Positions 1-64,000 are shown, counted from the first letter of the stretch. The stretch: 64,000 nucleotides of DNA from an uncultured delta proteobacterium (GCA_963745035.1 CAVUVW010000021.1:1-64000); one strand, 5' to 3'. Notes: a model not told the origin generated them from the letters alone. Numbers and translations are program-made.

Positions 1-754
1 GCCTTGGCCCATAACTTTCATCGAAAGCACGCCGATGTCTCTTTGCAGCGCAACCGGCAGGGCGGATTGCTCAAAGGCGGGGATCGGCTCCATTTTGCGC
101 TGCGCGATCGGGTTCGCCGATTGCGGCGGCGTTGAGCGACATCATCACGGTATCGAAGTCGTGGCGCCGCAGCGCCTCGGCCATGGCGACGCCGTCGTTG
201 TGGCCGGTGATGCCGATGAAGCGGACCACCCGTTGTGCCTTGAGCTCTTCGATGGCGGCGATCGCGCCGTTCGAGCCGGACATCCTGTCGAGGTCGGCGA
301 CATTGCTGAGGCTATGGATCTGAATCAAGTCGAGGTAGTCGGTTTGCAATAGCTTGAGGCTTGTCTCGATGGAGCGGAGCGCGCCGTCCCGATCTCGCGG
401 GTCGAATTTGGTGGCGAGAAAGATTTCTTTGCGCCGCTTTCTGGAAAATTCGCCGATGCGCTTCTCGCTCAATCTTTCGATGGGTCGTCGCGTGTAAGAA
501 CTCGCGGTGTCGAAGTAGTTCACGCCGAGGGCAAAGGCGCGCTCCAGGAGCGCCTGGGCCTCGTTCTCATCTTGAATGGAGCAGAAGCGGGTGCCGCAGC
601 CAAAGCCGATGCACGAGACCATTTCGTCGGTCTTGCCCAAGCGGCGCTTCGTCAGGGTGGGTGGCACGGCACTCCAAGCTTTGTCGCCGGCGCCAAGTGC
701 AACGGCAGTGACGGTGGTCTTTAGGAACTCGCGGCGTGACCAATGGGTTTTCAT
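1..754 (-). CDS. Tat-exported aldo/keto reductase; runs off the window edge; frameshift near 125
   Basis: SRREFLK twin-arginine signal; AKR motifs IGFG, NYFDTA.SY, LATK, YLDLIQIH. After NAA a shifted frame continues QSANPIAQRKMEPIPAFEQSALPVALQRDIGVLSMKVMGQG, a typical AKR C-terminal segment. Confidence 0.85.
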
Positions 755-1113
755 GATCGCTCCTTCGTGGTCAAGATACGTGTTGAGAGATCATAGTACA
801 GGTTAAGACCGCTTGAATAGCCGGTTTGGTGGCGCGCCGGATTCGGGTTTGTAGCTCCCGCAATCGAGCCTTGCGGACACTCTCCCTAATTAACGGAGCC
901 GTTTGGCGGCTGCTTATTGCTATCGACTGACTTAGATGCTTCGCTTTTACCAGGATGACGAGTTTTCGCGGTCCTTGACTCAAGTTTACAAATTTGATTT
1001 AGGGCTACAGCGCAAGGACCCACAAAGTCGGGCAGCTATGGAGAAGCAGTTTGAAGAGCAGGCGCTATTCCTTTTTGAAAGATCAACCCAGTCGCATGGC
1101 AAAAGGAGGCTCT

Positions 1114-2100
1114 ATGAAGATTTTTAGCGGCTTACGGCTAATGGTGATCCCCGCGCTTGTGATCTTTCCTCTGCTCCTGCCGCAGTCAAGAGCGCTCGGT
1201 TGGGAGCCCACCAAGCCCATCGAATTCGTCATCCCGGCCGGCACCGGCGGCGGCGCCGATCAGATGGCGCGCCTGATGGCCGGCATCAGCGATAAGCACA
1301 AGCTGGCGCCTCGCGCGTTCATCGTCGTCAATAAGTCGGGCGGCGCCGGCGCCGAAGGGTTTCTGCACGTCAAGGAAAAGAAGGGCGACGCCCACACGAT
1401 CATCATCACGTTGTCGAATTTGTTCACGACGCCGCTCGCGACGGGGACGCCGTTTAGCTGGCGCGACTTCACGCCCGTCGCCCGGATGGCGCTCGACCGC
1501 TTTATTCTTTGGGTAAATGCCGAAACGCCTTACAAGAGCGCCAAAGAATATCTGGCCGCGGTGAAGCAAACGCCGGGTATGAAAATGGGCGGCACCGGAT
1601 CCAAACAGGAAGACCAGATCATTACCGTGCTGCTGGAGCAAAGCCAGGGCGTGAAATTCGCTTATGTGCCGTTCAAGGGCGGCGGCGAGGTATGCACGAA
1701 TCTGGTCGGCAAGCACGTCGACTCGACGGTGAACAATCCGGCCGAGTGCGTCAGCAACTGGAAAGCGAACCGGGTGCGCCCCTTGGCGGTTTTCGATCCC
1801 GAACGCATCCCTGACAAGGATTGGACTGAGATCCCGACGATCAAAGAAGCCCTGGGCGCGAATATCTCCTACAACATGCTGCGCGGTATTTTCGCGCCTC
1901 CCGGCATGCCGAAGGACGCCGTGGATTGGTATGTCGGCTTTCTGAAGAAAGTTTTCGATACTAAGGAGTTTCAGGATTACCTGCACACCGGCGCTCTCAA
2001 GGCCGCGTTCGCCTCGGGCAGCGAGTACACCAAGTGGGTCGAGGAGAACGAGAGACTCCATAAGGAGCTGATGGAAAAAGGCGGCTTGATCGCCAAGTAG
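1114..2100 (+). CDS. tctC: Tripartite tricarboxylate transporter substrate-binding protein (TctC/Bug family)
   Basis: Signal peptide; P.KPIEFVIPAGTGGGAD..AR, VNKSGGAG and VPFKGGG motifs; AGGAGG RBS before ATG 1114. Confidence 0.9.
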   Translation: MKIFSGLRLMVIPALVIFPLLLPQSRALGWEPTKPIEFVIPAGTGGGADQMARLMAGISDKHKLAPRAFIVVNKSGGAGAEGFLHVKEKKGDAHTIIITLSNLFTTPLATGTPFSWRDFTPVARMALDRFILWVNAETPYKSAKEYLAAVKQTPGMKMGGTGSKQEDQIITVLLEQSQGVKFAYVPFKGGGEVCTNLVGKHVDSTVNNPAECVSNWKANRVRPLAVFDPERIPDKDWTEIPTIKEALGANISYNMLRGIFAPPGMPKDAVDWYVGFLKKVFDTKEFQDYLHTGALKAAFASGSEYTKWVEENERLHKELMEKGGLIAK

Positions 2101-2101
2101 C

Positions 2102-2581
2102 ATGCGAGCGCTCAACCTGCTCACGGCCGCGGCGCTGGTGCTGCTGAGCGGCGCCGTCATCAAAGACGCTCTGCGGCTCGGCATCGGCTGGGGAAGCGAA
2201 GGGCCGCAGAGCGGATTCTTCCCATTCTGGCTTGCCGCCATTCTTGCGACGGTGAGCCTGCTGTTGATCGTGCATACTCTGCGCAGCCGGTCGGCGGAAC
2301 CTTTTGTCACTAGGGAGCGCTTTGCGCCGGTTCTCAAGGTGCTCGGGCCTCTGACCGGCTTCGTCGTCCTGACGGATCCACCTGGTCCGTGGCCCGGGCT
2401 CGGCCTTTACGTGGCGGCCGGGCTTTATCTCGCCTTCTACATGCGCTGGGTGGGGCGCCATCACTGGGCCACGGTAGCGGTGCTCGCGATCGCCTTTCCG
2501 GTTCTCACCTTCGTCGTCTTCGAAACCTGGTTTCTCGTGCCCATGCCCAAGGGGCCGGTAGAAACGTGGCTCGGGTACTAG
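2102..2581 (+). CDS. tctB: TTT small membrane subunit TctB
   Basis: Small hydrophobic protein with G...GFFP motif and C-terminal F..W..VPMPKG; lies between tctC and tctA. Confidence 0.88.
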   Translation: MRALNLLTAAALVLLSGAVIKDALRLGIGWGSEGPQSGFFPFWLAAILATVSLLLIVHTLRSRSAEPFVTRERFAPVLKVLGPLTGFVVLTDPPGPWPGLGLYVAAGLYLAFYMRWVGRHHWATVAVLAIAFPVLTFVVFETWFLVPMPKGPVETWLGY

Positions 2582-2584
2582 TCC

Positions 2585-4105
2585 GTGGGCATTGAAAATC
2601 TTCTCCTCGGTTTTCAAGTCGCGATCACTCCGTACAATCTTTTCATCGCCGTGGTGGGAGTCCTTCTCGGCACCATCGTCGGGGTGCTGCCGGGGCTCGG
2701 TGGCGCCAATGGCGTCGCGATTCTCCTGCCGCTCACCTTCACCATGCCGCCAACCTCGGCCATCATCCTGCTCACGTGTCTTTATTGGGGCGCGCTCTTC
2801 GGCGGCGCGATCACGTCGGTGCTTTTCAATATTCCCGGCGAGCCGTGGTCGGTGGCGACGACCTTCGACGGTTATCCCATGGCCAGGGACGGCCAGAGCG
2901 GCCAGGCGCTGACGGCCGCGTTTAGCTCTTCGTTTGTCGGCGCTTTGTTTTCGATCGTGCTGATCACATTTTTCGCGCCGCTGCTGGCCGAGGTTGCGCT
3001 CAAGTTCGGGCCGCCGGAGTTTTTCGCCATCCAGCTCCTGACATTTTCGAGTTTCGTCGGCCTCGGCGGCGGGAGCGCGCTCAAGTCGCTGGCCACGATC
3101 CTCATTGGTTTTATGCTCTCGACCGTGGGGCTCGACATCGTGACGGGCCAGCTCAGACTGACTTTCGGCTTTACCGATCTGATGAAGGGCTTCGATTTCA
3201 TCATCGCGGTCATCGGTCTATTCGGCATCGGCGAGATTCTCCTGAGCGTGGAAGAAGGGCTCCGGTTCCAGGGAGCCAAGACGCAAATGAATCTGCGCGT
3301 GGTGCTGGACACCTGGAAAATCTTGCCGCGCTACTACCGCACCTTCGTGCGCGGCTCGATCATCGGTTTCTGGATGGGGTTCAAGCCCGGCGGCGCGACT
3401 CCGGCGTCGTTCATGAGCTATGCATTCGCCAAGCGCTTCTCGAAAAATCCCGAGCGATTCGGCAAGGGTGAAATCGAGGGCATCGTAGCACCGGAGACCG
3501 CCGCTCACGCCGCCGGCGTCGCAGCGATTCTGCCGATGATCACCCTGGGCATCCCCGGCTCGCCGACCGCCGCGGTGATGTTGGGCGGACTTATCATTTG
3601 GGGGCTCCAGCCCGGCCCGATGCTCTTTATCGATAAGCCCGACTTCGTTTGGGGTCTGATCGCCAGCATGTACACGGGCAACGTCATCGGCGTGCTGGTC
3701 GTCTTGGCGTTCGTGCCGTTCTTCGCATCGATCCTGCGCATTCCGTTCGCGATCCTGACGCCGCTCATCGTCGTGATTTGCGCCGTCGGCTCCTACGCGG
3801 TGCACAACAGCATGATCGACATCTGGTACATGCTGATCTTCGGCGTCATCGGCTACGTCTTCAAGAAACTCGACTATCCACTGGCGCCGCTGGTGCTGGC
3901 GCTCGTGCTCGGCGACATGGCCGAAAACTCGCTGCGGCAAAGCCTGATCATGTCTCAGGGTTCACTCGCGATCTTCCTTACCCGGCCGATATCCGGGTTG
4001 ATTACCGCCGTCGCGATCTTCTTTTTTGTCCTGCCTATGTTGACGCCCTGGTGGCGCAAGCTGAGAGGGAAGCCTCAGCGGAGTACCGCGCCGGCGGAGC
4101 TATGA
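2585..4105 (+). CDS. tctA: TTT large membrane subunit TctA
   Basis: GVLPGLG, NIPGEP...ATTFDGYPMA, GPPEFF, APETA and LTLGIPGS-like motifs; 506 aa polytopic protein. Confidence 0.92.
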   Translation: MGIENLLLGFQVAITPYNLFIAVVGVLLGTIVGVLPGLGGANGVAILLPLTFTMPPTSAIILLTCLYWGALFGGAITSVLFNIPGEPWSVATTFDGYPMARDGQSGQALTAAFSSSFVGALFSIVLITFFAPLLAEVALKFGPPEFFAIQLLTFSSFVGLGGGSALKSLATILIGFMLSTVGLDIVTGQLRLTFGFTDLMKGFDFIIAVIGLFGIGEILLSVEEGLRFQGAKTQMNLRVVLDTWKILPRYYRTFVRGSIIGFWMGFKPGGATPASFMSYAFAKRFSKNPERFGKGEIEGIVAPETAAHAAGVAAILPMITLGIPGSPTAAVMLGGLIIWGLQPGPMLFIDKPDFVWGLIASMYTGNVIGVLVVLAFVPFFASILRIPFAILTPLIVVICAVGSYAVHNSMIDIWYMLIFGVIGYVFKKLDYPLAPLVLALVLGDMAENSLRQSLIMSQGSLAIFLTRPISGLITAVAIFFFVLPMLTPWWRKLRGKPQRSTAPAEL

Positions 4106-4120
4106 GCGTTGCGTCCCACC

Positions 4121-4159
4121 TTGACAAGTGGGCGGTTATTAGATAACTGGTCAGACCAG
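4121..4159 (+). promoter_or_regulatory. TTGACA -35 element followed by a perfect palindrome CTGGTC-A-GACCAG (FadR-subfamily operator)
   Basis: TTGACA at 4121-4126; inverted repeat at 4147-4159 fits the TGGT-N5-ACCA pattern of FadR/GlcC/LldR-type sites, 20 bp upstream of the GntR gene. The -10 element is unclear. Confidence 0.65.
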
Positions 4160-4179
4160 CAGACAGCTGGACCTATCTC

Positions 4180-4927
4180 ATGCTTCACGCCATCAAAAAA
4201 ACCCGGATTCACGAGGAAGTGTTCAGACCAGATCCATGAACTGATCAAGGAGGGCAAGATTCAAAGCCCGAGATCAGCTCCCGTCCGAGCGCGAGCTGGC
4301 CGAAACTTTCAAGGTCAGCCGGACCTCCGTTCGCGAGGCGCTCCGCGCTTTGGAAAGTCCCAGGGGCTCATCGTGAGCCGAACCGGCATGGGTAACTTCG
4401 TCGCGGACTTGCCCGTCGAGTCGTTGGTGGGACCGCTGGCAAGAATGCTGATCGACGAGAAAAAGGCATTGGCGGACGTTTTCGAGATGCGCAAGCTCAT
4501 TGAACCGCATATCGCGGCGTTGGCCGCCGAGCGCGCCACCGAGAGAGATATCGCCGGATTGAAGCGAATCGTCGCTAAACAGGTGGACGCCGTTAACCGC
4601 GGCGAAACCGGCGTCGAAGCCGATGCTGAATTGCATCTCACCATCGGACGGGCAACACAAAACCAGGCACTGCAAAGACTGGTGTCAGGCTTGATGGAGA
4701 TACTGAGCCGCAGCCGTGAGGAATCATTGCAGACCGACGAGCGGCGAGAAGCCTCCATCGACGCGCACCGAAGAATTATCGCCGCCATCGAAAAGCACGA
4801 CAAGACAAGAGCGCGCAGTGAAATGCTGCGCCATATCGAGCAGGTCGAAGAAAGTGTGCTGTCGTCATCCAACCGCCCGGCAAAAAAAGACAGTCAAAAT
4901 CTTGCCAAAGAGAGGAGGATTTCATGA
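4180..4927 (+). CDS. FadR/GntR-family transcriptional regulator (about three indels in the 5' part)
   Basis: Joining frames gives MLHAIKKTRIHEEVF.DQIHELIKEG...DQLPSERELAETFKVSRTSVREALRALE.QGLI (GntR wHTH), then an FCD domain (E.R..IEP, D..LH..I..AT.N, H..I..AI...D). Confidence 0.88.
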
Positions 4928-6123
4928 TCAAGCGCGTCGAGGTCAACTATCGAGGCATCTTTCAGAAGAACCTCGGCAAAAAAATCGGCAGCGACATCGT
5001 CATGATCGCCAGCCGGATGGGCCAGAAAGCTTTTTCCAACGGGCGGTACAGCGATTCTCCGGAAAGAAACGGTATCCCTTGCAAATATTTCGCCTTCGTT
5101 TCTCCCGATCTCGCCGAGGAGGAATTGGAGGCGGAATGCGGCGCTAAGCTCGAGATCGATGAAGCCAACATCTCCATCGTCTTGGACGACACGATGTGCA
5201 AGGGTGTCGAGCCGTGGGGATGGCACGGTATCCGCCCGATCAATGAACGGGTGGTCAAGGACGGCTGTCTCCTGGTGGTGTCCAAGAAAACACCGGAAGA
5301 GCTGTTAAAATTCATCGGCAAGAAGCCGTACAACTATCGCATTGCAATACTCGACGGCGACGCCAGTCTCGCCGGCCTTTGGGTCAACAAGGATGACATG
5401 ACCCATGAGCACATCTTGGGCGGCATCGCGGCCATCGATCCGACACTCATCAGCATCGAGGCGGTTGAAGCTTATCTGATGGACAAGACAAAGCAGAAGC
5501 ACCGTGTTGAAGCCGCGCGCGCGGCATTCGAGTCGCTCAGACAGGAGGCTAAGCCTCCTAGGGTAACGACCGTGACACCAGAAGACGGAATTGTGTGGAT
5601 GCATGAGATACCCGTGCTGCCCAAGTGGTTCGAGATGCAAGAGGGAGCTGTAGTTCCGGCTGTGAAGCGCGGTTTCGAAATGGGCCCGAGGGGACAAAAC
5701 AGAAACCCCGGCTTCAAGCGCGGCACGACCAAGACGCAGAGACCCGCGGTCAGATTCGATCTCTGCACCAAGTGCACGCTCTGCTGGGTCGAGTGCCCGG
5801 ACGAGTGTTTCGATCCAACCACGGACGGCTTATACGACATCGACTATCAGTACTGCGTCGGCTGCGGCAAATGCGCTCAAGTATGTCCGGTCAAAGAATG
5901 CATCGTCATGGTGGATGAGCTCCAATTCAAGGACGACTCGAGTCCGTGGGAACACTGGAAAAGGGATTCCAACGACTACATTCAGTGGGTAGAGGACAAA
6001 AAGGGCAAAGACCGGGTTTCTTACCCCTTCGTCACCGGCAAGGGTTTGACCGTTACTCAGGGAGATGTGATGCCTGAGGGCAAGATAGTGCCCGTGAGAA
6101 AAACCGAGGAGGTCGAAGTATGA
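4924..6123 (+). CDS. 2-oxoacid:ferredoxin oxidoreductase gamma+delta fusion, OOR delta-like
   Basis: N-terminal gamma-like domain (Y.DSPER.G.P); two CxxCxxCxxxCP ferredoxin motifs; ELQFKD resembles the end of Moorella OOR delta (from memory); ATGA overlap with the regulator. Confidence 0.85.
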   Translation: MIKRVEVNYRGIFQKNLGKKIGSDIVMIASRMGQKAFSNGRYSDSPERNGIPCKYFAFVSPDLAEEELEAECGAKLEIDEANISIVLDDTMCKGVEPWGWHGIRPINERVVKDGCLLVVSKKTPEELLKFIGKKPYNYRIAILDGDASLAGLWVNKDDMTHEHILGGIAAIDPTLISIEAVEAYLMDKTKQKHRVEAARAAFESLRQEAKPPRVTTVTPEDGIVWMHEIPVLPKWFEMQEGAVVPAVKRGFEMGPRGQNRNPGFKRGTTKTQRPAVRFDLCTKCTLCWVECPDECFDPTTDGLYDIDYQYCVGCGKCAQVCPVKECIVMVDELQFKDDSSPWEHWKRDSNDYIQWVEDKKGKDRVSYPFVTGKGLTVTQGDVMPEGKIVPVRKTEEVEV

Positions 6124-7361
6124 GTGTCGCACTCGCAACAGCCAAATCAGATCAATCAGGGGTATACGAACGAGAAGATCTCTTAAACGGCTGCCAGGCC
6201 GTCGCCCAAGGTGTGTGTCTCGCCGACGTGGACGTGATCGCCGCTTATCCGATACGTCCCTACACCGAAGTGATGGACGCCCTCTCGAAGCTGATCGCTG
6301 ACGGGAAATTCGACGCCGAGTATATCATCGCCGACAGCGAGCATTCCCAGTTCGAGATCGTCAAGCACGCCAGCTCGGTGAACGCGCGCGCCTTCGGCGG
6401 TTCGAGCGGCACGGGCTGGATGTACGGTATGGAAGCGCTGGTCGTTACCGCGACCGACCGTCTTCCGCCTCTTTTCGTGGTCGGCAACCGCGCTTTGGAT
6501 GATCCCGGCGCTTTCGGCGTCGAGCACAACGACGCGATGTCGGTCCGCGACATGGGCTGGCTTCTCTGCTGGGTCACAACGCCGCAGGAGGCGCTCGAGC
6601 ACGTGCTGATCGGCTACCGCATCGCCGAGGACAAGACAGTCAGGATGCCGATGGGATTGGCGATGGACGGCGCCTTTCTCACCCACTCGCAACACATGGT
6701 CAAAATCCCATCGGTGGAGGCGGCGAAGAAATTCCTGCCGCAGTACGATCTCGCCGAGCGCCGGCTCCATCCCGACAACCCGATCTCGGTCGCGCCGCAG
6801 GCCAACGAGGATTGGGTCATGGAGATCCGCAGGCAAAATTGGGAAGCCGCCAAGCGCGCGCGCGGTGTCATCAAGGATGCTTATAAAGAATTCAACGATA
6901 TTTTCGGCGATCGCTACGCCGCGCCTTACTATTTCGACGAGTTCATGACCGAGGACGCGGAAGCGGTCCTGATCGGCGTTGGTACGGTGGCGGCTCCGGC
7001 GCGCACGGCGGTCAGGCGCTTGCGCGAGAAGGGACAGAAAGTCGGCTACGTGAACCTGCGCTGGTTCCGGCCATTCCCGACGGTGGAGCTGCGCGAGTCC
7101 CTGAGCCGCTTTAAAGCGGTCGGCGTCGTCGATCGGGACTTCGCTCACGGCTCGCCCGACAATTGCGGCATCTTGATGCACGAAGTCCGATCCTGCCTCT
7201 ATCCGGCGAAGAACCGGCCCGCAATCGTCAATTTCATGGGTGGTTTGGGCGGGCGCGATCTGTCGATTGCCGACGCTCAGAAGATGTTCGAAATCACCCA
7301 ACAGGCGGCGAAGAAAGATTCCCTGGATGAATACGTAACCTGGATCGGCCTAAGAGAGTAA
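6120..7361 (+). CDS. 2-oxoacid:ferredoxin oxidoreductase alpha subunit, OOR-like
   Basis: GC.AVA.GV.LADVDVI..YPIRPYT (YPIRP rather than PFOR YPITP), SEH, TPQEAL, RWFRPFP, GGLGG. Confidence 0.88.
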   Translation: MSVALATAKSDQSGVYEREDLLNGCQAVAQGVCLADVDVIAAYPIRPYTEVMDALSKLIADGKFDAEYIIADSEHSQFEIVKHASSVNARAFGGSSGTGWMYGMEALVVTATDRLPPLFVVGNRALDDPGAFGVEHNDAMSVRDMGWLLCWVTTPQEALEHVLIGYRIAEDKTVRMPMGLAMDGAFLTHSQHMVKIPSVEAAKKFLPQYDLAERRLHPDNPISVAPQANEDWVMEIRRQNWEAAKRARGVIKDAYKEFNDIFGDRYAAPYYFDEFMTEDAEAVLIGVGTVAAPARTAVRRLREKGQKVGYVNLRWFRPFPTVELRESLSRFKAVGVVDRDFAHGSPDNCGILMHEVRSCLYPAKNRPAIVNFMGGLGGRDLSIADAQKMFEITQQAAKKDSLDEYVTWIGLRE

Positions 7362-7376
7362 ATAGGAGAAACCATT

Positions 7377-8372
7377 ATGTCGACTGTACCGACAATCGAT
7401 TACGAAAAGGTCAAAGGCGTTCACAAAATTCCCCTGGAAGAGCTCTATACTTCCGGCCATCGTACCTGCCAGGGCTGCGAGTCGGCGACGACCATGCGCG
7501 GCTTCATCAAGGTTGCGGGTTCGCGCTCGGTGGTCACGGGAGCGACCGGTTGCATGTACGTGGCCAACACTTCGTACATGACCACGCCGTGGATCGTGCC
7601 GTGGATGCACACGCAGCTCGGCGCCGGCGGCTCTTCGGCCGTGGGCATGGCTGCGGGCCTGCGAGCGCTCAAGCGCAAGGGCAAGATCAAAGACGAGAAG
7701 ATCAACGTCATCAACTTCTCCGGTGATCTCGGCGCCGGCGATATGGGCATCGGCGGCATCTCCGCGGCGTTGCAGAGCGATTACGACTTGCTGATTATCA
7801 TGTACGACAACGAATCGGCCGCCAATACCGATATCCAAGCAACAGGCTCGACGACTTACGGCGCGCAGACGACCTTCACGCCGCCGGGGACCAAGCATCC
7901 GATCATGCAGAGGCGCTGGAAGAAAAACGTTGCCGGCATGCTGGCCGTCGGCCATCCGACCTGCCGTTACGTTGCCACTGCCTGCGCCACCTTTCCGCCC
8001 ACGGATTATCTAAACAAGGTCCAAAAGGCGCTCGCCATCGGCGGCCCGACCTTCATCCACACCTACGATCCCTGTCCAAAGGGGTGGGACTATCATCCCC
8101 GCTACTCGAACGAGCTTGGCGAGTTGGGAATCAAATGCGGGATCTATCCGCTCTACGAGGTCGTGGACGGCAACGTCATTTACACCTGGGACGCGCGCAA
8201 GACGGGCAAAGGCCGCATTCCGGTCAAGGAGTTTATCTCCAAACAAGGGCGCTTCGATCATTTGAAAGAAGAACACTACGCGCATATTCAAAACATGGTC
8301 GATCAAATGTGGGAAGAATGGCAGATCCCCGGTGTCGCGCCATTGCGAGGGATTCTGAAGGCTAGGATTTAG
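7377..8372 (+). CDS. 2-oxoacid:ferredoxin oxidoreductase beta subunit, OOR-like
   Basis: GHRTCQGC, TGCMYVANTSY, ThDP motif GD.G...YDNES, TTFTPPG, GHP..YVATA, PCPKGW. Confidence 0.88.
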   Translation: MSTVPTIDYEKVKGVHKIPLEELYTSGHRTCQGCESATTMRGFIKVAGSRSVVTGATGCMYVANTSYMTTPWIVPWMHTQLGAGGSSAVGMAAGLRALKRKGKIKDEKINVINFSGDLGAGDMGIGGISAALQSDYDLLIIMYDNESAANTDIQATGSTTYGAQTTFTPPGTKHPIMQRRWKKNVAGMLAVGHPTCRYVATACATFPPTDYLNKVQKALAIGGPTFIHTYDPCPKGWDYHPRYSNELGELGIKCGIYPLYEVVDGNVIYTWDARKTGKGRIPVKEFISKQGRFDHLKEEHYAHIQNMVDQMWEEWQIPGVAPLRGILKARI

Positions 8373-8389
8373 CCTATAAATAAATTGTC

Positions 8390-8424
8390 CACGGAATCCG
8401 CGGGAAAAGCCGGCGGATTCCGTG
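8390..8424 (+). terminator. Stem-loop after the oxidoreductase operon
   Basis: CACGGAATCCGC ... GCGGATTCCGTG 12-bp stem; no U-tract. Confidence 0.45.
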
Positions 8425-8761
8425 TAACCTTGCCGGGAATCCCACTGACTCCTTCGGCGAAGCTTGGCGAGATCTGACGATCGGTTCAGGAGTGCGCCTT
8501 GAGCGCCTAGTCGGGATTTTGTATGGTGAGCAGAATAACGAGGCTTAAGAGTCCAGTAATAGAGCTAACTCGGTGAAGGAAAGCGTTGTTTGCCTAGCAT
8601 CCTGCCGGTAAAGCCACCTGATCTCGTTTTCAGCCTCTAAGCGGGAAAGATCGCGCTACGCTGGAGAGCTACGCGCGCTACCATGTCGCTACATTGGGAA
8701 GCCCTCCCGATAAGCGGCTATAATAACTAGAGTTACGGATCTTCGAATCAGGGAGGGACTT

Positions 8762-10482
8762 ATGGCAACCCCAAGCAGCAGCGAAGGAAAGAAGGAAGCG
8801 ACCGGTCCGGTGATCTCCGGCGGCCACCTTGTCGCCAAGGCGCTCAAGAACGAGGGCGTGGAGGTGATTTGGACGCTGTGCGGCGGCCATATCATCGATA
8901 TCTACGACGGCTGCATCGACGAGGGCATCAAGATTATCGACGTGCGCCATGAGCAAGTCGCGGCCCACGCGGCCGACGGCTACTCGCGCCAGAGCGGCAA
9001 GATCGGCTGCGTCGTCACGACCGCCGGACCAGGCACAACCAACGCGATGACCGGCATCGCCAATGCGTATCGCGCCGAGAGCCCGCTCTTGATGATCGGC
9101 GGGCAGGGCGCGCTTTCAGCCAGCACAAGATGGGCTCGCTGCAAGATCTGCCGCACGTCGACATCATGTCGCCGATCACGAAGTTCGCCGCCACCGTGCC
9201 GCACACCGAGCGGATCGCCGACATGGTGTCGATGGCGTTTCGCGAATCGGTCAACGGCGCGCCCGGTCCGAGCTACCTGGAAATCCCGCGCGACGTGCTC
9301 GATGCCAAAGTGCCGCTCGAGCGCGCGCGCATTCCCAAACCGGGCGCCTACCGCGCTTCGACCAAATCCGTCGGGGATCCGAAAGACATCGAGAAGCTTG
9401 CCGATCTTTTGGTCAATTCACAAAAGCCGGCGGCGCTCTTTGGTACGCAGGTGTGGACCAGCCGCGGCCACGATGCGGCGGTGGAGTTCTGCCGCGCGCT
9501 CAATGTGCCCGGCTACATGAACGGCTCGGGGCGCGGTATTTTTGCGCCGGGTGATCCGCACGGCTTCAATCGCACGCGCAGCATGGCATTCGACAAAGCC
9601 GACGTGATCTTGATCGTCGGCTGTCCGTTCGATTTCCGTCTCGGCTACGGCCGGCGGCTGCGCGCCGATGCGACCGTCGTGCAGATCGATCTCGACTATC
9701 GCAACGTCGGCAAGAACCGCGACGTCTCGCTCGGCCTCGTCGGCGACTGCGGCGCGATTCTCAAAGCCGTGGAGCAAGCCGCCAGCGGCCGCGCGTCGAA
9801 AGGCAATGCGCAGCGCGCCGAGTGGATGAAAGAATTACGCGCGGCGGAAGCCAAGGCCTACGAAAAGCTTCTCCCTTCGTTCAAGTCCGAATCGACGCCG
9901 ATCAATCCTTACCGGGTCGCCTATGAGATCAATGAATTCTTGACCGACAACACGGTCTATATCGGCGACGGCGGCGATGTCGTGACGATCACCGCGACGG
10001 CCGTCGAGCCGCGCAAAGCCGGCAACTGGATGGATCCGGGCCCGCTCGGCACTCTGGGCGTCGGCACGTCGTTCGCGATGGCGACCAAGTTCGTGCATCC
10101 GAAAAAAGAAGTGCTTTGTTACTACGGCGACGGATCATTCGGCATGACCGCATGGGACATGGAGACCGCGCAGCGCTTCGGCCTGCCGTACATGGCCGTG
10201 ATCGGCAACAACTCGGCGATGAATCAGATCCGCTGCGGCCAGATCGGCAAATACGGGCCAGAGCGCGGCTGCATCGGCAACAAGCTCGGCGACGTCGATT
10301 TCGAAAAATTTGCCGAGTGCTTCGGCGGCTGGGGCATCGCCGTGCGCGACCCCGGCCAGATTCGCCCCGCGCTCGAAAAAGCGCGCGAGCGTGTCGCCGG
10401 CGGTCAATGCGCCGTCGTGAACATCTGGGTCGACATCAATGAATACGCGCCGGGCACCAAGGCGCAGACGATGTACAAATAA
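8762..10482 (+). CDS. ThDP-dependent enzyme, oxalyl-CoA decarboxylase/2-hydroxyacyl-CoA lyase-like (frameshift near 9119)
   Basis: VRHEQ.A.HAADGY, TAGPG.TN, DPGPLGTLGVG, GDGSFG...NN; two ORFs join as GGQGALSQHKMGSLQDLPH; directly upstream of frc; TATAAT at 8719-8724 and GGAGG RBS. Confidence 0.8.
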
Positions 10483-10509
10483 GAGTCGCCGCGAAAACTT
10501 CGGAATGTG

Positions 10510-10575
10510 TCCCGCAAAGGCGCCAAGGCGCAAAGATTTAGATTCCGAACTTCGCGTCTTTGCGCCTTTGCGGGA
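10510..10575. repeat. Intergenic palindromic element built from CGCAAAG(G) units
   Basis: TCCCGCAAAGGCGCCAAGGCGCAAAG ... CTTTGCGCCTTTGCGGGA inverted arms. Confidence 0.7.
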
Positions 10576-10610
10576 TAAAAATCCGACTCTTCTAAGGAGA
10601 CGATGATTCG

Positions 10611-11852
10611 ATGGGAAAAGCTCTCGATGGCATCCGCATCCTCGATATGACTCACGTGCAGTCCGGTCCGACTTGCACGCAACTTCTGGCCTGGTTCGGC
10701 GCAGACGTGATCAAGGTCGAGCTGCCGGGGCGCGGCGATATTACACGCGGCCAGCTGCGCGACAAACCCAATGTCGACAGCCTCTATTTCACCATGCTCA
10801 ATTGCAACAAGCGCAGCATCACGCTCAATACGAAGACCAAAAAGGGCAAAGAAATATTTCGCGAGCTGGTTCGCCGCTGTGACGTGCTGGTGGAAAACTT
10901 CGCGCCCGGCGCGCTCGACCGTCAAGGTTTCACTTGGGAGGCCATTCAAGGACTGAATCCGCGGATCATTTATGCTTCCGTCAAAGGCTTCGGGCCCGGA
11001 CCGTTTGAAGATTGCAAGGTGTATGAAAACGTCGCCCAGTGCACCGGCGGTGCCGCCAGCACCACCGGGTTCGACGACGGGGCGCCGCTTGTTACCGGCG
11101 CACAGATCGGCGACTCAGGCACGGGAGTGCATTTGGTCGCGGGCATTCTCGCGGCGCTTTTTCAGCGCGAAAAGACCGGCAGGGGACAGCGCGTCACCTG
11201 CGCCATGCAGGATGCCGTGTTGAATCTTTGCCGGGTCAAGCTGCGCGATCAGCAGCGGCTCGCGGCGGGACCGCTGACGGAGTATCCGCAGTATCCGAAT
11301 GGAGTTTTCGGCGATGCGGTGCCACGTGCCGGCAACGCTTCAGGCGGTGGACAGCCGGGATCGGCGGTGCGCACTAAAGGCGGCGGGCCGAACGATTACA
11401 TCTACGTCATTATTCAGCCGGTGGGCTGGGAGCCGTTGATGAAGCTCTGCGGCCGGCCGGAGTTGATCACGGATCCTGAGTGGGCGACCCCCGAAGCGCG
11501 ACTGCCCAAGCTCGACAAATGTTTCGAGCTGATCGAGAAGTGGACGATGACCCTCGATAAATTCGAGATCATGCGCCGGCTCAATGAGCATGACGTGCCG
11601 TGCGGGCCGATCCTCGATATGCGCGAGATCGCTCAAGAGCAATCGCTGCGCGCGACCGGAACGGTCGTCGAAGTGGATCATCCGAAGCGGGGGAAATTCT
11701 TGACGGTCGGCAACCCGATCAAGCTCTCGGATTCGCCGACCGAAGTGAAGCGCTCGCCGTTGTTGGGCGAGCACACCGGCGAGATATTGGAATCTGTTCT
11801 CGGGTTAGACGACGACGAGATAGAAGAGGCGCAAAACGAGGGCGCCATCTAA
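10611..11852 (+). CDS. frc: Formyl-CoA transferase (class III CoA-transferase)
   Basis: [50 protein letters not shown], catalytic Asp in [10 protein letters not shown], glycine loop [10 protein letters not shown]. Confidence 0.93.
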
Positions 11853-12058
11853 GCAGTACTCCAGAGGCGACAACTTTGCTTGCGCGCCGTGTATCTTCAC
11901 GGTTCGAATTTTTATCGGATCCGATTGCAGTAAGAAGTTTTCAGTTTGTCCTGAGCATCGCCGAAAGCTCGAATGACAATCGAGACTTGAGGTGTCATGC
12001 CGAATGCTCGGCTGATGACTGGCCAAACTGTGAACATAGCCGATTCTCGGAGGCGTAG

Positions 12059-14179
12059 ATGAACAAAAAGGCTTTTCGCACCACGATCAACTCCGCTCTG
12101 GCCGCCGGCCGCCAAGCTTTGAGCGCGCCCGAGGCGCAGCAATTATGCGACGAGTACGGCATTGCAACGCCCAAGCAAGGATTGGCTACAACCGCTGCGG
12201 ATGCGGCGAAACTCGCCGCACGGTTCGGTTTTCCGGTCGTTCTCAAAATCGTCTCGGACGATATTCTGCACAAAACCGAAGCGGGCGGTGTGATCGTCGG
12301 ACTCGGCAATGCAGCCGATGTCCGGGGCGGTTTCGATCAACTCGTCAAGAACGCCAAACGCTACAAGAAAAACGCGGGCATTCAGGGTGTTCAGGTACAG
12401 CAGATGCTGAAAGGCGGCCAGGAAGTCATGGTCGGCGCCGTGACCGACCCGAGCTTCGGCAAAATGATCGCCTTTGGCATCGGCGGCATATTGGTCGAAG
12501 TGATGAAGGACATTACCTTTCGCATGGCGCCGGTCGGCAAGAAAGACGCCTTGTCGATGCTCGATTCGATCGGCGCCGCTCAAGTGCTGCGCGGGGTGCG
12601 CGGCGCCAAAGGAGTCGACCGCGCGGCTCTGGCCGATATCATCGTCAAAGTTTCCAAGCTGGTGAACGATTTCCCGGAAATTCACGAAGTCGATCTGAAT
12701 CCGATCTTCGCGACGGAGAACGGCGCGCGCGCCGTCGATGTGCGCATCGTCATCGGCGATAAGCCGCAAACGCGCCAGCGTTTCGATCAGAGAGAGATTC
12801 TCGCCGCCATGCAGCGCATCATGAATCCGCGCTCGGTGGCCGTGATCGGCGCTTCCGCTGAAGACGGCAAGATCGGCAACTCGGTGATGAAGAATCTCAT
12901 CAACGGCGGTTATCAAGGGGCGATCTATCCGGTCCATCCGAAAGCTCAGGAGATCCTGGAACGCAAGGCCTATCCCAGCGTGCTCGACGTCCCGGGGGAA
13001 ATCGACGTCGCGGTGTTCGCCATCCCGGCGAAGTTTTGCGCTGCGGCGATGGACGAAGTGGGGCGGAAAAAAATTCCCGGTGCCGTGATGATTCCCTCGG
13101 GCTTCGCCGAAGTCGGCGAGCAGGCGCTGCAGGATGAGCTTCTCGGGGTGGCGCGCAAGCACCAAGTGCGCGTGATGGGGCCGAATATTTACGGGTTTTA
13201 CTACACGCCGCAAAATCTCTGCGCGACCTTTTGCACGCCGTACGACGTCAAGGGCAAGGTTGCGCTCAGCTCGCAATCGGGCGGGGTCGGCATGTCGATC
13301 ATCGGTTTTTCACGGACGACGCGCATGGGAGTTTCGGCGATCGTCGGGCTGGGCAACAAGTCCGATCTCGACGAGGACGATCTGCTGACCTACTTCGAGC
13401 AGGACGACAACACTCAAGTGATCGCCATGCACTGCGAGGATTTAAAAGACGGCAGATCCTTCGCCGAAGTGGCAAGTCGCGTCTCGAAAAAGAAACCCAT
13501 TGTCATGCTCAAGGCGGGACGAACAGCACTGGGCGCGCGGGCCGCGGCGTCGCACACCGGCGCGCTGGCGGGAAACGATAAAATATATGACGATGTTCTG
13601 CGCCAGTGCGGCGTCATTCGCGCCAAGAGTTTGAACGACATGCTGCAGTTCGCCCGCGGCCTCCAAGTGCTACCGACGCCGAAGGGCGAGAATATCGTCA
13701 TCATCACCGGCGCCGGCGGTTCGGGCGTATTACTGTCGGACGCCTGCGTCGATAACGGTTTGGCGCTGATGAAAATGCCCCCGGACATGGACGCCGCATT
13801 TCGCAAATTCATCCCGCCCTTCGGCGCTGCCGGAAATCCGGTCGACATCACCGGCGGCGAGCCGCCGACGACCTACGCCAACACCATCCGCTACGCCCTG
13901 GGCGAGCCGCGCATTCATTCTTTGATCCTCGGCTACTGGCACACGATCATCACGCCGCCGATGGTGTTCGCCAAGCTGTGCGCCGAGGTCGTCGAGGAAG
14001 CGCGTGCCAAAGGTATCGACAAGCCGGTGGTGGCCTCTCTGGTCGGCGACGTACAGGTGGAAGAGGCGAGCGAGTATCTTTACGAACGAGGAATCGTTGC
14101 GTATCCGTACACGACGGAGTTGCCGGTCGCGGTGCTCGGGGCGAAGTACAAATGGGCGCGTGGGGCGGCGGTGATGTAG
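12059..14179 (+). CDS. ADP-forming acyl-CoA synthetase (ACD family), ATP-grasp domain first, then CoA-binding/ligase domains
   Basis: FPVVLKIVS.DILHKTEAGGV, DLNP; then PRSVAVIGAS, GPN, SQSGG, phospho-His motif ASHTGALAG, NPVD. Confidence 0.88.
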   Translation: MNKKAFRTTINSALAAGRQALSAPEAQQLCDEYGIATPKQGLATTAADAAKLAARFGFPVVLKIVSDDILHKTEAGGVIVGLGNAADVRGGFDQLVKNAKRYKKNAGIQGVQVQQMLKGGQEVMVGAVTDPSFGKMIAFGIGGILVEVMKDITFRMAPVGKKDALSMLDSIGAAQVLRGVRGAKGVDRAALADIIVKVSKLVNDFPEIHEVDLNPIFATENGARAVDVRIVIGDKPQTRQRFDQREILAAMQRIMNPRSVAVIGASAEDGKIGNSVMKNLINGGYQGAIYPVHPKAQEILERKAYPSVLDVPGEIDVAVFAIPAKFCAAAMDEVGRKKIPGAVMIPSGFAEVGEQALQDELLGVARKHQVRVMGPNIYGFYYTPQNLCATFCTPYDVKGKVALSSQSGGVGMSIIGFSRTTRMGVSAIVGLGNKSDLDEDDLLTYFEQDDNTQVIAMHCEDLKDGRSFAEVASRVSKKKPIVMLKAGRTALGARAAASHTGALAGNDKIYDDVLRQCGVIRAKSLNDMLQFARGLQVLPTPKGENIVIITGAGGSGVLLSDACVDNGLALMKMPPDMDAAFRKFIPPFGAAGNPVDITGGEPPTTYANTIRYALGEPRIHSLILGYWHTIITPPMVFAKLCAEVVEEARAKGIDKPVVASLVGDVQVEEASEYLYERGIVAYPYTTELPVAVLGAKYKWARGAAVM

Positions 14180-14187
14180 TCACGGTC

Positions 14188-14236
14188 CCGTTTCAATCGT
14201 TCGTTCCAGTGGTTCCAATCGTTCGCGCGTCGTTCT
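14188..14236. repeat. Degenerate GTTC(C/A)A tandem array
   Basis: gtttcaatc gttc gttccagtg gttccaatc gttc immediately after the ACD stop codon. Confidence 0.55.
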
Positions 14237-14300
14237 GAGGCACGCAGGAAAACTTGTTCTTTCGTGCTCTGCGTGTCCGGGTGGTGATGCCAGTGAAGGC

Positions 14301-15449
14301 TCACCGATACGCTTCCTCAGGCATATTGAAGGCTGCGCCTTCCTTCGCCAATTGTTCCTGGAACATCTTGCGGATATGCGGGTCCTCGTCGCGGTATTCG
14401 ATGGTGTGGCCGCCTTCTTTGATGTCGAGGTTCAAGCCCCACCAGTCTTTTCCAGGAATACCCTTGACCCGCCTCGGGTAGCCGCCGAGGAAGGCGAGCA
14501 CGCGCAAGGGCTCCTTGGATGCGCCGAAGTGACCGTGAAACCATCCTGCGTCGCCTGGCGCAGCGCTCACGATGCCGCCGGTCTTGTAGTCCTGCCGAAC
14601 TACTAAATTGCCTTTGCCGTCTTTCCACGGCGTCGTCCCTGCTTCACCCGGCCAGGTGATCGTGTAACCCTTGCCGCCCAAGCACAGCAGCACCGGGCCG
14701 GCTTCATGTGCGTGACATCGCGAATAGCGACCGGGCGCGTATTGCGCGATAAATCCCTGAAAACTATTTCCCGACAGGCTCCAGAAGAAAGTTCGATGGC
14801 CCACGCCGCGCTGACCATCGACCGGCAGCTCGACGCGATCGGCATCAGGAATGATATTGCCGTAGTTGCGCGCGCGGCCGTGGCGCGGATCTTTGCCGAG
14901 CTCGCTATGCGCTTTGAAATAATCCGCGCTGCCGTCGTAGCGGTCCTTGAATTGATACGGATTATTGAACAGCGCATCTTGGGTCCGGTAGAGATGAAAG
15001 ATCGGTGGCGCGTTAGTCACGCCGACTAAGAGAGCAGGGCTGGAGGTCGCGTTAACGATGCGGTGCCAGGTGTTAAGCGGCGGGGAGAAAAGGCTTCCCG
15101 CCTGCCACTCGAAAGTTTGCTTCTTGTTCGAGTCATCGCCGCTCCAGATCTCCGTCGTGCCGCGCCCTTCGAGCACATAGAAGATCTCCTCGTACATGTG
15201 CTTTTCCGGCGTAATCGCGCCGGCGCCAGGCACCTCGATTACGTACACGCCCTGGAGTCCGCCGCAGCCGTTGAGCTCGATGAACGCGCCGCGTGCGCCC
15301 ATGCGTTTCCACGGTCCCAACGTGAGTTCGCGAACATCGTAGAAACCCACCGCGCCGCGATGGATGGGAAGATTTTGCTCCTCCATGTAAATTTCATAGG
15401 GGCTGGCCTGCCGCACCCAGCGTTTGGTACCGACGAAGTCTTGCTCCAT
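14301..15449 (-). CDS. Bicupin protein, function unknown
   Basis: Two cupin modules: EKHMYEEIFYVLEGRG...PPLNTWH and CHAHEAGPV...WFHGHF. Confidence 0.75.
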   Translation of the reverse strand: MEQDFVGTKRWVRQASPYEIYMEEQNLPIHRGAVGFYDVRELTLGPWKRMGARGAFIELNGCGGLQGVYVIEVPGAGAITPEKHMYEEIFYVLEGRGTTEIWSGDDSNKKQTFEWQAGSLFSPPLNTWHRIVNATSSPALLVGVTNAPPIFHLYRTQDALFNNPYQFKDRYDGSADYFKAHSELGKDPRHGRARNYGNIIPDADRVELPVDGQRGVGHRTFFWSLSGNSFQGFIAQYAPGRYSRCHAHEAGPVLLCLGGKGYTITWPGEAGTTPWKDGKGNLVVRQDYKTGGIVSAAPGDAGWFHGHFGASKEPLRVLAFLGGYPRRVKGIPGKDWWGLNLDIKEGGHTIEYRDEDPHIRKMFQEQLAKEGAAFNMPEEAYR

Positions 15450-15493
15450 GTAATTGTCTCCTTCGACTTGTGGGAGTACGCTCGTCTCACAGG

Positions 15494-15523
15494 AAGGTAT
15501 TCGCTAACCGTTCATTGTGTCAA
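15494..15523 (-). promoter_or_regulatory. Sigma70-type promoter for the bicupin gene
   Basis: Minus strand TTGACA-18 bp-TACCTT. Confidence 0.55.
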
Positions 15524-15529
15524 CACCGA

Positions 15530-15922
15530 CTAGCGCGTCCAGAACGGCATCAGCGAATAGAACAGCAGAGGAATCGCCAGTACGGGTACGATCCAGACGA
15601 GTGCTAGCGGGATTTTCCGAGTGAGACTTTCTGGCAGAAGCGTGGCGAGCACCCCAAGCGCGGCGGCACCGAGGATCGAAGAGGCCGTCCAACCGTACCA
15701 GTACATAACCGGACCTTCGCCCTGGCGCGGCGGCGCATGGAACCACTCCAGCCGGTTGGTCGCAGGATGATACGTAAAGAGCGGCCAGCCTGCCATGTCG
15801 CAGAGCACGTAAAGCGCCGCGGTGGCGAAGGCGAACACGACAGCAAAGGTTTTAAACTTCGTGGACGAAGCGAGCGACTTCGACTTGCTCATGCCCTGCG
15901 TTGCATCAGTAGTCGTGCTCAT
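15530..15922 (-). CDS. Small membrane protein (about 3 TM)
   Basis: Hydrophobic segments with PLFTYHP and GPVMYWYGW; ATGA overlap with the upstream gene. Confidence 0.7.
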   Translation of the reverse strand: MSTTTDATQGMSKSKSLASSTKFKTFAVVFAFATAALYVLCDMAGWPLFTYHPATNRLEWFHAPPRQGEGPVMYWYGWTASSILGAAALGVLATLLPESLTRKIPLALVWIVPVLAIPLLFYSLMPFWTR

Positions 15923-16426
15923 GATCCGAACCCGCGGACGTTGTTGACGACCTTGCCGACGAGAAAGATGAACCAGCACGCTCCGGCAAGATAAACGGTC
16001 ACCCATTTGCGGGTGCTGCTATATTCCGCGTTCTTGGAATTTTTCCAAAGATACCAATAAATCGGCAGCAGTCCGAGCCCGATGGTGGCGAGATGCTCCT
16101 TCATCTCGAAGGAACCTTGCGTCTTCCAGTAGCCCGCTTGCTCGATGGGAATGCGGACGTAGATGCGATACTCAGTGTAGATCCACGCGCCGAAAACAAA
16201 GGTTGATAACCCAGAGCACGCAGACGGCGGCGGCGTAGCCTGCGCCCTCTACCGCACGGAAGCGGGTGGCGAAACCGGCATCTGCGGCCCGTTGGCGCAC
16301 CGGCATGAGCACCGACATCGCCTGGTGCGTGAGCGCGCCCAGGAGCCCGATCGCCAACAATCCATGGATGATCAGCAAGATCGTCCAGTACGTGTTGATC
16401 GAGATGTACTCGAGTACGAAGTCCAT
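15919..16426 (-). CDS. Membrane protein (about 4 TM); frameshift near 16204
   Basis: MDFVLEY...HGLLAIGLLGALTHQA joins TFVFGAWIYTEYRIYVR...FEMKEHLATIGL; the 508-nt span is one base too long. Confidence 0.7.
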
Positions 16427-16590
16427 TATCGTCCCTGTCATGCACGCAAGTCGGTTTTTGCCTAGTGTTGCTTCACCATCAGCGTCTAGACGGAAACCGT
16501 ATGCCGATCGGTCTGTTCCCGTTCCTCGCGTAAATGACAAACCGAATGGAGGCAAACTTGCCGCGCGCTACGGCGCTTGATTTTTGGCGA

Positions 16591-16620
16591 AGAGTATCCG
16601 CTCAAAAAGCATCGTGTCAA
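16591..16620 (-). promoter_or_regulatory. Sigma70-type promoter for the membrane-protein pair
   Basis: Minus strand TTGACA-18 bp-TACTCT. Confidence 0.55.
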
Positions 16621-16694
16621 CGTTGCGCCCGGATTTTTCGCTGCGTGGCGATGGCTGTTCGCTGCTTCTTATCTGGATCACGCTTCCAACCCCG

Positions 16695-18236
16695 CTAGCG
16701 CGACCGGGGTTTGAGATCCCAGCCGTAGACGTCCTCGCCGGGATTCGCCTTGAAGTCGAACCGGTTACTCACGCCCTGGAGTCCCTGATACTGGTAAAGC
16801 CAGACCACCGGCGCTTCTTCCATCAGCACCGACATCGCCTTTTGCAGCAGCTTTACTCGCTGGGCCGGATCGAAGCTTGCCTGTTCCGCTTTGAGCGCGG
16901 CGTCAACCGCCGGGTTGGAAAATTCCAAGCGCTTGGTGACTCCGGTGCGAAAGTACTGGTGCAGGTACTCGCTCGGGTCGATGACCGCGCCGCGCCCGAA
17001 AATATACATGCCGGCTTTGCCGTTTTGGATCGCGGCAAACCCGCTGTCTTGATCTTGCGTCCGCACCTTTGCGCGGATGCCGACCTCGCCGAGCATCGCG
17101 CCGATCGCTTCGGCCACGTCCTTGACCTTGTTGTACTGCCCGAGCGGAACCAGGAAATCGACTTCGAAGCCGTTGGCGTAACCGGCTTCGGCGAGCAGCT
17201 TCTTCGCCTTCGCAGGGTCATGATTGTACTTTGGGCCGATCTCGCGGCTGTAGCCGTACTGATCCGGACCGACGGGCGCGTCCATCGGATAGGCGTAGCC
17301 CCTGAGCACGTTTTTCGTGAGGGAGTTTCGATCGATGGCATAGTTGACGGCCTGGCGCACAAGCTTGTTGCCGAACTGCGGCACTGAGCTGTGCATGCCG
17401 AGAAACATGATATTGATCGTGCGGGCGCTCTCGATGCGCGCGCCGCCGCTCACGCGGCCGGCGCTCTCGGGCGGGACGTTGGAGATGACGTCCACTTCCC
17501 GGTTTAAGAGCGAGGTGATCGCAACCTCGGATTCCGCGATGTTGCGAAAGACAATTTCGTCGACCGTCGGCCTGTGATCGCTGTGCGCGTAGCCGGGGTT
17601 TTTCTCCACGACGAACCACTGGCCGCGCACCCAGTCTTTGAGCTTATAGGGTCCCGTGCCGAGCGCGAGCTTATCGGCTGCAGCCGCGCCCAAGCGATCA
17701 TACGCGGCCTTGTTGGTGATGAAGCGCTGCGCCAGGCGAAAGGGTAGCGCCGCATCCGGGCTTTTGGTGCGCAATCGGACCGTAAGCGGATCGACCGCCT
17801 CGATGGCGACAACGTGGGCGATGGAGCTCGACTGTTTGCTGTCGGGGTCCTTCTGAATGCGCGTGTACGAGTGCACCACATCGGCCGACGTGAAATCGCT
17901 GCCGTCGTGGAACTTGACGTCCTTCTTAAGCTTGAACACCCAGGTGTTAGGGTCCGGATTGCTCCACGACTCGGCGAGAATGGGAACGATTTGTTTTTTG
18001 CTCCAGCTCCATTCGAGCAGCGGCTCGATCACATGCTTCCAGGTCGGATAGATCTGCGTGGTCGAATGACCGTACGGATGCAAAGTCTCCACCTGCACGC
18101 CTGGCAGAGCGATTGTAGCGGTAATTTTTTGCTCTTTCTTGGCTGTACTCTGGGCGTGGCCGATGGACGTAAGAAAGCCCAAGTAATCGCCAAGAAGCAG
18201 CGCAAGCAAAAACGTCAGAGTGCGAAACGTGAGCAT
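16695..18236 (-). CDS. ABC substrate-binding protein, family 5 (DppA/OppA-like)
   Basis: P.LAESW...W.FKL...VKFHDGS.FT..DV, GTGPYKL, VRQA.NYAIDR, DP.KAKKLLAEAGY; signal peptide. Confidence 0.92.
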   Translation of the reverse strand: MLTFRTLTFLLALLLGDYLGFLTSIGHAQSTAKKEQKITATIALPGVQVETLHPYGHSTTQIYPTWKHVIEPLLEWSWSKKQIVPILAESWSNPDPNTWVFKLKKDVKFHDGSDFTSADVVHSYTRIQKDPDSKQSSSIAHVVAIEAVDPLTVRLRTKSPDAALPFRLAQRFITNKAAYDRLGAAAADKLALGTGPYKLKDWVRGQWFVVEKNPGYAHSDHRPTVDEIVFRNIAESEVAITSLLNREVDVISNVPPESAGRVSGGARIESARTINIMFLGMHSSVPQFGNKLVRQAVNYAIDRNSLTKNVLRGYAYPMDAPVGPDQYGYSREIGPKYNHDPAKAKKLLAEAGYANGFEVDFLVPLGQYNKVKDVAEAIGAMLGEVGIRAKVRTQDQDSGFAAIQNGKAGMYIFGRGAVIDPSEYLHQYFRTGVTKRLEFSNPAVDAALKAEQASFDPAQRVKLLQKAMSVLMEEAPVVWLYQYQGLQGVSNRFDFKANPGEDVYGWDLKPRSR

Positions 18237-18394
18237 GTCGGTTCTCCCTTTACGGTCTAGCCGATGCGGCAGTGAACTTACCGTTTATCACCGAGCCAGT
18301 GGTGCGTGTCAATCATGAAACCGTGTACCGCGCAGCGTCGAACGTCGAACGCTAAACGGCAAGCTTTCACGGATCGAGCAAGATAGGCTTGGCC

Positions 18395-19471
18395 TTACCT
18401 CTGTGGCAACGGGTCGGGGCCGGTGAGCTTTTTGAATAGCTCTACGGCTTCGCGTTCGCGGGGCATGTCTTTGATCGTTTGCTCAAGCTCTTCCGGCATT
18501 TGCGGTTCGGCCTTGAGGCCGGTGATCTTCGTATACTCTTTGTGAAACTCGGCATCTCTGTAAGTTTTACGCATAGCATCCTGCAGGATTTGTACGCGTT
18601 CTTTCGGGGTGCCGGGCGGCAGAATAAATGGGTTCCCGCTGCCGACGAAGGCGCGGTAGAGCGCGACGAGTTTGCGCTCGAGGGGAGACTTGGCAAAGCT
18701 TTCGATGTCGGGGAGCTCGGCAAAGCGGGGATGGCTGTGTTTCCGGCCCTTCGGGATCTCAATCAGACTGTGGAAGTGCATAAGTCCCTTTTCGACCCAC
18801 TGAGGTTTCTCATGCAGCAGAGCGTCCGCCACGGTTGACCGGGTGTCTATCTCACCCTGCTCGATAGAGACATCGAGTTCCGGAGAAGTGTAACCGGTGA
18901 CGAATTTGGGTTGTTTCAGCCCCATGAGGTACGCGAACATTCGGCCGGAGATGTAGATCAGGTGTCCCACCGACTGGGAGCCGATTTTCAGACCTGAAGC
19001 CGCGCGGAGCTTCTCCAGGCTGTCGAGACCGGCCTCCTTGCGCGTGAAAAAAACATGGTAGCCGCCGCTGTAGCTGGTTCCCAGATAGCTCACTTTATCG
19101 ATGTCATAGAGCACGCCACTCTCTCCGAGAATGGGGTGCATCACGAATGGCGTCGACATGCGGCCGATGGTTAGACCGTCCGGGCGGACCGATTGATACA
19201 TATGGTTTGCCGCCTTCCGCCCGCCGCCGCCATCCATGTACTGCATCACAATGGTGGGATTTCCCGGAATATATTTTTGGAGGAAAGGAACAACGGCTTT
19301 GGTTCGCATGCTTCCGACTCCGCCGGGAGCGCTGCTCTCGAGGATGGTAACGGTTTTCCCCTGGAAGAAAGAAGTTTGCGAAGAAGCGACGCCGCTTGTG
19401 AAGAGACCAAGCAGTAGCGCGCCAAGAGAGACTTGGAGAAACACGATCGGCACGGATCTGTCGTGTTTCAT
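18395..19471 (-). CDS. Orphan TctC/Bug-like substrate-binding protein
   Basis: FFQGKTV.I....PGG, PGNPTI...M.GGGG..AAN..Y..PDGLT, PPGTPKERV; GGAGG RBS before ATG 19471. Confidence 0.8.
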   Translation of the reverse strand: MKHDRSVPIVFLQVSLGALLLGLFTSGVASSQTSFFQGKTVTILESSAPGGVGSMRTKAVVPFLQKYIPGNPTIVMQYMDGGGGRKAANHMYQSVRPDGLTIGRMSTPFVMHPILGESGVLYDIDKVSYLGTSYSGGYHVFFTRKEAGLDSLEKLRAASGLKIGSQSVGHLIYISGRMFAYLMGLKQPKFVTGYTSPELDVSIEQGEIDTRSTVADALLHEKPQWVEKGLMHFHSLIEIPKGRKHSHPRFAELPDIESFAKSPLERKLVALYRAFVGSGNPFILPPGTPKERVQILQDAMRKTYRDAEFHKEYTKITGLKAEPQMPEELEQTIKDMPREREAVELFKKLTGPDPLPQR

Positions 19472-19749
19472 ATGCACCTCCGTGATATGAGAACTCCGGC
19501 CTCTGCGGTTCAAACCGAATCGTATCACCGGGCTCCCTGCGGATGTCAATCGCCAAACATTTAATGGCGTAGCCGTGATTGTTGGACCTGAGGACGCGAC
19601 TGGGGGTGTGAATCACGTGTCTTCGATGGCAGACAGGGGTCTAACTGATCGTGGTTCGAACGTTAAGACCACCTCATCCCAATAAGAAAAGCTTAGGCGC
19701 GACTGCAAGGCCCGAAGCAGTACTCGTGCTTGACCCTAGAAACGACTCG

Positions 19750-20211
19750 TTACTGCGGCGAGGTCGATCCGCTGATCGGCGCAAACTCGTAGATCCCTCC
19801 GTCTGCCATGAGTGCCAGAAAGAGACGACCGTCCTTCAATGTGTAGGAGCGCACGAACTCCCAGTCCTTAACTATGCGGTCGTGAAGAGAGCCGGGCGGG
19901 CATTGCGCGCGAGTGAGCGCGAGCGGGCCGAACTGGAGCTGGTTGGGTCCCGAAGATTTCCACGCTCCACGCCCACGGTTACAGTCGATCCGCGCGCTTA
20001 CACTACCATCCGTCCCGAAGGAGATCGTGTACTTCGCCGGATCGTCGGGCGTCAGTATTCGTTCATCGCTGCTTTGAAACTTGACGAGCTGCCAGGAACT
20101 GCCGCCGAGGTCGGCGGCTGCGCTCCGCGGCGGGGCCGGCGTGCTCACACTGCAGGCGGTGGACAGCAGCGCGGCGGCCAGCAACAAACAAGGTAATCGA
20201 GTGATGCGCAT
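19750..20211 (-). CDS. META-domain (HslJ-like) lipoprotein
   Basis: Lipobox LSTAC; L.G.SWQL, DCN...G, T.A.C motifs. Confidence 0.8.
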   Translation of the reverse strand: MRITRLPCLLLAAALLSTACSVSTPAPPRSAAADLGGSSWQLVKFQSSDERILTPDDPAKYTISFGTDGSVSARIDCNRGRGAWKSSGPNQLQFGPLALTRAQCPPGSLHDRIVKDWEFVRSYTLKDGRLFLALMADGGIYEFAPISGSTSPQ

Positions 20212-20239
20212 GCTGTGAAATGTTCCGCAACAGTTGCAT

Positions 20240-20301
20240 GCCGTTCCAATCGTTCCGCTTGAACGGAGCGAAGCGGTTGACCATCTTGAACGTCTTGAAC
20301 C
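20240..20301. repeat. GTTC/TTGAAC degenerate tandem array
   Basis: ccgttccaatcgttcc ... ttgaacggagcgaagcggttgaccatcttgaacgtcttgaac. Confidence 0.6.
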
Positions 20302-20313
20302 CGGCGTGGCTGG

Positions 20314-20931
20314 TTAGCTGTTTACAGCGGCCCTCTTCAGGTTGGCGCCGAGCTTGATGTTTTCGGAGCGAGTCACGCTGACGTTGTAGTTGTAAGCCGG
20401 TGAGCGGAACTGGCTGAGGGCGAATTGCTGGCCTTCGGCGCGGCTGGCGTGGATGCAATCCTCCGGCACGTGGATGATGTAGTTCCTGATGTGAAATCCG
20501 ATGACCGCGTGGTACACGCAGTTGTTCGAGCCGATGCCCGTGACGACGATATGGTCGCGGCAGGGGCGTAGATCGAATTTCTTTAGCTGCTCTTCCATGA
20601 CCGTCTGATAGAAGCAGTCGTGGGAGAATTTTTTTACGACAGGTTCGCCGGCGTGGGGTTTGAGCTCCTCGACAAATTCCACCGCCGGGCTGTCATCGAT
20701 CAGCGAATAGTCTTTCCCGAAGAAGGTGAATTCCGGATGCTCTTTCGTTCTTACCGATTGCACGTGGATGATTTTGCCATTGGCCTGGCGAAAGCGGTCC
20801 AGCAAAGATCTGATGTTGCGGATGACAGGTTTGAGTGTGGCGCCATGCCTTTCGCAACCCTCGGCTTGCATGTCCACGATGATGAGGCCGGATCCTTGTG
20901 GTGTAAGCTCGATTGTCCGTTCAGTGTCCAT
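20314..20931 (-). CDS. Isochorismatase-family cysteine hydrolase
   Basis: IIVDMQ (Asp), VVKK...CFY.T (Lys), VTGIGSNNCV (Cys). Confidence 0.85.
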   Translation of the reverse strand: MDTERTIELTPQGSGLIIVDMQAEGCERHGATLKPVIRNIRSLLDRFRQANGKIIHVQSVRTKEHPEFTFFGKDYSLIDDSPAVEFVEELKPHAGEPVVKKFSHDCFYQTVMEEQLKKFDLRPCRDHIVVTGIGSNNCVYHAVIGFHIRNYIIHVPEDCIHASRAEGQQFALSQFRSPAYNYNVSVTRSENIKLGANLKRAAVNS

Positions 20932-20963
20932 GAGAACCTCCGAAGAATGTATCAACCGATTCT

Positions 20964-21968
20964 TTATCGAGACCCGACGGCTCGCGTCAAGTAAGTGTCG
21001 TCGAAATATTTCTGCGGGGGATCTGAAATATCGATTTGCTTCAAAAGCGCCGCGATGTTTTCCCTCTTGAGACGGATGTCGAGATCGGCCACGTAATAAT
21101 CCAGCGCTTTCCTCTCGATGGCGATGTCGCCGCGAAGTCCGTGCCGAATGCCGAGCGCAACGGCTTTCTCCTTGTCGCGGCGGATAAGATCGTTGGCTTT
21201 ATCGAGCGCCCTGAGGAATCGCACCGTTTTATCCGGGCTGGAGCCGGCAAATTCGCGCGTCGATGCGACGATCGTTGACGGAATTTCCGTCAGCGTTTCT
21301 CGCGTGTCCAAAAGCATCGTGAATCCGTCTCTCTCCGCTTGAACGCGTTGTCCCGGGGTGAGCGGCACGGCCTGGACCTTGCCGGTTTTGAGCGCGGCGA
21401 TGCGGGCAGCCGGTCCGCCTTCGATATTGAGAACGGAAAAATCCCGATCTTTCACCAGCCCGTGGCGGCGCAGAGATTCCACAACCGTGAATTCTCCCAT
21501 GCCGCCGATCCCTGTGATGCCGATCGTTTTGCCTTTCAAATCTGCCACGGTCTTGAGGCCCTTGCCGGTCATAAGCGCGTAGCTCATACGATTAAGGTGA
21601 CCGCCGACGACCACCACGGGAGCGCCGCGGGCAATGCCGCGCAAAATGGCAACGGCGCCCGCGATCACGATATCGGCCTGGCCACTCATAAGTAGCGCCA
21701 TCATGATCGGGCCGCTGCTGGAAAGCGTCACGGGTCTCACGTCCAAACTTTCTTCTTTGAAAAAGCCGGCCCCACGGGCAACGGCGGTAGGCAGGCCGGT
21801 ATTCCAACTCGGCGACACCAGGGCCACGGTGACAACCTGGAGATCCGCCGCGCTGGAGAAATTAGGGACGAGACCGAAGATCGATACAATTGCTGCTAAA
21901 AAGATTTTCTTCATACGTCCGCTGGGCATCAACGAATCAGGGAAAGCAGATTGTTGAGAAACCGTCAT
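20964..21968 (-). CDS. ABC substrate-binding protein, NitT/TauT/SsuA-like
   Basis: A...GFFKEE.LDV, ALLMSGQAD, DLKGKTIGI; probable start at MKKIFL. Confidence 0.82.
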   Translation of the reverse strand: MTVSQQSAFPDSLMPSGRMKKIFLAAIVSIFGLVPNFSSAADLQVVTVALVSPSWNTGLPTAVARGAGFFKEESLDVRPVTLSSSGPIMMALLMSGQADIVIAGAVAILRGIARGAPVVVVGGHLNRMSYALMTGKGLKTVADLKGKTIGITGIGGMGEFTVVESLRRHGLVKDRDFSVLNIEGGPAARIAALKTGKVQAVPLTPGQRVQAERDGFTMLLDTRETLTEIPSTIVASTREFAGSSPDKTVRFLRALDKANDLIRRDKEKAVALGIRHGLRGDIAIERKALDYYVADLDIRLKRENIAALLKQIDISDPPQKYFDDTYLTRAVGSR

Positions 21969-22074
21969 CGGATTTTAGCCGTTGACGATGGGAGCGGTTT
22001 AGAGTCGCGATTCCGCATGCTTAAGGCTCTCAAGCATCAATCAATCTCGCGGACCGCGTAATGTTGTAGCAGCG

Positions 22075-22104
22075 ATCATAGAAGACCTCTCGACGCGCTG
22101 TCAA
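22075..22104 (-). promoter_or_regulatory. Sigma70-type promoter
   Basis: Minus strand TTGACA-18 bp-TATGAT upstream of the binding-protein gene. Confidence 0.6.
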
Positions 22105-22284
22105 TCATCCGCGCGCTCGTGCGCGACAGCGCGCTTTGGATCGAACAGGCGTCAGCTCGTAGCAACTATCTGTAGACACTCTGTATCCAACAGTTCACAC
22201 CTCCTCACGCCTCACGAAGCTCTAAGGCCGGGGGTTTAGCCGAAAAATCATGAAGTTGCTCGGTTATAAGTGCCGAGATGCTGT

Positions 22285-22299
22285 TGGCATCACATTTGC
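22285..22299 (+). promoter_or_regulatory. Sigma54 (-24/-12) promoter
   Basis: TGGCAT-CACAT-TTGC with canonical spacing, upstream of the ORF at 22426. Confidence 0.6.
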
Positions 22300-22425
22300 G
22301 CCTAGCCCTTGCAGTATTTGCTCTACACCGCGTCTAGCTGGGTTAGAGGGACGCAATGATCGACGATCGGCTCTTAGCGGTGCATCGCGCGACTTTCTGA
22401 GAACATAGCTCTGGAGAAAAAAGCA

Positions 22426-22986
22426 ATGCGACAATCTGACGCAATGGCGATGAGTGGGCGGACGACACGATCAGACTCGACACCATCTAGGGTCGCGACG
22501 CAATGCCGGGTGATTACATATCTAGCGGCGGTATCGCCGTTTCTGCTGATGATCGTTCTGGCAGGCGTTTATCCCGATTTAAACCGAACAGAAGTTTCTG
22601 ATTGGCGACCGCTGATTTCTCTCGCAGACGAAGCGTTAAATAGAGGCGATCGATATGAAGCGAGACGCTTGTATTTGCAGGTTGACCGAATCGCCTATTG
22701 GCGAAAAGATTGGGAGGGACTCGTCGCCGCTGCTTGCCGCATCAACAAGCTCGACGGTCTTAAACAGCCCTCACCGAAAGCTCTTTCCATTTTGTTCCGG
22801 GCCGCGAGAACGGCGGAGCTTGCCCAAAGTGGCCGCGGCCTTGCCGTCGTGGCATTATCTCTCTCAATGCTGGGCTCGGGCGAAGCCGCATCCGCAGTCC
22901 TGGACCGAAACCAAGCCGATTGGTTAACTGAGCCGATAAGCTCTGATGATCTCAGCTTGTTAGCAGGGTGCTCTCGATCACAATAG
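22426..22986 (+). CDS. Hypothetical membrane-anchored helical protein
   Basis: 186-aa ORF with one TM segment, then an Ala/Leu-rich helical region; GGAG RBS; no family recognised. Confidence 0.55.
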   Translation: MRQSDAMAMSGRTTRSDSTPSRVATQCRVITYLAAVSPFLLMIVLAGVYPDLNRTEVSDWRPLISLADEALNRGDRYEARRLYLQVDRIAYWRKDWEGLVAAACRINKLDGLKQPSPKALSILFRAARTAELAQSGRGLAVVALSLSMLGSGEAASAVLDRNQADWLTEPISSDDLSLLAGCSRSQ

Positions 22987-23236
22987 CCGGGGTGAACAGT
23001 CTCTGATTTCGACTGTAAAGGCATCCACCAGCTCGGACAATCTTTGACGTCGAGGACCAACTCGTCGCCTCGGAAAACGCCTCGTTACGGTTATCCTCCC
23101 TCGGGCGTATATCTTACCGCGCGATCCGATTGACGCGTCGGCGACTTGGCGATAGCGTGAGCGCAAATCCGCTCGACAACGAAATAGTTTTGTCGCAACC
23201 GCGACGGATCTGAAACTCACCTATGAGAGGAAAACA

Positions 23237-24418
23237 ATGGCGCAAACCAATCCAATACGCGTAGGCCTGATCGGTGCGGGCGGCAGGTGGGGGCCGCGGG
23301 CGCATGTGCCGGCGCTACAGGGCATACCAGAGACCGAGCTTTATGCCGTGTGTACTGCGCATACGGAAACTGCTCAGACGGCGGCCGATAAGTTCGGCGT
23401 GGAATGCGCGTACGGCAGCGACAAAGCGTTGAACGCCGACAAGCGGGTCGAAGCCGTGGCGGTCGCAGTACGCGTGCCGGCGCACTATGCGCTTAGCAAG
23501 AGCGCGATCGAGTCGGGGAAGCATGTTTTCTGCGAATGGCCCCTCGGGGCAAATACCAAAGAGGCCGAAGAGCTCGCGGCGCTGGCGCGCCAGAAAAACG
23601 TGCGCACGATCGTCGGATTGCAGCGCCGCGCGTCGCCCGCCTATCTGTACATGCGCGAGCTGATCCAGCAAGGCTACGTCGGACAGGTGTTGTCGGTGAA
23701 CATGACCTTGATGAACAGCGGCGTGCTGACCCGCACCTCGGATCGCACCTGGCAGCGCGATGTGACTCTGGGAGCGAACACGTTGACGATTACATTCGCG
23801 CACGTATTTGATGCCATGTGCATGGTCGTCGGCGAGCTGGCCGAAGTGTCGGCGCTGGTCTCCACCCAAGTGCCGCAGTGGTTCGAGACCGACACGAAAC
23901 AATACGTGGACGTTACTTCGCCCGACAACATCATGGTTCACGGCCGGCTCGAAAACGGTGCCATCGTCAACGCGTACTGCGGCGTACATCCGTACCACGG
24001 CAGCGGCCATCGCTTCGAGATCTACGGTACCGAGGGCACACTGGCGATGATCGGCGGCGGCGAGGGCGGCGAGGAGCGCCGGCGCAAGGTCATGGGGGGA
24101 CACAAAGACGACAAGACACTGCAAGAATTGGCGGTACCCGAGAAGTTCACTTCGGTGCCCGAAGCCGTGCGCAATGGCGGTGCGGCGTACGACGTTGGCC
24201 AGATGTGGGTCAAGTTTGCCGAAGGAATACGCACGGGTTCGCCGATCGACGCCGACTTCGATCACGCGGTGCGACGGCACCGAACTTTAGATGCCATCGT
24301 GCGCGCGTCACAGACGGGGCAACGGCAGAAAGTTGTATCTGTGAGAAAGCGGTTCAAACCGTTTGAGACGTTCAAGGCCCCTGATCAAGTCCGGAGTTCG
24401 TTCAAAACGTTCGACTGA
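23237..24418 (+). CDS. Gfo/Idh/MocA-family oxidoreductase
   Basis: IRVGLIGAG, H.PA, GKHVFCEWP. The true end may be KVVL-stop at about 24344, since the last 25 residues are translated repeat DNA. Confidence 0.88.
   Translation: MAQTNPIRVGLIGAGGRWGPRAHVPALQGIPETELYAVCTAHTETAQTAADKFGVECAYGSDKALNADKRVEAVAVAVRVPAHYALSKSAIESGKHVFCEWPLGANTKEAEELAALARQKNVRTIVGLQRRASPAYLYMRELIQQGYVGQVLSVNMTLMNSGVLTRTSDRTWQRDVTLGANTLTITFAHVFDAMCMVVGELAEVSALVSTQVPQWFETDTKQYVDVTSPDNIMVHGRLENGAIVNAYCGVHPYHGSGHRFEIYGTEGTLAMIGGGEGGEERRRKVMGGHKDDKTLQELAVPEKFTSVPEAVRNGGAAYDVGQMWVKFAEGIRTGSPIDADFDHAVRRHRTLDAIVRASQTGQRQKVVSVRKRFKPFETFKAPDQVRSSFKTFD
24351..24415. repeat. GTTCAA degenerate tandem array
   Basis: ggttcaaacc gtttgagac gttcaagg ... 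gttc gttcaaaac gttcgac. Confidence 0.6.
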
Positions 24419-24536
24419 TCAGATACAGGCGAAGTCCGGTTCGTGCTACATCGCTGCGATTGAACAATGATGATTGACGAGTCGCCGTCTTAGCGATAGC
24501 GAGGAAATAAATTAAAAGGCGAGAGGAGCGACGACC

Positions 24537-25993
24537 ATGAACATCGAGCGGCGGAGATACACGATGGTCTGAAGCATCCGGTGATTGACGGCGACGGTCA
24601 TTGGTTGGAGCCGATACCCATTTTCCTCGAGTACCTCCGCGAAGTGGGGGGCGCTAAATCCGTCGATCAGATGAGAGCGCTGTGGCGGGGCAGGGATGCG
24701 TGGTACCGAGCCACGCCACAAGAGCGTGAGCACAACCGGCTGCGCCGCGCCATATGGTGGGGCGTGACCAGCAATACCTACGACAAAGCCACGGCGCTAT
24801 TGCCAGCATTGCTGAATGAGCGCCTGCCCGAACTGGGCATCGACTTCGCGCTGATCTATCCGAGCTTCGGGCTCAGCATCAACGGCATGTCCGAAGGCGA
24901 TCTGCACCGGGCCGCGGTGCGCGCCTACAACATGATGACGGCCGACATGTTCGCGCCGTTTGCTGAGAGGTTTGCGCCGGTCGCCATTATTCCCAGCCAT
25001 ACGCCGAACGAAGGTTTGGAAGAGTTGGAGTATGCGGTCAAGCAGCGGGGTTACAAAGCGATCATGCTCCGCGGGAATCAGGAGCGGGCGATCCCAAGCG
25101 CGGCGGACGGGATCGATCGACAGAAGGCGGCCTGGTACGTCGATACCATTGCCCTCGACAGTCCCTACGATTATGAGCGGTTCTGGCGGCGCTGCGTCGA
25201 GCTCGGGGTGGCCGTAACGCAACACTCGGGCAGCGGCCGCTGGCATGACCGCGCCTCGATCAACAACTTTACTTACAATCACGTCGGCCACTTCGCCGAG
25301 TCGAATCACGCGTTCGCGCGCGGCGTTTTCCTCGGCGGTCTCGTGCGCCGCTACCCAACTCTCAATTTCGGTTTTATGGAAGGAGGCGTGAGCTGGGCCT
25401 GCCAGATGTGCCTCGACATGATCGAACATTGGGAGAAACGCCGCCGCGATGGGCTGCAGTATCCGAATGCAACCAGCATCTCTGAGATGCATCAGCTCAT
25501 CGATAAGTATGGGGATCAAAAGCTCAAAGCCAACGCGGACGCGCTCATGAACAACCTCGACGCATTCCGTCCGGAGTGCAGCCTGGAGGAGCTCGGCCTG
25601 CCAGAGCATGTGGTCGATGATTTCGAGGCGGCAGGGGTCAATTCAAAGGAGGATGTTCGGGCCGTCTTCTCCGATAATTTTTACTTCGGCTGCGAGGCGG
25701 ATGATCGCGCAACGATGTGGGCCTTCGATCCGCGCATGGGCGTGCGACTCCGGCCGGTGTTCAGCTCCGACTTCACCCATTTCGACGTGCCTGATTTCGG
25801 CGAGGTGATCCCCGAAGCGTTCGAGATGGTGGAGAAAGGCTTCGTGACAGAGCAGGATTTCCGCGAGTTCACGTTCACCAACGCCGCGCGCCTGCACACG
25901 CGCAACAATCCGGATTTTTTCAAAGGCACCGTCGTCGAGCAAGCGGTGGCCGATGAGCTTGGACTGAGGATGCGGTCAGCGGCGAGAGCCTGA
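24537..25993 (+). CDS. Amidohydrolase_2-family metalloenzyme (N-terminal frameshift)
   Basis: HPVIDGDGH, VTQH, GHFA, FMEGG..W, FYFGCEADD, FSSDFTHFD; GAGGAG RBS and ATG at 24537, one base out of frame. Confidence 0.82.
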
Positions 25994-26009
25994 CCAACAA
26001 GTTGCGATC

Positions 26010-26076
26010 TAGAGTCCGGCTTCCTGGGGTCCCGAGTTTTGGCGCGAGACGCCAGACGCGAAACTTGAGACCTTGA
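26010..26076. repeat. Degenerate heptamer array between convergent genes
   Basis: cgagacg ccagacg cgaaact tgagacc, with a loosely complementary left arm. Confidence 0.45.
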
Positions 26077-26132
26077 TGTGCGCCTCCGCTGTAGGATCTT
26101 TGAGCAGCGTAAAAATTAGGCCGGACGGCTTG

Positions 26133-26651
26133 CTACCATGCTTCCGTCCCGGGCTCGCCTTTCCATGGACCCACGATTTCGTCGGTGATCCAGCCGCCGT
26201 AAAAATAACCTGGCTGGGGGCGGACGCGCTTGCCGTCCACGAGGCACTCGACGCGGCCGGGATAAAAGGAAAGATACCCTGAGATTGTGCCGTAGGGTGC
26301 TTGCGCCGTCGGATAACTCCAGGCAATCGCTTCCCGCGCCGTTTCAAGCGCCCAGTAGTTTGCCGCACCTTTCCACTCGCAAAACGACGTGCCGGGAAAC
26401 GGCTTCAGCAGTTCCACGCGCACATCTCGCGGCGGAATGTAGAATGTCGGCGGTCCCGCGGTCTCGAGGACACGATACGTTTCAATCGATTCCGCGATGA
26501 GCAGATCGCCGCATCGCACTACGGTGCGCCGACGATCTGCAACGAGTTTTGGCGGCCGTGGATAATCCCAGACGGACTCCTGTTCGGGACCTGGGGTTGC
26601 GGCAAAGGGCGGGCGCTTGGTGCCGGTATATTCCCAAATGGGTTTCGCCAT
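26133..26651 (-). CDS. DUF427 domain protein
   Basis: ESVWDYPRPP, VLET..PP.FYIP, SFCEWKG.A.YW, AWSYP, FYGGWIT. Confidence 0.88.
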   Translation of the reverse strand: MAKPIWEYTGTKRPPFAATPGPEQESVWDYPRPPKLVADRRRTVVRCGDLLIAESIETYRVLETAGPPTFYIPPRDVRVELLKPFPGTSFCEWKGAANYWALETAREAIAWSYPTAQAPYGTISGYLSFYPGRVECLVDGKRVRPQPGYFYGGWITDEIVGPWKGEPGTEAW

Positions 26652-26665
26652 CAGCGAAGATCCGA

Positions 26666-27688
26666 TTACGCCGAATGGTTTTTTGTCTTTTCTAATCCAA
26701 ACTCTTCCGCCAGCAGCTCGTAGGAGCGATGGCGCGGAGCGGCGTCGTAAGTCCAGGTGACAATCACCAGTTCGTCCAGTTCCAGACTTTTCGCGAGTTC
26801 TTTCAGGCGCGTGGCGACCTGCTCCGAAGACCCCACGATCGCTTTGCGCCGTAGTTTTTCGGCGGTCGCAAGCTCGGCGGGAGAATATGGGCGCTCGGCT
26901 TCCCCGGGCGGCATGAGCGGAAGACGGACGCCTTGTCGGCGATCGATGATCGCGCGCTCGCGGCTTTTGAATTGGTGCAGCGCTTCTTCCTCGGTATCGG
27001 CGGCCAGGGCCCAGACGCAGATCGTGGCGATGGGTTTAGGATTCAATTCGCTCGGCCGATAGTTTTTTCGGTAAAGGTCCAGTGCCTGTTCCACGCCGGT
27101 ACCTTCACTGAAAAAGTATGCGAACGCGTAGGGCAAGCCGAAATGGGCCGCCAGTTGAGCGCCGTAATCCGAGCTGCCGAGTATCCATAGTTCCGGCGTG
27201 CTCGGCCCGGTCGGTTGGGCGATGATTCGATGAAACGGGTGGCGCTCCGGCAGCGGGGTTCCCGAAACCCAATGCCACAGCTCCTGCACCTGGCGGGGAA
27301 ACTGATCGAGCACGTTCTCTGGATTCGGATTGAGAGCCAATGAAGTCATCTGGTCCGAGCCGGGCGCGCGCCCGATTCCCAGATCAATCCGGCCCGGAGC
27401 GATCGCTTCCAGGACGCGGAATTGCTCGGCAACTTTCAACGCGGAGTAGTGCGGCAGCATGACGCCGGCGCTGCCGACGCGGATGCGCGGCGTGGTGGCC
27501 GCGATCGCCGACATGAGCACCTCGGGCGCGGTACCGACGATGCTGCCGGAGTTGTGATGCTCCGAAACCCAAAAGCGATGATAGCCCAGTGCGTCGCAAC
27601 GGCCGGCGAGCTCGAGAGTCTCGCGGATCGCAACATCCTGCGTTTTTCCCTTTGATGTCGTTGATTGATCGAGTACTGACAATCTCAT
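26666..27688 (-). CDS. Luciferase-like monooxygenase (YhbW/group 1 type)
   Basis: LSVLDQS, GYHRFWVSEHH, IRVGSAGVMLPHYS.LKVAEQF, GRIDLGIGRAPG, LGSSDYGA. Confidence 0.92.
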   Translation of the reverse strand: MRLSVLDQSTTSKGKTQDVAIRETLELAGRCDALGYHRFWVSEHHNSGSIVGTAPEVLMSAIAATTPRIRVGSAGVMLPHYSALKVAEQFRVLEAIAPGRIDLGIGRAPGSDQMTSLALNPNPENVLDQFPRQVQELWHWVSGTPLPERHPFHRIIAQPTGPSTPELWILGSSDYGAQLAAHFGLPYAFAYFFSEGTGVEQALDLYRKNYRPSELNPKPIATICVWALAADTEEEALHQFKSRERAIIDRRQGVRLPLMPPGEAERPYSPAELATAEKLRRKAIVGSSEQVATRLKELAKSLELDELVIVTWTYDAAPRHRSYELLAEEFGLEKTKNHSA

Positions 27689-27819
27689 GGCCGGCTTCGG
27701 TCGGAGAATTCCATCTTCATCGGCTCTCTGCAGATTACTACGCGGCCGTTATCTCGGGGATGACACTCAGGGAAATTCCCATCGAGCATCTCTGATGTTT
27801 GGCAGATATGCGAAGTGGC

Positions 27820-28734
27820 TCAGCCGAGCCGGTCGCCGACTGTCAAACCAACCTGCCTGGCGAATTCCGCTGCCGCGATTTTGGCGCCTTCGCCACGGAG
27901 TCTTTTAACGGTGAGCGCTCCGCCCTCGAGCGCGATGGTAACCTCTTCCGCGCCGATGGCGGTGACCTGACCTGATGCCACGGCGTTAGCGCCGTTCTGC
28001 AAACGGGCGTCGAACAGGCGCACCATGTTGCCGTTGTAGGTCGTGTGCGCGCCGGGCTGGGGATCGCAGCCGCGAATCAAGTTGTAGACTTCTTGAGCGG
28101 GTTTGGACCAGTCGATTCCGGCGTGCTCATCGGTGCACGGCGGATCGTAGCTTGCCTTGGATTCGTCTTGCACAATACGGGGCGGGTTGCCCGCCCGAAT
28201 GATGTCCACCGCCTCGCCGATGGCTTCGATGCCCAGCGGAAAAAGTTTGTTGAAATACAGCGTGCCGGTGGTGTCGTCCGCGCCCACCGGCACTTCCTTC
28301 TGCAAGAGAATGGGACCTGTGTCGATGCCCTTATCCAACCAGAAAATTGTCAAACCGGTTACGGTTTCTCCCCGGATCAGGGACCAATTGATCGCGGTCC
28401 GGCCGCGGTATTTTGGCAATAGTGAAGGATGATAGCAGATGCTGCCGAGCCGCGGCGCATTGAACAGCGGCGGAGGAATGATCTGGCTCACAAACGCCAG
28501 AATCGCCAGATCCGCCTTGAGGGAAACGAATTGCTCGGTTACCTCCGGCGTCTTGAGCGTTTTGTGTTGATGCACCGGGATACCGAGCTGAAGCGCTCTT
28601 TGCTTGACCGGATCGATTCTTCCGCCGGGCGCGTCGGGAAAACAGAACACGCCCAGCACCTCCTCCCCTTTGCTGAGAAGTTTATCGAGTGTCTTTTCCG
28701 CAAACGCCGCTTGGCCGATGAGGATGATTCGCAA
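27820..28734 (-). CDS. Formyltransferase/10-formyl-THF hydrolase-like protein (Fmt fold)
   Basis: YHPSLLPKYRG..AINW, D.GIDTGPILLQ, YNLIRG.DP.PGA; N-terminus IGQ..F rather than the Fmt FMGTP.F. Confidence 0.8.
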   Translation of the reverse strand: MRIILIGQAAFAEKTLDKLLSKGEEVLGVFCFPDAPGGRIDPVKQRALQLGIPVHQHKTLKTPEVTEQFVSLKADLAILAFVSQIIPPPLFNAPRLGSICYHPSLLPKYRGRTAINWSLIRGETVTGLTIFWLDKGIDTGPILLQKEVPVGADDTTGTLYFNKLFPLGIEAIGEAVDIIRAGNPPRIVQDESKASYDPPCTDEHAGIDWSKPAQEVYNLIRGCDPQPGAHTTYNGNMVRLFDARLQNGANAVASGQVTAIGAEEVTIALEGGALTVKRLRGEGAKIAAAEFARQVGLTVGDRLG

Positions 28735-28762
28735 GGTCGTACTCGCTTTCCAATCGGCGATA

Positions 28763-29290
28763 TCAGCCGATGACTCTATAATCGCCCCCCATATAGCTCT
28801 TGCAGAGGCTCACGTAGGTCGATGAACCCATCTTGATCCAATGCAACGCTTCGCCGGCGAGCTCCTTTTTGACTTTGGCCGGCGCGCCGGCGGCGAGCAC
28901 GCGCGGCGGGATTTTCGTATGCGGCACGACCACGCTGCCCGCGGCGATCAGCGCTTCTTCGCCGATCTCGACGTTCTCCAGAAGCGTGACGTTCATGCCG
29001 ATGATCGCGCCGCGTTTGATCAGCGGTCCTTCCATGATCGCGCCGTGGCCGATGGTGCAGTCTTCCTCGATGATCGTCGGCGCCTCGCCGGAATGGATAA
29101 CGCAGTTGTCCTGCACGCTGGTGCGCGCGCCGACGACGATGGGATTTTGATTCTGGTCCGAGCGGAGGACTGCGCCCCACCAGATGCTCGCTTCATCGCC
29201 CACCGTGACGTCGCCGATGACGACGGCCGTCGGCGCGATAAACGCGCTGGGCGAAATATTGGGCTTCTTGCCTTTGTATTCGATAATCAT
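28763..29290 (-). CDS. Gamma-carbonic anhydrase-like hexapeptide repeat protein
   Basis: FIAPTA.VIGDV.VG, GAVLR.D, VQDNCVIH, TIGHGA; the third Zn His appears replaced (GAIMEG). Confidence 0.85.
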   Translation of the reverse strand: MIIEYKGKKPNISPSAFIAPTAVVIGDVTVGDEASIWWGAVLRSDQNQNPIVVGARTSVQDNCVIHSGEAPTIIEEDCTIGHGAIMEGPLIKRGAIIGMNVTLLENVEIGEEALIAAGSVVVPHTKIPPRVLAAGAPAKVKKELAGEALHWIKMGSSTYVSLCKSYMGGDYRVIG

Positions 29291-29467
29291 ACGGCGCGCC
29301 TCCGTGTATTCCGATTACGATATTGGACGGCAGTCGGGAAATCAAGTTTGAGAGATCGCAGCGAGGCAATCATCGCGCGCTTGTCGCGCGAGACCTGCAA
29401 ACCCGCACAGTGAGAAAAATGGAACGATGGATACTGGAGTGGTGGAGTGGCGGGCGATCTGCGCCGA

Positions 29468-30697
29468 TTAGCTGCTTAGGCTGAAATTCTTCTCCGCCGT
29501 CTCGCAGATTTGCCGGCCGATGGCGAGGGACGCGGTTGCGCCGGGCGATGGGGCGTTGAGGATGTGAATGGTGTTTCGGCTCTGGCGGATGACAAAATCG
29601 TCGACCAGCGAGCCGTTAGCCGAAACGGCTTGGGCGCGCACTCCGGCGCCGCCGGCCACCAGATCGCTCTCGCGGATTTCCGGCAATAATTTTTGCAGCG
29701 CGCGCACGAAGGCCGCCTTGCTGAGCGAGCGGTACAGCTCGCCGAAACCGGTCTGCCAATATTTCCCGGTCATCGCCCAGAATCCTTTGAACGAAACGGT
29801 TTGCCAGAGATCCTTCACGTTGATGTTCGAGTGACGGTAGCCTTCGCGGGCGTAGGCGAGCACCGCGTTGGGGCCGGCCTCGACACCGCCTTTGGCCATG
29901 CGCGTGAAGTGAACGCCTAAAAACGGGAACGTCGGATCGGGCACCGGGTAGATCAAGTTTTTTACCAGGAATTGTCTTTCCGGAGCGATCTTGTAGTACT
30001 CGCCGCGAAACGGAATGATGCGGTGCTCCGGTTCGCCGGCGCGATCAGCGCCGCGCGTCATCTTGGCGATCAGGTCGGACTGCAGACCGCAGCAGTTGAT
30101 CAGATATTTGGTACGGTAGTCGCCACCGGAAGTCTGCAGGACGATCTCGTCGGAGCGTTCGAGAATTCCCGCCACTCGGTGCGACAGGCGAATATCGCCG
30201 CCGGCGTCGCGGAGCTTGCCGGCGTACGCGGCGGCGACCTTCTTGTAGTCGACGATGCCGGTTTCGGGGACGTAAAGTCCTTTGATGCCGATGGCGTGAG
30301 GCTCGAGCTCTTTCAATCTATCGGGGCCGATGATTTCCAGGTCGCGCAAACCGTTGGCTTCGCCGCGGCGGTGCAGTTCTTCCAGGCGCGGTAGCTCTTC
30401 CTGGCTGGTCGCGACGACGACCTTGCCGCAGATCTCGTACGGCACAGCGTTGTCGTCGCAGAATTGAATCAGCTCTTTGCGTCCGGCGACGCAGCTAAGA
30501 GCCTTCAGCGATCCCGGCCGATAATAGAGGCCCGAATGGATCACGCCGCTGTTGTTGCCGGTTTGATGGCGCGCGAGCTCGGCTTCCTTTTCCAACAGCA
30601 GCAGGCGCAAACGGGGATGGGCGGCGGTAATTTTCAGCGCGGTGGCGAGGCCGAGGATGCCGCCGCCGATGATCGTGAGGTCAACCCGGGAGGCCAT
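29468..30697 (-). CDS. lhgO: L-2-hydroxyglutarate oxidase
   Basis: IIGGGILGLA, HQTGNNSGVIHSGLYY.PGSLKA, PFRGEYY, IYPVPDP.FPFLGVHFT, AGVRAQA, NAPSPGATASL. Confidence 0.9.
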   Translation of the reverse strand: MASRVDLTIIGGGILGLATALKITAAHPRLRLLLLEKEAELARHQTGNNSGVIHSGLYYRPGSLKALSCVAGRKELIQFCDDNAVPYEICGKVVVATSQEELPRLEELHRRGEANGLRDLEIIGPDRLKELEPHAIGIKGLYVPETGIVDYKKVAAAYAGKLRDAGGDIRLSHRVAGILERSDEIVLQTSGGDYRTKYLINCCGLQSDLIAKMTRGADRAGEPEHRIIPFRGEYYKIAPERQFLVKNLIYPVPDPTFPFLGVHFTRMAKGGVEAGPNAVLAYAREGYRHSNINVKDLWQTVSFKGFWAMTGKYWQTGFGELYRSLSKAAFVRALQKLLPEIRESDLVAGGAGVRAQAVSANGSLVDDFVIRQSRNTIHILNAPSPGATASLAIGRQICETAEKNFSLSS

Positions 30698-30710
30698 AAT
30701 GGAATGCGCT

Positions 30711-30746
30711 TGTCCAAGTTGTTCAAATCGTTCAGGCCGTTCACGG
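30711..30746. repeat. 9-bp-period GTTCA array
   Basis: gtccaagtt gttcaaatc gttcaggcc gttcacgg. Confidence 0.6.
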
Positions 30747-30750
30747 AAAA

Positions 30751-31686
30751 CTATAAATGCAGCAGTCGGCGGGAATTTTTTTCCATGAAGCCTTTTATGT
30801 GCGCGGGGTCGGTTTGCGCGTTGATCGCCGCGAAGCCTTTGGTCAACGGGCCGAGCCCGCCGCAGTAGTCCGAGCCAAAGACGATGTTGTTCTCGCCCAT
30901 CTTGTCGATCAGAAATGCCAGCGTGCGCGCATCCGAGCTGGCACAGTCGATCAGGAAATGTTCGAGGAAGATCTCCGAGTAGCGCCGCTCGCCGTCGGGG
31001 CCCTTGTGCTTCCAGAAAAAACGATGGAGCAGAAGCGGCAGGCCGCCGCCGGAGCTGCGGATCACAATCTTCAAATTCGGATAGCGGTCGAACAGTCCGC
31101 TGGCGATCATGCGCAGGCAACACTCGGCGACTTCGCCGTCGGACAGCACGGCGTAGGCAACTCCCGCGCCGCCGTCTTCCAGACGCGCCAGAGAGGGATC
31201 CTGGGCAGTGCCGGCGCCGTGCAGAAAAATCGGCAGGTTGAGCTCCGAGATTTTCGCGAAGATCGGATCCATCTCGGGGGTGTCGACGAGCATCTTGCCG
31301 TCGACGTGGGGATAGAGCAGCACGGCGCGAAAACCTTGCTTGGCGGTGCGCTCGATCTCCGCCACCGAAGCGCCGAGGTTTTTGAGCGATAGCGCGGTGA
31401 CGCCCGAGAGTCGATCCTGATGACCTTCGAGCCGCTCGGCCAAGACGCTATTCGACATGCGGACGATCTCGAGCGCCTGGTCCGGCGGCAATTGATCGGC
31501 GTAAACACCGGCTCCCTGGCAAATCAGCTGGATATCGACTCCCGCTTCATCCATTTCCTTGGTGCGCTTGGCGAAATCCGGCGAATCGAAAGCGTCGATG
31601 TGCGGCCGCTTGCCGGTAAGCTCCTTGATGCGCTCGGAAATTTCCGGCGCCGTATGATGCGCATGCCAATCGATATTGGTTGCCAT
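30751..31686 (-). CDS. Amidohydrolase_2-family protein (ACMSD-like fold)
   Basis: IDWHAH, LPIFLH, FDRYPNLK, FGSDY. Confidence 0.82.
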   Translation of the reverse strand: MATNIDWHAHHTAPEISERIKELTGKRPHIDAFDSPDFAKRTKEMDEAGVDIQLICQGAGVYADQLPPDQALEIVRMSNSVLAERLEGHQDRLSGVTALSLKNLGASVAEIERTAKQGFRAVLLYPHVDGKMLVDTPEMDPIFAKISELNLPIFLHGAGTAQDPSLARLEDGGAGVAYAVLSDGEVAECCLRMIASGLFDRYPNLKIVIRSSGGGLPLLLHRFFWKHKGPDGERRYSEIFLEHFLIDCASSDARTLAFLIDKMGENNIVFGSDYCGGLGPLTKGFAAINAQTDPAHIKGFMEKNSRRLLHL

Positions 31687-31840
31687 GAAGATCTCCTTTG
31701 GCCCGGGCGTGCAAGTTCGGCATACTGCGCGCGCCGGCGCGAGTCAAGGGAGAGTCGGCGCTGGGCGCACGGCAAACCGCAGCGTATGAAAGCGCAGGCG
31801 CCGGGCGTCAGGAAGGCGCGGGCCTGCGCCGCCAAGAGGG

Positions 31841-32470
31841 TTACTTCGTCGGCGCGCCGGCGAATTCGGACTTGTCGCGCAGCCGGCGCAGCAGCTCTTC
31901 GTAGGACGATTTGGCGATGACGCGATTGAATTGCGAGCGATAGTTGTTCACCAAACTGATGTTCTCGGCAACCACGTCGTAGACTTTCCACTCGTTGCTG
32001 ACCAGGTGCGCTTTGTAATAGATGGAGTACTCTTCGCCGTTGCCGGTGACGATTTTGCTTCCCACGTCGGCAAATCCACCGTCGATTCTTTCGGTCAGAT
32101 ACACGATCTTCTCGTCGCTATACGACTCGATGATTTCCGCGTAGGCCCGTTCGAGGATTTCCGTAAAGAGCCGCACGAACTCTTCCTGTTCCTGGGGCGT
32201 GCGCCGGCGCCAGTTGGCACCGAGAGCGCGCTTGGCCATTTCGGTAAAATCAAAACGGGCAAACAATATCTGGCGTAGTTGGTCGCGCCGCTCTTTGATT
32301 CTTGCGGGCGGCTTCAAGCGCGGGTCTTTCAGCACCAACACCGCTTTGTCGACGGTGCCTTTGATCTGGTCAGTCGGCATGCCGGCGCGCGCGCTTCCGG
32401 CACAGAGCACAAGCGCGAAGAGCGCGGTAACACATGCTTTCCCAAACAAGTTATTTCCCCGTTGCATCAT
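31841..32470 (-). CDS. mlaC: Phospholipid-binding periplasmic protein MlaC/Ttg2D
   Basis: FDF.EMAKRALG.NW, WKVYDVV.ENISLVNNYRSQF. Confidence 0.9.
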   Translation of the reverse strand: MMQRGNNLFGKACVTALFALVLCAGSARAGMPTDQIKGTVDKAVLVLKDPRLKPPARIKERRDQLRQILFARFDFTEMAKRALGANWRRRTPQEQEEFVRLFTEILERAYAEIIESYSDEKIVYLTERIDGGFADVGSKIVTGNGEEYSIYYKAHLVSNEWKVYDVVAENISLVNNYRSQFNRVIAKSSYEELLRRLRDKSEFAGAPTK

Positions 32471-32933
32471 CTTTCTTCTCGCCCTTCGATGTCAGATCGC
32501 CGCCGACGATTTTGCCGATGAGGTCGGGAATATCCGGCGGCGACTCGGTCTCCCGGATTTTACCGCCCGGCGGAATAATTTTCTCCGACGCGCCCGGCGT
32601 GAGCAAAACGAACTTGTCGCCGATCAGGCCGCGTGCGCGCACCGATGCGATCACGTCTTCCTGCAGTTTTACTTCTTCGTTGAGGCGCAGCCGCAACCGG
32701 GCGCGCTCATCGTCAGAGAGGCCAAGAGAATCCACCCGCCCCACCCTGACTCCGGCGATTTCCACCGGGTCGCCGACCTTGAGACCAGCCACCGAGGGAA
32801 AATCAGCGGTGACAGTATAGCCGCTCGCGCCGAAAATTTCGAGCTTTCCGAGCTTGATGGCGAGATAGCCCAGGCATGCAATGCCGACGAGCACGAAAAG
32901 ACCGACGATGATTTCTGTGCGTGTATGGTTCAC
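32451..32933 (-). CDS. mlaD: MCE-domain protein MlaD
   Basis: E..VGLFV, F.SVAGLKVG.PV.IAGV.VG.V, GLIGDKFV.L.PG. Confidence 0.9.
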   Translation of the reverse strand: MNHTRTEIIVGLFVLVGIACLGYLAIKLGKLEIFGASGYTVTADFPSVAGLKVGDPVEIAGVRVGRVDSLGLSDDERARLRLRLNEEVKLQEDVIASVRARGLIGDKFVLLTPGASEKIIPPGGKIRETESPPDIPDLIGKIVGGDLTSKGEKKDDATGK

Positions 32934-32944
32934 TGCGCGATCTC

Positions 32945-33691
32945 CTATAAAACCGGGATGGGGCCTTCGGTCTCTGCTTGCAAGAATTGCCTGACCACGG
33001 GATTTTTCGACGCGATGAATTCCTCAGTGGTACCGATCTCGGTGATCGTCCCGTCGACCAGCATGGCGATGCGATCGGAGATCTTGAAAACTTCCGGAAT
33101 GTCGTGGCTGACGATCACGCCGGTAAACTGAAAGGCCGCGTGCATCTTGCGGATCAGCTGATGAATGCTTTTTCCAAGCAGCGGGTCGAGGCCGGTGGTC
33201 GGCTCGTCGAAGAGCATAATCTCGGGCTGGGTCACCAGCGCGCGGGCGAGGCCGGCGCGCTTTTTCATGCCGCCGCTGACTTCGGCCGGAAACTTGTAGC
33301 CCATACCATCCAGCCCGACCTGGGCCAGACTGTCCCGGACTTTTTTTTCGATCTCCGGTTCCTTGAGCCTGGTTTTTTCGCGCAGCGGGAAGGCGACGTT
33401 GTCGTAGACGGTCATCGAATCGAGCAGCGCGGCGCCCTGGAAAAGCACGCCGAACTTCCGGCGCACTTCGTTGAGCGCGCTTTGATTGAGCTTGGTAATG
33501 TCCTGGTCGTCGACGAAGACGCCGCCGCGGTCGGGCAGCAACAACGCGTTCAGGTGCTTGAGCAAAACCGTTTTGCCCGAGCCGCTGCCGCCGATGATCG
33601 TGGTGATCTTGCCGGCTTCGAGCTCGAGGTTGACGCCTTTGAGCACATGCTGGCGGCCGAAGGTCTTGTGCAAATCGACGACGCGAATCAT
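32945..33691 (-). CDS. mlaF: ABC ATPase MlaF
   Basis: Walker A GGSGSGKT, FQGAALLDS, SGGMKKR, DEPTTGLDP, SHD. Confidence 0.92.
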   Translation of the reverse strand: MIRVVDLHKTFGRQHVLKGVNLELEAGKITTIIGGSGSGKTVLLKHLNALLLPDRGGVFVDDQDITKLNQSALNEVRRKFGVLFQGAALLDSMTVYDNVAFPLREKTRLKEPEIEKKVRDSLAQVGLDGMGYKFPAEVSGGMKKRAGLARALVTQPEIMLFDEPTTGLDPLLGKSIHQLIRKMHAAFQFTGVIVSHDIPEVFKISDRIAMLVDGTITEIGTTEEFIASKNPVVRQFLQAETEGPIPVL

Positions 33692-33695
33692 GATT

Positions 33696-34466
33696 CTAGA
33701 GCATGACCGACGTCATGAAATAATTCCAAACCAGAATCATGACGAAGCACAGCACGACCGATTCGGTGGTCGCCTGGCCCACGCCGGTGGCCATCGGCGG
33801 AGCGTGAAACCCCTTGTAGCAGCAGATCCAGGTGATGATCAGGCCGAAGCTCACGGATTTCAAAAAGCCGCTGAGGACGTCCTTGAAGACGACGCTCAAC
33901 TCCATGCCGGAGAAGTAGCTGCCGGAGCTCACGCCGAGGAGATGGACGCCGACGACAAAAGCGCCGTAGATCGCCACCACGTCGAAAATCGCCGTGAGCA
34001 GCGGCATCGAGATCAGGCCGGCGATGATCCGCGGCGTGACCAAATATTGGATCGGATTGATCGCCATCGAATAGAGCGCGTCGATCTGCTCGGAGACTTT
34101 CATGCTGGCGAGCTCCGCGGCCATGGCCGAGCCGGTCCGGCCGGTGACCATGAACGCCGACAGCACCGGGCCGAGCTCGCGCAAGATACCCAGCGCCACG
34201 GCGGAGCCGAGAAAATTTTCCGCATTGAATTTTCTGAGACTGTAGTAGCCTTGCAGCCCCATCACCATGCCGGTAAATACGCCGGAAAGAATCACCACCG
34301 ACAGCGATTCGACGCCGATGCCGCGGATATGGTGCACGATCAAGCGCAGCCGCGCCGGCGGGCGAAACGCCCAGGCGAACGCCGAGAGCAGAAATAGAAA
34401 GGTCCGCCCCATGTCGGCCGTATTCTGGATCGTGAAACGGCCGAGCCGCCCGATGAAAGAAGGCAT
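33696..34466 (-). CDS. mlaE: ABC permease MlaE
   Basis: LRELGPVL.A..V.GR.GSA.AAEL.SM.V.EQIDAL..M.I.P..YLV.PR; GVG.ATT.SVV. Confidence 0.92.
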   Translation of the reverse strand: MPSFIGRLGRFTIQNTADMGRTFLFLLSAFAWAFRPPARLRLIVHHIRGIGVESLSVVILSGVFTGMVMGLQGYYSLRKFNAENFLGSAVALGILRELGPVLSAFMVTGRTGSAMAAELASMKVSEQIDALYSMAINPIQYLVTPRIIAGLISMPLLTAIFDVVAIYGAFVVGVHLLGVSSGSYFSGMELSVVFKDVLSGFLKSVSFGLIITWICCYKGFHAPPMATGVGQATTESVVLCFVMILVWNYFMTSVML

Positions 34467-34517
34467 ATATTGTCTTGGGGGAAATTTGTGTTACTAGTCC
34501 CAGGCTAATACCGAATC

Positions 34518-35339
34518 ATGGGCGCTTTTTCAAGAATCTCGGGACGCGCGGCAGCGCGGGATCGGCGCTGGAACACATCCGCGCGCACGCGGCAGTTTGT
34601 CGAGACGCTGCCCGGCGAGACTCTCGACGCGCTGTTCGACGGGCGCTTGGCTCTGGCGCAGAGCCGCGCGGGTTATCGATTTTCTATCGACGCACTCCTG
34701 CTCGCGCATTTCGTTTCGGTGCAACGAACGGACAAGATCGTCGATCTCGGCTGCGGCAACGGCGTCGTCGCCCTCGCGCTCGCCAGCCTGCACTCGTCGG
34801 CGACGATCACCGGCGTCGAGCTGCAGGCGGCGATGGTCGAACGCGCGCGGCGCAACGCGCGCTTGAATGATCTCGCCGGCCGCGTTCAGATCGTGCACGG
34901 CGACGCGCGCCGCGCCAATCCGCCGCCCGGCGCGGGCGGCTTCGACGTCGCGATATGCAATCCGCCTTACCGGGGCGCGGGCAGCGGGCGGATCAGCGCC
35001 GGCGACGAGCGGCGGATCGCGCGCCACGAGCTCAACGGCGACCTCGGCGATTTTGTCGGCGCGGCGGCGCGGTTGTTGAGAAACAAAGGCCGCGCCGCTC
35101 TGGTCCATCTGGCGCTGCGCTGCGCCGACGTGCTGGTGGCGCTGCGACGGGCCGGCGTCGAGCCCAAGCGGCTGCGCATGGTGCATTCCTTTGAAGACGC
35201 CGAAGCTTCCTTGCTGCTGGTCGAAGGCGTGAAGGGCGGCAGAGCGGGCATGAAAGTGCACAGGCCGTTGATCCTGTATCGCCCCGACAGGAGCTACAGC
35301 GACGAAGCGGCGGCGATGATCGCGGGCAAGCGCGGGTGA
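34518..35339 (+). CDS. tRNA1(Val) A37 N6-methyltransferase-like SAM methyltransferase
   Basis: Q...GYRFSIDALLL, DLGCGNG, CNPPY, IARHE, EPKRLR.V. Start codon uncertain. Confidence 0.85.
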   Translation: MGAFSRISGRAAARDRRWNTSARTRQFVETLPGETLDALFDGRLALAQSRAGYRFSIDALLLAHFVSVQRTDKIVDLGCGNGVVALALASLHSSATITGVELQAAMVERARRNARLNDLAGRVQIVHGDARRANPPPGAGGFDVAICNPPYRGAGSGRISAGDERRIARHELNGDLGDFVGAAARLLRNKGRAALVHLALRCADVLVALRRAGVEPKRLRMVHSFEDAEASLLLVEGVKGGRAGMKVHRPLILYRPDRSYSDEAAAMIAGKRG

Positions 35340-35355
35340 TTGCGGCTCGCGGCGG

Positions 35356-35832
35356 TCAGCGGTCGATGGGATGTTTCGGCCTTCGGCGCGAATAACTTTT
35401 CAGCAGCTTGCGAAACGCCTCGCGAATCTCCGGATCGGCGATCGACTGCAAAAAATCCTCGTTCACCGTTGCTGCGATATTCTCCGCGGGGTCGTGCGGC
35501 GCCGTTTCGGTCTCCGCGCTCGGCTCGATGCGCCCGACCATGAAAAAAATATTTTTGACGGTCTCGCCTCGGAGGCGGTGATTGAGCTTTCCCGCGATCA
35601 TGTCTTTCATGAATTGCAGTTGCTGCATCCACACCGGGCTGGAAACTTTTACGAAAAGGGTGCCGTTGCGGATCTTTTCGGGCTGAGCGTTGCGGGCGAT
35701 CACCTGGCCGACGACATCGTTCCAGATCGGCCAAACTGCGTAATCGTTCAGGCGCGCGGCGAGATCCAGGCGCTTGAGCGACTGCTCCAACACCGCGCCG
35801 AGGCTTTCCGTTGAAAGGGTCTTTTTAGCCAT
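35356..35832 (-). CDS. DUF721/DciA-family protein
   Basis: W..VVG..IA.NAQP..IRNGTLFV.VSSPVW.QQL.F. Confidence 0.82.
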   Translation of the reverse strand: MAKKTLSTESLGAVLEQSLKRLDLAARLNDYAVWPIWNDVVGQVIARNAQPEKIRNGTLFVKVSSPVWMQQLQFMKDMIAGKLNHRLRGETVKNIFFMVGRIEPSAETETAPHDPAENIAATVNEDFLQSIADPEIREAFRKLLKSYSRRRPKHPIDR

Positions 35833-35991
35833 TTTGTCCGCGTGAAGACGTTACCAGATACGAAACTTGGACTCCAGGCTGTTTTTCGTGCCGGCCCGCG
35901 CGCGTGCTGAATTCTTCAAAAGCGGCGAAAAGTCACAACAAATTCTCGGCGAAAAAATTATCATTGACAAACCGGATGTAAGTTTTTAAAA

Positions 35992-36039
35992 GTACAAAAT
36001 CTAGTGCATTTCTGATTCCGACCACACCATATATTGGGA
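35992..36039 (+). promoter_or_regulatory. Tandem NrdR boxes downstream of a TTGACA (35964-35969)
   Basis: gtaCAAAATCTAGtgc (35992-36007) and acaCCATATATTGgga (36024-36039) match acaCwAtATaTwGtg; 32 bp apart; upstream of an RNR gene. Confidence 0.8.
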
Positions 36040-36067
36040 ATTTCATAAAGGGGAAGGAGTAAAGACG

Positions 36068-38833
36068 ATGGCTACAGGTACCTCTCAGGCGGCCGATTTT
36101 GGCGCTTCTCAAGGGGCTTCGACCAAGGCAAAAACCGGGCTCAAAATCACGCGTTATTTCAGCCGCGCCGGGGTGAGCCCCTACGACGAGGTCGATTGGG
36201 AGCTGCGCCATGCCGCGATCGCCAACGAGAAGGGCAAGGTCGTCTTCGAGCAAAACAACGTCGAGATCCCCAAAGCGTGGTCCTTGATGGCTACCCAAGT
36301 AGTGGTGTCCAAGTACTTCCGCGGCCCGCTCGGCACGCCGCAGCGCGAGCACAGCGTGCGCCAGATGATCGGACGGGTGGTCGATACGATCACCGGCTGG
36401 GGCCGCAAGGACGGCTATTTCGCCGGCGCCGACGACGCCCAAGCTTTTTCCGACGAGTTGACCCACATTTTGCTCCACCAGAAAGCCTGTTTTAACAGCC
36501 CGGTCTGGTTCAACTGCGGCATCGAGGAAAAGCCCCAGTGCTCGGCCTGCTTTATCCTGTCGGTGGAAGACACCATGGATTCGATCCTCGACTGGTATCG
36601 CAAGGAAGGTGTGATCTTCAAAGGCGGTTCGGGCTCCGGCGTCAATCTTTCCAAGATCCGCTCCTCCAAGGAGCAGTTGGCCGGCGGCGGCACGGCGTCG
36701 GGACCGGTCTCCTTCATGAAAGCCGCGGACGCTTCGGCGGGGGTGATCAAGTCCGGCGGCAAGACCCGGCGCGCTGCCAAGATGGTGGTTCTGGATATCG
36801 ATCATCCCGACATCGAAGAGTTCATCAAGTGCAAGGTGGAAGAAGAAAAGAAGGCTTGGGCGCTGATCGAAGCGGGCTACGATTCGAGCCTCGACGGCCC
36901 GGCCTACGGCAGCGTGTTTTTCCAGAACGCGAATAACTCGGTGCGCGTGACCGACGACTTCATGCGCGCGGTTCAAGAGGACCGCGAGTGGCAAACCAAA
37001 TACATCCGCAACGGCGAGCCCTGCGAAACCTTCAAGGCGCGCGAGCTTTTACGCATGATCGGCGAGAGCACGTATTTCTGCGGCGACCCCGGCATGCAGT
37101 ACGACACCACGATCAACGACTGGCACACCTGCTCGAACACGGCGCGCATCAACGCGTCCAATCCATGCTCGGAATACATGCATCTGGACAACTCGGCGTG
37201 CAATCTGGCGTCGCTCAATCTGCTCAAGTTTCTGCGCGACGACGGCGTGTTCGACACCGAGGCGTTTCGCCGGGCGGTCGATATCGTAATCTTGGCGCAG
37301 GATATCCTGATCGATAATTCCTCGTATCCGACGGCCGAGATTGCCGCCAACGCGCACGCGTTTCGCGAGCTCGGCATGGGCTACGCCAATCTCGGCGCGC
37401 TGCTGATGTCGCTTGGTCTGCCGTACGATTCGGATGCGGGCCGGGCTTATGCCGCGGCGGTGACGGCGTTGATGTCGGGGCAGGGCTATCTGCAATCGAG
37501 TCGCAATGCCGCCGCCACGGGCGCTTTTGAAGGCTACGAGGTGAACCGCCAGCCGATGCTGCGGGTGCTGAACAAGCACCGCTCCCACGCCTACAAGATC
37601 TCGCCGTCGCACGTGCCGCTCGATCTGCTCACCGCAGCGCGCGAAGCGTGGGATCTCGCCTGCGCCGAGGCCGAGCAAAACGGCGTGAAAAACTCGCAGA
37701 TTTCCGTGCTGGCGCCGACCGGCACCATCGCTTTCATGATGGACTGCGACACTACCGGGGTGGAGCCCGACATCGCGTTGATCAAATATAAGAAGCTTGT
37801 CGGCGGCGGCATGTTGAAGATCATTAACACTACGGTGCCCCGCGCCCTGAAGCGCTTGGGTTACGACGTCAAGCAGAGCCAGGAAATCGTCGAGTACATC
37901 GAAGAACACGACACCATCGAAGGGGCGCCACATCTCAAAGATGAGGATCTGGCAGTGTTCGATTGCGCTTTTAAAGCGGAAAAGGGCAGCCGCACTATTC
38001 ACTATATGGGGCATGTGAAGATGATGGGAGCTGTGCAGCCGTTTATCTCCGGCGCGATTTCCAAGACCATCAACATGCCCAATGACGCAACGATAGAAGA
38101 TGTCATGCATGCGTATATGGAGTCGTGGAAGCTTGGACTTAAGGCCATCGCGATCTATCGCGACGGCTCCAAGCGCACCCAGCCGCTTAACACTGCCAAG
38201 GACAAGGAAGAAGTGAAAGCAGCCGCGGCGGAGAACAAGGAAGCTCGGCCGCTTCGGCGTCGGCTTTCTGACGAACGACCCTCGATCACCCACAAGTTCG
38301 ACATCGCAGGCCACGAGGGCTATATCACGGTCGGAAAATATGAAGACGGCCAGCCGGGAGAGATTTTCATTAGAATGTCGAAGGAGGGCTCGACGATCTC
38401 AGGTTTGATGGATTCCTTCGCCACCGCAGTATCCATGTCGCTTCAATACGGCGTGCCGCTCCGGGTTTTGGTCGACAAATTCAGCCATATGCGTTTCGAA
38501 CCATCGGGGTTTACGAAGAATCCCGATGTCCCGCATGCGAAGTCTATCATGGACTACATCTTCCGCTGGCTCGCTAGTAAGTTTCTTGATGCCGCCGCGC
38601 AGCAAGAAGTAGGTATCGTCAGGCCGGAAGGCGACGAAGACATGCAGCCAAAGAAAATGGTCTCCATTGCTACGCACGCGCCGCGCGGCGGCGCGCCCGT
38701 GGCGACTATCAGCAGCGTGACGAGTCTCTACCAGCAGGATGCGCCGCCCTGTCCGGACTGCGGCGCGATCATGATCCGCAGCGGCGCCTGCTACAAATGC
38801 ATGAACTGCGGCGCGGTGAGCGGCTGCTCCTGA
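36068..38833 (+). CDS. nrdJ: Class II (B12-dependent) ribonucleotide reductase
   Basis: FNSPVWFN, PQCSACF, GGKTRRAAKM, SNPCSE, CNLASLN, APTGTI, GAISKTIN, AIYRDGSK; C-terminal TSCPD domain and Zn ribbon ending GCS. Confidence 0.96.
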   Translation: MATGTSQAADFGASQGASTKAKTGLKITRYFSRAGVSPYDEVDWELRHAAIANEKGKVVFEQNNVEIPKAWSLMATQVVVSKYFRGPLGTPQREHSVRQMIGRVVDTITGWGRKDGYFAGADDAQAFSDELTHILLHQKACFNSPVWFNCGIEEKPQCSACFILSVEDTMDSILDWYRKEGVIFKGGSGSGVNLSKIRSSKEQLAGGGTASGPVSFMKAADASAGVIKSGGKTRRAAKMVVLDIDHPDIEEFIKCKVEEEKKAWALIEAGYDSSLDGPAYGSVFFQNANNSVRVTDDFMRAVQEDREWQTKYIRNGEPCETFKARELLRMIGESTYFCGDPGMQYDTTINDWHTCSNTARINASNPCSEYMHLDNSACNLASLNLLKFLRDDGVFDTEAFRRAVDIVILAQDILIDNSSYPTAEIAANAHAFRELGMGYANLGALLMSLGLPYDSDAGRAYAAAVTALMSGQGYLQSSRNAAATGAFEGYEVNRQPMLRVLNKHRSHAYKISPSHVPLDLLTAAREAWDLACAEAEQNGVKNSQISVLAPTGTIAFMMDCDTTGVEPDIALIKYKKLVGGGMLKIINTTVPRALKRLGYDVKQSQEIVEYIEEHDTIEGAPHLKDEDLAVFDCAFKAEKGSRTIHYMGHVKMMGAVQPFISGAISKTINMPNDATIEDVMHAYMESWKLGLKAIAIYRDGSKRTQPLNTAKDKEEVKAAAAENKEARPLRRRLSDERPSITHKFDIAGHEGYITVGKYEDGQPGEIFIRMSKEGSTISGLMDSFATAVSMSLQYGVPLRVLVDKFSHMRFEPSGFTKNPDVPHAKSIMDYIFRWLASKFLDAAAQQEVGIVRPEGDEDMQPKKMVSIATHAPRGGAPVATISSVTSLYQQDAPPCPDCGAIMIRSGACYKCMNCGAVSGCS

Positions 38834-38862
38834 GGCGATGCGGCGGGGCTGGGTTGCAAAAG

Positions 38863-38897
38863 CAAAGGACCGGCAAAGAATTTTTGCCGGTCCTTTG
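38863..38897. terminator. Probable bidirectional intrinsic terminator
   Basis: CAAAGGACCGGCAAA / TTTGCCGGTCCTTTG 15-bp stem between convergent genes. Confidence 0.75.
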
Positions 38898-38922
38898 TTG
38901 TGACGCAAGGACGAGCGCGGGC

Positions 38923-39528
38923 TTATTTTTTTTCCAGATGGAGCATGCCCTTTTGGGTGTCGAAGTCCATGCGGAAATGGCTCAAAAAATTGAGGCCGAG
39001 CAGGCCGGCGACTTGAGGGTCGGGAACGGTGTCGTGAACCGCGGTAGGCAGATCGCGAATTTCCATGCCGCCGACCGCAATGGATTCCAGACTGGTTATC
39101 GGCGCGTTGATCACGCCGTTGGCGGTTTGAAAGGGCAAGGTTCTGCTGTTCGGCCCGACATCGATGGCTAGCTCGCGGGCGAGCGCATTGGAGATCAACG
39201 TGTAACTGGCGCCGGTGTCGACGACAAACTTCGCCGAGCGCTTGTTGTTCAAAGTTGCCTGGATGATCACCACCTCGCCGTGCTTTTCGATCGGAATCGA
39301 AGCTTTGCGCGGCGGCGCCTTAATCGGTGGCTCGGCGGCGCGCGGGCTCTCCGGCGCGACGACGCGGTTTACTCGTTCCCGGTGCCTGGGCGGCACGTTG
39401 TGAAAGTTATCGGTGATATGGGTGACGCCGTTTTCGTCCACCCAGCGATAATACTGCGCCCCCTGGGTGGGCAACGCGAGAAAGCAGAACAGCAAAAAGA
39501 GTGGAAAAGCCGCGGCGCTGCGCTTCAT
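38923..39528 (-). CDS. Secreted clan AA (retropepsin-like) aspartic protease with DUF4124-like N-domain
   Basis: Signal peptide; [12 protein letters not shown]; FVVDTGAS; TANG; GLLG.NFL. Confidence 0.88.
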
Positions 39529-39718
39529 GATGGCAGCTAATTTATCACCTTTGGCGCCGACGGGAAACCAAATATTCACCAGGGAAACTCGATCGCATGG
39601 CGCGTATGTTTGCGAGCGCGGTGATATCGCTCGCGACGGTTCTGCTGCTTTACAAGCATGGATCGGTGTGGTAGAAAACACCTCAACTAAAAGGAAAGAG
39701 AGAGAAAAAAGCGGAGAC

Positions 39719-39988
39719 ATGGGGATTGCTGAACCGCAGAAAAAGCAGATGATCGAGCAGTTCAGGACTCATCCGACGGACACGGGCTCGCCGGAAGTGC
39801 AGGTTGCGCTGCTCAGCCAGCGTATCGAGTATCTTACCGGGCACTTCAAAGTTCACGTCAAGGATCACCACTCACGTCGCGGCCTCCTGAAGCTGGTAGG
39901 ACAGAGAAGAAGGCTTTTAGATTATCTTCGAAGTTCTGATTTCGGGAGGTACCAGAACCTGATCCAGAGGCTTGGAATACGCAAGTAG
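39719..39988 (+). CDS. rpsO: 30S ribosomal protein S15
   Basis: [36 protein letters not shown]; 89 aa. Confidence 0.98.
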
Positions 39989-40057
39989 CCATTCCAAGAC
40001 CGTTGCTCCCCGTTTTCACGCCCCCGTTCGTCACGTCTCCCGCCCGAGGATTGTTCT

Positions 40058-42172
40058 ATGGCTAAAAAAGTTGAATTGGAATTTCACGGCCGACCCTTAT
40101 CCATCGAGGTCGGCCGCATGGCCAAGCAGGCGGACGGCGCCGCGCTTGTCCAATACGGCGAAACCGTCGTGCTGGTTACCGCGGTTGCCGCCAAAGATCT
40201 CAAGCTCGATACCGATTTTTTTCCGCTCACGGTCGATTACCAGGAAAAGACCTTCGCCGCCGGCAAGATTCCCGGCGGTTTTTTTAAGCGCGAGGGCCGG
40301 CCTTCGGAAAAGGAAATTCTCACCTGCCGGCTGATCGACCGCTCGATCCGCCCGTTGTTCTCCGAGGGGCTGCGCTGCGAGACCCAGGTGATCGCGACCG
40401 TACTGTCGGCCGACCGGGAAAACGATCCGGACGTGGTCGCCATGCTCGGAACCTCGGCTGCCTTGCATGTTTCCGACATTCCCTTCAATGGGCCGCTGGC
40501 CGGAGTGCGCATCGGCCGCAACCACGGCGGGTGGGTGATCAATCCGACCCAGAGCCAGCTCGACGAAAGCGACGTCGATATCTTTCTTTCCGGCAGCAGG
40601 GACGCCATTGTCATGGTCGAGGGCGGCGCGCAAATGGTGCCCGAAGACGAGATCCTCGAAGCGTTGTTCGCCGGCCATGAGGCGATCCAGCCGCTGCTCG
40701 ATATGCAAGAGCAACTGCGCCGCGAGCTCGGCAAGCCGAAGCGAGAGGTGCCGCTGGCCAAGCTCGATGCGGCGGTGGTCAGGCGGGTCGAGGAGCTGGC
40801 GCTGGCCAAGCTCAAGCAGGCGCTCGAAGTGCCGGAAAAACTGGAGCGCTACAAACGCATCGCCGAAGTCAAAGGCGAAGTCGTGCCCCAGGCGGTGGGG
40901 GAATTTCCCGAGCGGCAAAAAGATATCAAAGGCGCGTTTGAAGAGCTCAAGCGCAACGTCTTTCGCGGCCTGGTGATTCAGCATGAGCGGCGCATCGACG
41001 GGCGCGGTCTCAAGGACATCCGTCCGATCACCTGCGAAGTCGAAGTACTGCCGCGCACCCACGGCTCGGCGCTGTTTACCCGCGGCGAGACGCAGGCGCT
41101 GGTGGTGACTACTCTGGGCACGACTTCCGATGAGCAGCGCGTCGATGCGCTGATCGGCGAGCATTTCAAAAAATTCATGCTGCACTACAATTTTCCTCCG
41201 TTCAGCGTCGGCGAGGTCAAATTTCTCCGCGGCCCGGGCCGGCGCGAAATCGGCCACGGCAACCTGGCCGAGCGCGCGCTGCTGCCGGTGCTGCCGGCGG
41301 ACGACAGCTTTCCCTACACGATCCGCATCGTCTCGGAGATCCTCGAGTCCAACGGCTCAACGTCGATGGCGAGCGTCTGCGGCGGCTCGCTCTCTTTGAT
41401 GGACGCGGGCGTGCCGGTGGCGGGACCGGTGGCGGGCATCGCCATGGGTTTGATCAAGGAAGGCGAGCACGTGCGCGTGCTGTCGGACATCCTCGGCGAC
41501 GAAGATCATCTCGGCGATATGGACTTCAAAGTCGCCGGCACCTCAGAGGGCGTCACCTCGCTGCAGATGGATATCAAAATCAGCGGCGTCAACCGCGAGA
41601 TCATGGGCCAGGCGCTGCGCCAGGCCAGGGAAGGCCGGCTCCATATCCTCGGCATCATGAACGCGGCCCTGCCGGCGGCGCGCACCAACGTTTCCGGCCA
41701 CGCGCCGCGCATCATTACTTTGAGGGTGAAACCCGACAAGATCCGCGAAATCATCGGCCCGGGCGGCAAAGTGATCCGCGGCATCATCGAAGCCACCGGG
41801 GTCAAAATCGACGTCGAGGACGACGGCACCGTGCGGATCGCGTCGGTGGACGAAGAAGCCGCGAAAAAAGCCATAGAGATGGTGCAACGAATCGCCGCCG
41901 AAGCCGAGATCGGGAAGATCTACAAAGGCACCGTGCGCAAGATCGTCGAATTCGGCGCCTTCGTCGAGATTCTCCCCGGCACCGATGGGCTAGTCCATAT
42001 CTCGCAACTCGCGCCGGGACGCGTCAACAAAGTGACCGATATCCTCAAAGAGGGCGACGAAGTGATGGTCAAAGTTCTGGAAATCGATCGCCAGGGAAAA
42101 ATCCGCTTGAGCCGCAAAGAGGCGCTTCAAGAAACCGGCGGCGGCGCGGCCGTTTCCAACGCCCCGGCCTGA
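40058..42172 (+). CDS. pnp: Polyribonucleotide nucleotidyltransferase
   Basis: [52 protein letters not shown]; KH and S1 domains. Confidence 0.98.
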
Positions 42173-42188
42173 TTCCCGAGCTTCGTTC

Positions 42189-43463
42189 ATGTTCGCGAAA
42201 ACCGTCCTCGACAACGGCATCCGCATCGTCACTCACGACATGCCCGACAACCGCTCGGTGAGCCTCGGCATCTGGGTCGAGAACGGCTCGCGCCACGAAA
42301 GCGCCGCCGAAAACGGCATTTCCCACTTCATCGAGCATTTGCTTTTCAAAGGCACCGAGCGCCGCAGCGCGGCGCAGATCGCCGAAGAAATGGACGCCGT
42401 GGGCGGCGTGATCAACGCCTTCACCTCCAAAGAGAACACCTGCTACTACGCCAAGGTGCTCGACGAGAACATGCCGCTCGCCATCGATCTGTTGAGCGAT
42501 ATTTTTCTCCATTCGAGCTTCGACGCCGAGGAGATCGAGCGCGAGCGCTCGGTGATACTTCAAGAGATCTCGCAGGCCGAAGATACGCCCGACGACTACA
42601 TCCACGATCTCTTCAGTCTCGATTTTTTCCAGAATCATCCGATCGCCCGGCCGATCTGCGGCCGGCAGGAGACCGTCAACGGCTTCCAGCGCGCCGACAT
42701 CGTCAGTTTTTTCAAAGCGCGCTACCGCCCGGAGCGGGTGGTCGTCGCCGCGGCCGGCAATCTGCGCCACGAAGTGCTGGTGGAGGAAATGGCCAACCGC
42801 TTGGGGGCCATCGACGGCGGCACGCGCCGGAGCGCGCCGAAGACCGCGGGCGAGAGCGCGCCCGAGATGGCGCGCGGGGTCTATCCCCACATAAAACCGC
42901 TGGAGCAAGTCCATCTCTGTCTGGGCGTGGCCGGCATTCACCAGACCCATCCGCAGCGCTATGTCGGCTACGTGCTCAACACTTTGCTCGGCGGCGGCAT
43001 GAGCTCGCGCTTGTTCCAGGAAATTCGCGAAAAGCGCGGCAAGGCCTATTCGGTCTACTCGTTTTCTTCGTCATATAAGGACGTCGGCTACTTCGGTGTC
43101 TACGCCGGAACCAGCCTCGACTCCACCGAAGAGGTCGTCGACTTGATCGCCAAGGAGCTCAAGAAGCTTGCCGCCGGCGAGATCGCCGAAGCGGAGCTCA
43201 ACCGCACTCAGGGGCAGCTGGTCGGCAGCACGATGCTCGGCTTGGAGTCGAGCGATTCCTGGATGAGCCATATCGCGCGCGACGAGATCTATTTCGGCCA
43301 AGCGATCACCACCGAGGAGATCTGCCGGCGCATTCGCGCGGTGAGCCGCGACGACGTGATCGCGCTCGCCGGCACGCTGTTTCACGGCGCCGGCGCGACG
43401 CTTACCTTGCTGGGCGATTTCGCCGACGGTTTTCAAATCAAAAATCTCGACATGAGTCATTGA
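42189..43463 (+). CDS. M16 (pitrilysin-family) zinc peptidase
   Basis: HFIEH (HxxEH), [28 protein letters not shown]; conserved position after pnp. Confidence 0.92.
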
Positions 43464-43951
43464 ACGCGCGGGAGCTGCGCGCGGCGCGGGCCAAGGTGGA
43501 AGAGGTTCGTATCGAAATCAAGCGCCTGCGGCCGGCCTCGGTGCAGTCGCTGCCGGCGTACATGACCGAGGGCGCGGCCGGCATGGATCTGTGCGCCGAT
43601 CTCGACGCCGATATTATCTTGGCGCCGCTCGAGCGGCGGCTCATTCCCACCGGGATCGCCATCGCGCTGCCGATCGGTTTCGAAGCGCAGATTCGGCCGC
43701 GCAGCGGCCTTGCCTTGAAGCACGGCCTGACACTGATCAACAGTCCCGGCACCATCGACGCGGATTATCGCGGCGAGATTCAGATCATCGCAATCAATCT
43801 GGGCGCAACTCCGGTGGTGATCGCGCCGGGCCAGCGCATCGCGCAGATGATCGTGCAGCGGGTGGTGCGGGTCTCGTGGCGCGAAATCGATGACCTGAGC
43901 GCGACGGCGCGGGACTCTGGCGGCTTCGGACACACGGATGAAAAAAAATAG
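43460..43951 (+). CDS. dut: dUTP diphosphatase
   Basis: [37 protein letters not shown]. Confidence 0.96.
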
Positions 43952-44037
43952 TTTAACGGTTCAAGGTTCAAAAGTTCAAGGTTATGACTTAGCATCGCCC
44001 CAAGACGTTGAAGCTTGAACGGTGGAACTTTTGAACG
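43951..44037. repeat. Inverted pair of GTTCAA(A/G) tandem arrays
   Basis: gtttaacg gttcaag gttcaaaa gttcaag ... ttgaag cttgaac ggtggaac ttttgaac. Confidence 0.75.
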
Positions 44038-44051
44038 AATAGAGAAGCAGC

Positions 44052-45344
44052 ATGATCGCGCGCTACACGCGCCCGGAGATGGGGCGCATCTGGTCGGAAG
44101 AAAACGGCTTTCAAAAATGGCTGGAAGTCGAAATCCTCGCGGCCGAAGGACTGTCCAAGCTGGGCAAGGTCCCCAAGGCCGCGATCGCTCGCATCCGTAA
44201 AAATGCGCGCTTCGACGTGAAGCGTATCCGCGCCATCGAAGCCGAGGTCAAGCACGAGATCATCGCGTTTTTGAGCGCGGTGGCGGAATCGATCGGCGAC
44301 GACGCCCGCTATCTCCACGTCGGCATGACGTCTTCCGACGTGATGGACACCGCGCTGGCGATCCAATTCAAGGAAGCTTCGGCGGTCATCGCGCAGGATA
44401 TTCGCGAGCTCATGCAGGCGCTGCGGCGCCAGGCGCACAAGTACAAACGCACGGTGATGATCGGCCGCACCCACGGCATTCACGCCGAGCCGATCACCTT
44501 CGGTCTCAAGCTCGCGCTCTGGTATCAGGAGATGGCGCGCCATCGGGAGCGCTTCGACAAAGCCGTCGAGGACATCTGCGTCGGCCAGATTTCCGGCGCG
44601 GTGGGAACGTTCGCGCAGATCTCGCCCAAGGTCGAAGCCTACGTCTGCCGCAAGGCGGGCCTCAAGCCGGCGCCGATTTCCAATCAGATCATTCAGCGCG
44701 ACCGCCACGCGTACTATTTCGCCACCCTGGCGGTCATCGCCAGCTCGCTGGAAAAGTTCGCCGTCGAGATCCGCCATCTGCAGCGCACCGAGGTGCAGGA
44801 AGCCGAAGAGCCGTTCACGGCGGGGCAGAAAGGCTCTTCGGCGATGCCGCACAAGCGCAATCCGATCCTGTCCGAAAACGTCTCGGGGATGGCGCGGCTG
44901 ATGCGCTCCTACGCCCAGGCGGCGCTGGAGAACGTGGCGCTCTGGCACGAGCGCGACATCAGCCATTCGTCGGTCGAGCGGGTGATCGCGCCGGACGCGA
45001 CCATCGCGCTCGATTTCATGCTCCGGCGCATGACCTACGTGATCGGCAATCTCTGCGTCTATCCGGAAAACATGAAACGCAACCTGGAAAAGAGCGGCGG
45101 CGCGGTCTATTCGGAAAAAATTCTGCTCGCTTTGGTCGAGCGGGGCGTGGCGCGCGACCGGGCGTACCGCATGGTGCAGAAGCATGCACTCAAGATCGGC
45201 AGGGAAGGCGGCGATTTGAAGCGCGCACTGCTTGCGGACGAGGAAATTCGCCGCTATTTATCGGCGCGGGAGATCGACGCGGCCTGGGGCGCAGAGCATC
45301 ATCTGGCGCAAGTCGATTTCATTTTCCGCCGGGTGTTCCAGTAA
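44052..45344 (+). CDS. purB: Adenylosuccinate lyase
   Basis: MI.RYT.PEM, H.GMTSSD, GRTHG.HAEP, GSSAMPHKRNP, HERDISHSS.ER. Confidence 0.97.
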   Translation: MIARYTRPEMGRIWSEENGFQKWLEVEILAAEGLSKLGKVPKAAIARIRKNARFDVKRIRAIEAEVKHEIIAFLSAVAESIGDDARYLHVGMTSSDVMDTALAIQFKEASAVIAQDIRELMQALRRQAHKYKRTVMIGRTHGIHAEPITFGLKLALWYQEMARHRERFDKAVEDICVGQISGAVGTFAQISPKVEAYVCRKAGLKPAPISNQIIQRDRHAYYFATLAVIASSLEKFAVEIRHLQRTEVQEAEEPFTAGQKGSSAMPHKRNPILSENVSGMARLMRSYAQAALENVALWHERDISHSSVERVIAPDATIALDFMLRRMTYVIGNLCVYPENMKRNLEKSGGAVYSEKILLALVERGVARDRAYRMVQKHALKIGREGGDLKRALLADEEIRRYLSAREIDAAWGAEHHLAQVDFIFRRVFQ

Positions 45345-45366
45345 TCTTCGCAGCGAGAGTGGCGCT

Positions 45367-45612
45367 ATGCGCGTGACGATCTTTGTCTCCCTGAAGCAGG
45401 GCGTGCTCGATCCGCAAGGCAAGGCCATTGAGCGCTCGCTGCACAGCCTCGGCTATGACGACGTCGGCGGAGTGCGCGCCGGCAAGGTGTTCGAGCTCGA
45501 CATCGAGGCTGCTTCGCGCCAAGCCGCCGAACTTCGGATTCGGGAAATTTGTGATAAACTACTAGCGAATCCAGTCATCGAAGATTATCGATTTGAGATC
45601 AGTCCTGAGTAG
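45367..45612 (+). CDS. purS: FGAM synthase subunit PurS
   Basis: LK.GVLDPQG.A, VR.GK, LLANPVIEDY. Confidence 0.95.
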   Translation: MRVTIFVSLKQGVLDPQGKAIERSLHSLGYDDVGGVRAGKVFELDIEAASRQAAELRIREICDKLLANPVIEDYRFEISPE

Positions 45613-45692
45613 AGTCCTGACTGCTGAGGAGCGGTCAAAGCTGCCTGCAGGTGTCATTTAACTCAGCACTCCATTGCTCAGGACTCGTAACT
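45601..45692. repeat. Inverted pair of AGTCCTG/AGTGCTG-type heptamer arrays
   Basis: agtcctg agtag agtcctg actgctg ... actcagc actccatt gctcagg actc; overlaps the purS stop codon. Confidence 0.65.
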
Positions 45693-45696
45693 GCCT

Positions 45697-46396
45697 ATGC
45701 GTTGGGGCGTCATTACTTTTCCCGGCTCGTGCGACGATCACGACGTTTTTGACTCGCTCAAGTCCGAGCTCGGCCAGAAGGTCAAGCTGCTCTGGCACAA
45801 GGACGAGCTGGCGGGCAACTTCGACTGCATTGTTCTGCCGGGCGGGTTCTCCTACGGCGACTATCTGCGCTGCGGCGCCATGGCCCGCTTCTCGCCGATC
45901 GTACGCGGCGTGATGCAGTTTGCCCAAAGCGGCGGGCTCGTGCTGGGCATTTGCAACGGTTTTCAGATCCTTTGCGAAACCGGCCTGCTGCCCGGCGCAC
46001 TTGTGCGCAACGCCGATCTTCAGTTCATCTGCCGAACCGGGCATCTGCGCGTGGAGGAAACCGATACGCCGTTTACGTCGGGCTTGAAGCGCGGCCAGCT
46101 TCTCAAGATGCCGGTCAAGCACGGCGAGGGCTGCTACTACGCCGACAGCGCGACCCTCGAGCGGCTGCGCAAGAACCGGCAAATTCTGCTCCGCTACGTG
46201 GACGCCAAAGGCAAGCCGTCACCGGCGGCCAATCCCAACGGCTCGGTCGAAAACATCGCCGGCATCTGCAACGAAGGGCGAAACGTCTTGGGCCTGATGC
46301 CCCATCCGGAAGACGCCTGCAGCAAGCTGCTCGGCGGCGACGACGGCGCCAAGATCTTCCTCTCGATCGCAGCGGCGGTGGAAAAGGCGAGCGCGC

Positions 46397-46404
<8 letters not shown>
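45697..46404 (+). CDS. purQ: FGAM synthase glutaminase PurQ
   Basis: [34 protein letters not shown]. Confidence 0.96.
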
Positions 46405-48631
<2,227 letters not shown>

Positions 48632-48637
48632 GAGAAG

Positions 48638-48672
48638 CGTTCCATGGTTCAAACGTTCAAAGGTTCAAAGGG
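48638..48672. repeat. 8-bp-period GTTCAAA array
   Basis: gttccatg gttcaaac gttcaaag gttcaaag between purL and purF. Confidence 0.7.
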
Positions 48673-48684
48673 ACGGAAACTGCG

Positions 48685-50121
48685 TTGATCATCTCGGACG
48701 ACAAATTTCACGACGAATGCGCGGTGATGGGCGTGCACGGCCATCCCGAGGCGGCCAACATGGTCTATCTCGGATTGTACGCTCTGCAGCACCGCGGCCA
48801 GGAGTCGTGCGGCATCGTTTCCTCGGACGGCCGGGGACTGATCTCGCACCGGCAAATGGGACTGGTCGCCGATGCCTTTAAAGAGGATGTCATCAAGCGC
48901 CTGGAAGGCGCCAGCGCGATCGGTCACAATCGCTACTCGACGCAGGGACAAAGCCATCTCAAAAACGCCCAACCGTTCGTCGTGGAGTATTCGCAGGGCC
49001 CCATCGCGATCTCGCACAACGGCAATCTGGTGAACGGCGCCTTGCTCCGTGAAGAGCTGGAACGCTCGGGCTCGATCTTTCAATCCACGACCGATACGGA
49101 GGTCATCATCCATCTGATCGCCACGTCGAAGGAGGCGACGCTCATGGGGCGGATCGTCGAGGCGCTCAGCCGGGTGCGCGGCGCCTACTCGCTGTTGTTT
49201 TTGACTCTCGACAAAATGATCGCGGCGCGCGATCCCTACGGCTTTCGCCCGCTCGTGCTCGGCAAATTCGCCGAAGGAAAAAATCGCGGCGCTTGGGTCG
49301 TCGCTTCGGAGACCTGCGCGCTCGATTTGATCGAAGCCGATTACGTGCGCGACGTCGAGCCCGGCGAGATCGTCACCATCGGACCCGAGCAGGAAATCCA
49401 GTCGCTCAAGCCGTTTCCGCCGGTGCAGCACGCCAAGTGCATCTTCGAATACATTTATTTCGCGCGGCCCGACAGCAATCTTTTCGGCCACAACGTCTAT
49501 CAGGTGCGCAAGGAGCTCGGCCGCCAGCTCGCGCGCGAGAGCGGCGTCGAGGCCGATCTGGTCACGCCGGTGCCGGACTCGGGCGTGCCGGCGGCGATCG
49601 GCTACGCCGAAGAGTCGAAGATTCCCCTCGAGTTCGGCTTGATCCGCAACCACTACGTCGGGCGCACGTTCATCGAGCCGCAGCAGACGATCCGCAACTT
49701 CGGCGTCAAGATCAAGCTCAACGCCCAGCGCGACGTGCTCAACGGTAAGCGCGTGGTCGTGGTCGACGATTCGATCGTGCGCGGCACCACCAGCCGCAAG
49801 ATCATCCGCATGCTGCGCGATGCCGGCGCCAAGGAGGTACACATGCGGATCAGCTCGCCGGCGACGATCAGCCCGTGCTACTACGGCATCGACACGCCGA
49901 CCCGCTCCGAGCTGATCGCCTCGTCGAATTCCGTCGAAGAGATCCGCCGGTACATCGAAGCCGACACCCTCGCCTATCTATCGCGCGAAGGCATGTACGC
50001 GCACTTCGGCGGCAAAAAAGACGGCTTCTGCGACGCCTGCTTCAGTGGCGATTACCCGGTCCACTTCGAAGACGAAGGCCACACCCGCCAGCTCCAACTG
50101 TTCGACGCCATGAGCCGCTAG
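48685..50121 (+). CDS. purF: Amidophosphoribosyltransferase (propeptide and Fe-S cysteines)
   Basis: DKFHDEC start, LQHRGQE, HNRYST, PVPDSG, VDDSIVRGTT, CIFE, PCYYGID, CDAC. Confidence 0.97.
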   Translation: MIISDDKFHDECAVMGVHGHPEAANMVYLGLYALQHRGQESCGIVSSDGRGLISHRQMGLVADAFKEDVIKRLEGASAIGHNRYSTQGQSHLKNAQPFVVEYSQGPIAISHNGNLVNGALLREELERSGSIFQSTTDTEVIIHLIATSKEATLMGRIVEALSRVRGAYSLLFLTLDKMIAARDPYGFRPLVLGKFAEGKNRGAWVVASETCALDLIEADYVRDVEPGEIVTIGPEQEIQSLKPFPPVQHAKCIFEYIYFARPDSNLFGHNVYQVRKELGRQLARESGVEADLVTPVPDSGVPAAIGYAEESKIPLEFGLIRNHYVGRTFIEPQQTIRNFGVKIKLNAQRDVLNGKRVVVVDDSIVRGTTSRKIIRMLRDAGAKEVHMRISSPATISPCYYGIDTPTRSELIASSNSVEEIRRYIEADTLAYLSREGMYAHFGGKKDGFCDACFSGDYPVHFEDEGHTRQLQLFDAMSR

Positions 50122-50211
50122 GCCGCGCGCGCTGATCATTTTCCCTCGTTTCCGTTTTCCAGTTCTTGACCATCGCTCACGATTTCGTAGGGTAGCGCGC
50201 GCTTGCGCGCA

Positions 50212-50502
50212 GTGCCCGTGATCAGATCACTCGGCAATGGCACTTGTTGCGGCAGTTGGACGGCTCCGCCGGACGTAGCCTTCAGGAACTCGTCGACAAC
50301 GTTCCGGATATTATCCGGAAAACGCCCGCACGGTGCGGCGCGATCTCGAAGCGCTTGAAGCCGTCGGTTTCCCCATCATAGTCGAAAAGCACAGCGGCCA
50401 ATCTGCTGGCGCCTGATGGAAGGCTTCCGCGACATTCGACGAATACGTCCAGGTCGCCCTCAACCTCATGCGCACCAGCCGGCGCATCAAACGTTGACGT
50501 AG
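50212..50502 (+). pseudogene. Truncated, frameshifted N-terminal HTH of a WYL-type (YafY/PafB-like) regulator
   Basis: Manual translation across shifts: DQITRQWHLLRQLDGSAGRSLQELVDNVPD / YPENARTVRRDLEALEAVGFPIIVEKHSGQ / WRLMEGFRD, then unrelated sequence and a stop. Confidence 0.65.
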
Positions 50503-50702
50503 TCCACGCGATTTCGCAGACCGTGATCCGGGGAAGACGATGTAGATCTTGGCGTCACCGCCTTCTATATGCGTACGTTTAGTACGCGTCTAATCTTCTA
50601 CCGAGCCCGAGTCGTATCTTTCTGGGAAGCTGAGCGGTAGGGCGGCGTGAGTGCGAAAGTTTTCCCGAGGCTTTATAGCAGGAGCTGGCGATTGGTCGAG
50701 TT

Positions 50703-51014
50703 TTACAGAGTATAGGAAAGGTCCAGGTCGCCGATCTCTTTGATCGTTTTTCCGATATGGTTTTGTAGGATGCCGTAGATTTGATAACAGAAGGCAACGT
50801 CGGAGAGAGTCATGCAGCCAACGTATCGGTGTCCGTCGACGGATATTGCGAGAAAAATCGTTTGTTTGGATTTCTCGTTCATCCACACGGCCTTTAAAAC
50901 TCCGACTTCTCCCGACGCGGTCTCGTATTCGCCGTTCATGCTCCTCACCCAAGGCGGCGGCCATGATTGTAGAAAACTCGCGTTGATCAGTGGATGGTCT
51001 CTCAACTCCAACAT
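50703..51014 (-). CDS. Hypothetical protein (103 aa)
   Basis: Protein-like ORF LRDHP...WPPPW...GEVGVL...IGKTIKEIGDLDL; no function recognised. Confidence 0.65.
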   Translation of the reverse strand: MLELRDHPLINASFLQSWPPPWVRSMNGEYETASGEVGVLKAVWMNEKSKQTIFLAISVDGHRYVGCMTLSDVAFCYQIYGILQNHIGKTIKEIGDLDLSYTL

Positions 51015-51649
51015 TGGCGTTGCCCGGGGACGGCGTGCTCTCGACTTCTTTATGTTAGATCAAGTTGACTTCAAAGCAAAGGGGGTAGGGGCACAGGGTC
51101 GGAGCAATTTCAATTATCGGGTGTTATGAGAAAACGCGGAAGAGGTTTTCTCAATATTTTCTAATCGGCCAGGCAACGACTTCCTGATAGCGGCCGAAAT
51201 GGCAGGTTGGTTTTTGACTGGGGAGGTCGATGGCGGCTTGTCGGGTCATCGTATTTTTGCTGATCTCGGCTTCCGCGGGCTCGAGGGAGCAGGGTGGGTG
51301 GTGGACGATACGATGCGGCCGGGTTTGAGCGCCGCTGTAAAGGCAGTATTGCTCGGTTAGCCGGTGATCGAAGCTCCCCGGCGCGCGTACTACGCAGCTC
51401 CGGTGGGTCGGTAGGATGCGCAAGCTCCGCGGCAGCGGCAATGCGCTCGGTATCAAAGGCCAGAGCGGCTCGGCGCGCACCGGCCAATGCAAAAAAACAG
51501 AAAATCGTGCAGCGCATGGAAAGCGCCCAAGGTTGTTTTTGGCAGAGGCCAAGGACGGTGGCCTGTCTGCTCGATCGTTGGCAGGGGAGGCATCCGCGTC
51601 ATCGCACAGGATCAGCAGGTAGAAAGAATGCTTGTAGATGTCGAGGAGG

Positions 51650-51677
51650 CTCCAGGGCGCCCGCGGGCGCCCTGGAG
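51650..51677. repeat. Perfect 28-bp palindrome
   Basis: CTCCAGGGCGCCCG|CGGGCGCCCTGGAG. Confidence 0.8.
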
Positions 51678-51695
51678 GTTGAGTATCGTAACCCG

Positions 51696-51872
51696 TTAGC
51701 TTCTCGGGCTGTTCCTCTCCATGGAATCGCTCCGCTCGACCGAGTCGCTTCGGCCCATGCCGAGTTGGAGTTCGGTTTCGTGATCGATGTTGCCCGTGAC
51801 GGTAAGATCATTGTCCTTTTGGAACTCGTGAATCGCCGCTTGGGTGTCGCTGTCGATCATTCCATCAAGGCC
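51696..51872 (-). pseudogene. C-terminal half of a peptidoglycan-binding (PG_binding_1) domain
   Basis: GLDGMIDSDTQAAIHEFQKDNDLTVTGNIDHETELQLG fits the DG....T..AI..FQ....L.VTG..D..T...L pattern; the first helix is missing. Confidence 0.6.
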
Positions 51873-51912
51873 GCGACGATGCGCCGTGGACCGACCGCAT
51901 AACTGCGATGCG

Positions 51913-52911
51913 CTAGCCGCGCAGCTCGGCGTAGTTTTCCACGCGAAGCTTGCGCGCGCCGCTTTGCAGCTCTTGAATTAGTTCTAGAACTTTTCGGCAA
52001 AGCGGGGTCGGAACACCGCGGTTTTCTCCCTCGCGGACGACATAGCCGAGAGTGAAATCCGCCTCGGTAGGGATGCCTTTTTTGATCTGATTGAGCGGGC
52101 CTTTGCGGTCGTCGGGCTTCCACGAGCGCGCGAATCGGTCCAATGCGGCGAGCCGCTGATCGATCGGCTTGCCCGGATGAAAATCCGGCGGATTGTACTC
52201 GGCCAGCGGGAGCCAGCGGACGCCCAGCGCCGCGCCGACGCTGACCACTTCGGCGAAAAAATCCGCAAGATTGCGCCGCGCCGCCTCGTCCGCGCACGTC
52301 GCGGCAAGCGATGCGTCGGCCAAAGAGCCGTAGTAGCCGAGGCAGGTATACGTGAGCTTGCTCCAGAGCACGCCGAGAATATTGTCGGAGATCTCGGTTT
52401 CCATGACCGTGTTGAAAAGTCTGTGCAGCCCTTCCAGGCGCGGCGTAGGCCGGCCGTGCAAGTGGCCGATATACAAGTGACCGCGAATCGCCGTTTGCAC
52501 GCGCCCGGGCGCGAGCTTGCGGCAGCCCATGCGGATCGCCATGCCGACGGCGCGCTCCGGTCCGACTTTCTCTTCCAGCAGCGGCGGGTTGATACCGTTT
52601 TGCATCGACACCAGCGTACCATCGCTATCGATATGTGTCAGGGCGGTGGCGAGGGCGGCGGGTGTGTAGTTCGAACGTACGGCGATCAAAACAGTGTCGT
52701 ACTTGCCCTGGAGTTCTTCGGGAAAAGCGATCTTGATCTTGACGTTGAACGGCCCGTCGGGAACATCGACTTGCAGGCCTTTCTCGCGGATCGCCGCGAT
52801 GTGCTCCTTATCGATGTCGACGAAGGTCATGTCGCTGCCGGCGCGCGCGAGCCTGCCGCCGATAATGCCGCCGATTGGTCCGGCGCCGATCACGAGAATG
52901 CGCTCGCTCAT
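51913..52911 (-). CDS. Ketopantoate reductase (PanE/ApbA)-family oxidoreductase
   Basis: ILVIGAGPIGG, SMQNG, WSKL, TEAD...G.VVR.G...GVPTP. Confidence 0.85.
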   Translation of the reverse strand: MSERILVIGAGPIGGIIGGRLARAGSDMTFVDIDKEHIAAIREKGLQVDVPDGPFNVKIKIAFPEELQGKYDTVLIAVRSNYTPAALATALTHIDSDGTLVSMQNGINPPLLEEKVGPERAVGMAIRMGCRKLAPGRVQTAIRGHLYIGHLHGRPTPRLEGLHRLFNTVMETEISDNILGVLWSKLTYTCLGYYGSLADASLAATCADEAARRNLADFFAEVVSVGAALGVRWLPLAEYNPPDFHPGKPIDQRLAALDRFARSWKPDDRKGPLNQIKKGIPTEADFTLGYVVREGENRGVPTPLCRKVLELIQELQSGARKLRVENYAELRG

Positions 52912-53079
52912 GGGTTTCCTCCTTGGAACAGCGCCAACATATGCGATGGTTCGGACACGGTCAACGTGGACAGTCTGACGTTCAATGAGCCACAAATCGA
53001 CCGCGCGCCGGCTTGAAGAATTTGCACGTGTGGCATAAGTAGGCGGAGCGCGTCGCTCTGGCGCTCGGGAGGAGAAACC

Positions 53080-54057
53080 ATGAGAAAGATGTTCTTTGTC
53101 CTTGTGCTTTCACTGGTGGTCGCGACACAGGCGCTCGCGGCTGATCGGGTGCGCATCGGCTACAGTTCCATCAGCGGCGCCTATACACCGATCTGGGTGG
53201 CGCATGAGGCCGGGCACTTCGCCAAGGAAGGATTGCAGGACGATATCATTCTCATCCCCAGCGGCACCCAGCTTGCACAGGTGACCGTGGCGGGCGAAAT
53301 CGACATCGGCTCGCTCAACGGCAGCTCGGCGATTGCCGCGGCATTGCAAGGGGCGGACCTGAAAATCATCGGCAACTCGGGCAACAAGATGGTGTTTTCG
53401 CTCTACGTCCGCCCGGAAATCAAAAGCGTCGAGCAACTCAGAGGGAAACGGATCGGCATCACCCGATTCGGCTCGGCGCCCGACATTTCGGTGCGCTACG
53501 CGCTGCGCAAAATGAATATCAATCCGGACAAGGACGTGACCTTGATTCAGTTAGGCTTCATGGCGACCGTAGCGGCGGGTTTGCAGGGCGGCTCCATCGA
53601 AGGGGGCGTGGTTTCCCCGCCGACCCAGTTCGCCATCGACAAAGCCGGCTTCAGAGAATTGATCAATATCACCGATATGGACTTCGCCTTTCCCAATCCG
53701 GCGTTGGTGGCGGTGGGTTCGATCATTCGCAGCAAGCCGGACGTGATCAACCGCTTTATGCGCGCGTATGCTCGCGGCATGCACCGCGCGCGCACCGACC
53801 GCGAGTTCACCTATAAAGCTCTGGCGAAGTACACCAAGATCCAGGACACCTCGGTGCTGCAAAAGGCTTATGACTACTACATGAGCAAGGTTTTGGAGAA
53901 GACGCCGTCGATCAACATCGCCGGCGTGCAGAACGTGTTGGACGATTTGGTAAAAACGGTTCCGGCCGCCAAGAACTCTAAACCCGAGCAGTTCGTCGAT
54001 ATGCGGTTTCTCGACGCCCTGGAGAAAGGTGGCTTGATGAAGGAGCTGTATCCGTAG
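53080..54057 (+). CDS. ABC substrate-binding protein, NitT/TauT-like
   Basis: Signal peptide; RIGYSSISG, G.F.KEGL, LRGKRIGITRFGS, FVD.RFL; GGAGGAG RBS. Confidence 0.85.
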   Translation: MRKMFFVLVLSLVVATQALAADRVRIGYSSISGAYTPIWVAHEAGHFAKEGLQDDIILIPSGTQLAQVTVAGEIDIGSLNGSSAIAAALQGADLKIIGNSGNKMVFSLYVRPEIKSVEQLRGKRIGITRFGSAPDISVRYALRKMNINPDKDVTLIQLGFMATVAAGLQGGSIEGGVVSPPTQFAIDKAGFRELINITDMDFAFPNPALVAVGSIIRSKPDVINRFMRAYARGMHRARTDREFTYKALAKYTKIQDTSVLQKAYDYYMSKVLEKTPSINIAGVQNVLDDLVKTVPAAKNSKPEQFVDMRFLDALEKGGLMKELYP

Positions 54058-54068
54058 AACTGCCTGTC

Positions 54069-54096
54069 CGTAGGGCGACCGCCAGTCGCCCCTACG
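54069..54096. repeat. GTAG-type REP-like palindrome
   Basis: CGTAGGGCGAC-CGCCA-GTCGCCCCTACG between convergent genes. Confidence 0.65.
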
Positions 54097-54113
54097 ACAC
54101 TCACGCCGTCAAT

Positions 54114-54926
54114 CTACGTAGACAGAAAATCTGCAATCAACTTTGCGGTTTCGTCGGGCTTCTCCACGTGGGCGCTATGGCCGGCGCCCGGAACGACCGC
54201 GAGCTTCGCGTTCGGGGTGCGTGCCGCGTACAACTCGCCGTGTGCGCGTGGCACGAAATTGTCTTTCTCGCCCCAGACGACGAGCGCCGGCGACGAGACG
54301 CGATGCAGGCGGTTGCGCAGCGAGTAGTTGTAAAAATAGGGCGGCTTGAAACCAATGCGCGAGCTTAATCGGAGCATCTGGTAGCGGCGCACTTCGTCTT
54401 CGATCTCGCCTTTGCCGTCGGGAAATAGAGCGAGCGCATTAGGCTCATCGGCGCGCGCGAACAGCATCTCCCGCAAAGACGCATAGCTGGAGCCGTACTC
54501 GGGTTGGGCGTTCATGAAGACATCGCCGATCAGCGCGCCTTCGACGAACAGGCCAGCGGCGCCGATCAACACCAGTTTGCGAATCTTTTCCGGGTGGCGG
54601 ACGGCGAGCTCGGCGGCGATCCAGCCGCCGACGCAGCTGCCGACGAGATCGAAGCGCGAGAGCTTCAAGACATCGAGCACTTCGAGATAATGAAAAACCA
54701 CGTCTTCGATGGCGTCGATATCCTTGTTTTCATCGGTCAGAGCGCAGCCGGGATGAGCCGGCGCGATGACCCGCGCGCGCTCGGATAATTTCTCATGAAA
54801 CGGTAGCCAGCTTTCTTTGACCGAATGGACATCGGCGAAACCGTGCAGATAGAGCAGCGGGTTGCCTTCGCCGTGTTCGAACACCTGGACCTTGCGCCCG
54901 TTGACCTCGACGATGTTGCCGCTCAA
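54114..54926 (-). CDS. Alpha/beta hydrolase with Cys at the nucleophile elbow
   Basis: PLLYLHG, HPG, LVGSCVGGW.AAE, WGEKD, AGH..H.EKP; TTG start overlaps the LLM stop. Confidence 0.82.
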   Translation of the reverse strand: MSGNIVEVNGRKVQVFEHGEGNPLLYLHGFADVHSVKESWLPFHEKLSERARVIAPAHPGCALTDENKDIDAIEDVVFHYLEVLDVLKLSRFDLVGSCVGGWIAAELAVRHPEKIRKLVLIGAAGLFVEGALIGDVFMNAQPEYGSSYASLREMLFARADEPNALALFPDGKGEIEDEVRRYQMLRLSSRIGFKPPYFYNYSLRNRLHRVSSPALVVWGEKDNFVPRAHGELYAARTPNAKLAVVPGAGHSAHVEKPDETAKLIADFLST

Positions 54927-56167
54927 TGGACCGCCTCCGACGCCGGCTCGACGCTCACGCCGGGATATTCCCGGCTGAACTGCGCCAGCGATTGGTGCCG
55001 CAGCGCCGGCGCGACCTGCTCGGCGAAGAGCTTCATGCTTTTGCGCGCGAGCTGATCGGGCATGTTGCCGAGTTGAAATTGGATCAACAAGTTGCCGACC
55101 TTGGCTTTCTCGATCAGATTCTGAATGCGCCGGGTGACCGTCTCCGGACTGCCGACGATGATCGACTGCGAGGCGTCGAGCTCGTCCCAATTTTCCACGT
55201 CGCCCAAGAGCTTGCGCCCGGGCTGGTAGCCTTTGAGATATTCGCGCCACGCCGCCGCGGGAATGTACGGCACGCCGGGGCCGTAGGTGAGCTGGCGGCC
55301 TTCGCGGCGCAGATGACCCTTGAGACAATTTTTCAGAAAGTACCAGACGCCTTCTTCGCATTCCTCGCGCGCCTGGCGGTCGGTCTCGGCGACGTAGGTG
55401 GACATCAGGATGCCGAAGCGAAACGGCTGGTACTTGTCGCCGTGGTTTTCCAGCACCTTGGCAAATTCCTGCTGCGCCCGGTGGGTCTCGCCACCGTGGC
55501 TGCGCGAGGAAAGAAAATAGCAATAGCCGCGCTTGGCGACTTCGGTCATGGTCGCGGGACTGCGCGAGCCGGGGATCCACACCGGCGGAAACGGTTTCTG
55601 CAGCGGCTTGGGCCAGAGATTGACGTAGCGCAGCGGAAAGTAGCGGCCTTCGTGGGCAAAGGGGCCGTCCTCGGTCCACGAGCGCACGATCAAGTCCGCC
55701 GCTTCCCAAAATTTTTCCCGGGTGTTGGCCGACGGCACGTCGTAATTAAAGGTTTCCGGTCCGCCGCCGGGCGCGAAGCCGGCGATCAAGCGGCCGTCGC
55801 TCATCTGGTCGAGCATGGCGTACTCTTCGGCCACGCGCATCGGATTCAAATGCAGCGGCAGCAGGTTGCCGAGGATGACGATCTTGCCGCGGCTGGTGCA
55901 TTGCGACAACGCAGCGGCGATCAGGTTGGGCGAGGGCATCAAGCCGTAAATATTTTGATGGTGCTCGTTGAGCACCATGCCGTCGAAGCCGAGCTCGTCG
56001 GCGTAGGCGAGCTGGTCGATATATTCCTGATACAGACCGCGCGCCTTGCGATTGTCCCATAAACGATTGGGCACGGTGACCCAGCCGCTGTATTCCTTCT
56101 CGTCGAAGTCTTTGCCGAGATAGGGATAGGCCATGAAATGCCAGCAGAAAAGTTGCACCGGTTTCAT
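54923..56167 (-). CDS. LLM-class flavin-dependent oxidoreductase
   Basis: ADELGFDG..LNEHH, MPSPNL, P.RVAEE.AMLD.MS.GRL, WPKPLQKP.PP.W, IVGSPETV. Confidence 0.9.
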   Translation of the reverse strand: MKPVQLFCWHFMAYPYLGKDFDEKEYSGWVTVPNRLWDNRKARGLYQEYIDQLAYADELGFDGMVLNEHHQNIYGLMPSPNLIAAALSQCTSRGKIVILGNLLPLHLNPMRVAEEYAMLDQMSDGRLIAGFAPGGGPETFNYDVPSANTREKFWEAADLIVRSWTEDGPFAHEGRYFPLRYVNLWPKPLQKPFPPVWIPGSRSPATMTEVAKRGYCYFLSSRSHGGETHRAQQEFAKVLENHGDKYQPFRFGILMSTYVAETDRQAREECEEGVWYFLKNCLKGHLRREGRQLTYGPGVPYIPAAAWREYLKGYQPGRKLLGDVENWDELDASQSIIVGSPETVTRRIQNLIEKAKVGNLLIQFQLGNMPDQLARKSMKLFAEQVAPALRHQSLAQFSREYPGVSVEPASEAVH

Positions 56168-56375
56168 CGTTCACCTCGGAAAACTGGGGTTAGACCAGCG
56201 GGCGCCGTTGCCGGCGAGATTTGTCGGACTATAACTGTATTGGTCGGCGGAGCGCAACCGATGGCGCGCGCTGAGTGCACCGCGAGAGAAAATTCATTTT
56301 CGCGATGCGCAAGCGCGCTCCGGCTCTCGCAATAGCGCGGCGGGCACAGGTAAAATCTGCGGCATTCGAAAAGTC

Positions 56376-58082
56376 ATGAAGCCTATGTGGAAAAAATTGG
56401 CCTGGATCGCGGCGTTGATGTTCGGAGCCGGTTGCGGCGGAACTGAGGTGGATTTCGCCCGCTCGCTGGCGGTGAAGGCGCCGGCGGACTTGGTCTTGCG
56501 CGGCGGCAAGATCGTCACCGTCGACAAAAATTTTTCGATTCGTGAGGCGATCGCGATCAAAGACGGGCGCTTCCTCGCCGTGGGCAGCGAGCGCGACGTC
56601 CGACCGCTTGTCGGGCCGAGCACACGGGTGATCGATCTCGCCGGCCGGACCGTGATCCCGGGGCTGATCGACGCGCGCATCCATGCGACGGCGGCGTGCA
56701 TGAATTGGAATGCCGAGCTTCACTGGCAGTCCACGCGCACGCTTGCCGACGCGCTCAATCAGATCGCCGCCGCGACCAAGATCAGGGCGCGCGGAAGCTG
56801 GATCGTCGCCGGTGGCGGCTGGGTGCCGACGCAATTTCCCGAGCGGCGTTTTCCCACGCGCGCGGATCTGGACGCGGTCGCGCCCGATCATCCGGTTTAC
56901 GTTCAATATTTGAACGAGGGAGCGCTCTTGAACGGCGCGGCGCTTGCGGCTCTGGGCATCGATCGCGCCACACCCGATCCGGCGGGCGGGAAATTCGAGC
57001 GCGATCCGAAAAGCGGCGAGCTCAGCGGTTGGCTGCAAGGCGAGCCCGCCTGGCGTTTCGCCTACGACAAGATTCCGCGGCCCAGCCTCGATGCGGCGCG
57101 CCAGAGTTTGCGGAGCTGTTTTCGCGAGCTCGCCGGTCTCGGGGTTACCTCGATAGGCGACGTGCAGCCGCGCGCCGTCACGTTCGCCCATCGCAGAGTG
57201 CTGGCCGGCTTGGCGCGCTCAGGGGAGGTGCCGCTGCGCATCCATTTTTACGTCGGCCTCGATGGCGCGCGCGATGACATGGAACGATTAAAGCTCGTGG
57301 CCGAGGAGATCAAGAGTCTCGGATCACACGAGTTGCTTCGTTTCGACGGTTTTGCCTGGACGCGAACCGGCGCGGCGCCGGCGGACGGCGCGGTGAAGGA
57401 GAGGTTTCTTGGTGCCGCGCGGTTTTTCGCGGAAAACGGCCACAATTTTCACGTAACCGCCGACGACGACGGCGCGGCGCGGCCGCTGCTCGACGCGCTC
57501 GAAGAGATTCACGTAGTCATTCCCTTTGCGCGCCATCGCATCGTCTTTGCCGGGCTCGACGACGCCGCGCCCGAAACCATCGAGCGCATCAAAAAACTGG
57601 GCGGCGCAATCGCGGTGCAGAGCCGCATGGCGCTTTCCGGCGAGCGCAACGTCGAGCGCTGGGGGCTCGAAAAAACGCGCAATGCGCCGCCGTTGCGCGC
57701 GCTGCTCGAATCGGCTATCCCGGTGGGCGTCGGCAGCGGCGCGTTTCGCACGGCGAGTTATGCGCCGATGCTGTCGCTCTGGTGGCTGGTCACCGGCAAG
57801 ACCGTCGCTGGCTTGGTGCTGCGCAGCCCGAGCCAGAATCTGACGCGCGCCGAAGCTCTGCGCCTGCACACCATGGGCGGCGCCTGGCTGACTCTGGAAG
57901 AGGGCCGGAAGGGATCGATAGAAGTCGGCAAGTACGCCGATCTTGCGGTGCTGAGCGCGGACTATCTCACAGTGCCGGAAGAGCATATCCGCTCGCTCCA
58001 GTCGCTGCTCACTATCGTCGGTGGGCGGATCGTCCATGCAGCCGGTCCGTTCGATCCGTCGGCGCCCAAGGAGCGGCGATAA
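56376..58082 (+). CDS. Amidohydrolase_3 (YtcJ/NfdA-like) lipoprotein with degenerate metal site
   Basis: FGAGC lipobox-like signal; ADLVL.GGKI.T.D, IDL.GRTVIPGLID, KGSIEVGK.ADLAVLS.DY, T.VGG..V; most metal ligands altered. Confidence 0.8.
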   Translation: MKPMWKKLAWIAALMFGAGCGGTEVDFARSLAVKAPADLVLRGGKIVTVDKNFSIREAIAIKDGRFLAVGSERDVRPLVGPSTRVIDLAGRTVIPGLIDARIHATAACMNWNAELHWQSTRTLADALNQIAAATKIRARGSWIVAGGGWVPTQFPERRFPTRADLDAVAPDHPVYVQYLNEGALLNGAALAALGIDRATPDPAGGKFERDPKSGELSGWLQGEPAWRFAYDKIPRPSLDAARQSLRSCFRELAGLGVTSIGDVQPRAVTFAHRRVLAGLARSGEVPLRIHFYVGLDGARDDMERLKLVAEEIKSLGSHELLRFDGFAWTRTGAAPADGAVKERFLGAARFFAENGHNFHVTADDDGAARPLLDALEEIHVVIPFARHRIVFAGLDDAAPETIERIKKLGGAIAVQSRMALSGERNVERWGLEKTRNAPPLRALLESAIPVGVGSGAFRTASYAPMLSLWWLVTGKTVAGLVLRSPSQNLTRAEALRLHTMGGAWLTLEEGRKGSIEVGKYADLAVLSADYLTVPEEHIRSLQSLLTIVGGRIVHAAGPFDPSAPKERR

Positions 58083-58091
58083 AAGGAGGCG

Positions 58092-59054
58092 ATGATGCAA
58101 TCAAGGACGATCGCGCTCGGCGCGCGACTGATGCTCGCGGCGTTGCTGTTTATCGCTTGGCGCGCCGGCGCGGCGGCGGCGGAGCGCTTCTACATCAGCA
58201 TTCCCGGCCCGACGTTGAGCTATGTGCCGCTTTACTATGGCCAGGAAAAAGGATTTTTCGCGCAGGAGGGTTTGGACCTCCAGGTTCTCGTGGTGCGCGG
58301 CATCGTCGGCGTGAGCAGCCTCATGTCCGGTGAGATCGACGTCACCTGCCATGCCGGCAGCGGCTTCTCGGCGGCCCTGCGCGGCGTGCCGGTGAAAGTC
58401 ATCTCCGTCACGCGCGACCGGCCGATCCATGAGCTGGTCGTCGCGCCGGCGGCAAATTCATCGGCGGAGCTCAAAGGCAAAGCGATCGCCGTCGGTTCGC
58501 TCGACGGCACGGCGGCGATCATGACCCGGCGGATTCTCAACGCCAAGGGACTTGACGCGCAAAAGGACGTCAATCTGCTCAGCATGGATACGCCGGCGCG
58601 TCTGCAGTCGCTGTTTTCCGGCAGAGTCGCCGGCGCCATGATGACGCCGCCGGCGATCTATCTCGCGGAGGAGAAGGGCTATAAGATTTTTGGCCGCGGG
58701 CGCGATTACATGCGCTATCTTCAGACCGGCGTGGTCTCGACCGATAGCCACATCAAGCAGCGGCGCGACAAGCTGCTGCGATTTCTCCGGGCGTGGAACC
58801 GCGGGCTCAAAGCCTACCAGGAAAGTCCCGAGGTCATGATTCCCTACCTGCAAAAGCGTCTCGGCATCAAAGACGCGCAGGAGGCGCGCCGTATGTATCA
58901 GGACGATGCGCCTTTCGTTCTCGACGGCGGACGGCTAAGCGCCGAGGCGGCGAAGGAAATCATCGAAATCGGCCGCGAAGCGCTGCGCATCAAAGAGCCG
59001 GTTCCGGCCGAGAAGATTTTCGATTTTTCGCTGGCGACCGAGGCGATGAAGTAA
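58092..59054 (+). CDS. ABC substrate-binding protein, NitT/TauT-like
   Basis: Signal peptide; KGFFAQEGLD, SGEID, LKGKAIAV, FDFSL; AGGAGG RBS. Confidence 0.85.
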   Translation: MMQSRTIALGARLMLAALLFIAWRAGAAAAERFYISIPGPTLSYVPLYYGQEKGFFAQEGLDLQVLVVRGIVGVSSLMSGEIDVTCHAGSGFSAALRGVPVKVISVTRDRPIHELVVAPAANSSAELKGKAIAVGSLDGTAAIMTRRILNAKGLDAQKDVNLLSMDTPARLQSLFSGRVAGAMMTPPAIYLAEEKGYKIFGRGRDYMRYLQTGVVSTDSHIKQRRDKLLRFLRAWNRGLKAYQESPEVMIPYLQKRLGIKDAQEARRMYQDDAPFVLDGGRLSAEAAKEIIEIGREALRIKEPVPAEKIFDFSLATEAMK

Positions 59055-59230
59055 GCGCGGGCGCGGCGCCGATTTGCTGTTTGCGCTCAGCTGCTGAGAG
59101 GGATTCGAAATGCTTCGCGTGCCTCAGATGAACCGGCATCCTCTGCGTTTCTCGCTTCGATAAACTCAGGCAGGCCTCTGCTCGAAGGACCCAAAACCGC
59201 AACCTGGTCGACCCAAACCGAACAAACAGG

Positions 59231-59292
59231 TCGAGGATGGAGGATCGGATGATCGAGGATCATCCGGTTCCATCCTCTATTCTCCGTCCTCG
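59231..59292. repeat. Inverted pair of GAGGAT(G/C) heptamer arrays
   Basis: gaggatg gaggatc ggatgatc gaggatc ... catcctc tattctc cgtcctc. Confidence 0.65.
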
Positions 59293-59393
59293 GCTCGTAT
59301 CCCGGCTTTCGGTCTGAAGCCGGATGTGTCACTTCGCGGGCCGCTCGCAAAGGCGCGCGCGACTTCGTAGTTCTGGACCAGCGGAGGCAAGCG

Positions 59394-60812
59394 ATGAGCT
59401 ACAAAGACGTGCGGGGATGGATCGAACAGGTTGACGCGATGGGCGAGCTCAAAACCATTCACGGCGCCGACTGGAATCTCGAAATCGGCGCGTTGTCGGT
59501 GCTTGCCTCGAAGCACAAAGAAAACAGTCCCGCGCTGCTGTTTGATCGGATCAAGGACTATCCGGTGGGGTATCGCATCCTGGTCGGCTTTTTCGAAAGC
59601 CTCAAGCGCTCGGCGCTCACGACCAATTTGCCGCTCGACATCACCCGAGAAGGGTTCATTCAAGCATGGCGCCAGCGCCTGGCGACGCCTGAATCGATTC
59701 CGCCGACGACGGTCGCAACGGGACCGGTACTGGAGAATGTGGTCACGGGCGATGATATCGATCTTTTCAAGTTTCCGGTACCGCGCTGGCACGAGCGCGA
59801 CGGCGGCCGCTATATCGGCACCGGCCACGTGGTCATCACGCGCGATCCGGACGAGGGCTGGGTAAACGTCGGCTGCTACCGGGTCATGGTTCACGACCGG
59901 AACACGATGGGCATGAATATCTCGCCCGGCAAGCACGGGCGCATGCACCGGCAGAAATATTTCGATCGGGGCAAGCCGTGTCCGGTGGTCTGCTGCTTCG
60001 GCGTCGATCCGCTTCTGCACATGATCGCCACTCGCCCGGAGCCCTACGGCCGGAGTGAATTCGATGCCGTAGGCGGCATCAAAGGCGAGCCGGTCGAGGT
60101 GATTCTCGGGGAATACACCGGGCTGCCGATTCCGGCATACGCCGAGATCGCCGTCGAGGGAGAATTCTTGCCGGACCAGGGCAGGGAGGAAGGACCGTTC
60201 AGCGAATGGACCGGCTACTATGCGAGCGGCGAAAAGCTCGAGCCGCTAATCCGCGTCCACCGCCTGTATCACAGAGACGATCCGATCATCACCGCGTCGC
60301 CGGAATATCGTCCGACGGCGCGCGCGGAGCATTGCTACGAGCTGTTGCGCGCCGCCTATATTCGCGATCAGGTCGAGAAAGCCGGCGTGCCGGATGTCGC
60401 CGGGGTAGCGAGCTATTTCCGGCGCTTTCTGACCGTGATCTCGATCCGCCAGCGCTATCCCGGCCACTCGCGCCAAGCCGGCCTGATCGCAAGCCAATGT
60501 CAAGGTGCGGCCTACTTGGGGCGTTACGTCGTCGTGGTCGACGACGACATCGACGTCTACGACATCAGCGATGTTTTATGGGCGATGTGCAGCCGCGCTG
60601 ACCCGGTCGACTCCGCCGAAATCCTGCGGCGCTGCTGGAGCGGTCCGCTCGACCCGATCATCCCGCGCGAGCGCAAGGGCTTTAGCTCACGCATGATTAT
60701 CGACGCCTGCCGTCCGTTCGAGTGGCGCGACCGCTTTCCCCCGGCGGCGGAGATCAGCGCCGAACGGCGCAAGGCGGTGATCAAGAAATGGCGCAATGAG
60801 TTGTTTGAGTGA
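59394..60812 (+). CDS. UbiD-family (prFMN-dependent) decarboxylase
   Basis: DW.LEIGA, PALLFD.IK.Y, DGGRYIGT, NVG.YR, EI..EG, EGPFSEWTGYY, VVVVDDDID, IIDACRP. Confidence 0.92.
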   Translation: MSYKDVRGWIEQVDAMGELKTIHGADWNLEIGALSVLASKHKENSPALLFDRIKDYPVGYRILVGFFESLKRSALTTNLPLDITREGFIQAWRQRLATPESIPPTTVATGPVLENVVTGDDIDLFKFPVPRWHERDGGRYIGTGHVVITRDPDEGWVNVGCYRVMVHDRNTMGMNISPGKHGRMHRQKYFDRGKPCPVVCCFGVDPLLHMIATRPEPYGRSEFDAVGGIKGEPVEVILGEYTGLPIPAYAEIAVEGEFLPDQGREEGPFSEWTGYYASGEKLEPLIRVHRLYHRDDPIITASPEYRPTARAEHCYELLRAAYIRDQVEKAGVPDVAGVASYFRRFLTVISIRQRYPGHSRQAGLIASQCQGAAYLGRYVVVVDDDIDVYDISDVLWAMCSRADPVDSAEILRRCWSGPLDPIIPRERKGFSSRMIIDACRPFEWRDRFPPAAEISAERRKAVIKKWRNELFE

Positions 60813-60835
60813 CGGGAATGGGTCGGGAACCTAGC

Positions 60836-60870
60836 GCGAGGCCCGAGCTAGGTGCTCGGGCCTCGCTACC
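60836..60870. repeat. REP-like hairpin (starts GTAG on the minus strand)
   Basis: GCGAGGCCCGAGC-TAGGT-GCTCGGGCCTCGC-TAC. Confidence 0.55.
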
Positions 60871-60920
60871 TTCCGAAGCTGCGTTGTCCCGGTGTGGTGA
60901 AGGATTCGGTCTAACTGAGT

Positions 60921-60954
60921 TTTAAAAAACGGCCAGGCTCTTTCGAGCCTGGCC
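60921..60954 (-). terminator. Rho-independent terminator
   Basis: Minus strand GGCCAGGCTC-GAAA-GAGCCTGGCC-GTTTTTT. Confidence 0.8.
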
Positions 60955-61047
60955 TGTGGCCACTGAACGTGACGGGGGGCTCAGTGGCCGGCCGCTGTCC
61001 CGTGGGAGCTGTGCTGAAGGAGGCAGCGCGGGACGCGGCGAATCGAA

Positions 61048-61251
61048 CTAGTTGAGCTTGCAGCGGTCGGGAGCCCGGAAAAATTTTGCCCTGTGCAGGC
61101 GCCGTTGCAAGTACGTATCTTTCGGCCAGTCCCAATTGCGGCCGGGCAGGGCCTCGCCATTGTAAGCTGCACCGTTTACCTTGCTCTGCATGAAGACAAG
61201 TTGCCAATAGCTTGGTTTCTCGTTTTCCGTTTCCGTCGTTTTCACTTCCAT
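61048..61251 (-). CDS. Small hypothetical protein (67 aa)
   Basis: GGAGGA directly before the ATG of MEVKTTETENEKPSYWQL...DRCKLN; followed by hairpins and a terminator. Start uncertain (a longer ORF begins at 61365). Confidence 0.45.
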   Translation of the reverse strand: MEVKTTETENEKPSYWQLVFMQSKVNGAAYNGEALPGRNWDWPKDTYLQRRLHRAKFFRAPDRCKLN

Positions 61252-61888
61252 TCCTCCGTCGGTACTTTTTTTTAGACGACTCCAATAATCGACCAGCATA
61301 CAATCTCCCGTCATCCTGCCTTTCTCCCGATTCAGATTGTGCTCTTTGGATTTCCAACCCTTCATTCCGTCGGTTTCTCTGTAGAGCAGACGCCGTGCCG
61401 GGCTGAAGATCCGCCGGATTTACCGTGTTGTCGTGTATTGTCTTGAGAAATACGAGGTCGAGCGGAGGCAGGGCAGACCGGGGCATGCTGGAGAAATGCT
61501 GTTTCGGTCAAATATGCCGGACCGAGGTCTGGTTGGCATAGGAGGGGCTTACGCGGAAATGGTTATCCAAAGGCTGCAAAGCGGGGCGAAAAATCCAGCC
61601 TTGGCGCAAACGACGCAAAGAAAGGTGCCGATGGAATGCCTAGTAGTGAAAGGTCTCCTGGGACTTTTTGGACGAAAAGGTCTCCTGCGACGGACTTTGC
61701 TCAAAGCCACAGCGGAGAAACATGTCAAAGGTATTGTAATTTCGAGACCACGCCGGATCGAGAGCTGCCGGCGCCCAACTCGGGGAAGTGGGGAGCGCCA
61801 TCAACGTCTCCACCCGGGTTGGATAATTTCTTCCATGAGCGGATCGACAAACGCCTGGTTGCCATCGTCAGCTCCTCGGGACCAGGCT

Positions 61889-62869
61889 TCATCTTTTTTC
61901 TTTCAGAACCTCGTCGACCCAGGTGTAGTCCACGACTTTAGGCACCGGCACGGCGCTTGGGATCAACTTTGCGGCGAGCGCTTCATCATAGATGGCCTGC
62001 AAGTCTTTGAGAGGGATCTTGCCGTCAGAGGTAAATCCGTTCAGCCAGACCCGGTAGGATTCTTCGGCGACCTTCGGCGTGAGCTTCCATTTGTTCTGAA
62101 TATAATTGACCATCCAGCTCTTTTCCCGGCGGTTGAATTCCATCGCCTCGAAAGTCGCGCGCACGACCGCCTTCACTCCCGCCGGATCTTTCTTGAGCTT
62201 GGCCTCGTGGGTGGCGATGCCGCCTGAGGCGGAGCGCTGGTTAAATTCCAGCGCCGATGCGAGCTCGCGATAGCCTTTTTGCGTCATCACGAAATTATGC
62301 GGCAAAGAAAGCAAAGCGGCGGCGACGTGGCCTTGGCTGAGCGACTGAACGCTGTTCGAAACCGAGCCGGTCTGAATGAATGTCACTTGTTCGGGGTTGA
62401 CGCCCTTGCGCCGGACTAGATCGCGGGCGACGATGTCTTGCAAGGTTGCCAGACGGTCGACGGCAACGGTCTTGCCGACGAGGTCTTCCATACGCCGGAG
62501 CTCCGGACTGCCGACGAGCCAAAAAAGCGTCTTTTCGTGGGTGATCATGATGCCCTTGAAGGGCAAGCCACGCGCGGCCGCTACCAGCGGGCTTGTAATG
62601 CCCGTGAGATAGTCGATCTCGCCGGCGACTAGCGCCGAAGTCTGCACCGCGCCGGCCATCTGGACCATATCGACGTCGAGCCCGTGCTTTTTGTAGATGC
62701 CGGCATCCTTGGCGACAAAGAACGTAAGAAAAGTAAGGCTGAATGCCGGGTAGCCGATGCGCACTCGTTTCAACTCCTGGGCGTGAAGCGCGGAGTGGAA
62801 GAGAAGGAATAGGCCCGCGGCAATTGTGCGGGCGATGCAGCGGCGAAGGGCGCTGTTTCGGCGAATCAT
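61889..62869 (-). CDS. ABC substrate-binding protein, NitT/TauT-like
   Basis: VRIGYP, AKDAG.YKKHGLDV, ALVAGEIDY, DLVGKTVAV, VDY..VDE. Confidence 0.85.
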   Translation of the reverse strand: MIRRNSALRRCIARTIAAGLFLLFHSALHAQELKRVRIGYPAFSLTFLTFFVAKDAGIYKKHGLDVDMVQMAGAVQTSALVAGEIDYLTGITSPLVAAARGLPFKGIMITHEKTLFWLVGSPELRRMEDLVGKTVAVDRLATLQDIVARDLVRRKGVNPEQVTFIQTGSVSNSVQSLSQGHVAAALLSLPHNFVMTQKGYRELASALEFNQRSASGGIATHEAKLKKDPAGVKAVVRATFEAMEFNRREKSWMVNYIQNKWKLTPKVAEESYRVWLNGFTSDGKIPLKDLQAIYDEALAAKLIPSAVPVPKVVDYTWVDEVLKEKR

Positions 62870-63073
62870 GGGCTTTCTCGCGGTAAACGCGGGCGCCGGA
62901 CACGATTGACATGAGGCGCGCGTTCGACCATCTTCGCGGTGATCAATGCCGCCCATGCTTTTCATGGGCGGTTGCATCACCGCTTGGCGCCGCCGCGCAC
63001 GGCAACGATTTTCTCCGCGTCGGCGCAAGCGCGGAATTGCTTAACGTGGTCGGTCGCCCAACTCATGTTGTGA

Positions 63074-63950
63074 TCAGGCGCGCAGGTTTTTTCTCAGAAA
63101 ATCCAGCGTCCGCGCCCAGGCCTCCTGCGCCGCTTGAGCGTGGTACCGTTCAGCGTTGCTATCGTTGTTAAATGCGTGTTGGGCGCCGGAATATATCTTG
63201 TGATCGTAAACCTTGTTGTATTTTTTCATCGCGGCCACGGTTTCGTCGATGCCCTTGTTAACGCCCGGGTCCTTCTCGCCGTAGTGGGCCATCAAGGGCG
63301 CGCGGATATTTTTCACCGAATCGAGCGGGCTCGGGCTACGGCCGTAGAAAACTACCGCGGCGTCGAGCGCATTCAACTGCGTCGCGGACGCAAAAGTCAT
63401 TTCGCCACCCCAGCAAAAACCAATCAAGCCGTGCCTGTCGGCTCGCACGTCAGGAAGCACGTTGAGATAGGCAAATCCCGACGCGACGTCCTCCGCCACG
63501 TTCTGCCACGGAGTAGTTTCACGAATGTTGGAGATTCCGCCACCCTTCGGGTTGACTTTCATGGTGCCGCCTTGGCGCGATAAGAAGTCCGGCGCGAGGG
63601 CCACGTAACCTTCCTTGGCGAGTCGGCGCGCGATATCGCGGATATGATCGTTGAGCCCTTGCATTTTCGTGGATGACGATGACGCCGGGGTATTTTCCTG
63701 CCTTCACCGGACGGGCGAGATACGCGGCCACTGGCCCGGCCTTACCATCGTAACTGACATTATGGGTGAGAACCGCCGGGTCGTTGTCAGCGACCTGAGC
63801 GGCGCCTGCCTTCGCCGACCCAAGCGCGGCGATCATCCCGCTGGCAGCGGTCAGGCTACCCGTAATCATGACCGCTTGGCGCATGAACTCGCGGCGGGAA
63901 ATTTTACCGCTGCGGAAATCCTGCCACAGTCGTTTGATTTCTTCTGCCAT
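63074..63950 (-). CDS. Tat-exported dienelactone hydrolase (frameshift near 63661)
   Basis: SRREFM Tat motif; YLARP, VIVIHEN.GLN.HI.D.ARRLA..GY.ALAPD, GFCWGG, HYGEKD, HAF.ND. Confidence 0.9.
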
Positions 63951-64000
63951 AGTGCCTCCTTTTAATTTCCTCGCCGGACTACCCAGCGGGCTGGTGAAGC

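Follow-up and report, generated by a model that had tools for sequence, protein, structure and literature searches.

The closest described relative of the enzyme considered here is the oxalate oxidoreductase (OOR) of the strict anaerobic acetogen Moorella thermoacetica (MtOOR, EC 1.2.7.10; PDB 5C4I, 5EXD and 5EXE). Asp116 and Arg31 are key to its bait-and-switch mechanism, and the YPIRP motif reflects the replacement of the Thr of YPITP by Arg31 of the alpha subunit (PMC5020499). A separate CoA-dependent route is the Frc/Oxc pathway of E. coli (frc-oxc) and Oxalobacter formigenes; oxc and frc are adjacent in E. coli. According to PMC7154664, Tyr497 and Ser568 of the M. extorquens OXC are the catalytic Tyr and the lid Ser, kcat falls from 98 to 1.3 per second with the Y497A exchange, and an AMP-forming oxalyl-CoA synthetase gives a precedent for an acid-CoA ligase in an oxalate pathway. 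PMC11271303 describes OXC and the family of 2-hydroxyacyl-CoA lyases/synthases (HACL/S) as both making or using formyl-CoA and mentions a clade of homologues without a predicted biochemical function. Fused ADP-forming acyl-CoA synthetases (ACDs) are represented by the thaumarchaeal 3-hydroxypropionate- and 4-hydroxybutyrate-CoA ligases.

When a stretch of 64,000 nucleotides (the window) was analyzed, relatives of MtOOR, Frc, the OXC/HACL superfamily and ACDs were observed in two modules. The nearest named records to the host are Candidatus Binatia MAGs. All named genes from tctC through the ADP-forming acyl-CoA synthetase were recovered by ORF, Pfam and NCBIfam searches where the initial annotation had placed them, co-oriented on the plus strand. 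Module 1 (1114-8372) is a tightly packed operon of seven overlapping or nearly touching genes: tctCBA, the gene of an FCD regulator and those of the three OFOR subunits. Module 2 (8762-14179) contains a ThDP enzyme, frc and the ADP-forming acyl-CoA synthetase. The two units are divided by a hairpin and a 390-nt spacer. The hairpin (8390..8424, 12 bp, G+C-rich) lies directly 3' of the stop codon of the OFOR beta gene and probably marks where the first transcription unit ends (-27.2 kcal/mol, z -4.26; equalled by 0 of 200 shuffles). It was listed by the terminator scan for the minus strand only, and was not called on the plus strand because no T-run is present there. No operator-like word common to the upstream regions of both units was found. 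The hairpin with its spacer had escaped the initial annotation, as had a frameshift in the ThDP gene near 9114-9120.

The TTT (tripartite tricarboxylate) transporter is complete, with TctC, TctB and TctA encoded in adjoining plus-strand genes and all above the Pfam cut-offs. The periplasmic binding protein gene tctC (1114..2100; Pfam TctC 101.9 bits) has an ORF that opens at 1051, but a Shine-Dalgarno sequence (AAGGAGG) lies just 5' of the ATG at 1114. The small and large membrane subunits are encoded by tctB (2102..2581; Pfam TctB 62.5 bits) and tctA (2585..4105; Pfam TctA 511 bits). The next gene (4109..4927, plus strand) encodes a GntR/FadR-type regulator whose ligand domain is of the FCD (FadR C-terminal) family (Pfam FCD 97.8 bits), with weak NCBIfam matches to LldR/PdhR/GlcC; its stop and the start of the OFOR gamma-delta gene overlap. 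When 80 related loci were compared, an FCD gene was directly upstream of OFOR in 29/29 close loci that have 1 kb or more of upstream sequence and in 14/31 distant loci, and tctA (at least 50% identity) was near OFOR in 17/80. TTT carboxylate importers and FCD regulators accompany OFOR across phyla; such neighbours, with frc in some cases, distinguish the OFOR of the window from MtOOR.

The OFOR genes follow the MtOOR plan in both order and domains (Pfam, NCBIfam). The gamma-delta gene (4924..6123, plus strand; NCBIfam OxalOxreddelta) fuses domain III to a 2x[4Fe-4S] ferredoxin domain V. The alpha gene (6120..7361, plus strand; domains I-II; NCBIfam OxalOxredalpha) carries YPIRP and the switch loop ALDDPGAFGVEH, and the beta gene (7377..8372, plus strand; domain VI with ThDP and the proximal cluster; NCBIfam OxalOxredbeta) carries TGCMYVANTSY. 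All three subunits find their best match, in sequence and in fold, in MtOOR, at about 43-49% identity. Against PDB, alpha scored 327 bits with 5c4i_A (MtOOR) versus 209 bits with PFOR 9bt4_B, and beta scored 267 bits with 5c4i_C versus 169 bits with PFOR 9bt4_C. The OOR models were the top NCBIfam models for all three subunits; however, their equivalog cut-offs (NF045790-NF045792) were missed (gamma-delta 93.6 against 230, alpha 373.1 against 500 and beta 332.7 against 590 bits), and no OOR match above the NCBIfam cut-off was found in a genome-wide profile search.

In the case of gamma-delta, domain III was not recognized by sequence (E-value of 0.19 to MtOOR delta; no Pfam POR match). When its AF2 model was searched with Foldseek, the top matches were the MtOOR delta chains (E-value 2e-15, about 350 columns), spanning domains III and V, followed by PorC gamma. 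The ferredoxin part aligns with 5c4i_B up to the final residue of that chain and is followed by a clade-specific C-terminal tail of 62 residues (about 338-399), which MtOOR does not have.

The two motifs on which the initial annotation had based an OOR-like oxidoreductase, YPIRP in alpha and TGCMYVANTSY in beta, were both found. YPIRP occupies alpha residues 43-47, and Arg31 and Arg109 (MtOOR numbering) are kept in the alignment to 5c4i_A; the alpha motifs are invariant in 12/12 aligned sequences. PIRP is restricted to 11 window-clade rows and three of the 40 full-length 50%-cluster representatives; among these three, P0128 is above the OOR cut-off (583 against 500 bits), and the YPIRP/Arg109 combination is absent from all 37 PFOR/VOR-like representatives. 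TGCMYVANTSY is shared with MtOOR beta and missing from beta of the PFOR 9bt4. A quick ML tree, built for the alpha subunit only (51 rows), grouped the PIRP rows (14) in a clade with an SH-aLRT of 99, within which the window clade had 100. The OFOR belongs to the OOR lineage, and the proposed grouping with OOR rather than PFOR/VOR was therefore upheld by tree, sequence and fold. The stricter identity as an OOR equivalog was not, given the scores below cut-off; by these scores, the replaced Asp116 and the 62-residue tail of gamma-delta, the OFOR is a distinct, highly conserved clade within the lineage. The Asp116 position is Ala in 12/12 window-clade sequences, and an Asp is found three positions earlier, at the Pro113 site. 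The switch loop reads ALDDPGAFG in the window clade versus TLDPPGDFG in MtOOR and P0128, with an unchanged number of acidic residues (DD..A versus D...D). Because Asp116 is missing, we can only infer that oxalate is the substrate; independence from CoA is likewise presumed.

The frc gene (10611..11852, plus strand) encodes a protein that is above both curated cut-offs (PRK05398, 710.7 against 442 bits; TIGR03253, 693 against 504 bits). Over its full length (413 residues) it shares 61% identity with Frc of E. coli K-12. It is the sole match above cut-off in the genome. By these matches it is a genuine formyl-CoA:oxalate CoA-transferase, in line with its original naming.

The ThDP gene (8762..10482, plus strand) is present in the window as two ORFs (8762-9520 and 9130-10482), split by the two extra bases near 9114-9120. 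These bases are missing from 6/6 aligned relatives, in which the gene is intact, and from contigs of three of the four runs (X1, X10 and X15); run X5 showed no omission of them (depth 2-7). Many other genes are split in the same assembly. The frameshift is probably an assembly error and the gene intact in nature. An intact ortholog of 570 aa (L018:2737-4449) was used in part of the comparisons. It was below every curated cut-off (PRK05858, 433 against 587; HACL NF058623, 326 against 600; Oxc PRK09259, 232 against 557 bits), HACL being the second-best NCBIfam model, and the C-terminal piece from the window reached 158 of the 739 bits of TIGR03254. The nearest solved structures are HACL/S enzymes (PDB 8VZA-8VZK and 6XN8; AcHACL 7PT1), with 198 bits to 8vz* for the C-terminal piece (residues 1-432) versus 109-119 bits to canonical Oxc. 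Identity between the ortholog and E. coli Oxc is 25%. The ortholog reads NNSAMN in place of NNGGIY, with Asn replacing the Tyr after NN, and the C-terminal lid TESGH of E. coli Oxc is not conserved; this Tyr and the Ser of TESGH are presumably the counterparts of M. extorquens Tyr497 and Ser568. No canonical Oxc was found in the genome (best match 297 against 739 bits). We concluded from these comparisons that the enzyme, called Oxc-like in the initial annotation, is a member of the OXC/HACL superfamily, nearer HACL/S, and not a canonical Oxc. Its position next to a true Frc nevertheless resembles the Frc/Oxc pathway, and unlike HACL/S it is always paired with an oxalate-type Frc.

The last gene of module 2 (12059..14179, plus strand) encodes a fused ACD with an ATP-grasp domain followed by CoA-binding/ligase domains; five Pfam domains are above cut-off (ATP-grasp_5, CoA_binding_2, CoA_binding, Succ_CoA_lig and Ligase_CoA_2). 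The same five-domain fusion is found in the thaumarchaeal enzymes. The window ACD is colinear over about 690 residues with archaeal ADP-forming ligases (3-hydroxypropionate-, 4-hydroxybutyrate- and acetate-CoA), yet every score (453-552 bits) falls far short of the equivalog cut-offs (1200-1300 bits). An ACD comes after frc in five related loci, and acid-CoA ligases recur beside OFOR in L027, L041 and L049. We know of no description of an ACD beside frc. In contrast to the Frc/Oxc pathway, the locus has no antiporter gene and contains the TTT importer and this ADP-forming ligase instead.

In the related loci, the gamma-delta/alpha/beta order was kept in 80/80, as far as contigs extend, and frc was within 10 kb of OFOR in 11/80, counts by which the gene arrangement is more than chance. 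Of the close loci that have 3 kb or more of downstream sequence, 7/21 carry frc by OFOR, always behind the ThDP gene, and the layout is also present in a same-genus genome (G016). In three acidobacterial loci (L040, L041 and L055) frc is located divergently upstream of the FCD gene. Conversely, Frc is missing from 7/8 OFOR-bearing class relatives (96-100% complete) and from 4/5 other OFOR-bearing genomes, and a second same-genus genome (G150) has ThDP-frc without OFOR. The expectation of a conserved OFOR-frc synteny thus held in part: the adjacency recurs, independently in Acidobacteria, yet is facultative. As true Frc is rare (one here, none in most relatives searched), its repeated adjacency to OFOR is unlikely by chance.

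Beyond what was observed here (the genes present and the families in which they fall, their motifs, fold and synteny counts, and the separability of the modules), we consider it probable, by a modest measure, that the region is a two-module oxalate-utilization locus of an aerobic-capable soil bacterium, with an OFOR route and a CoA-dependent route on separable modules. Two oxalate routes are probable because an importer, a regulator and an OOR relative share one operon beside a CoA trio with a true Frc. The TTT transporter would import a small carboxylate, most likely oxalate, which the FCD regulator would sense. The OFOR would oxidize oxalate to two CO2 without CoA and hand two low-potential electrons to ferredoxin or flavodoxin. 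In the second module, Frc would transfer CoA from formyl-CoA to oxalate, and the OXC/HACL-family enzyme may regenerate formyl-CoA by decarboxylation of oxalyl-CoA. The ADP-forming ligase might use ATP to prime or refill the labile thioester pool, and formate would pass to the formate dehydrogenase of the genome (alpha subunit above cut-off, 807 bits). Unlike the host of MtOOR, window-type hosts carry terminal oxidases; the aerobic respiration genes of this genome, with four COX1 matches, agree with the O2-exposed lifestyle suggested in the initial annotation. No published description of an OOR-type OFOR combined with an Frc module was found in the literature, and the combination had already been noted as without known precedent.

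Three other readings were weighed. Going by public annotations, the OFOR would be a common type of pyruvate or 2-ketoisovalerate:ferredoxin oxidoreductase that depends on CoA: all listed source names of close homologues are "pyruvate ferredoxin oxidoreductase" or similarly generic, and the PorA and PorB models also match (324 and 259 bits). This is highly improbable, as OOR models and structures outscore the PFOR ones by 50-118 bits, PIRP stands in place of the PITP found in 36/37 PFOR/VOR-like representatives, and the OFOR shares its clade with a true OOR. A change of substrate within the OOR lineage, perhaps with use of CoA, to a different 2-oxoacid that is small and polar (for example glyoxylate, oxamate, mesoxalate or hydroxypyruvate) is a tentative and on balance unlikely possibility, in which the adjoining CoA module would process the OFOR product or a related acid. 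It would fit the clade-wide loss of Asp116, the scores below the equivalog cut-offs, a domain III and C-terminal tail strongly unlike those of MtOOR, the lack of Frc in most OFOR-bearing relatives and the acid-CoA ligases beside OFOR in three loci. Retention of YPIRP/Arg31, Arg109 and the acidic-residue number of the loop argues against it, and Frc, with oxalate as acceptor, is the only specific substrate hint nearby. A Gly-rich GGQG-type stretch is typical of CoA-using gamma subunits; we read the gamma-delta N-terminus (RGIFQKNLGK, aligned with RGVVMNKDAR of MtOOR) as being without it, which speaks against use of CoA.

The modules may also be together incidentally, module 2 serving as a 2-hydroxyacyl-CoA lyase or other formyl-CoA pathway unrelated to the OFOR substrate. 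The HACL/S-like ThDP enzyme without the Oxc Tyr, the hairpin and 390 nt between units that share no operator-like word, and the separate occurrence of the modules in relatives all point this way, as does L001, whose OFOR genes are 99-100% identical to those of the window while its ThDP and frc genes reach only 93-95%. We regard this as rather improbable, since frc lies beside OFOR in two phyla and in differing arrangements, an adjacency that the rarity of true Frc makes hard to attribute to chance, and 61% identity to E. coli Frc favours oxalate as the CoA acceptor. If the dual-route reading is true, one of the two oxalate routes would escape gene surveys.

Two further features were recorded. 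A long imperfect palindrome (10500..10584) between the ThDP gene and frc folds with -51.4 kcal/mol (z -8.9), shows very high summed contig depth with many loose ends in 4/4 runs and has a sub-threshold Rfam match to "mir-5366"; it is not needed for the two-module model. On the minus strand beyond the ACD, a bicupin gene (14301..15449; Pfam Cupin_2 and Cupin_1) matched no oxalate decarboxylase when compared with NCBIfam and PDB. Its orthologs (88-92%) adjoin the CoA module in L005 and L021, so that the bicupin is a recurrent neighbour.

When the genes at 1114-14179 were mapped, all those named in the initial annotation were found, co-oriented on the + strand. These are tctC (1114-2100), tctB (2102-2581) and tctA (2585-4105) of a tripartite tricarboxylate transporter (TTT), an FCD-domain GntR-type regulator (4109-4927), the gamma-delta (4924-6123), alpha (6120-7361) and beta (7377-8372) subunits of an oxidoreductase (OFOR), a ThDP enzyme (8762-10482), frc (10611-11852) and a fused ADP-forming acyl-CoA synthetase (ACD; 12059-14179). 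The regulator and gamma-delta genes overlap by 4 nt, as do gamma-delta and alpha, and the remaining gaps within the first seven genes are 1-15 nt; thus, these genes were considered as one operon (1114-8372). A 12-bp G+C hairpin (-27.2 kcal/mol, z -4.26) lies 3' of the beta stop codon, and a spacer of 390 nt separates the OFOR operon from the ThDP gene. Therefore, the genes described as one locus do lie together, but as two units: module 1 (tctCBA, regulator and OFOR) and module 2 (ThDP enzyme, frc and ACD; 8762-14179). Sites found in a promoter/terminator consensus scan were no commoner than in shuffled sequences (3 vs 5.4; 13 vs 16.2). No operator common to 755-1113 and 8373-8761 was found using exact 11-mers, 13-mers with 1 mismatch, 15-mers with 2, the pattern T.GT...AC.A and 6-bp inverted repeats, and no riboswitch was found in the 390-nt spacer by an Rfam scan of 1-16000 (E<=0.1).

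The OFOR alpha subunit scored 327 bits against the alpha subunit of the Moorella thermoacetica oxalate oxidoreductase (MtOOR; 5c4i_A) and 209 bits against that of four-subunit PFOR, and beta scored 267 and 169 bits against MtOOR and PFOR beta, respectively. OOR models were the best NCBIfam match for all three subunits, but every subunit missed the OOR cut-off (alpha 373<500, beta 333<590 and gamma-delta 94<230 bits). The window alpha contains YPIRP and keeps Arg109. In PMC5020499, YPIRP is given as unique to MtOOR, Arg31 as the site for negatively charged oxalate, and a bait-and-switch mechanism as centred on Arg31 and Asp116. The switch loop is TLDPPGDFGEEH in MtOOR and ALDDPGAFGVEH in the window, and from the loop alignment Asp116 is therefore replaced by Ala and Pro113 by Asp. 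This change is a clade trait, as it is invariant in the window and 11 relatives (78-92 % identity; picked from 120 homologues listed, source names or long contigs being favoured). Because Asp116 is relocated, nature has in effect provided a test case for the bait-and-switch mechanism in this locus.

For phylogenetic analysis, 40 full-length alpha representatives (~370-420 residues) were chosen from the first 78 rows of the best 150 representatives of 50 %-identity clusters, leaving out fragments and ~700-residue fusions. PIRP was present in only three of them (P0121, P0126 and P0128); the other 37 (36 with PITP and one with PIPP) had a PorA-type best model. P0128 was over the OOR cut-off (583>500 bits), and P0121 (399 bits) and P0126 (385 bits) were below it. 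A quick ML tree (51 rows) placed the 14 PIRP rows in one group (SH-aLRT 99), nested in the order P0128, P0126, P0121 and then the window clade (support 100). Thus, alpha groups with a true OOR, P0128, rather than with PFOR/VOR. Judged by sequence, the window OFOR is an OOR-lineage enzyme. The earlier assignment as an OOR-type oxidoreductase therefore holds for lineage (YPIRP, scores and tree), but the subunits remain below the OOR cut-offs and Asp116 is missing. The public name of the OFOR, "pyruvate ferredoxin oxidoreductase", is very probably wrong.

By sequence comparison, only the ferredoxin part of gamma-delta was recognisable; the N-terminal half had no significant PDB sequence match and was identified by fold search alone. 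An AF2 model was built from 21 orthologs out of 68 full-ORF loci, one locus (L073) being dropped for an internal stop. Its mean pLDDT was 60, with 74-95 over most of residues 1-230 and less than 50 in the ferredoxin part and tail, so no claim is made on tail structure. The best Foldseek matches were MtOOR delta chains (E 2e-15 to 5e-13, ~340-360 columns), followed by PorC-type gamma subunits (TMt 0.78-0.79). From the matches to MtOOR delta, gamma-delta is a III-V fusion, as in MtOOR. MtOOR delta ends with the ferredoxin domain, whereas the window gamma-delta has an extra 62-residue C-terminal tail (residues 338-399, window 5935-6123), which is conserved across phyla and contains the conserved stretches SPWE..., KKGK and VTG.G. 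The C-terminal extension of Desulfovibrio africanus PFOR protects that enzyme from O2. In a Vicinamibacterales chromosome (L076:8801-11197), the gamma-delta frame runs 798 codons, into alpha; either the two genes are fused or the sequence is in error.

In module 2, frc exceeded both curated cut-offs (711>442 and 693>504 bits) and shared 61 % identity with E. coli K-12 Frc over its full length, which confirms a true formyl-CoA transferase; the genome contains no other such gene. The Oxc-like ThDP gene is present beside it as annotated, but a canonical Oxc it is not. The ThDP enzyme shares 25 % identity with E. coli Oxc, has NNSAMN for NNGGIY and SLQD for DYEE, and differs in the C-terminal lid. 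We take the Tyr of NNGGIY to be the counterpart of Tyr497 in Methylobacterium extorquens OXC. According to PMC7154664, the conserved Tyr497 and Ser568 of the M. extorquens enzyme position a protonating water, and with Y497A the kcat of 98 per second falls to 1.3 per second. All curated models were missed by the ThDP enzyme (PRK05858 433<587, HACL 326<600 and Oxc PRK09259 232<557 bits). Its closest solved structures were HACL/S (2-hydroxyacyl-CoA lyase/synthase) enzymes, at 198 bits, and three canonical Oxc structures scored 109-119 bits. No canonical Oxc was found elsewhere in the genome (best match 297<739 bits). On these alignments and scores, the ThDP enzyme is non-canonical as an Oxc; as an uncharacterised OXC/HACL-family enzyme tied to Frc, it is relevant to formyl-CoA-based one-carbon biocatalysis. 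The ACD has five characteristic domains and is colinear with archaeal ADP-forming ligases, scoring far below their cut-offs. A second pair in the genome (G000:C26:31197-35009) consists of a ThDP enzyme (614-aa frame) and, next after it, a CoA-transferase of family III, the latter under the cut-off of the Frc model at 276 bits.

When one genome per species was scanned with the patterns YPIRPYTE and EYI[IV]ADSE, 528 stretches were obtained, of which 465 encoded an OFOR relative. Clade members share 75-100 % identity across several groups, among them Binatia, Acidobacteriota, Chloroflexota, Armatimonadota and Gemmatimonadota. The best 80 of the 465 loci were kept and compared with the window's proteins by tblastn. 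In these 80, the OFOR gene order was held throughout (80/80), as far as contigs extend. The FCD gene was found in 46/80, including 29/29 close loci (alpha at least 85 % identical to the window) with at least 1 kb upstream and 14/31 distant ones. In 17/80 there was a tctA with 50 % identity or more, and in 11/80 frc; 9 had the ThDP ortholog, 5 had ACD and 3 had the bicupin. Within the same best 80, ThDP-frc was present in 7/21 close loci whose contigs extend 3 kb or more downstream, and three acidobacterial loci (L040, L041 and L055) had frc alone, divergent and upstream of the FCD gene. On Vicinamibacterales chromosomes, the OFOR neighbours were unrelated in a Pfam scan (77/105 ORFs called in 12 loci), from which ORFs overlapping OFOR and some small ORFs were left out.

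Within the class, OFOR was found in 9/151 sampled genomes, among them 6/8 other members of the window's family and 2/17 of another family, the latter at 55-57 % identity. Of the eight OFOR-bearing class relatives, only G016 has a true Frc, with the layout of the window; none was found in the other seven (97-100 % complete). Frc was present in one of five further OFOR-bearing genomes, 160 kb from OFOR. In G150, from the window's genus, ThDP and frc are side by side with no OFOR match at E<=1e-120. Given the OFOR genomes with no Frc and G150 with no OFOR, the two modules are separable, yet have been brought together repeatedly. Adjacency of OFOR and frc in relatives, for which a synteny search had been suggested, thus recurs (close loci, acidobacterial loci and G016) but is facultative.

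Several loci deserve separate mention. In L001, identity to the window is 99-100 % for the OFOR genes but only 93-95 % for the ThDP gene and frc, a pattern that fits recombination between modules or a chimeric contig. L003, L007 and L012 carry alpha genes 92-97 % identical on short contigs (4-7.5 kb) in MAGs named Pseudolabrys, Nitrospira and Udaeobacter; as these could be mis-binning or recent transfer, the phylum count should rest on long contigs. AMP-forming acyl-CoA synthetase genes directly beside OFOR (L027:12425-14371, L041:12234-13826 and L049:6241-7893, labelled Binatia, Acidobacteria and Gemmatimonadetes) could encode oxalyl-CoA synthetases.

On balance, we favour oxalate as the substrate common to both modules, because the Arg of YPIRP is kept, OFOR falls in a clade with a true OOR, and the sole substrate-specific neighbour, in two phyla and different arrangements, is an oxalate-type CoA-transferase. 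Confidence in the whole reading, for which we infer substrate, CoA-independence and direction, is only slightly better than even, because Asp116 is lost, the OOR scores are sub-threshold, the ThDP enzyme is a non-canonical Oxc and the modules are separable. The TTT system would import oxalate, which OFOR would oxidise to 2 CO2 without CoA, yielding low-potential electrons. In parallel, a Frc/ThDP cycle would release formate for formate dehydrogenase (a match of 807 bits is present in the genome), and the ADP-forming ligase may prime the thioester pool. A precedent for priming by an acid-CoA ligase, the AMP-forming oxalyl-CoA synthetase, is found in PMC7154664. Four COX1 matches in the genome indicate that the host can respire oxygen, in agreement with the O2-exposed lifestyle proposed earlier. 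Thus, the overall interpretation, an OOR-lineage enzyme plus a Frc-based branch, is partly supported.

To our knowledge, OOR is known from one strict anaerobe only; if the reading is true, it gains a widespread counterpart in oxygen-respiring bacteria. Oxalate is a major exudate of plants and fungi, bacteria that oxidise it drive the oxalate-carbonate pathway of soils, and oxalotrophy surveys depend on frc and oxc. If oxalate is oxidised by the OOR-like clade, such surveys would overlook oxalate consumers in many abundant soil lineages that are uncultured; 7/8 OFOR-bearing class relatives have no Frc. More speculatively, and we would sooner doubt than assert it, this clade might be a main, so far overlooked route by which oxalate is mineralised in oxic soils, with the remodelled switch loop and gamma-delta tail adapting it to O2-exposed cells. 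Here it might run parallel to a non-canonical Oxc/Frc/ADP-forming-ligase branch, splitting oxalate between low-potential electrons and formate/formyl-CoA. As the initial annotation had stated for the combination, no description of an OOR-type clade of this sort, or of its combination with frc, was found in the literature searched; subscription papers may say more. Passages of PMC12188714 and PMC13098242 cite Moorella OOR work only.

In the window, two extra bases relative to six aligned relatives break the ThDP gene; the intact ortholog in L018 has 570 residues. Contigs of public sequencing runs were compared at this break. The two bases were absent from X1 (depth 5.91 of 5.91; a 699-nt contig with 5 other differences) and X15 (4.09 of 4.09). 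X10 has one contig with 2 bases missing and another with 1+1 missing (together 6.99 of 6.99), and X5 shows no omission (depth 2-7). The genome (7.43 Mb, 28 contigs, 92.6 % complete, 5.8 % contamination) has at least 5 other ThDP genes and 5 CoA-transferase genes broken into pieces in different frames. In the window, purL is split (46397-47323 / 47330-48631; ORFs of 308 and 433 aa) and an aldo-keto reductase (71-754, - strand) ends after ~165 of 291 profile positions. Together, these broken genes suggest an indel-rich assembly, and the ThDP frameshift is read as either an error of assembly or a lesion private to this genome, rather than a lineage feature. Contigs of X15, an RNA library, cover parts of alpha, beta, ThDP and the ACD 3' end at 93-99 % likeness and are no proof of transcription in the window's organism; contig depths of public runs were not used as a basis for ranking genes.

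The gap between the ThDP gene and frc contains a long imperfect palindrome (10500-10584; -51.4 kcal/mol, z -8.9). Its summed contig depth was 97-271 in 4/4 runs, and loose ends and back-joints were numerous, resembling an element repeated in soil metagenomes; no second copy was found within the window. The sole match of the Rfam scan, "mir-5366" at this palindrome, was sub-threshold (38.6<73 bits) and treated as spurious. Downstream of ACD is a bicupin (14301-15449, - strand), with no solved relative except a weak auxin-binding-protein match. It does not resemble oxalate decarboxylase, and that assignment has no support. In L005 and L021, counterparts of 88-92 % identity adjoin the CoA module, whose bicupin neighbour is thus conserved there; in L019, a relative of 37 % identity is found upstream of the FCD gene. 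The remainder of the window contains chromosomal housekeeping and assorted catabolic genes, including class II RNR, PNPase, purine genes, two luciferase-like monooxygenases and a DAO-family oxidase. A PanE/ApbA-family reductase is encoded at 51913-52995 (- strand), 38 kb from the locus; PanE2, the oxalyl-CoA reductase of M. extorquens, belongs to the same family.
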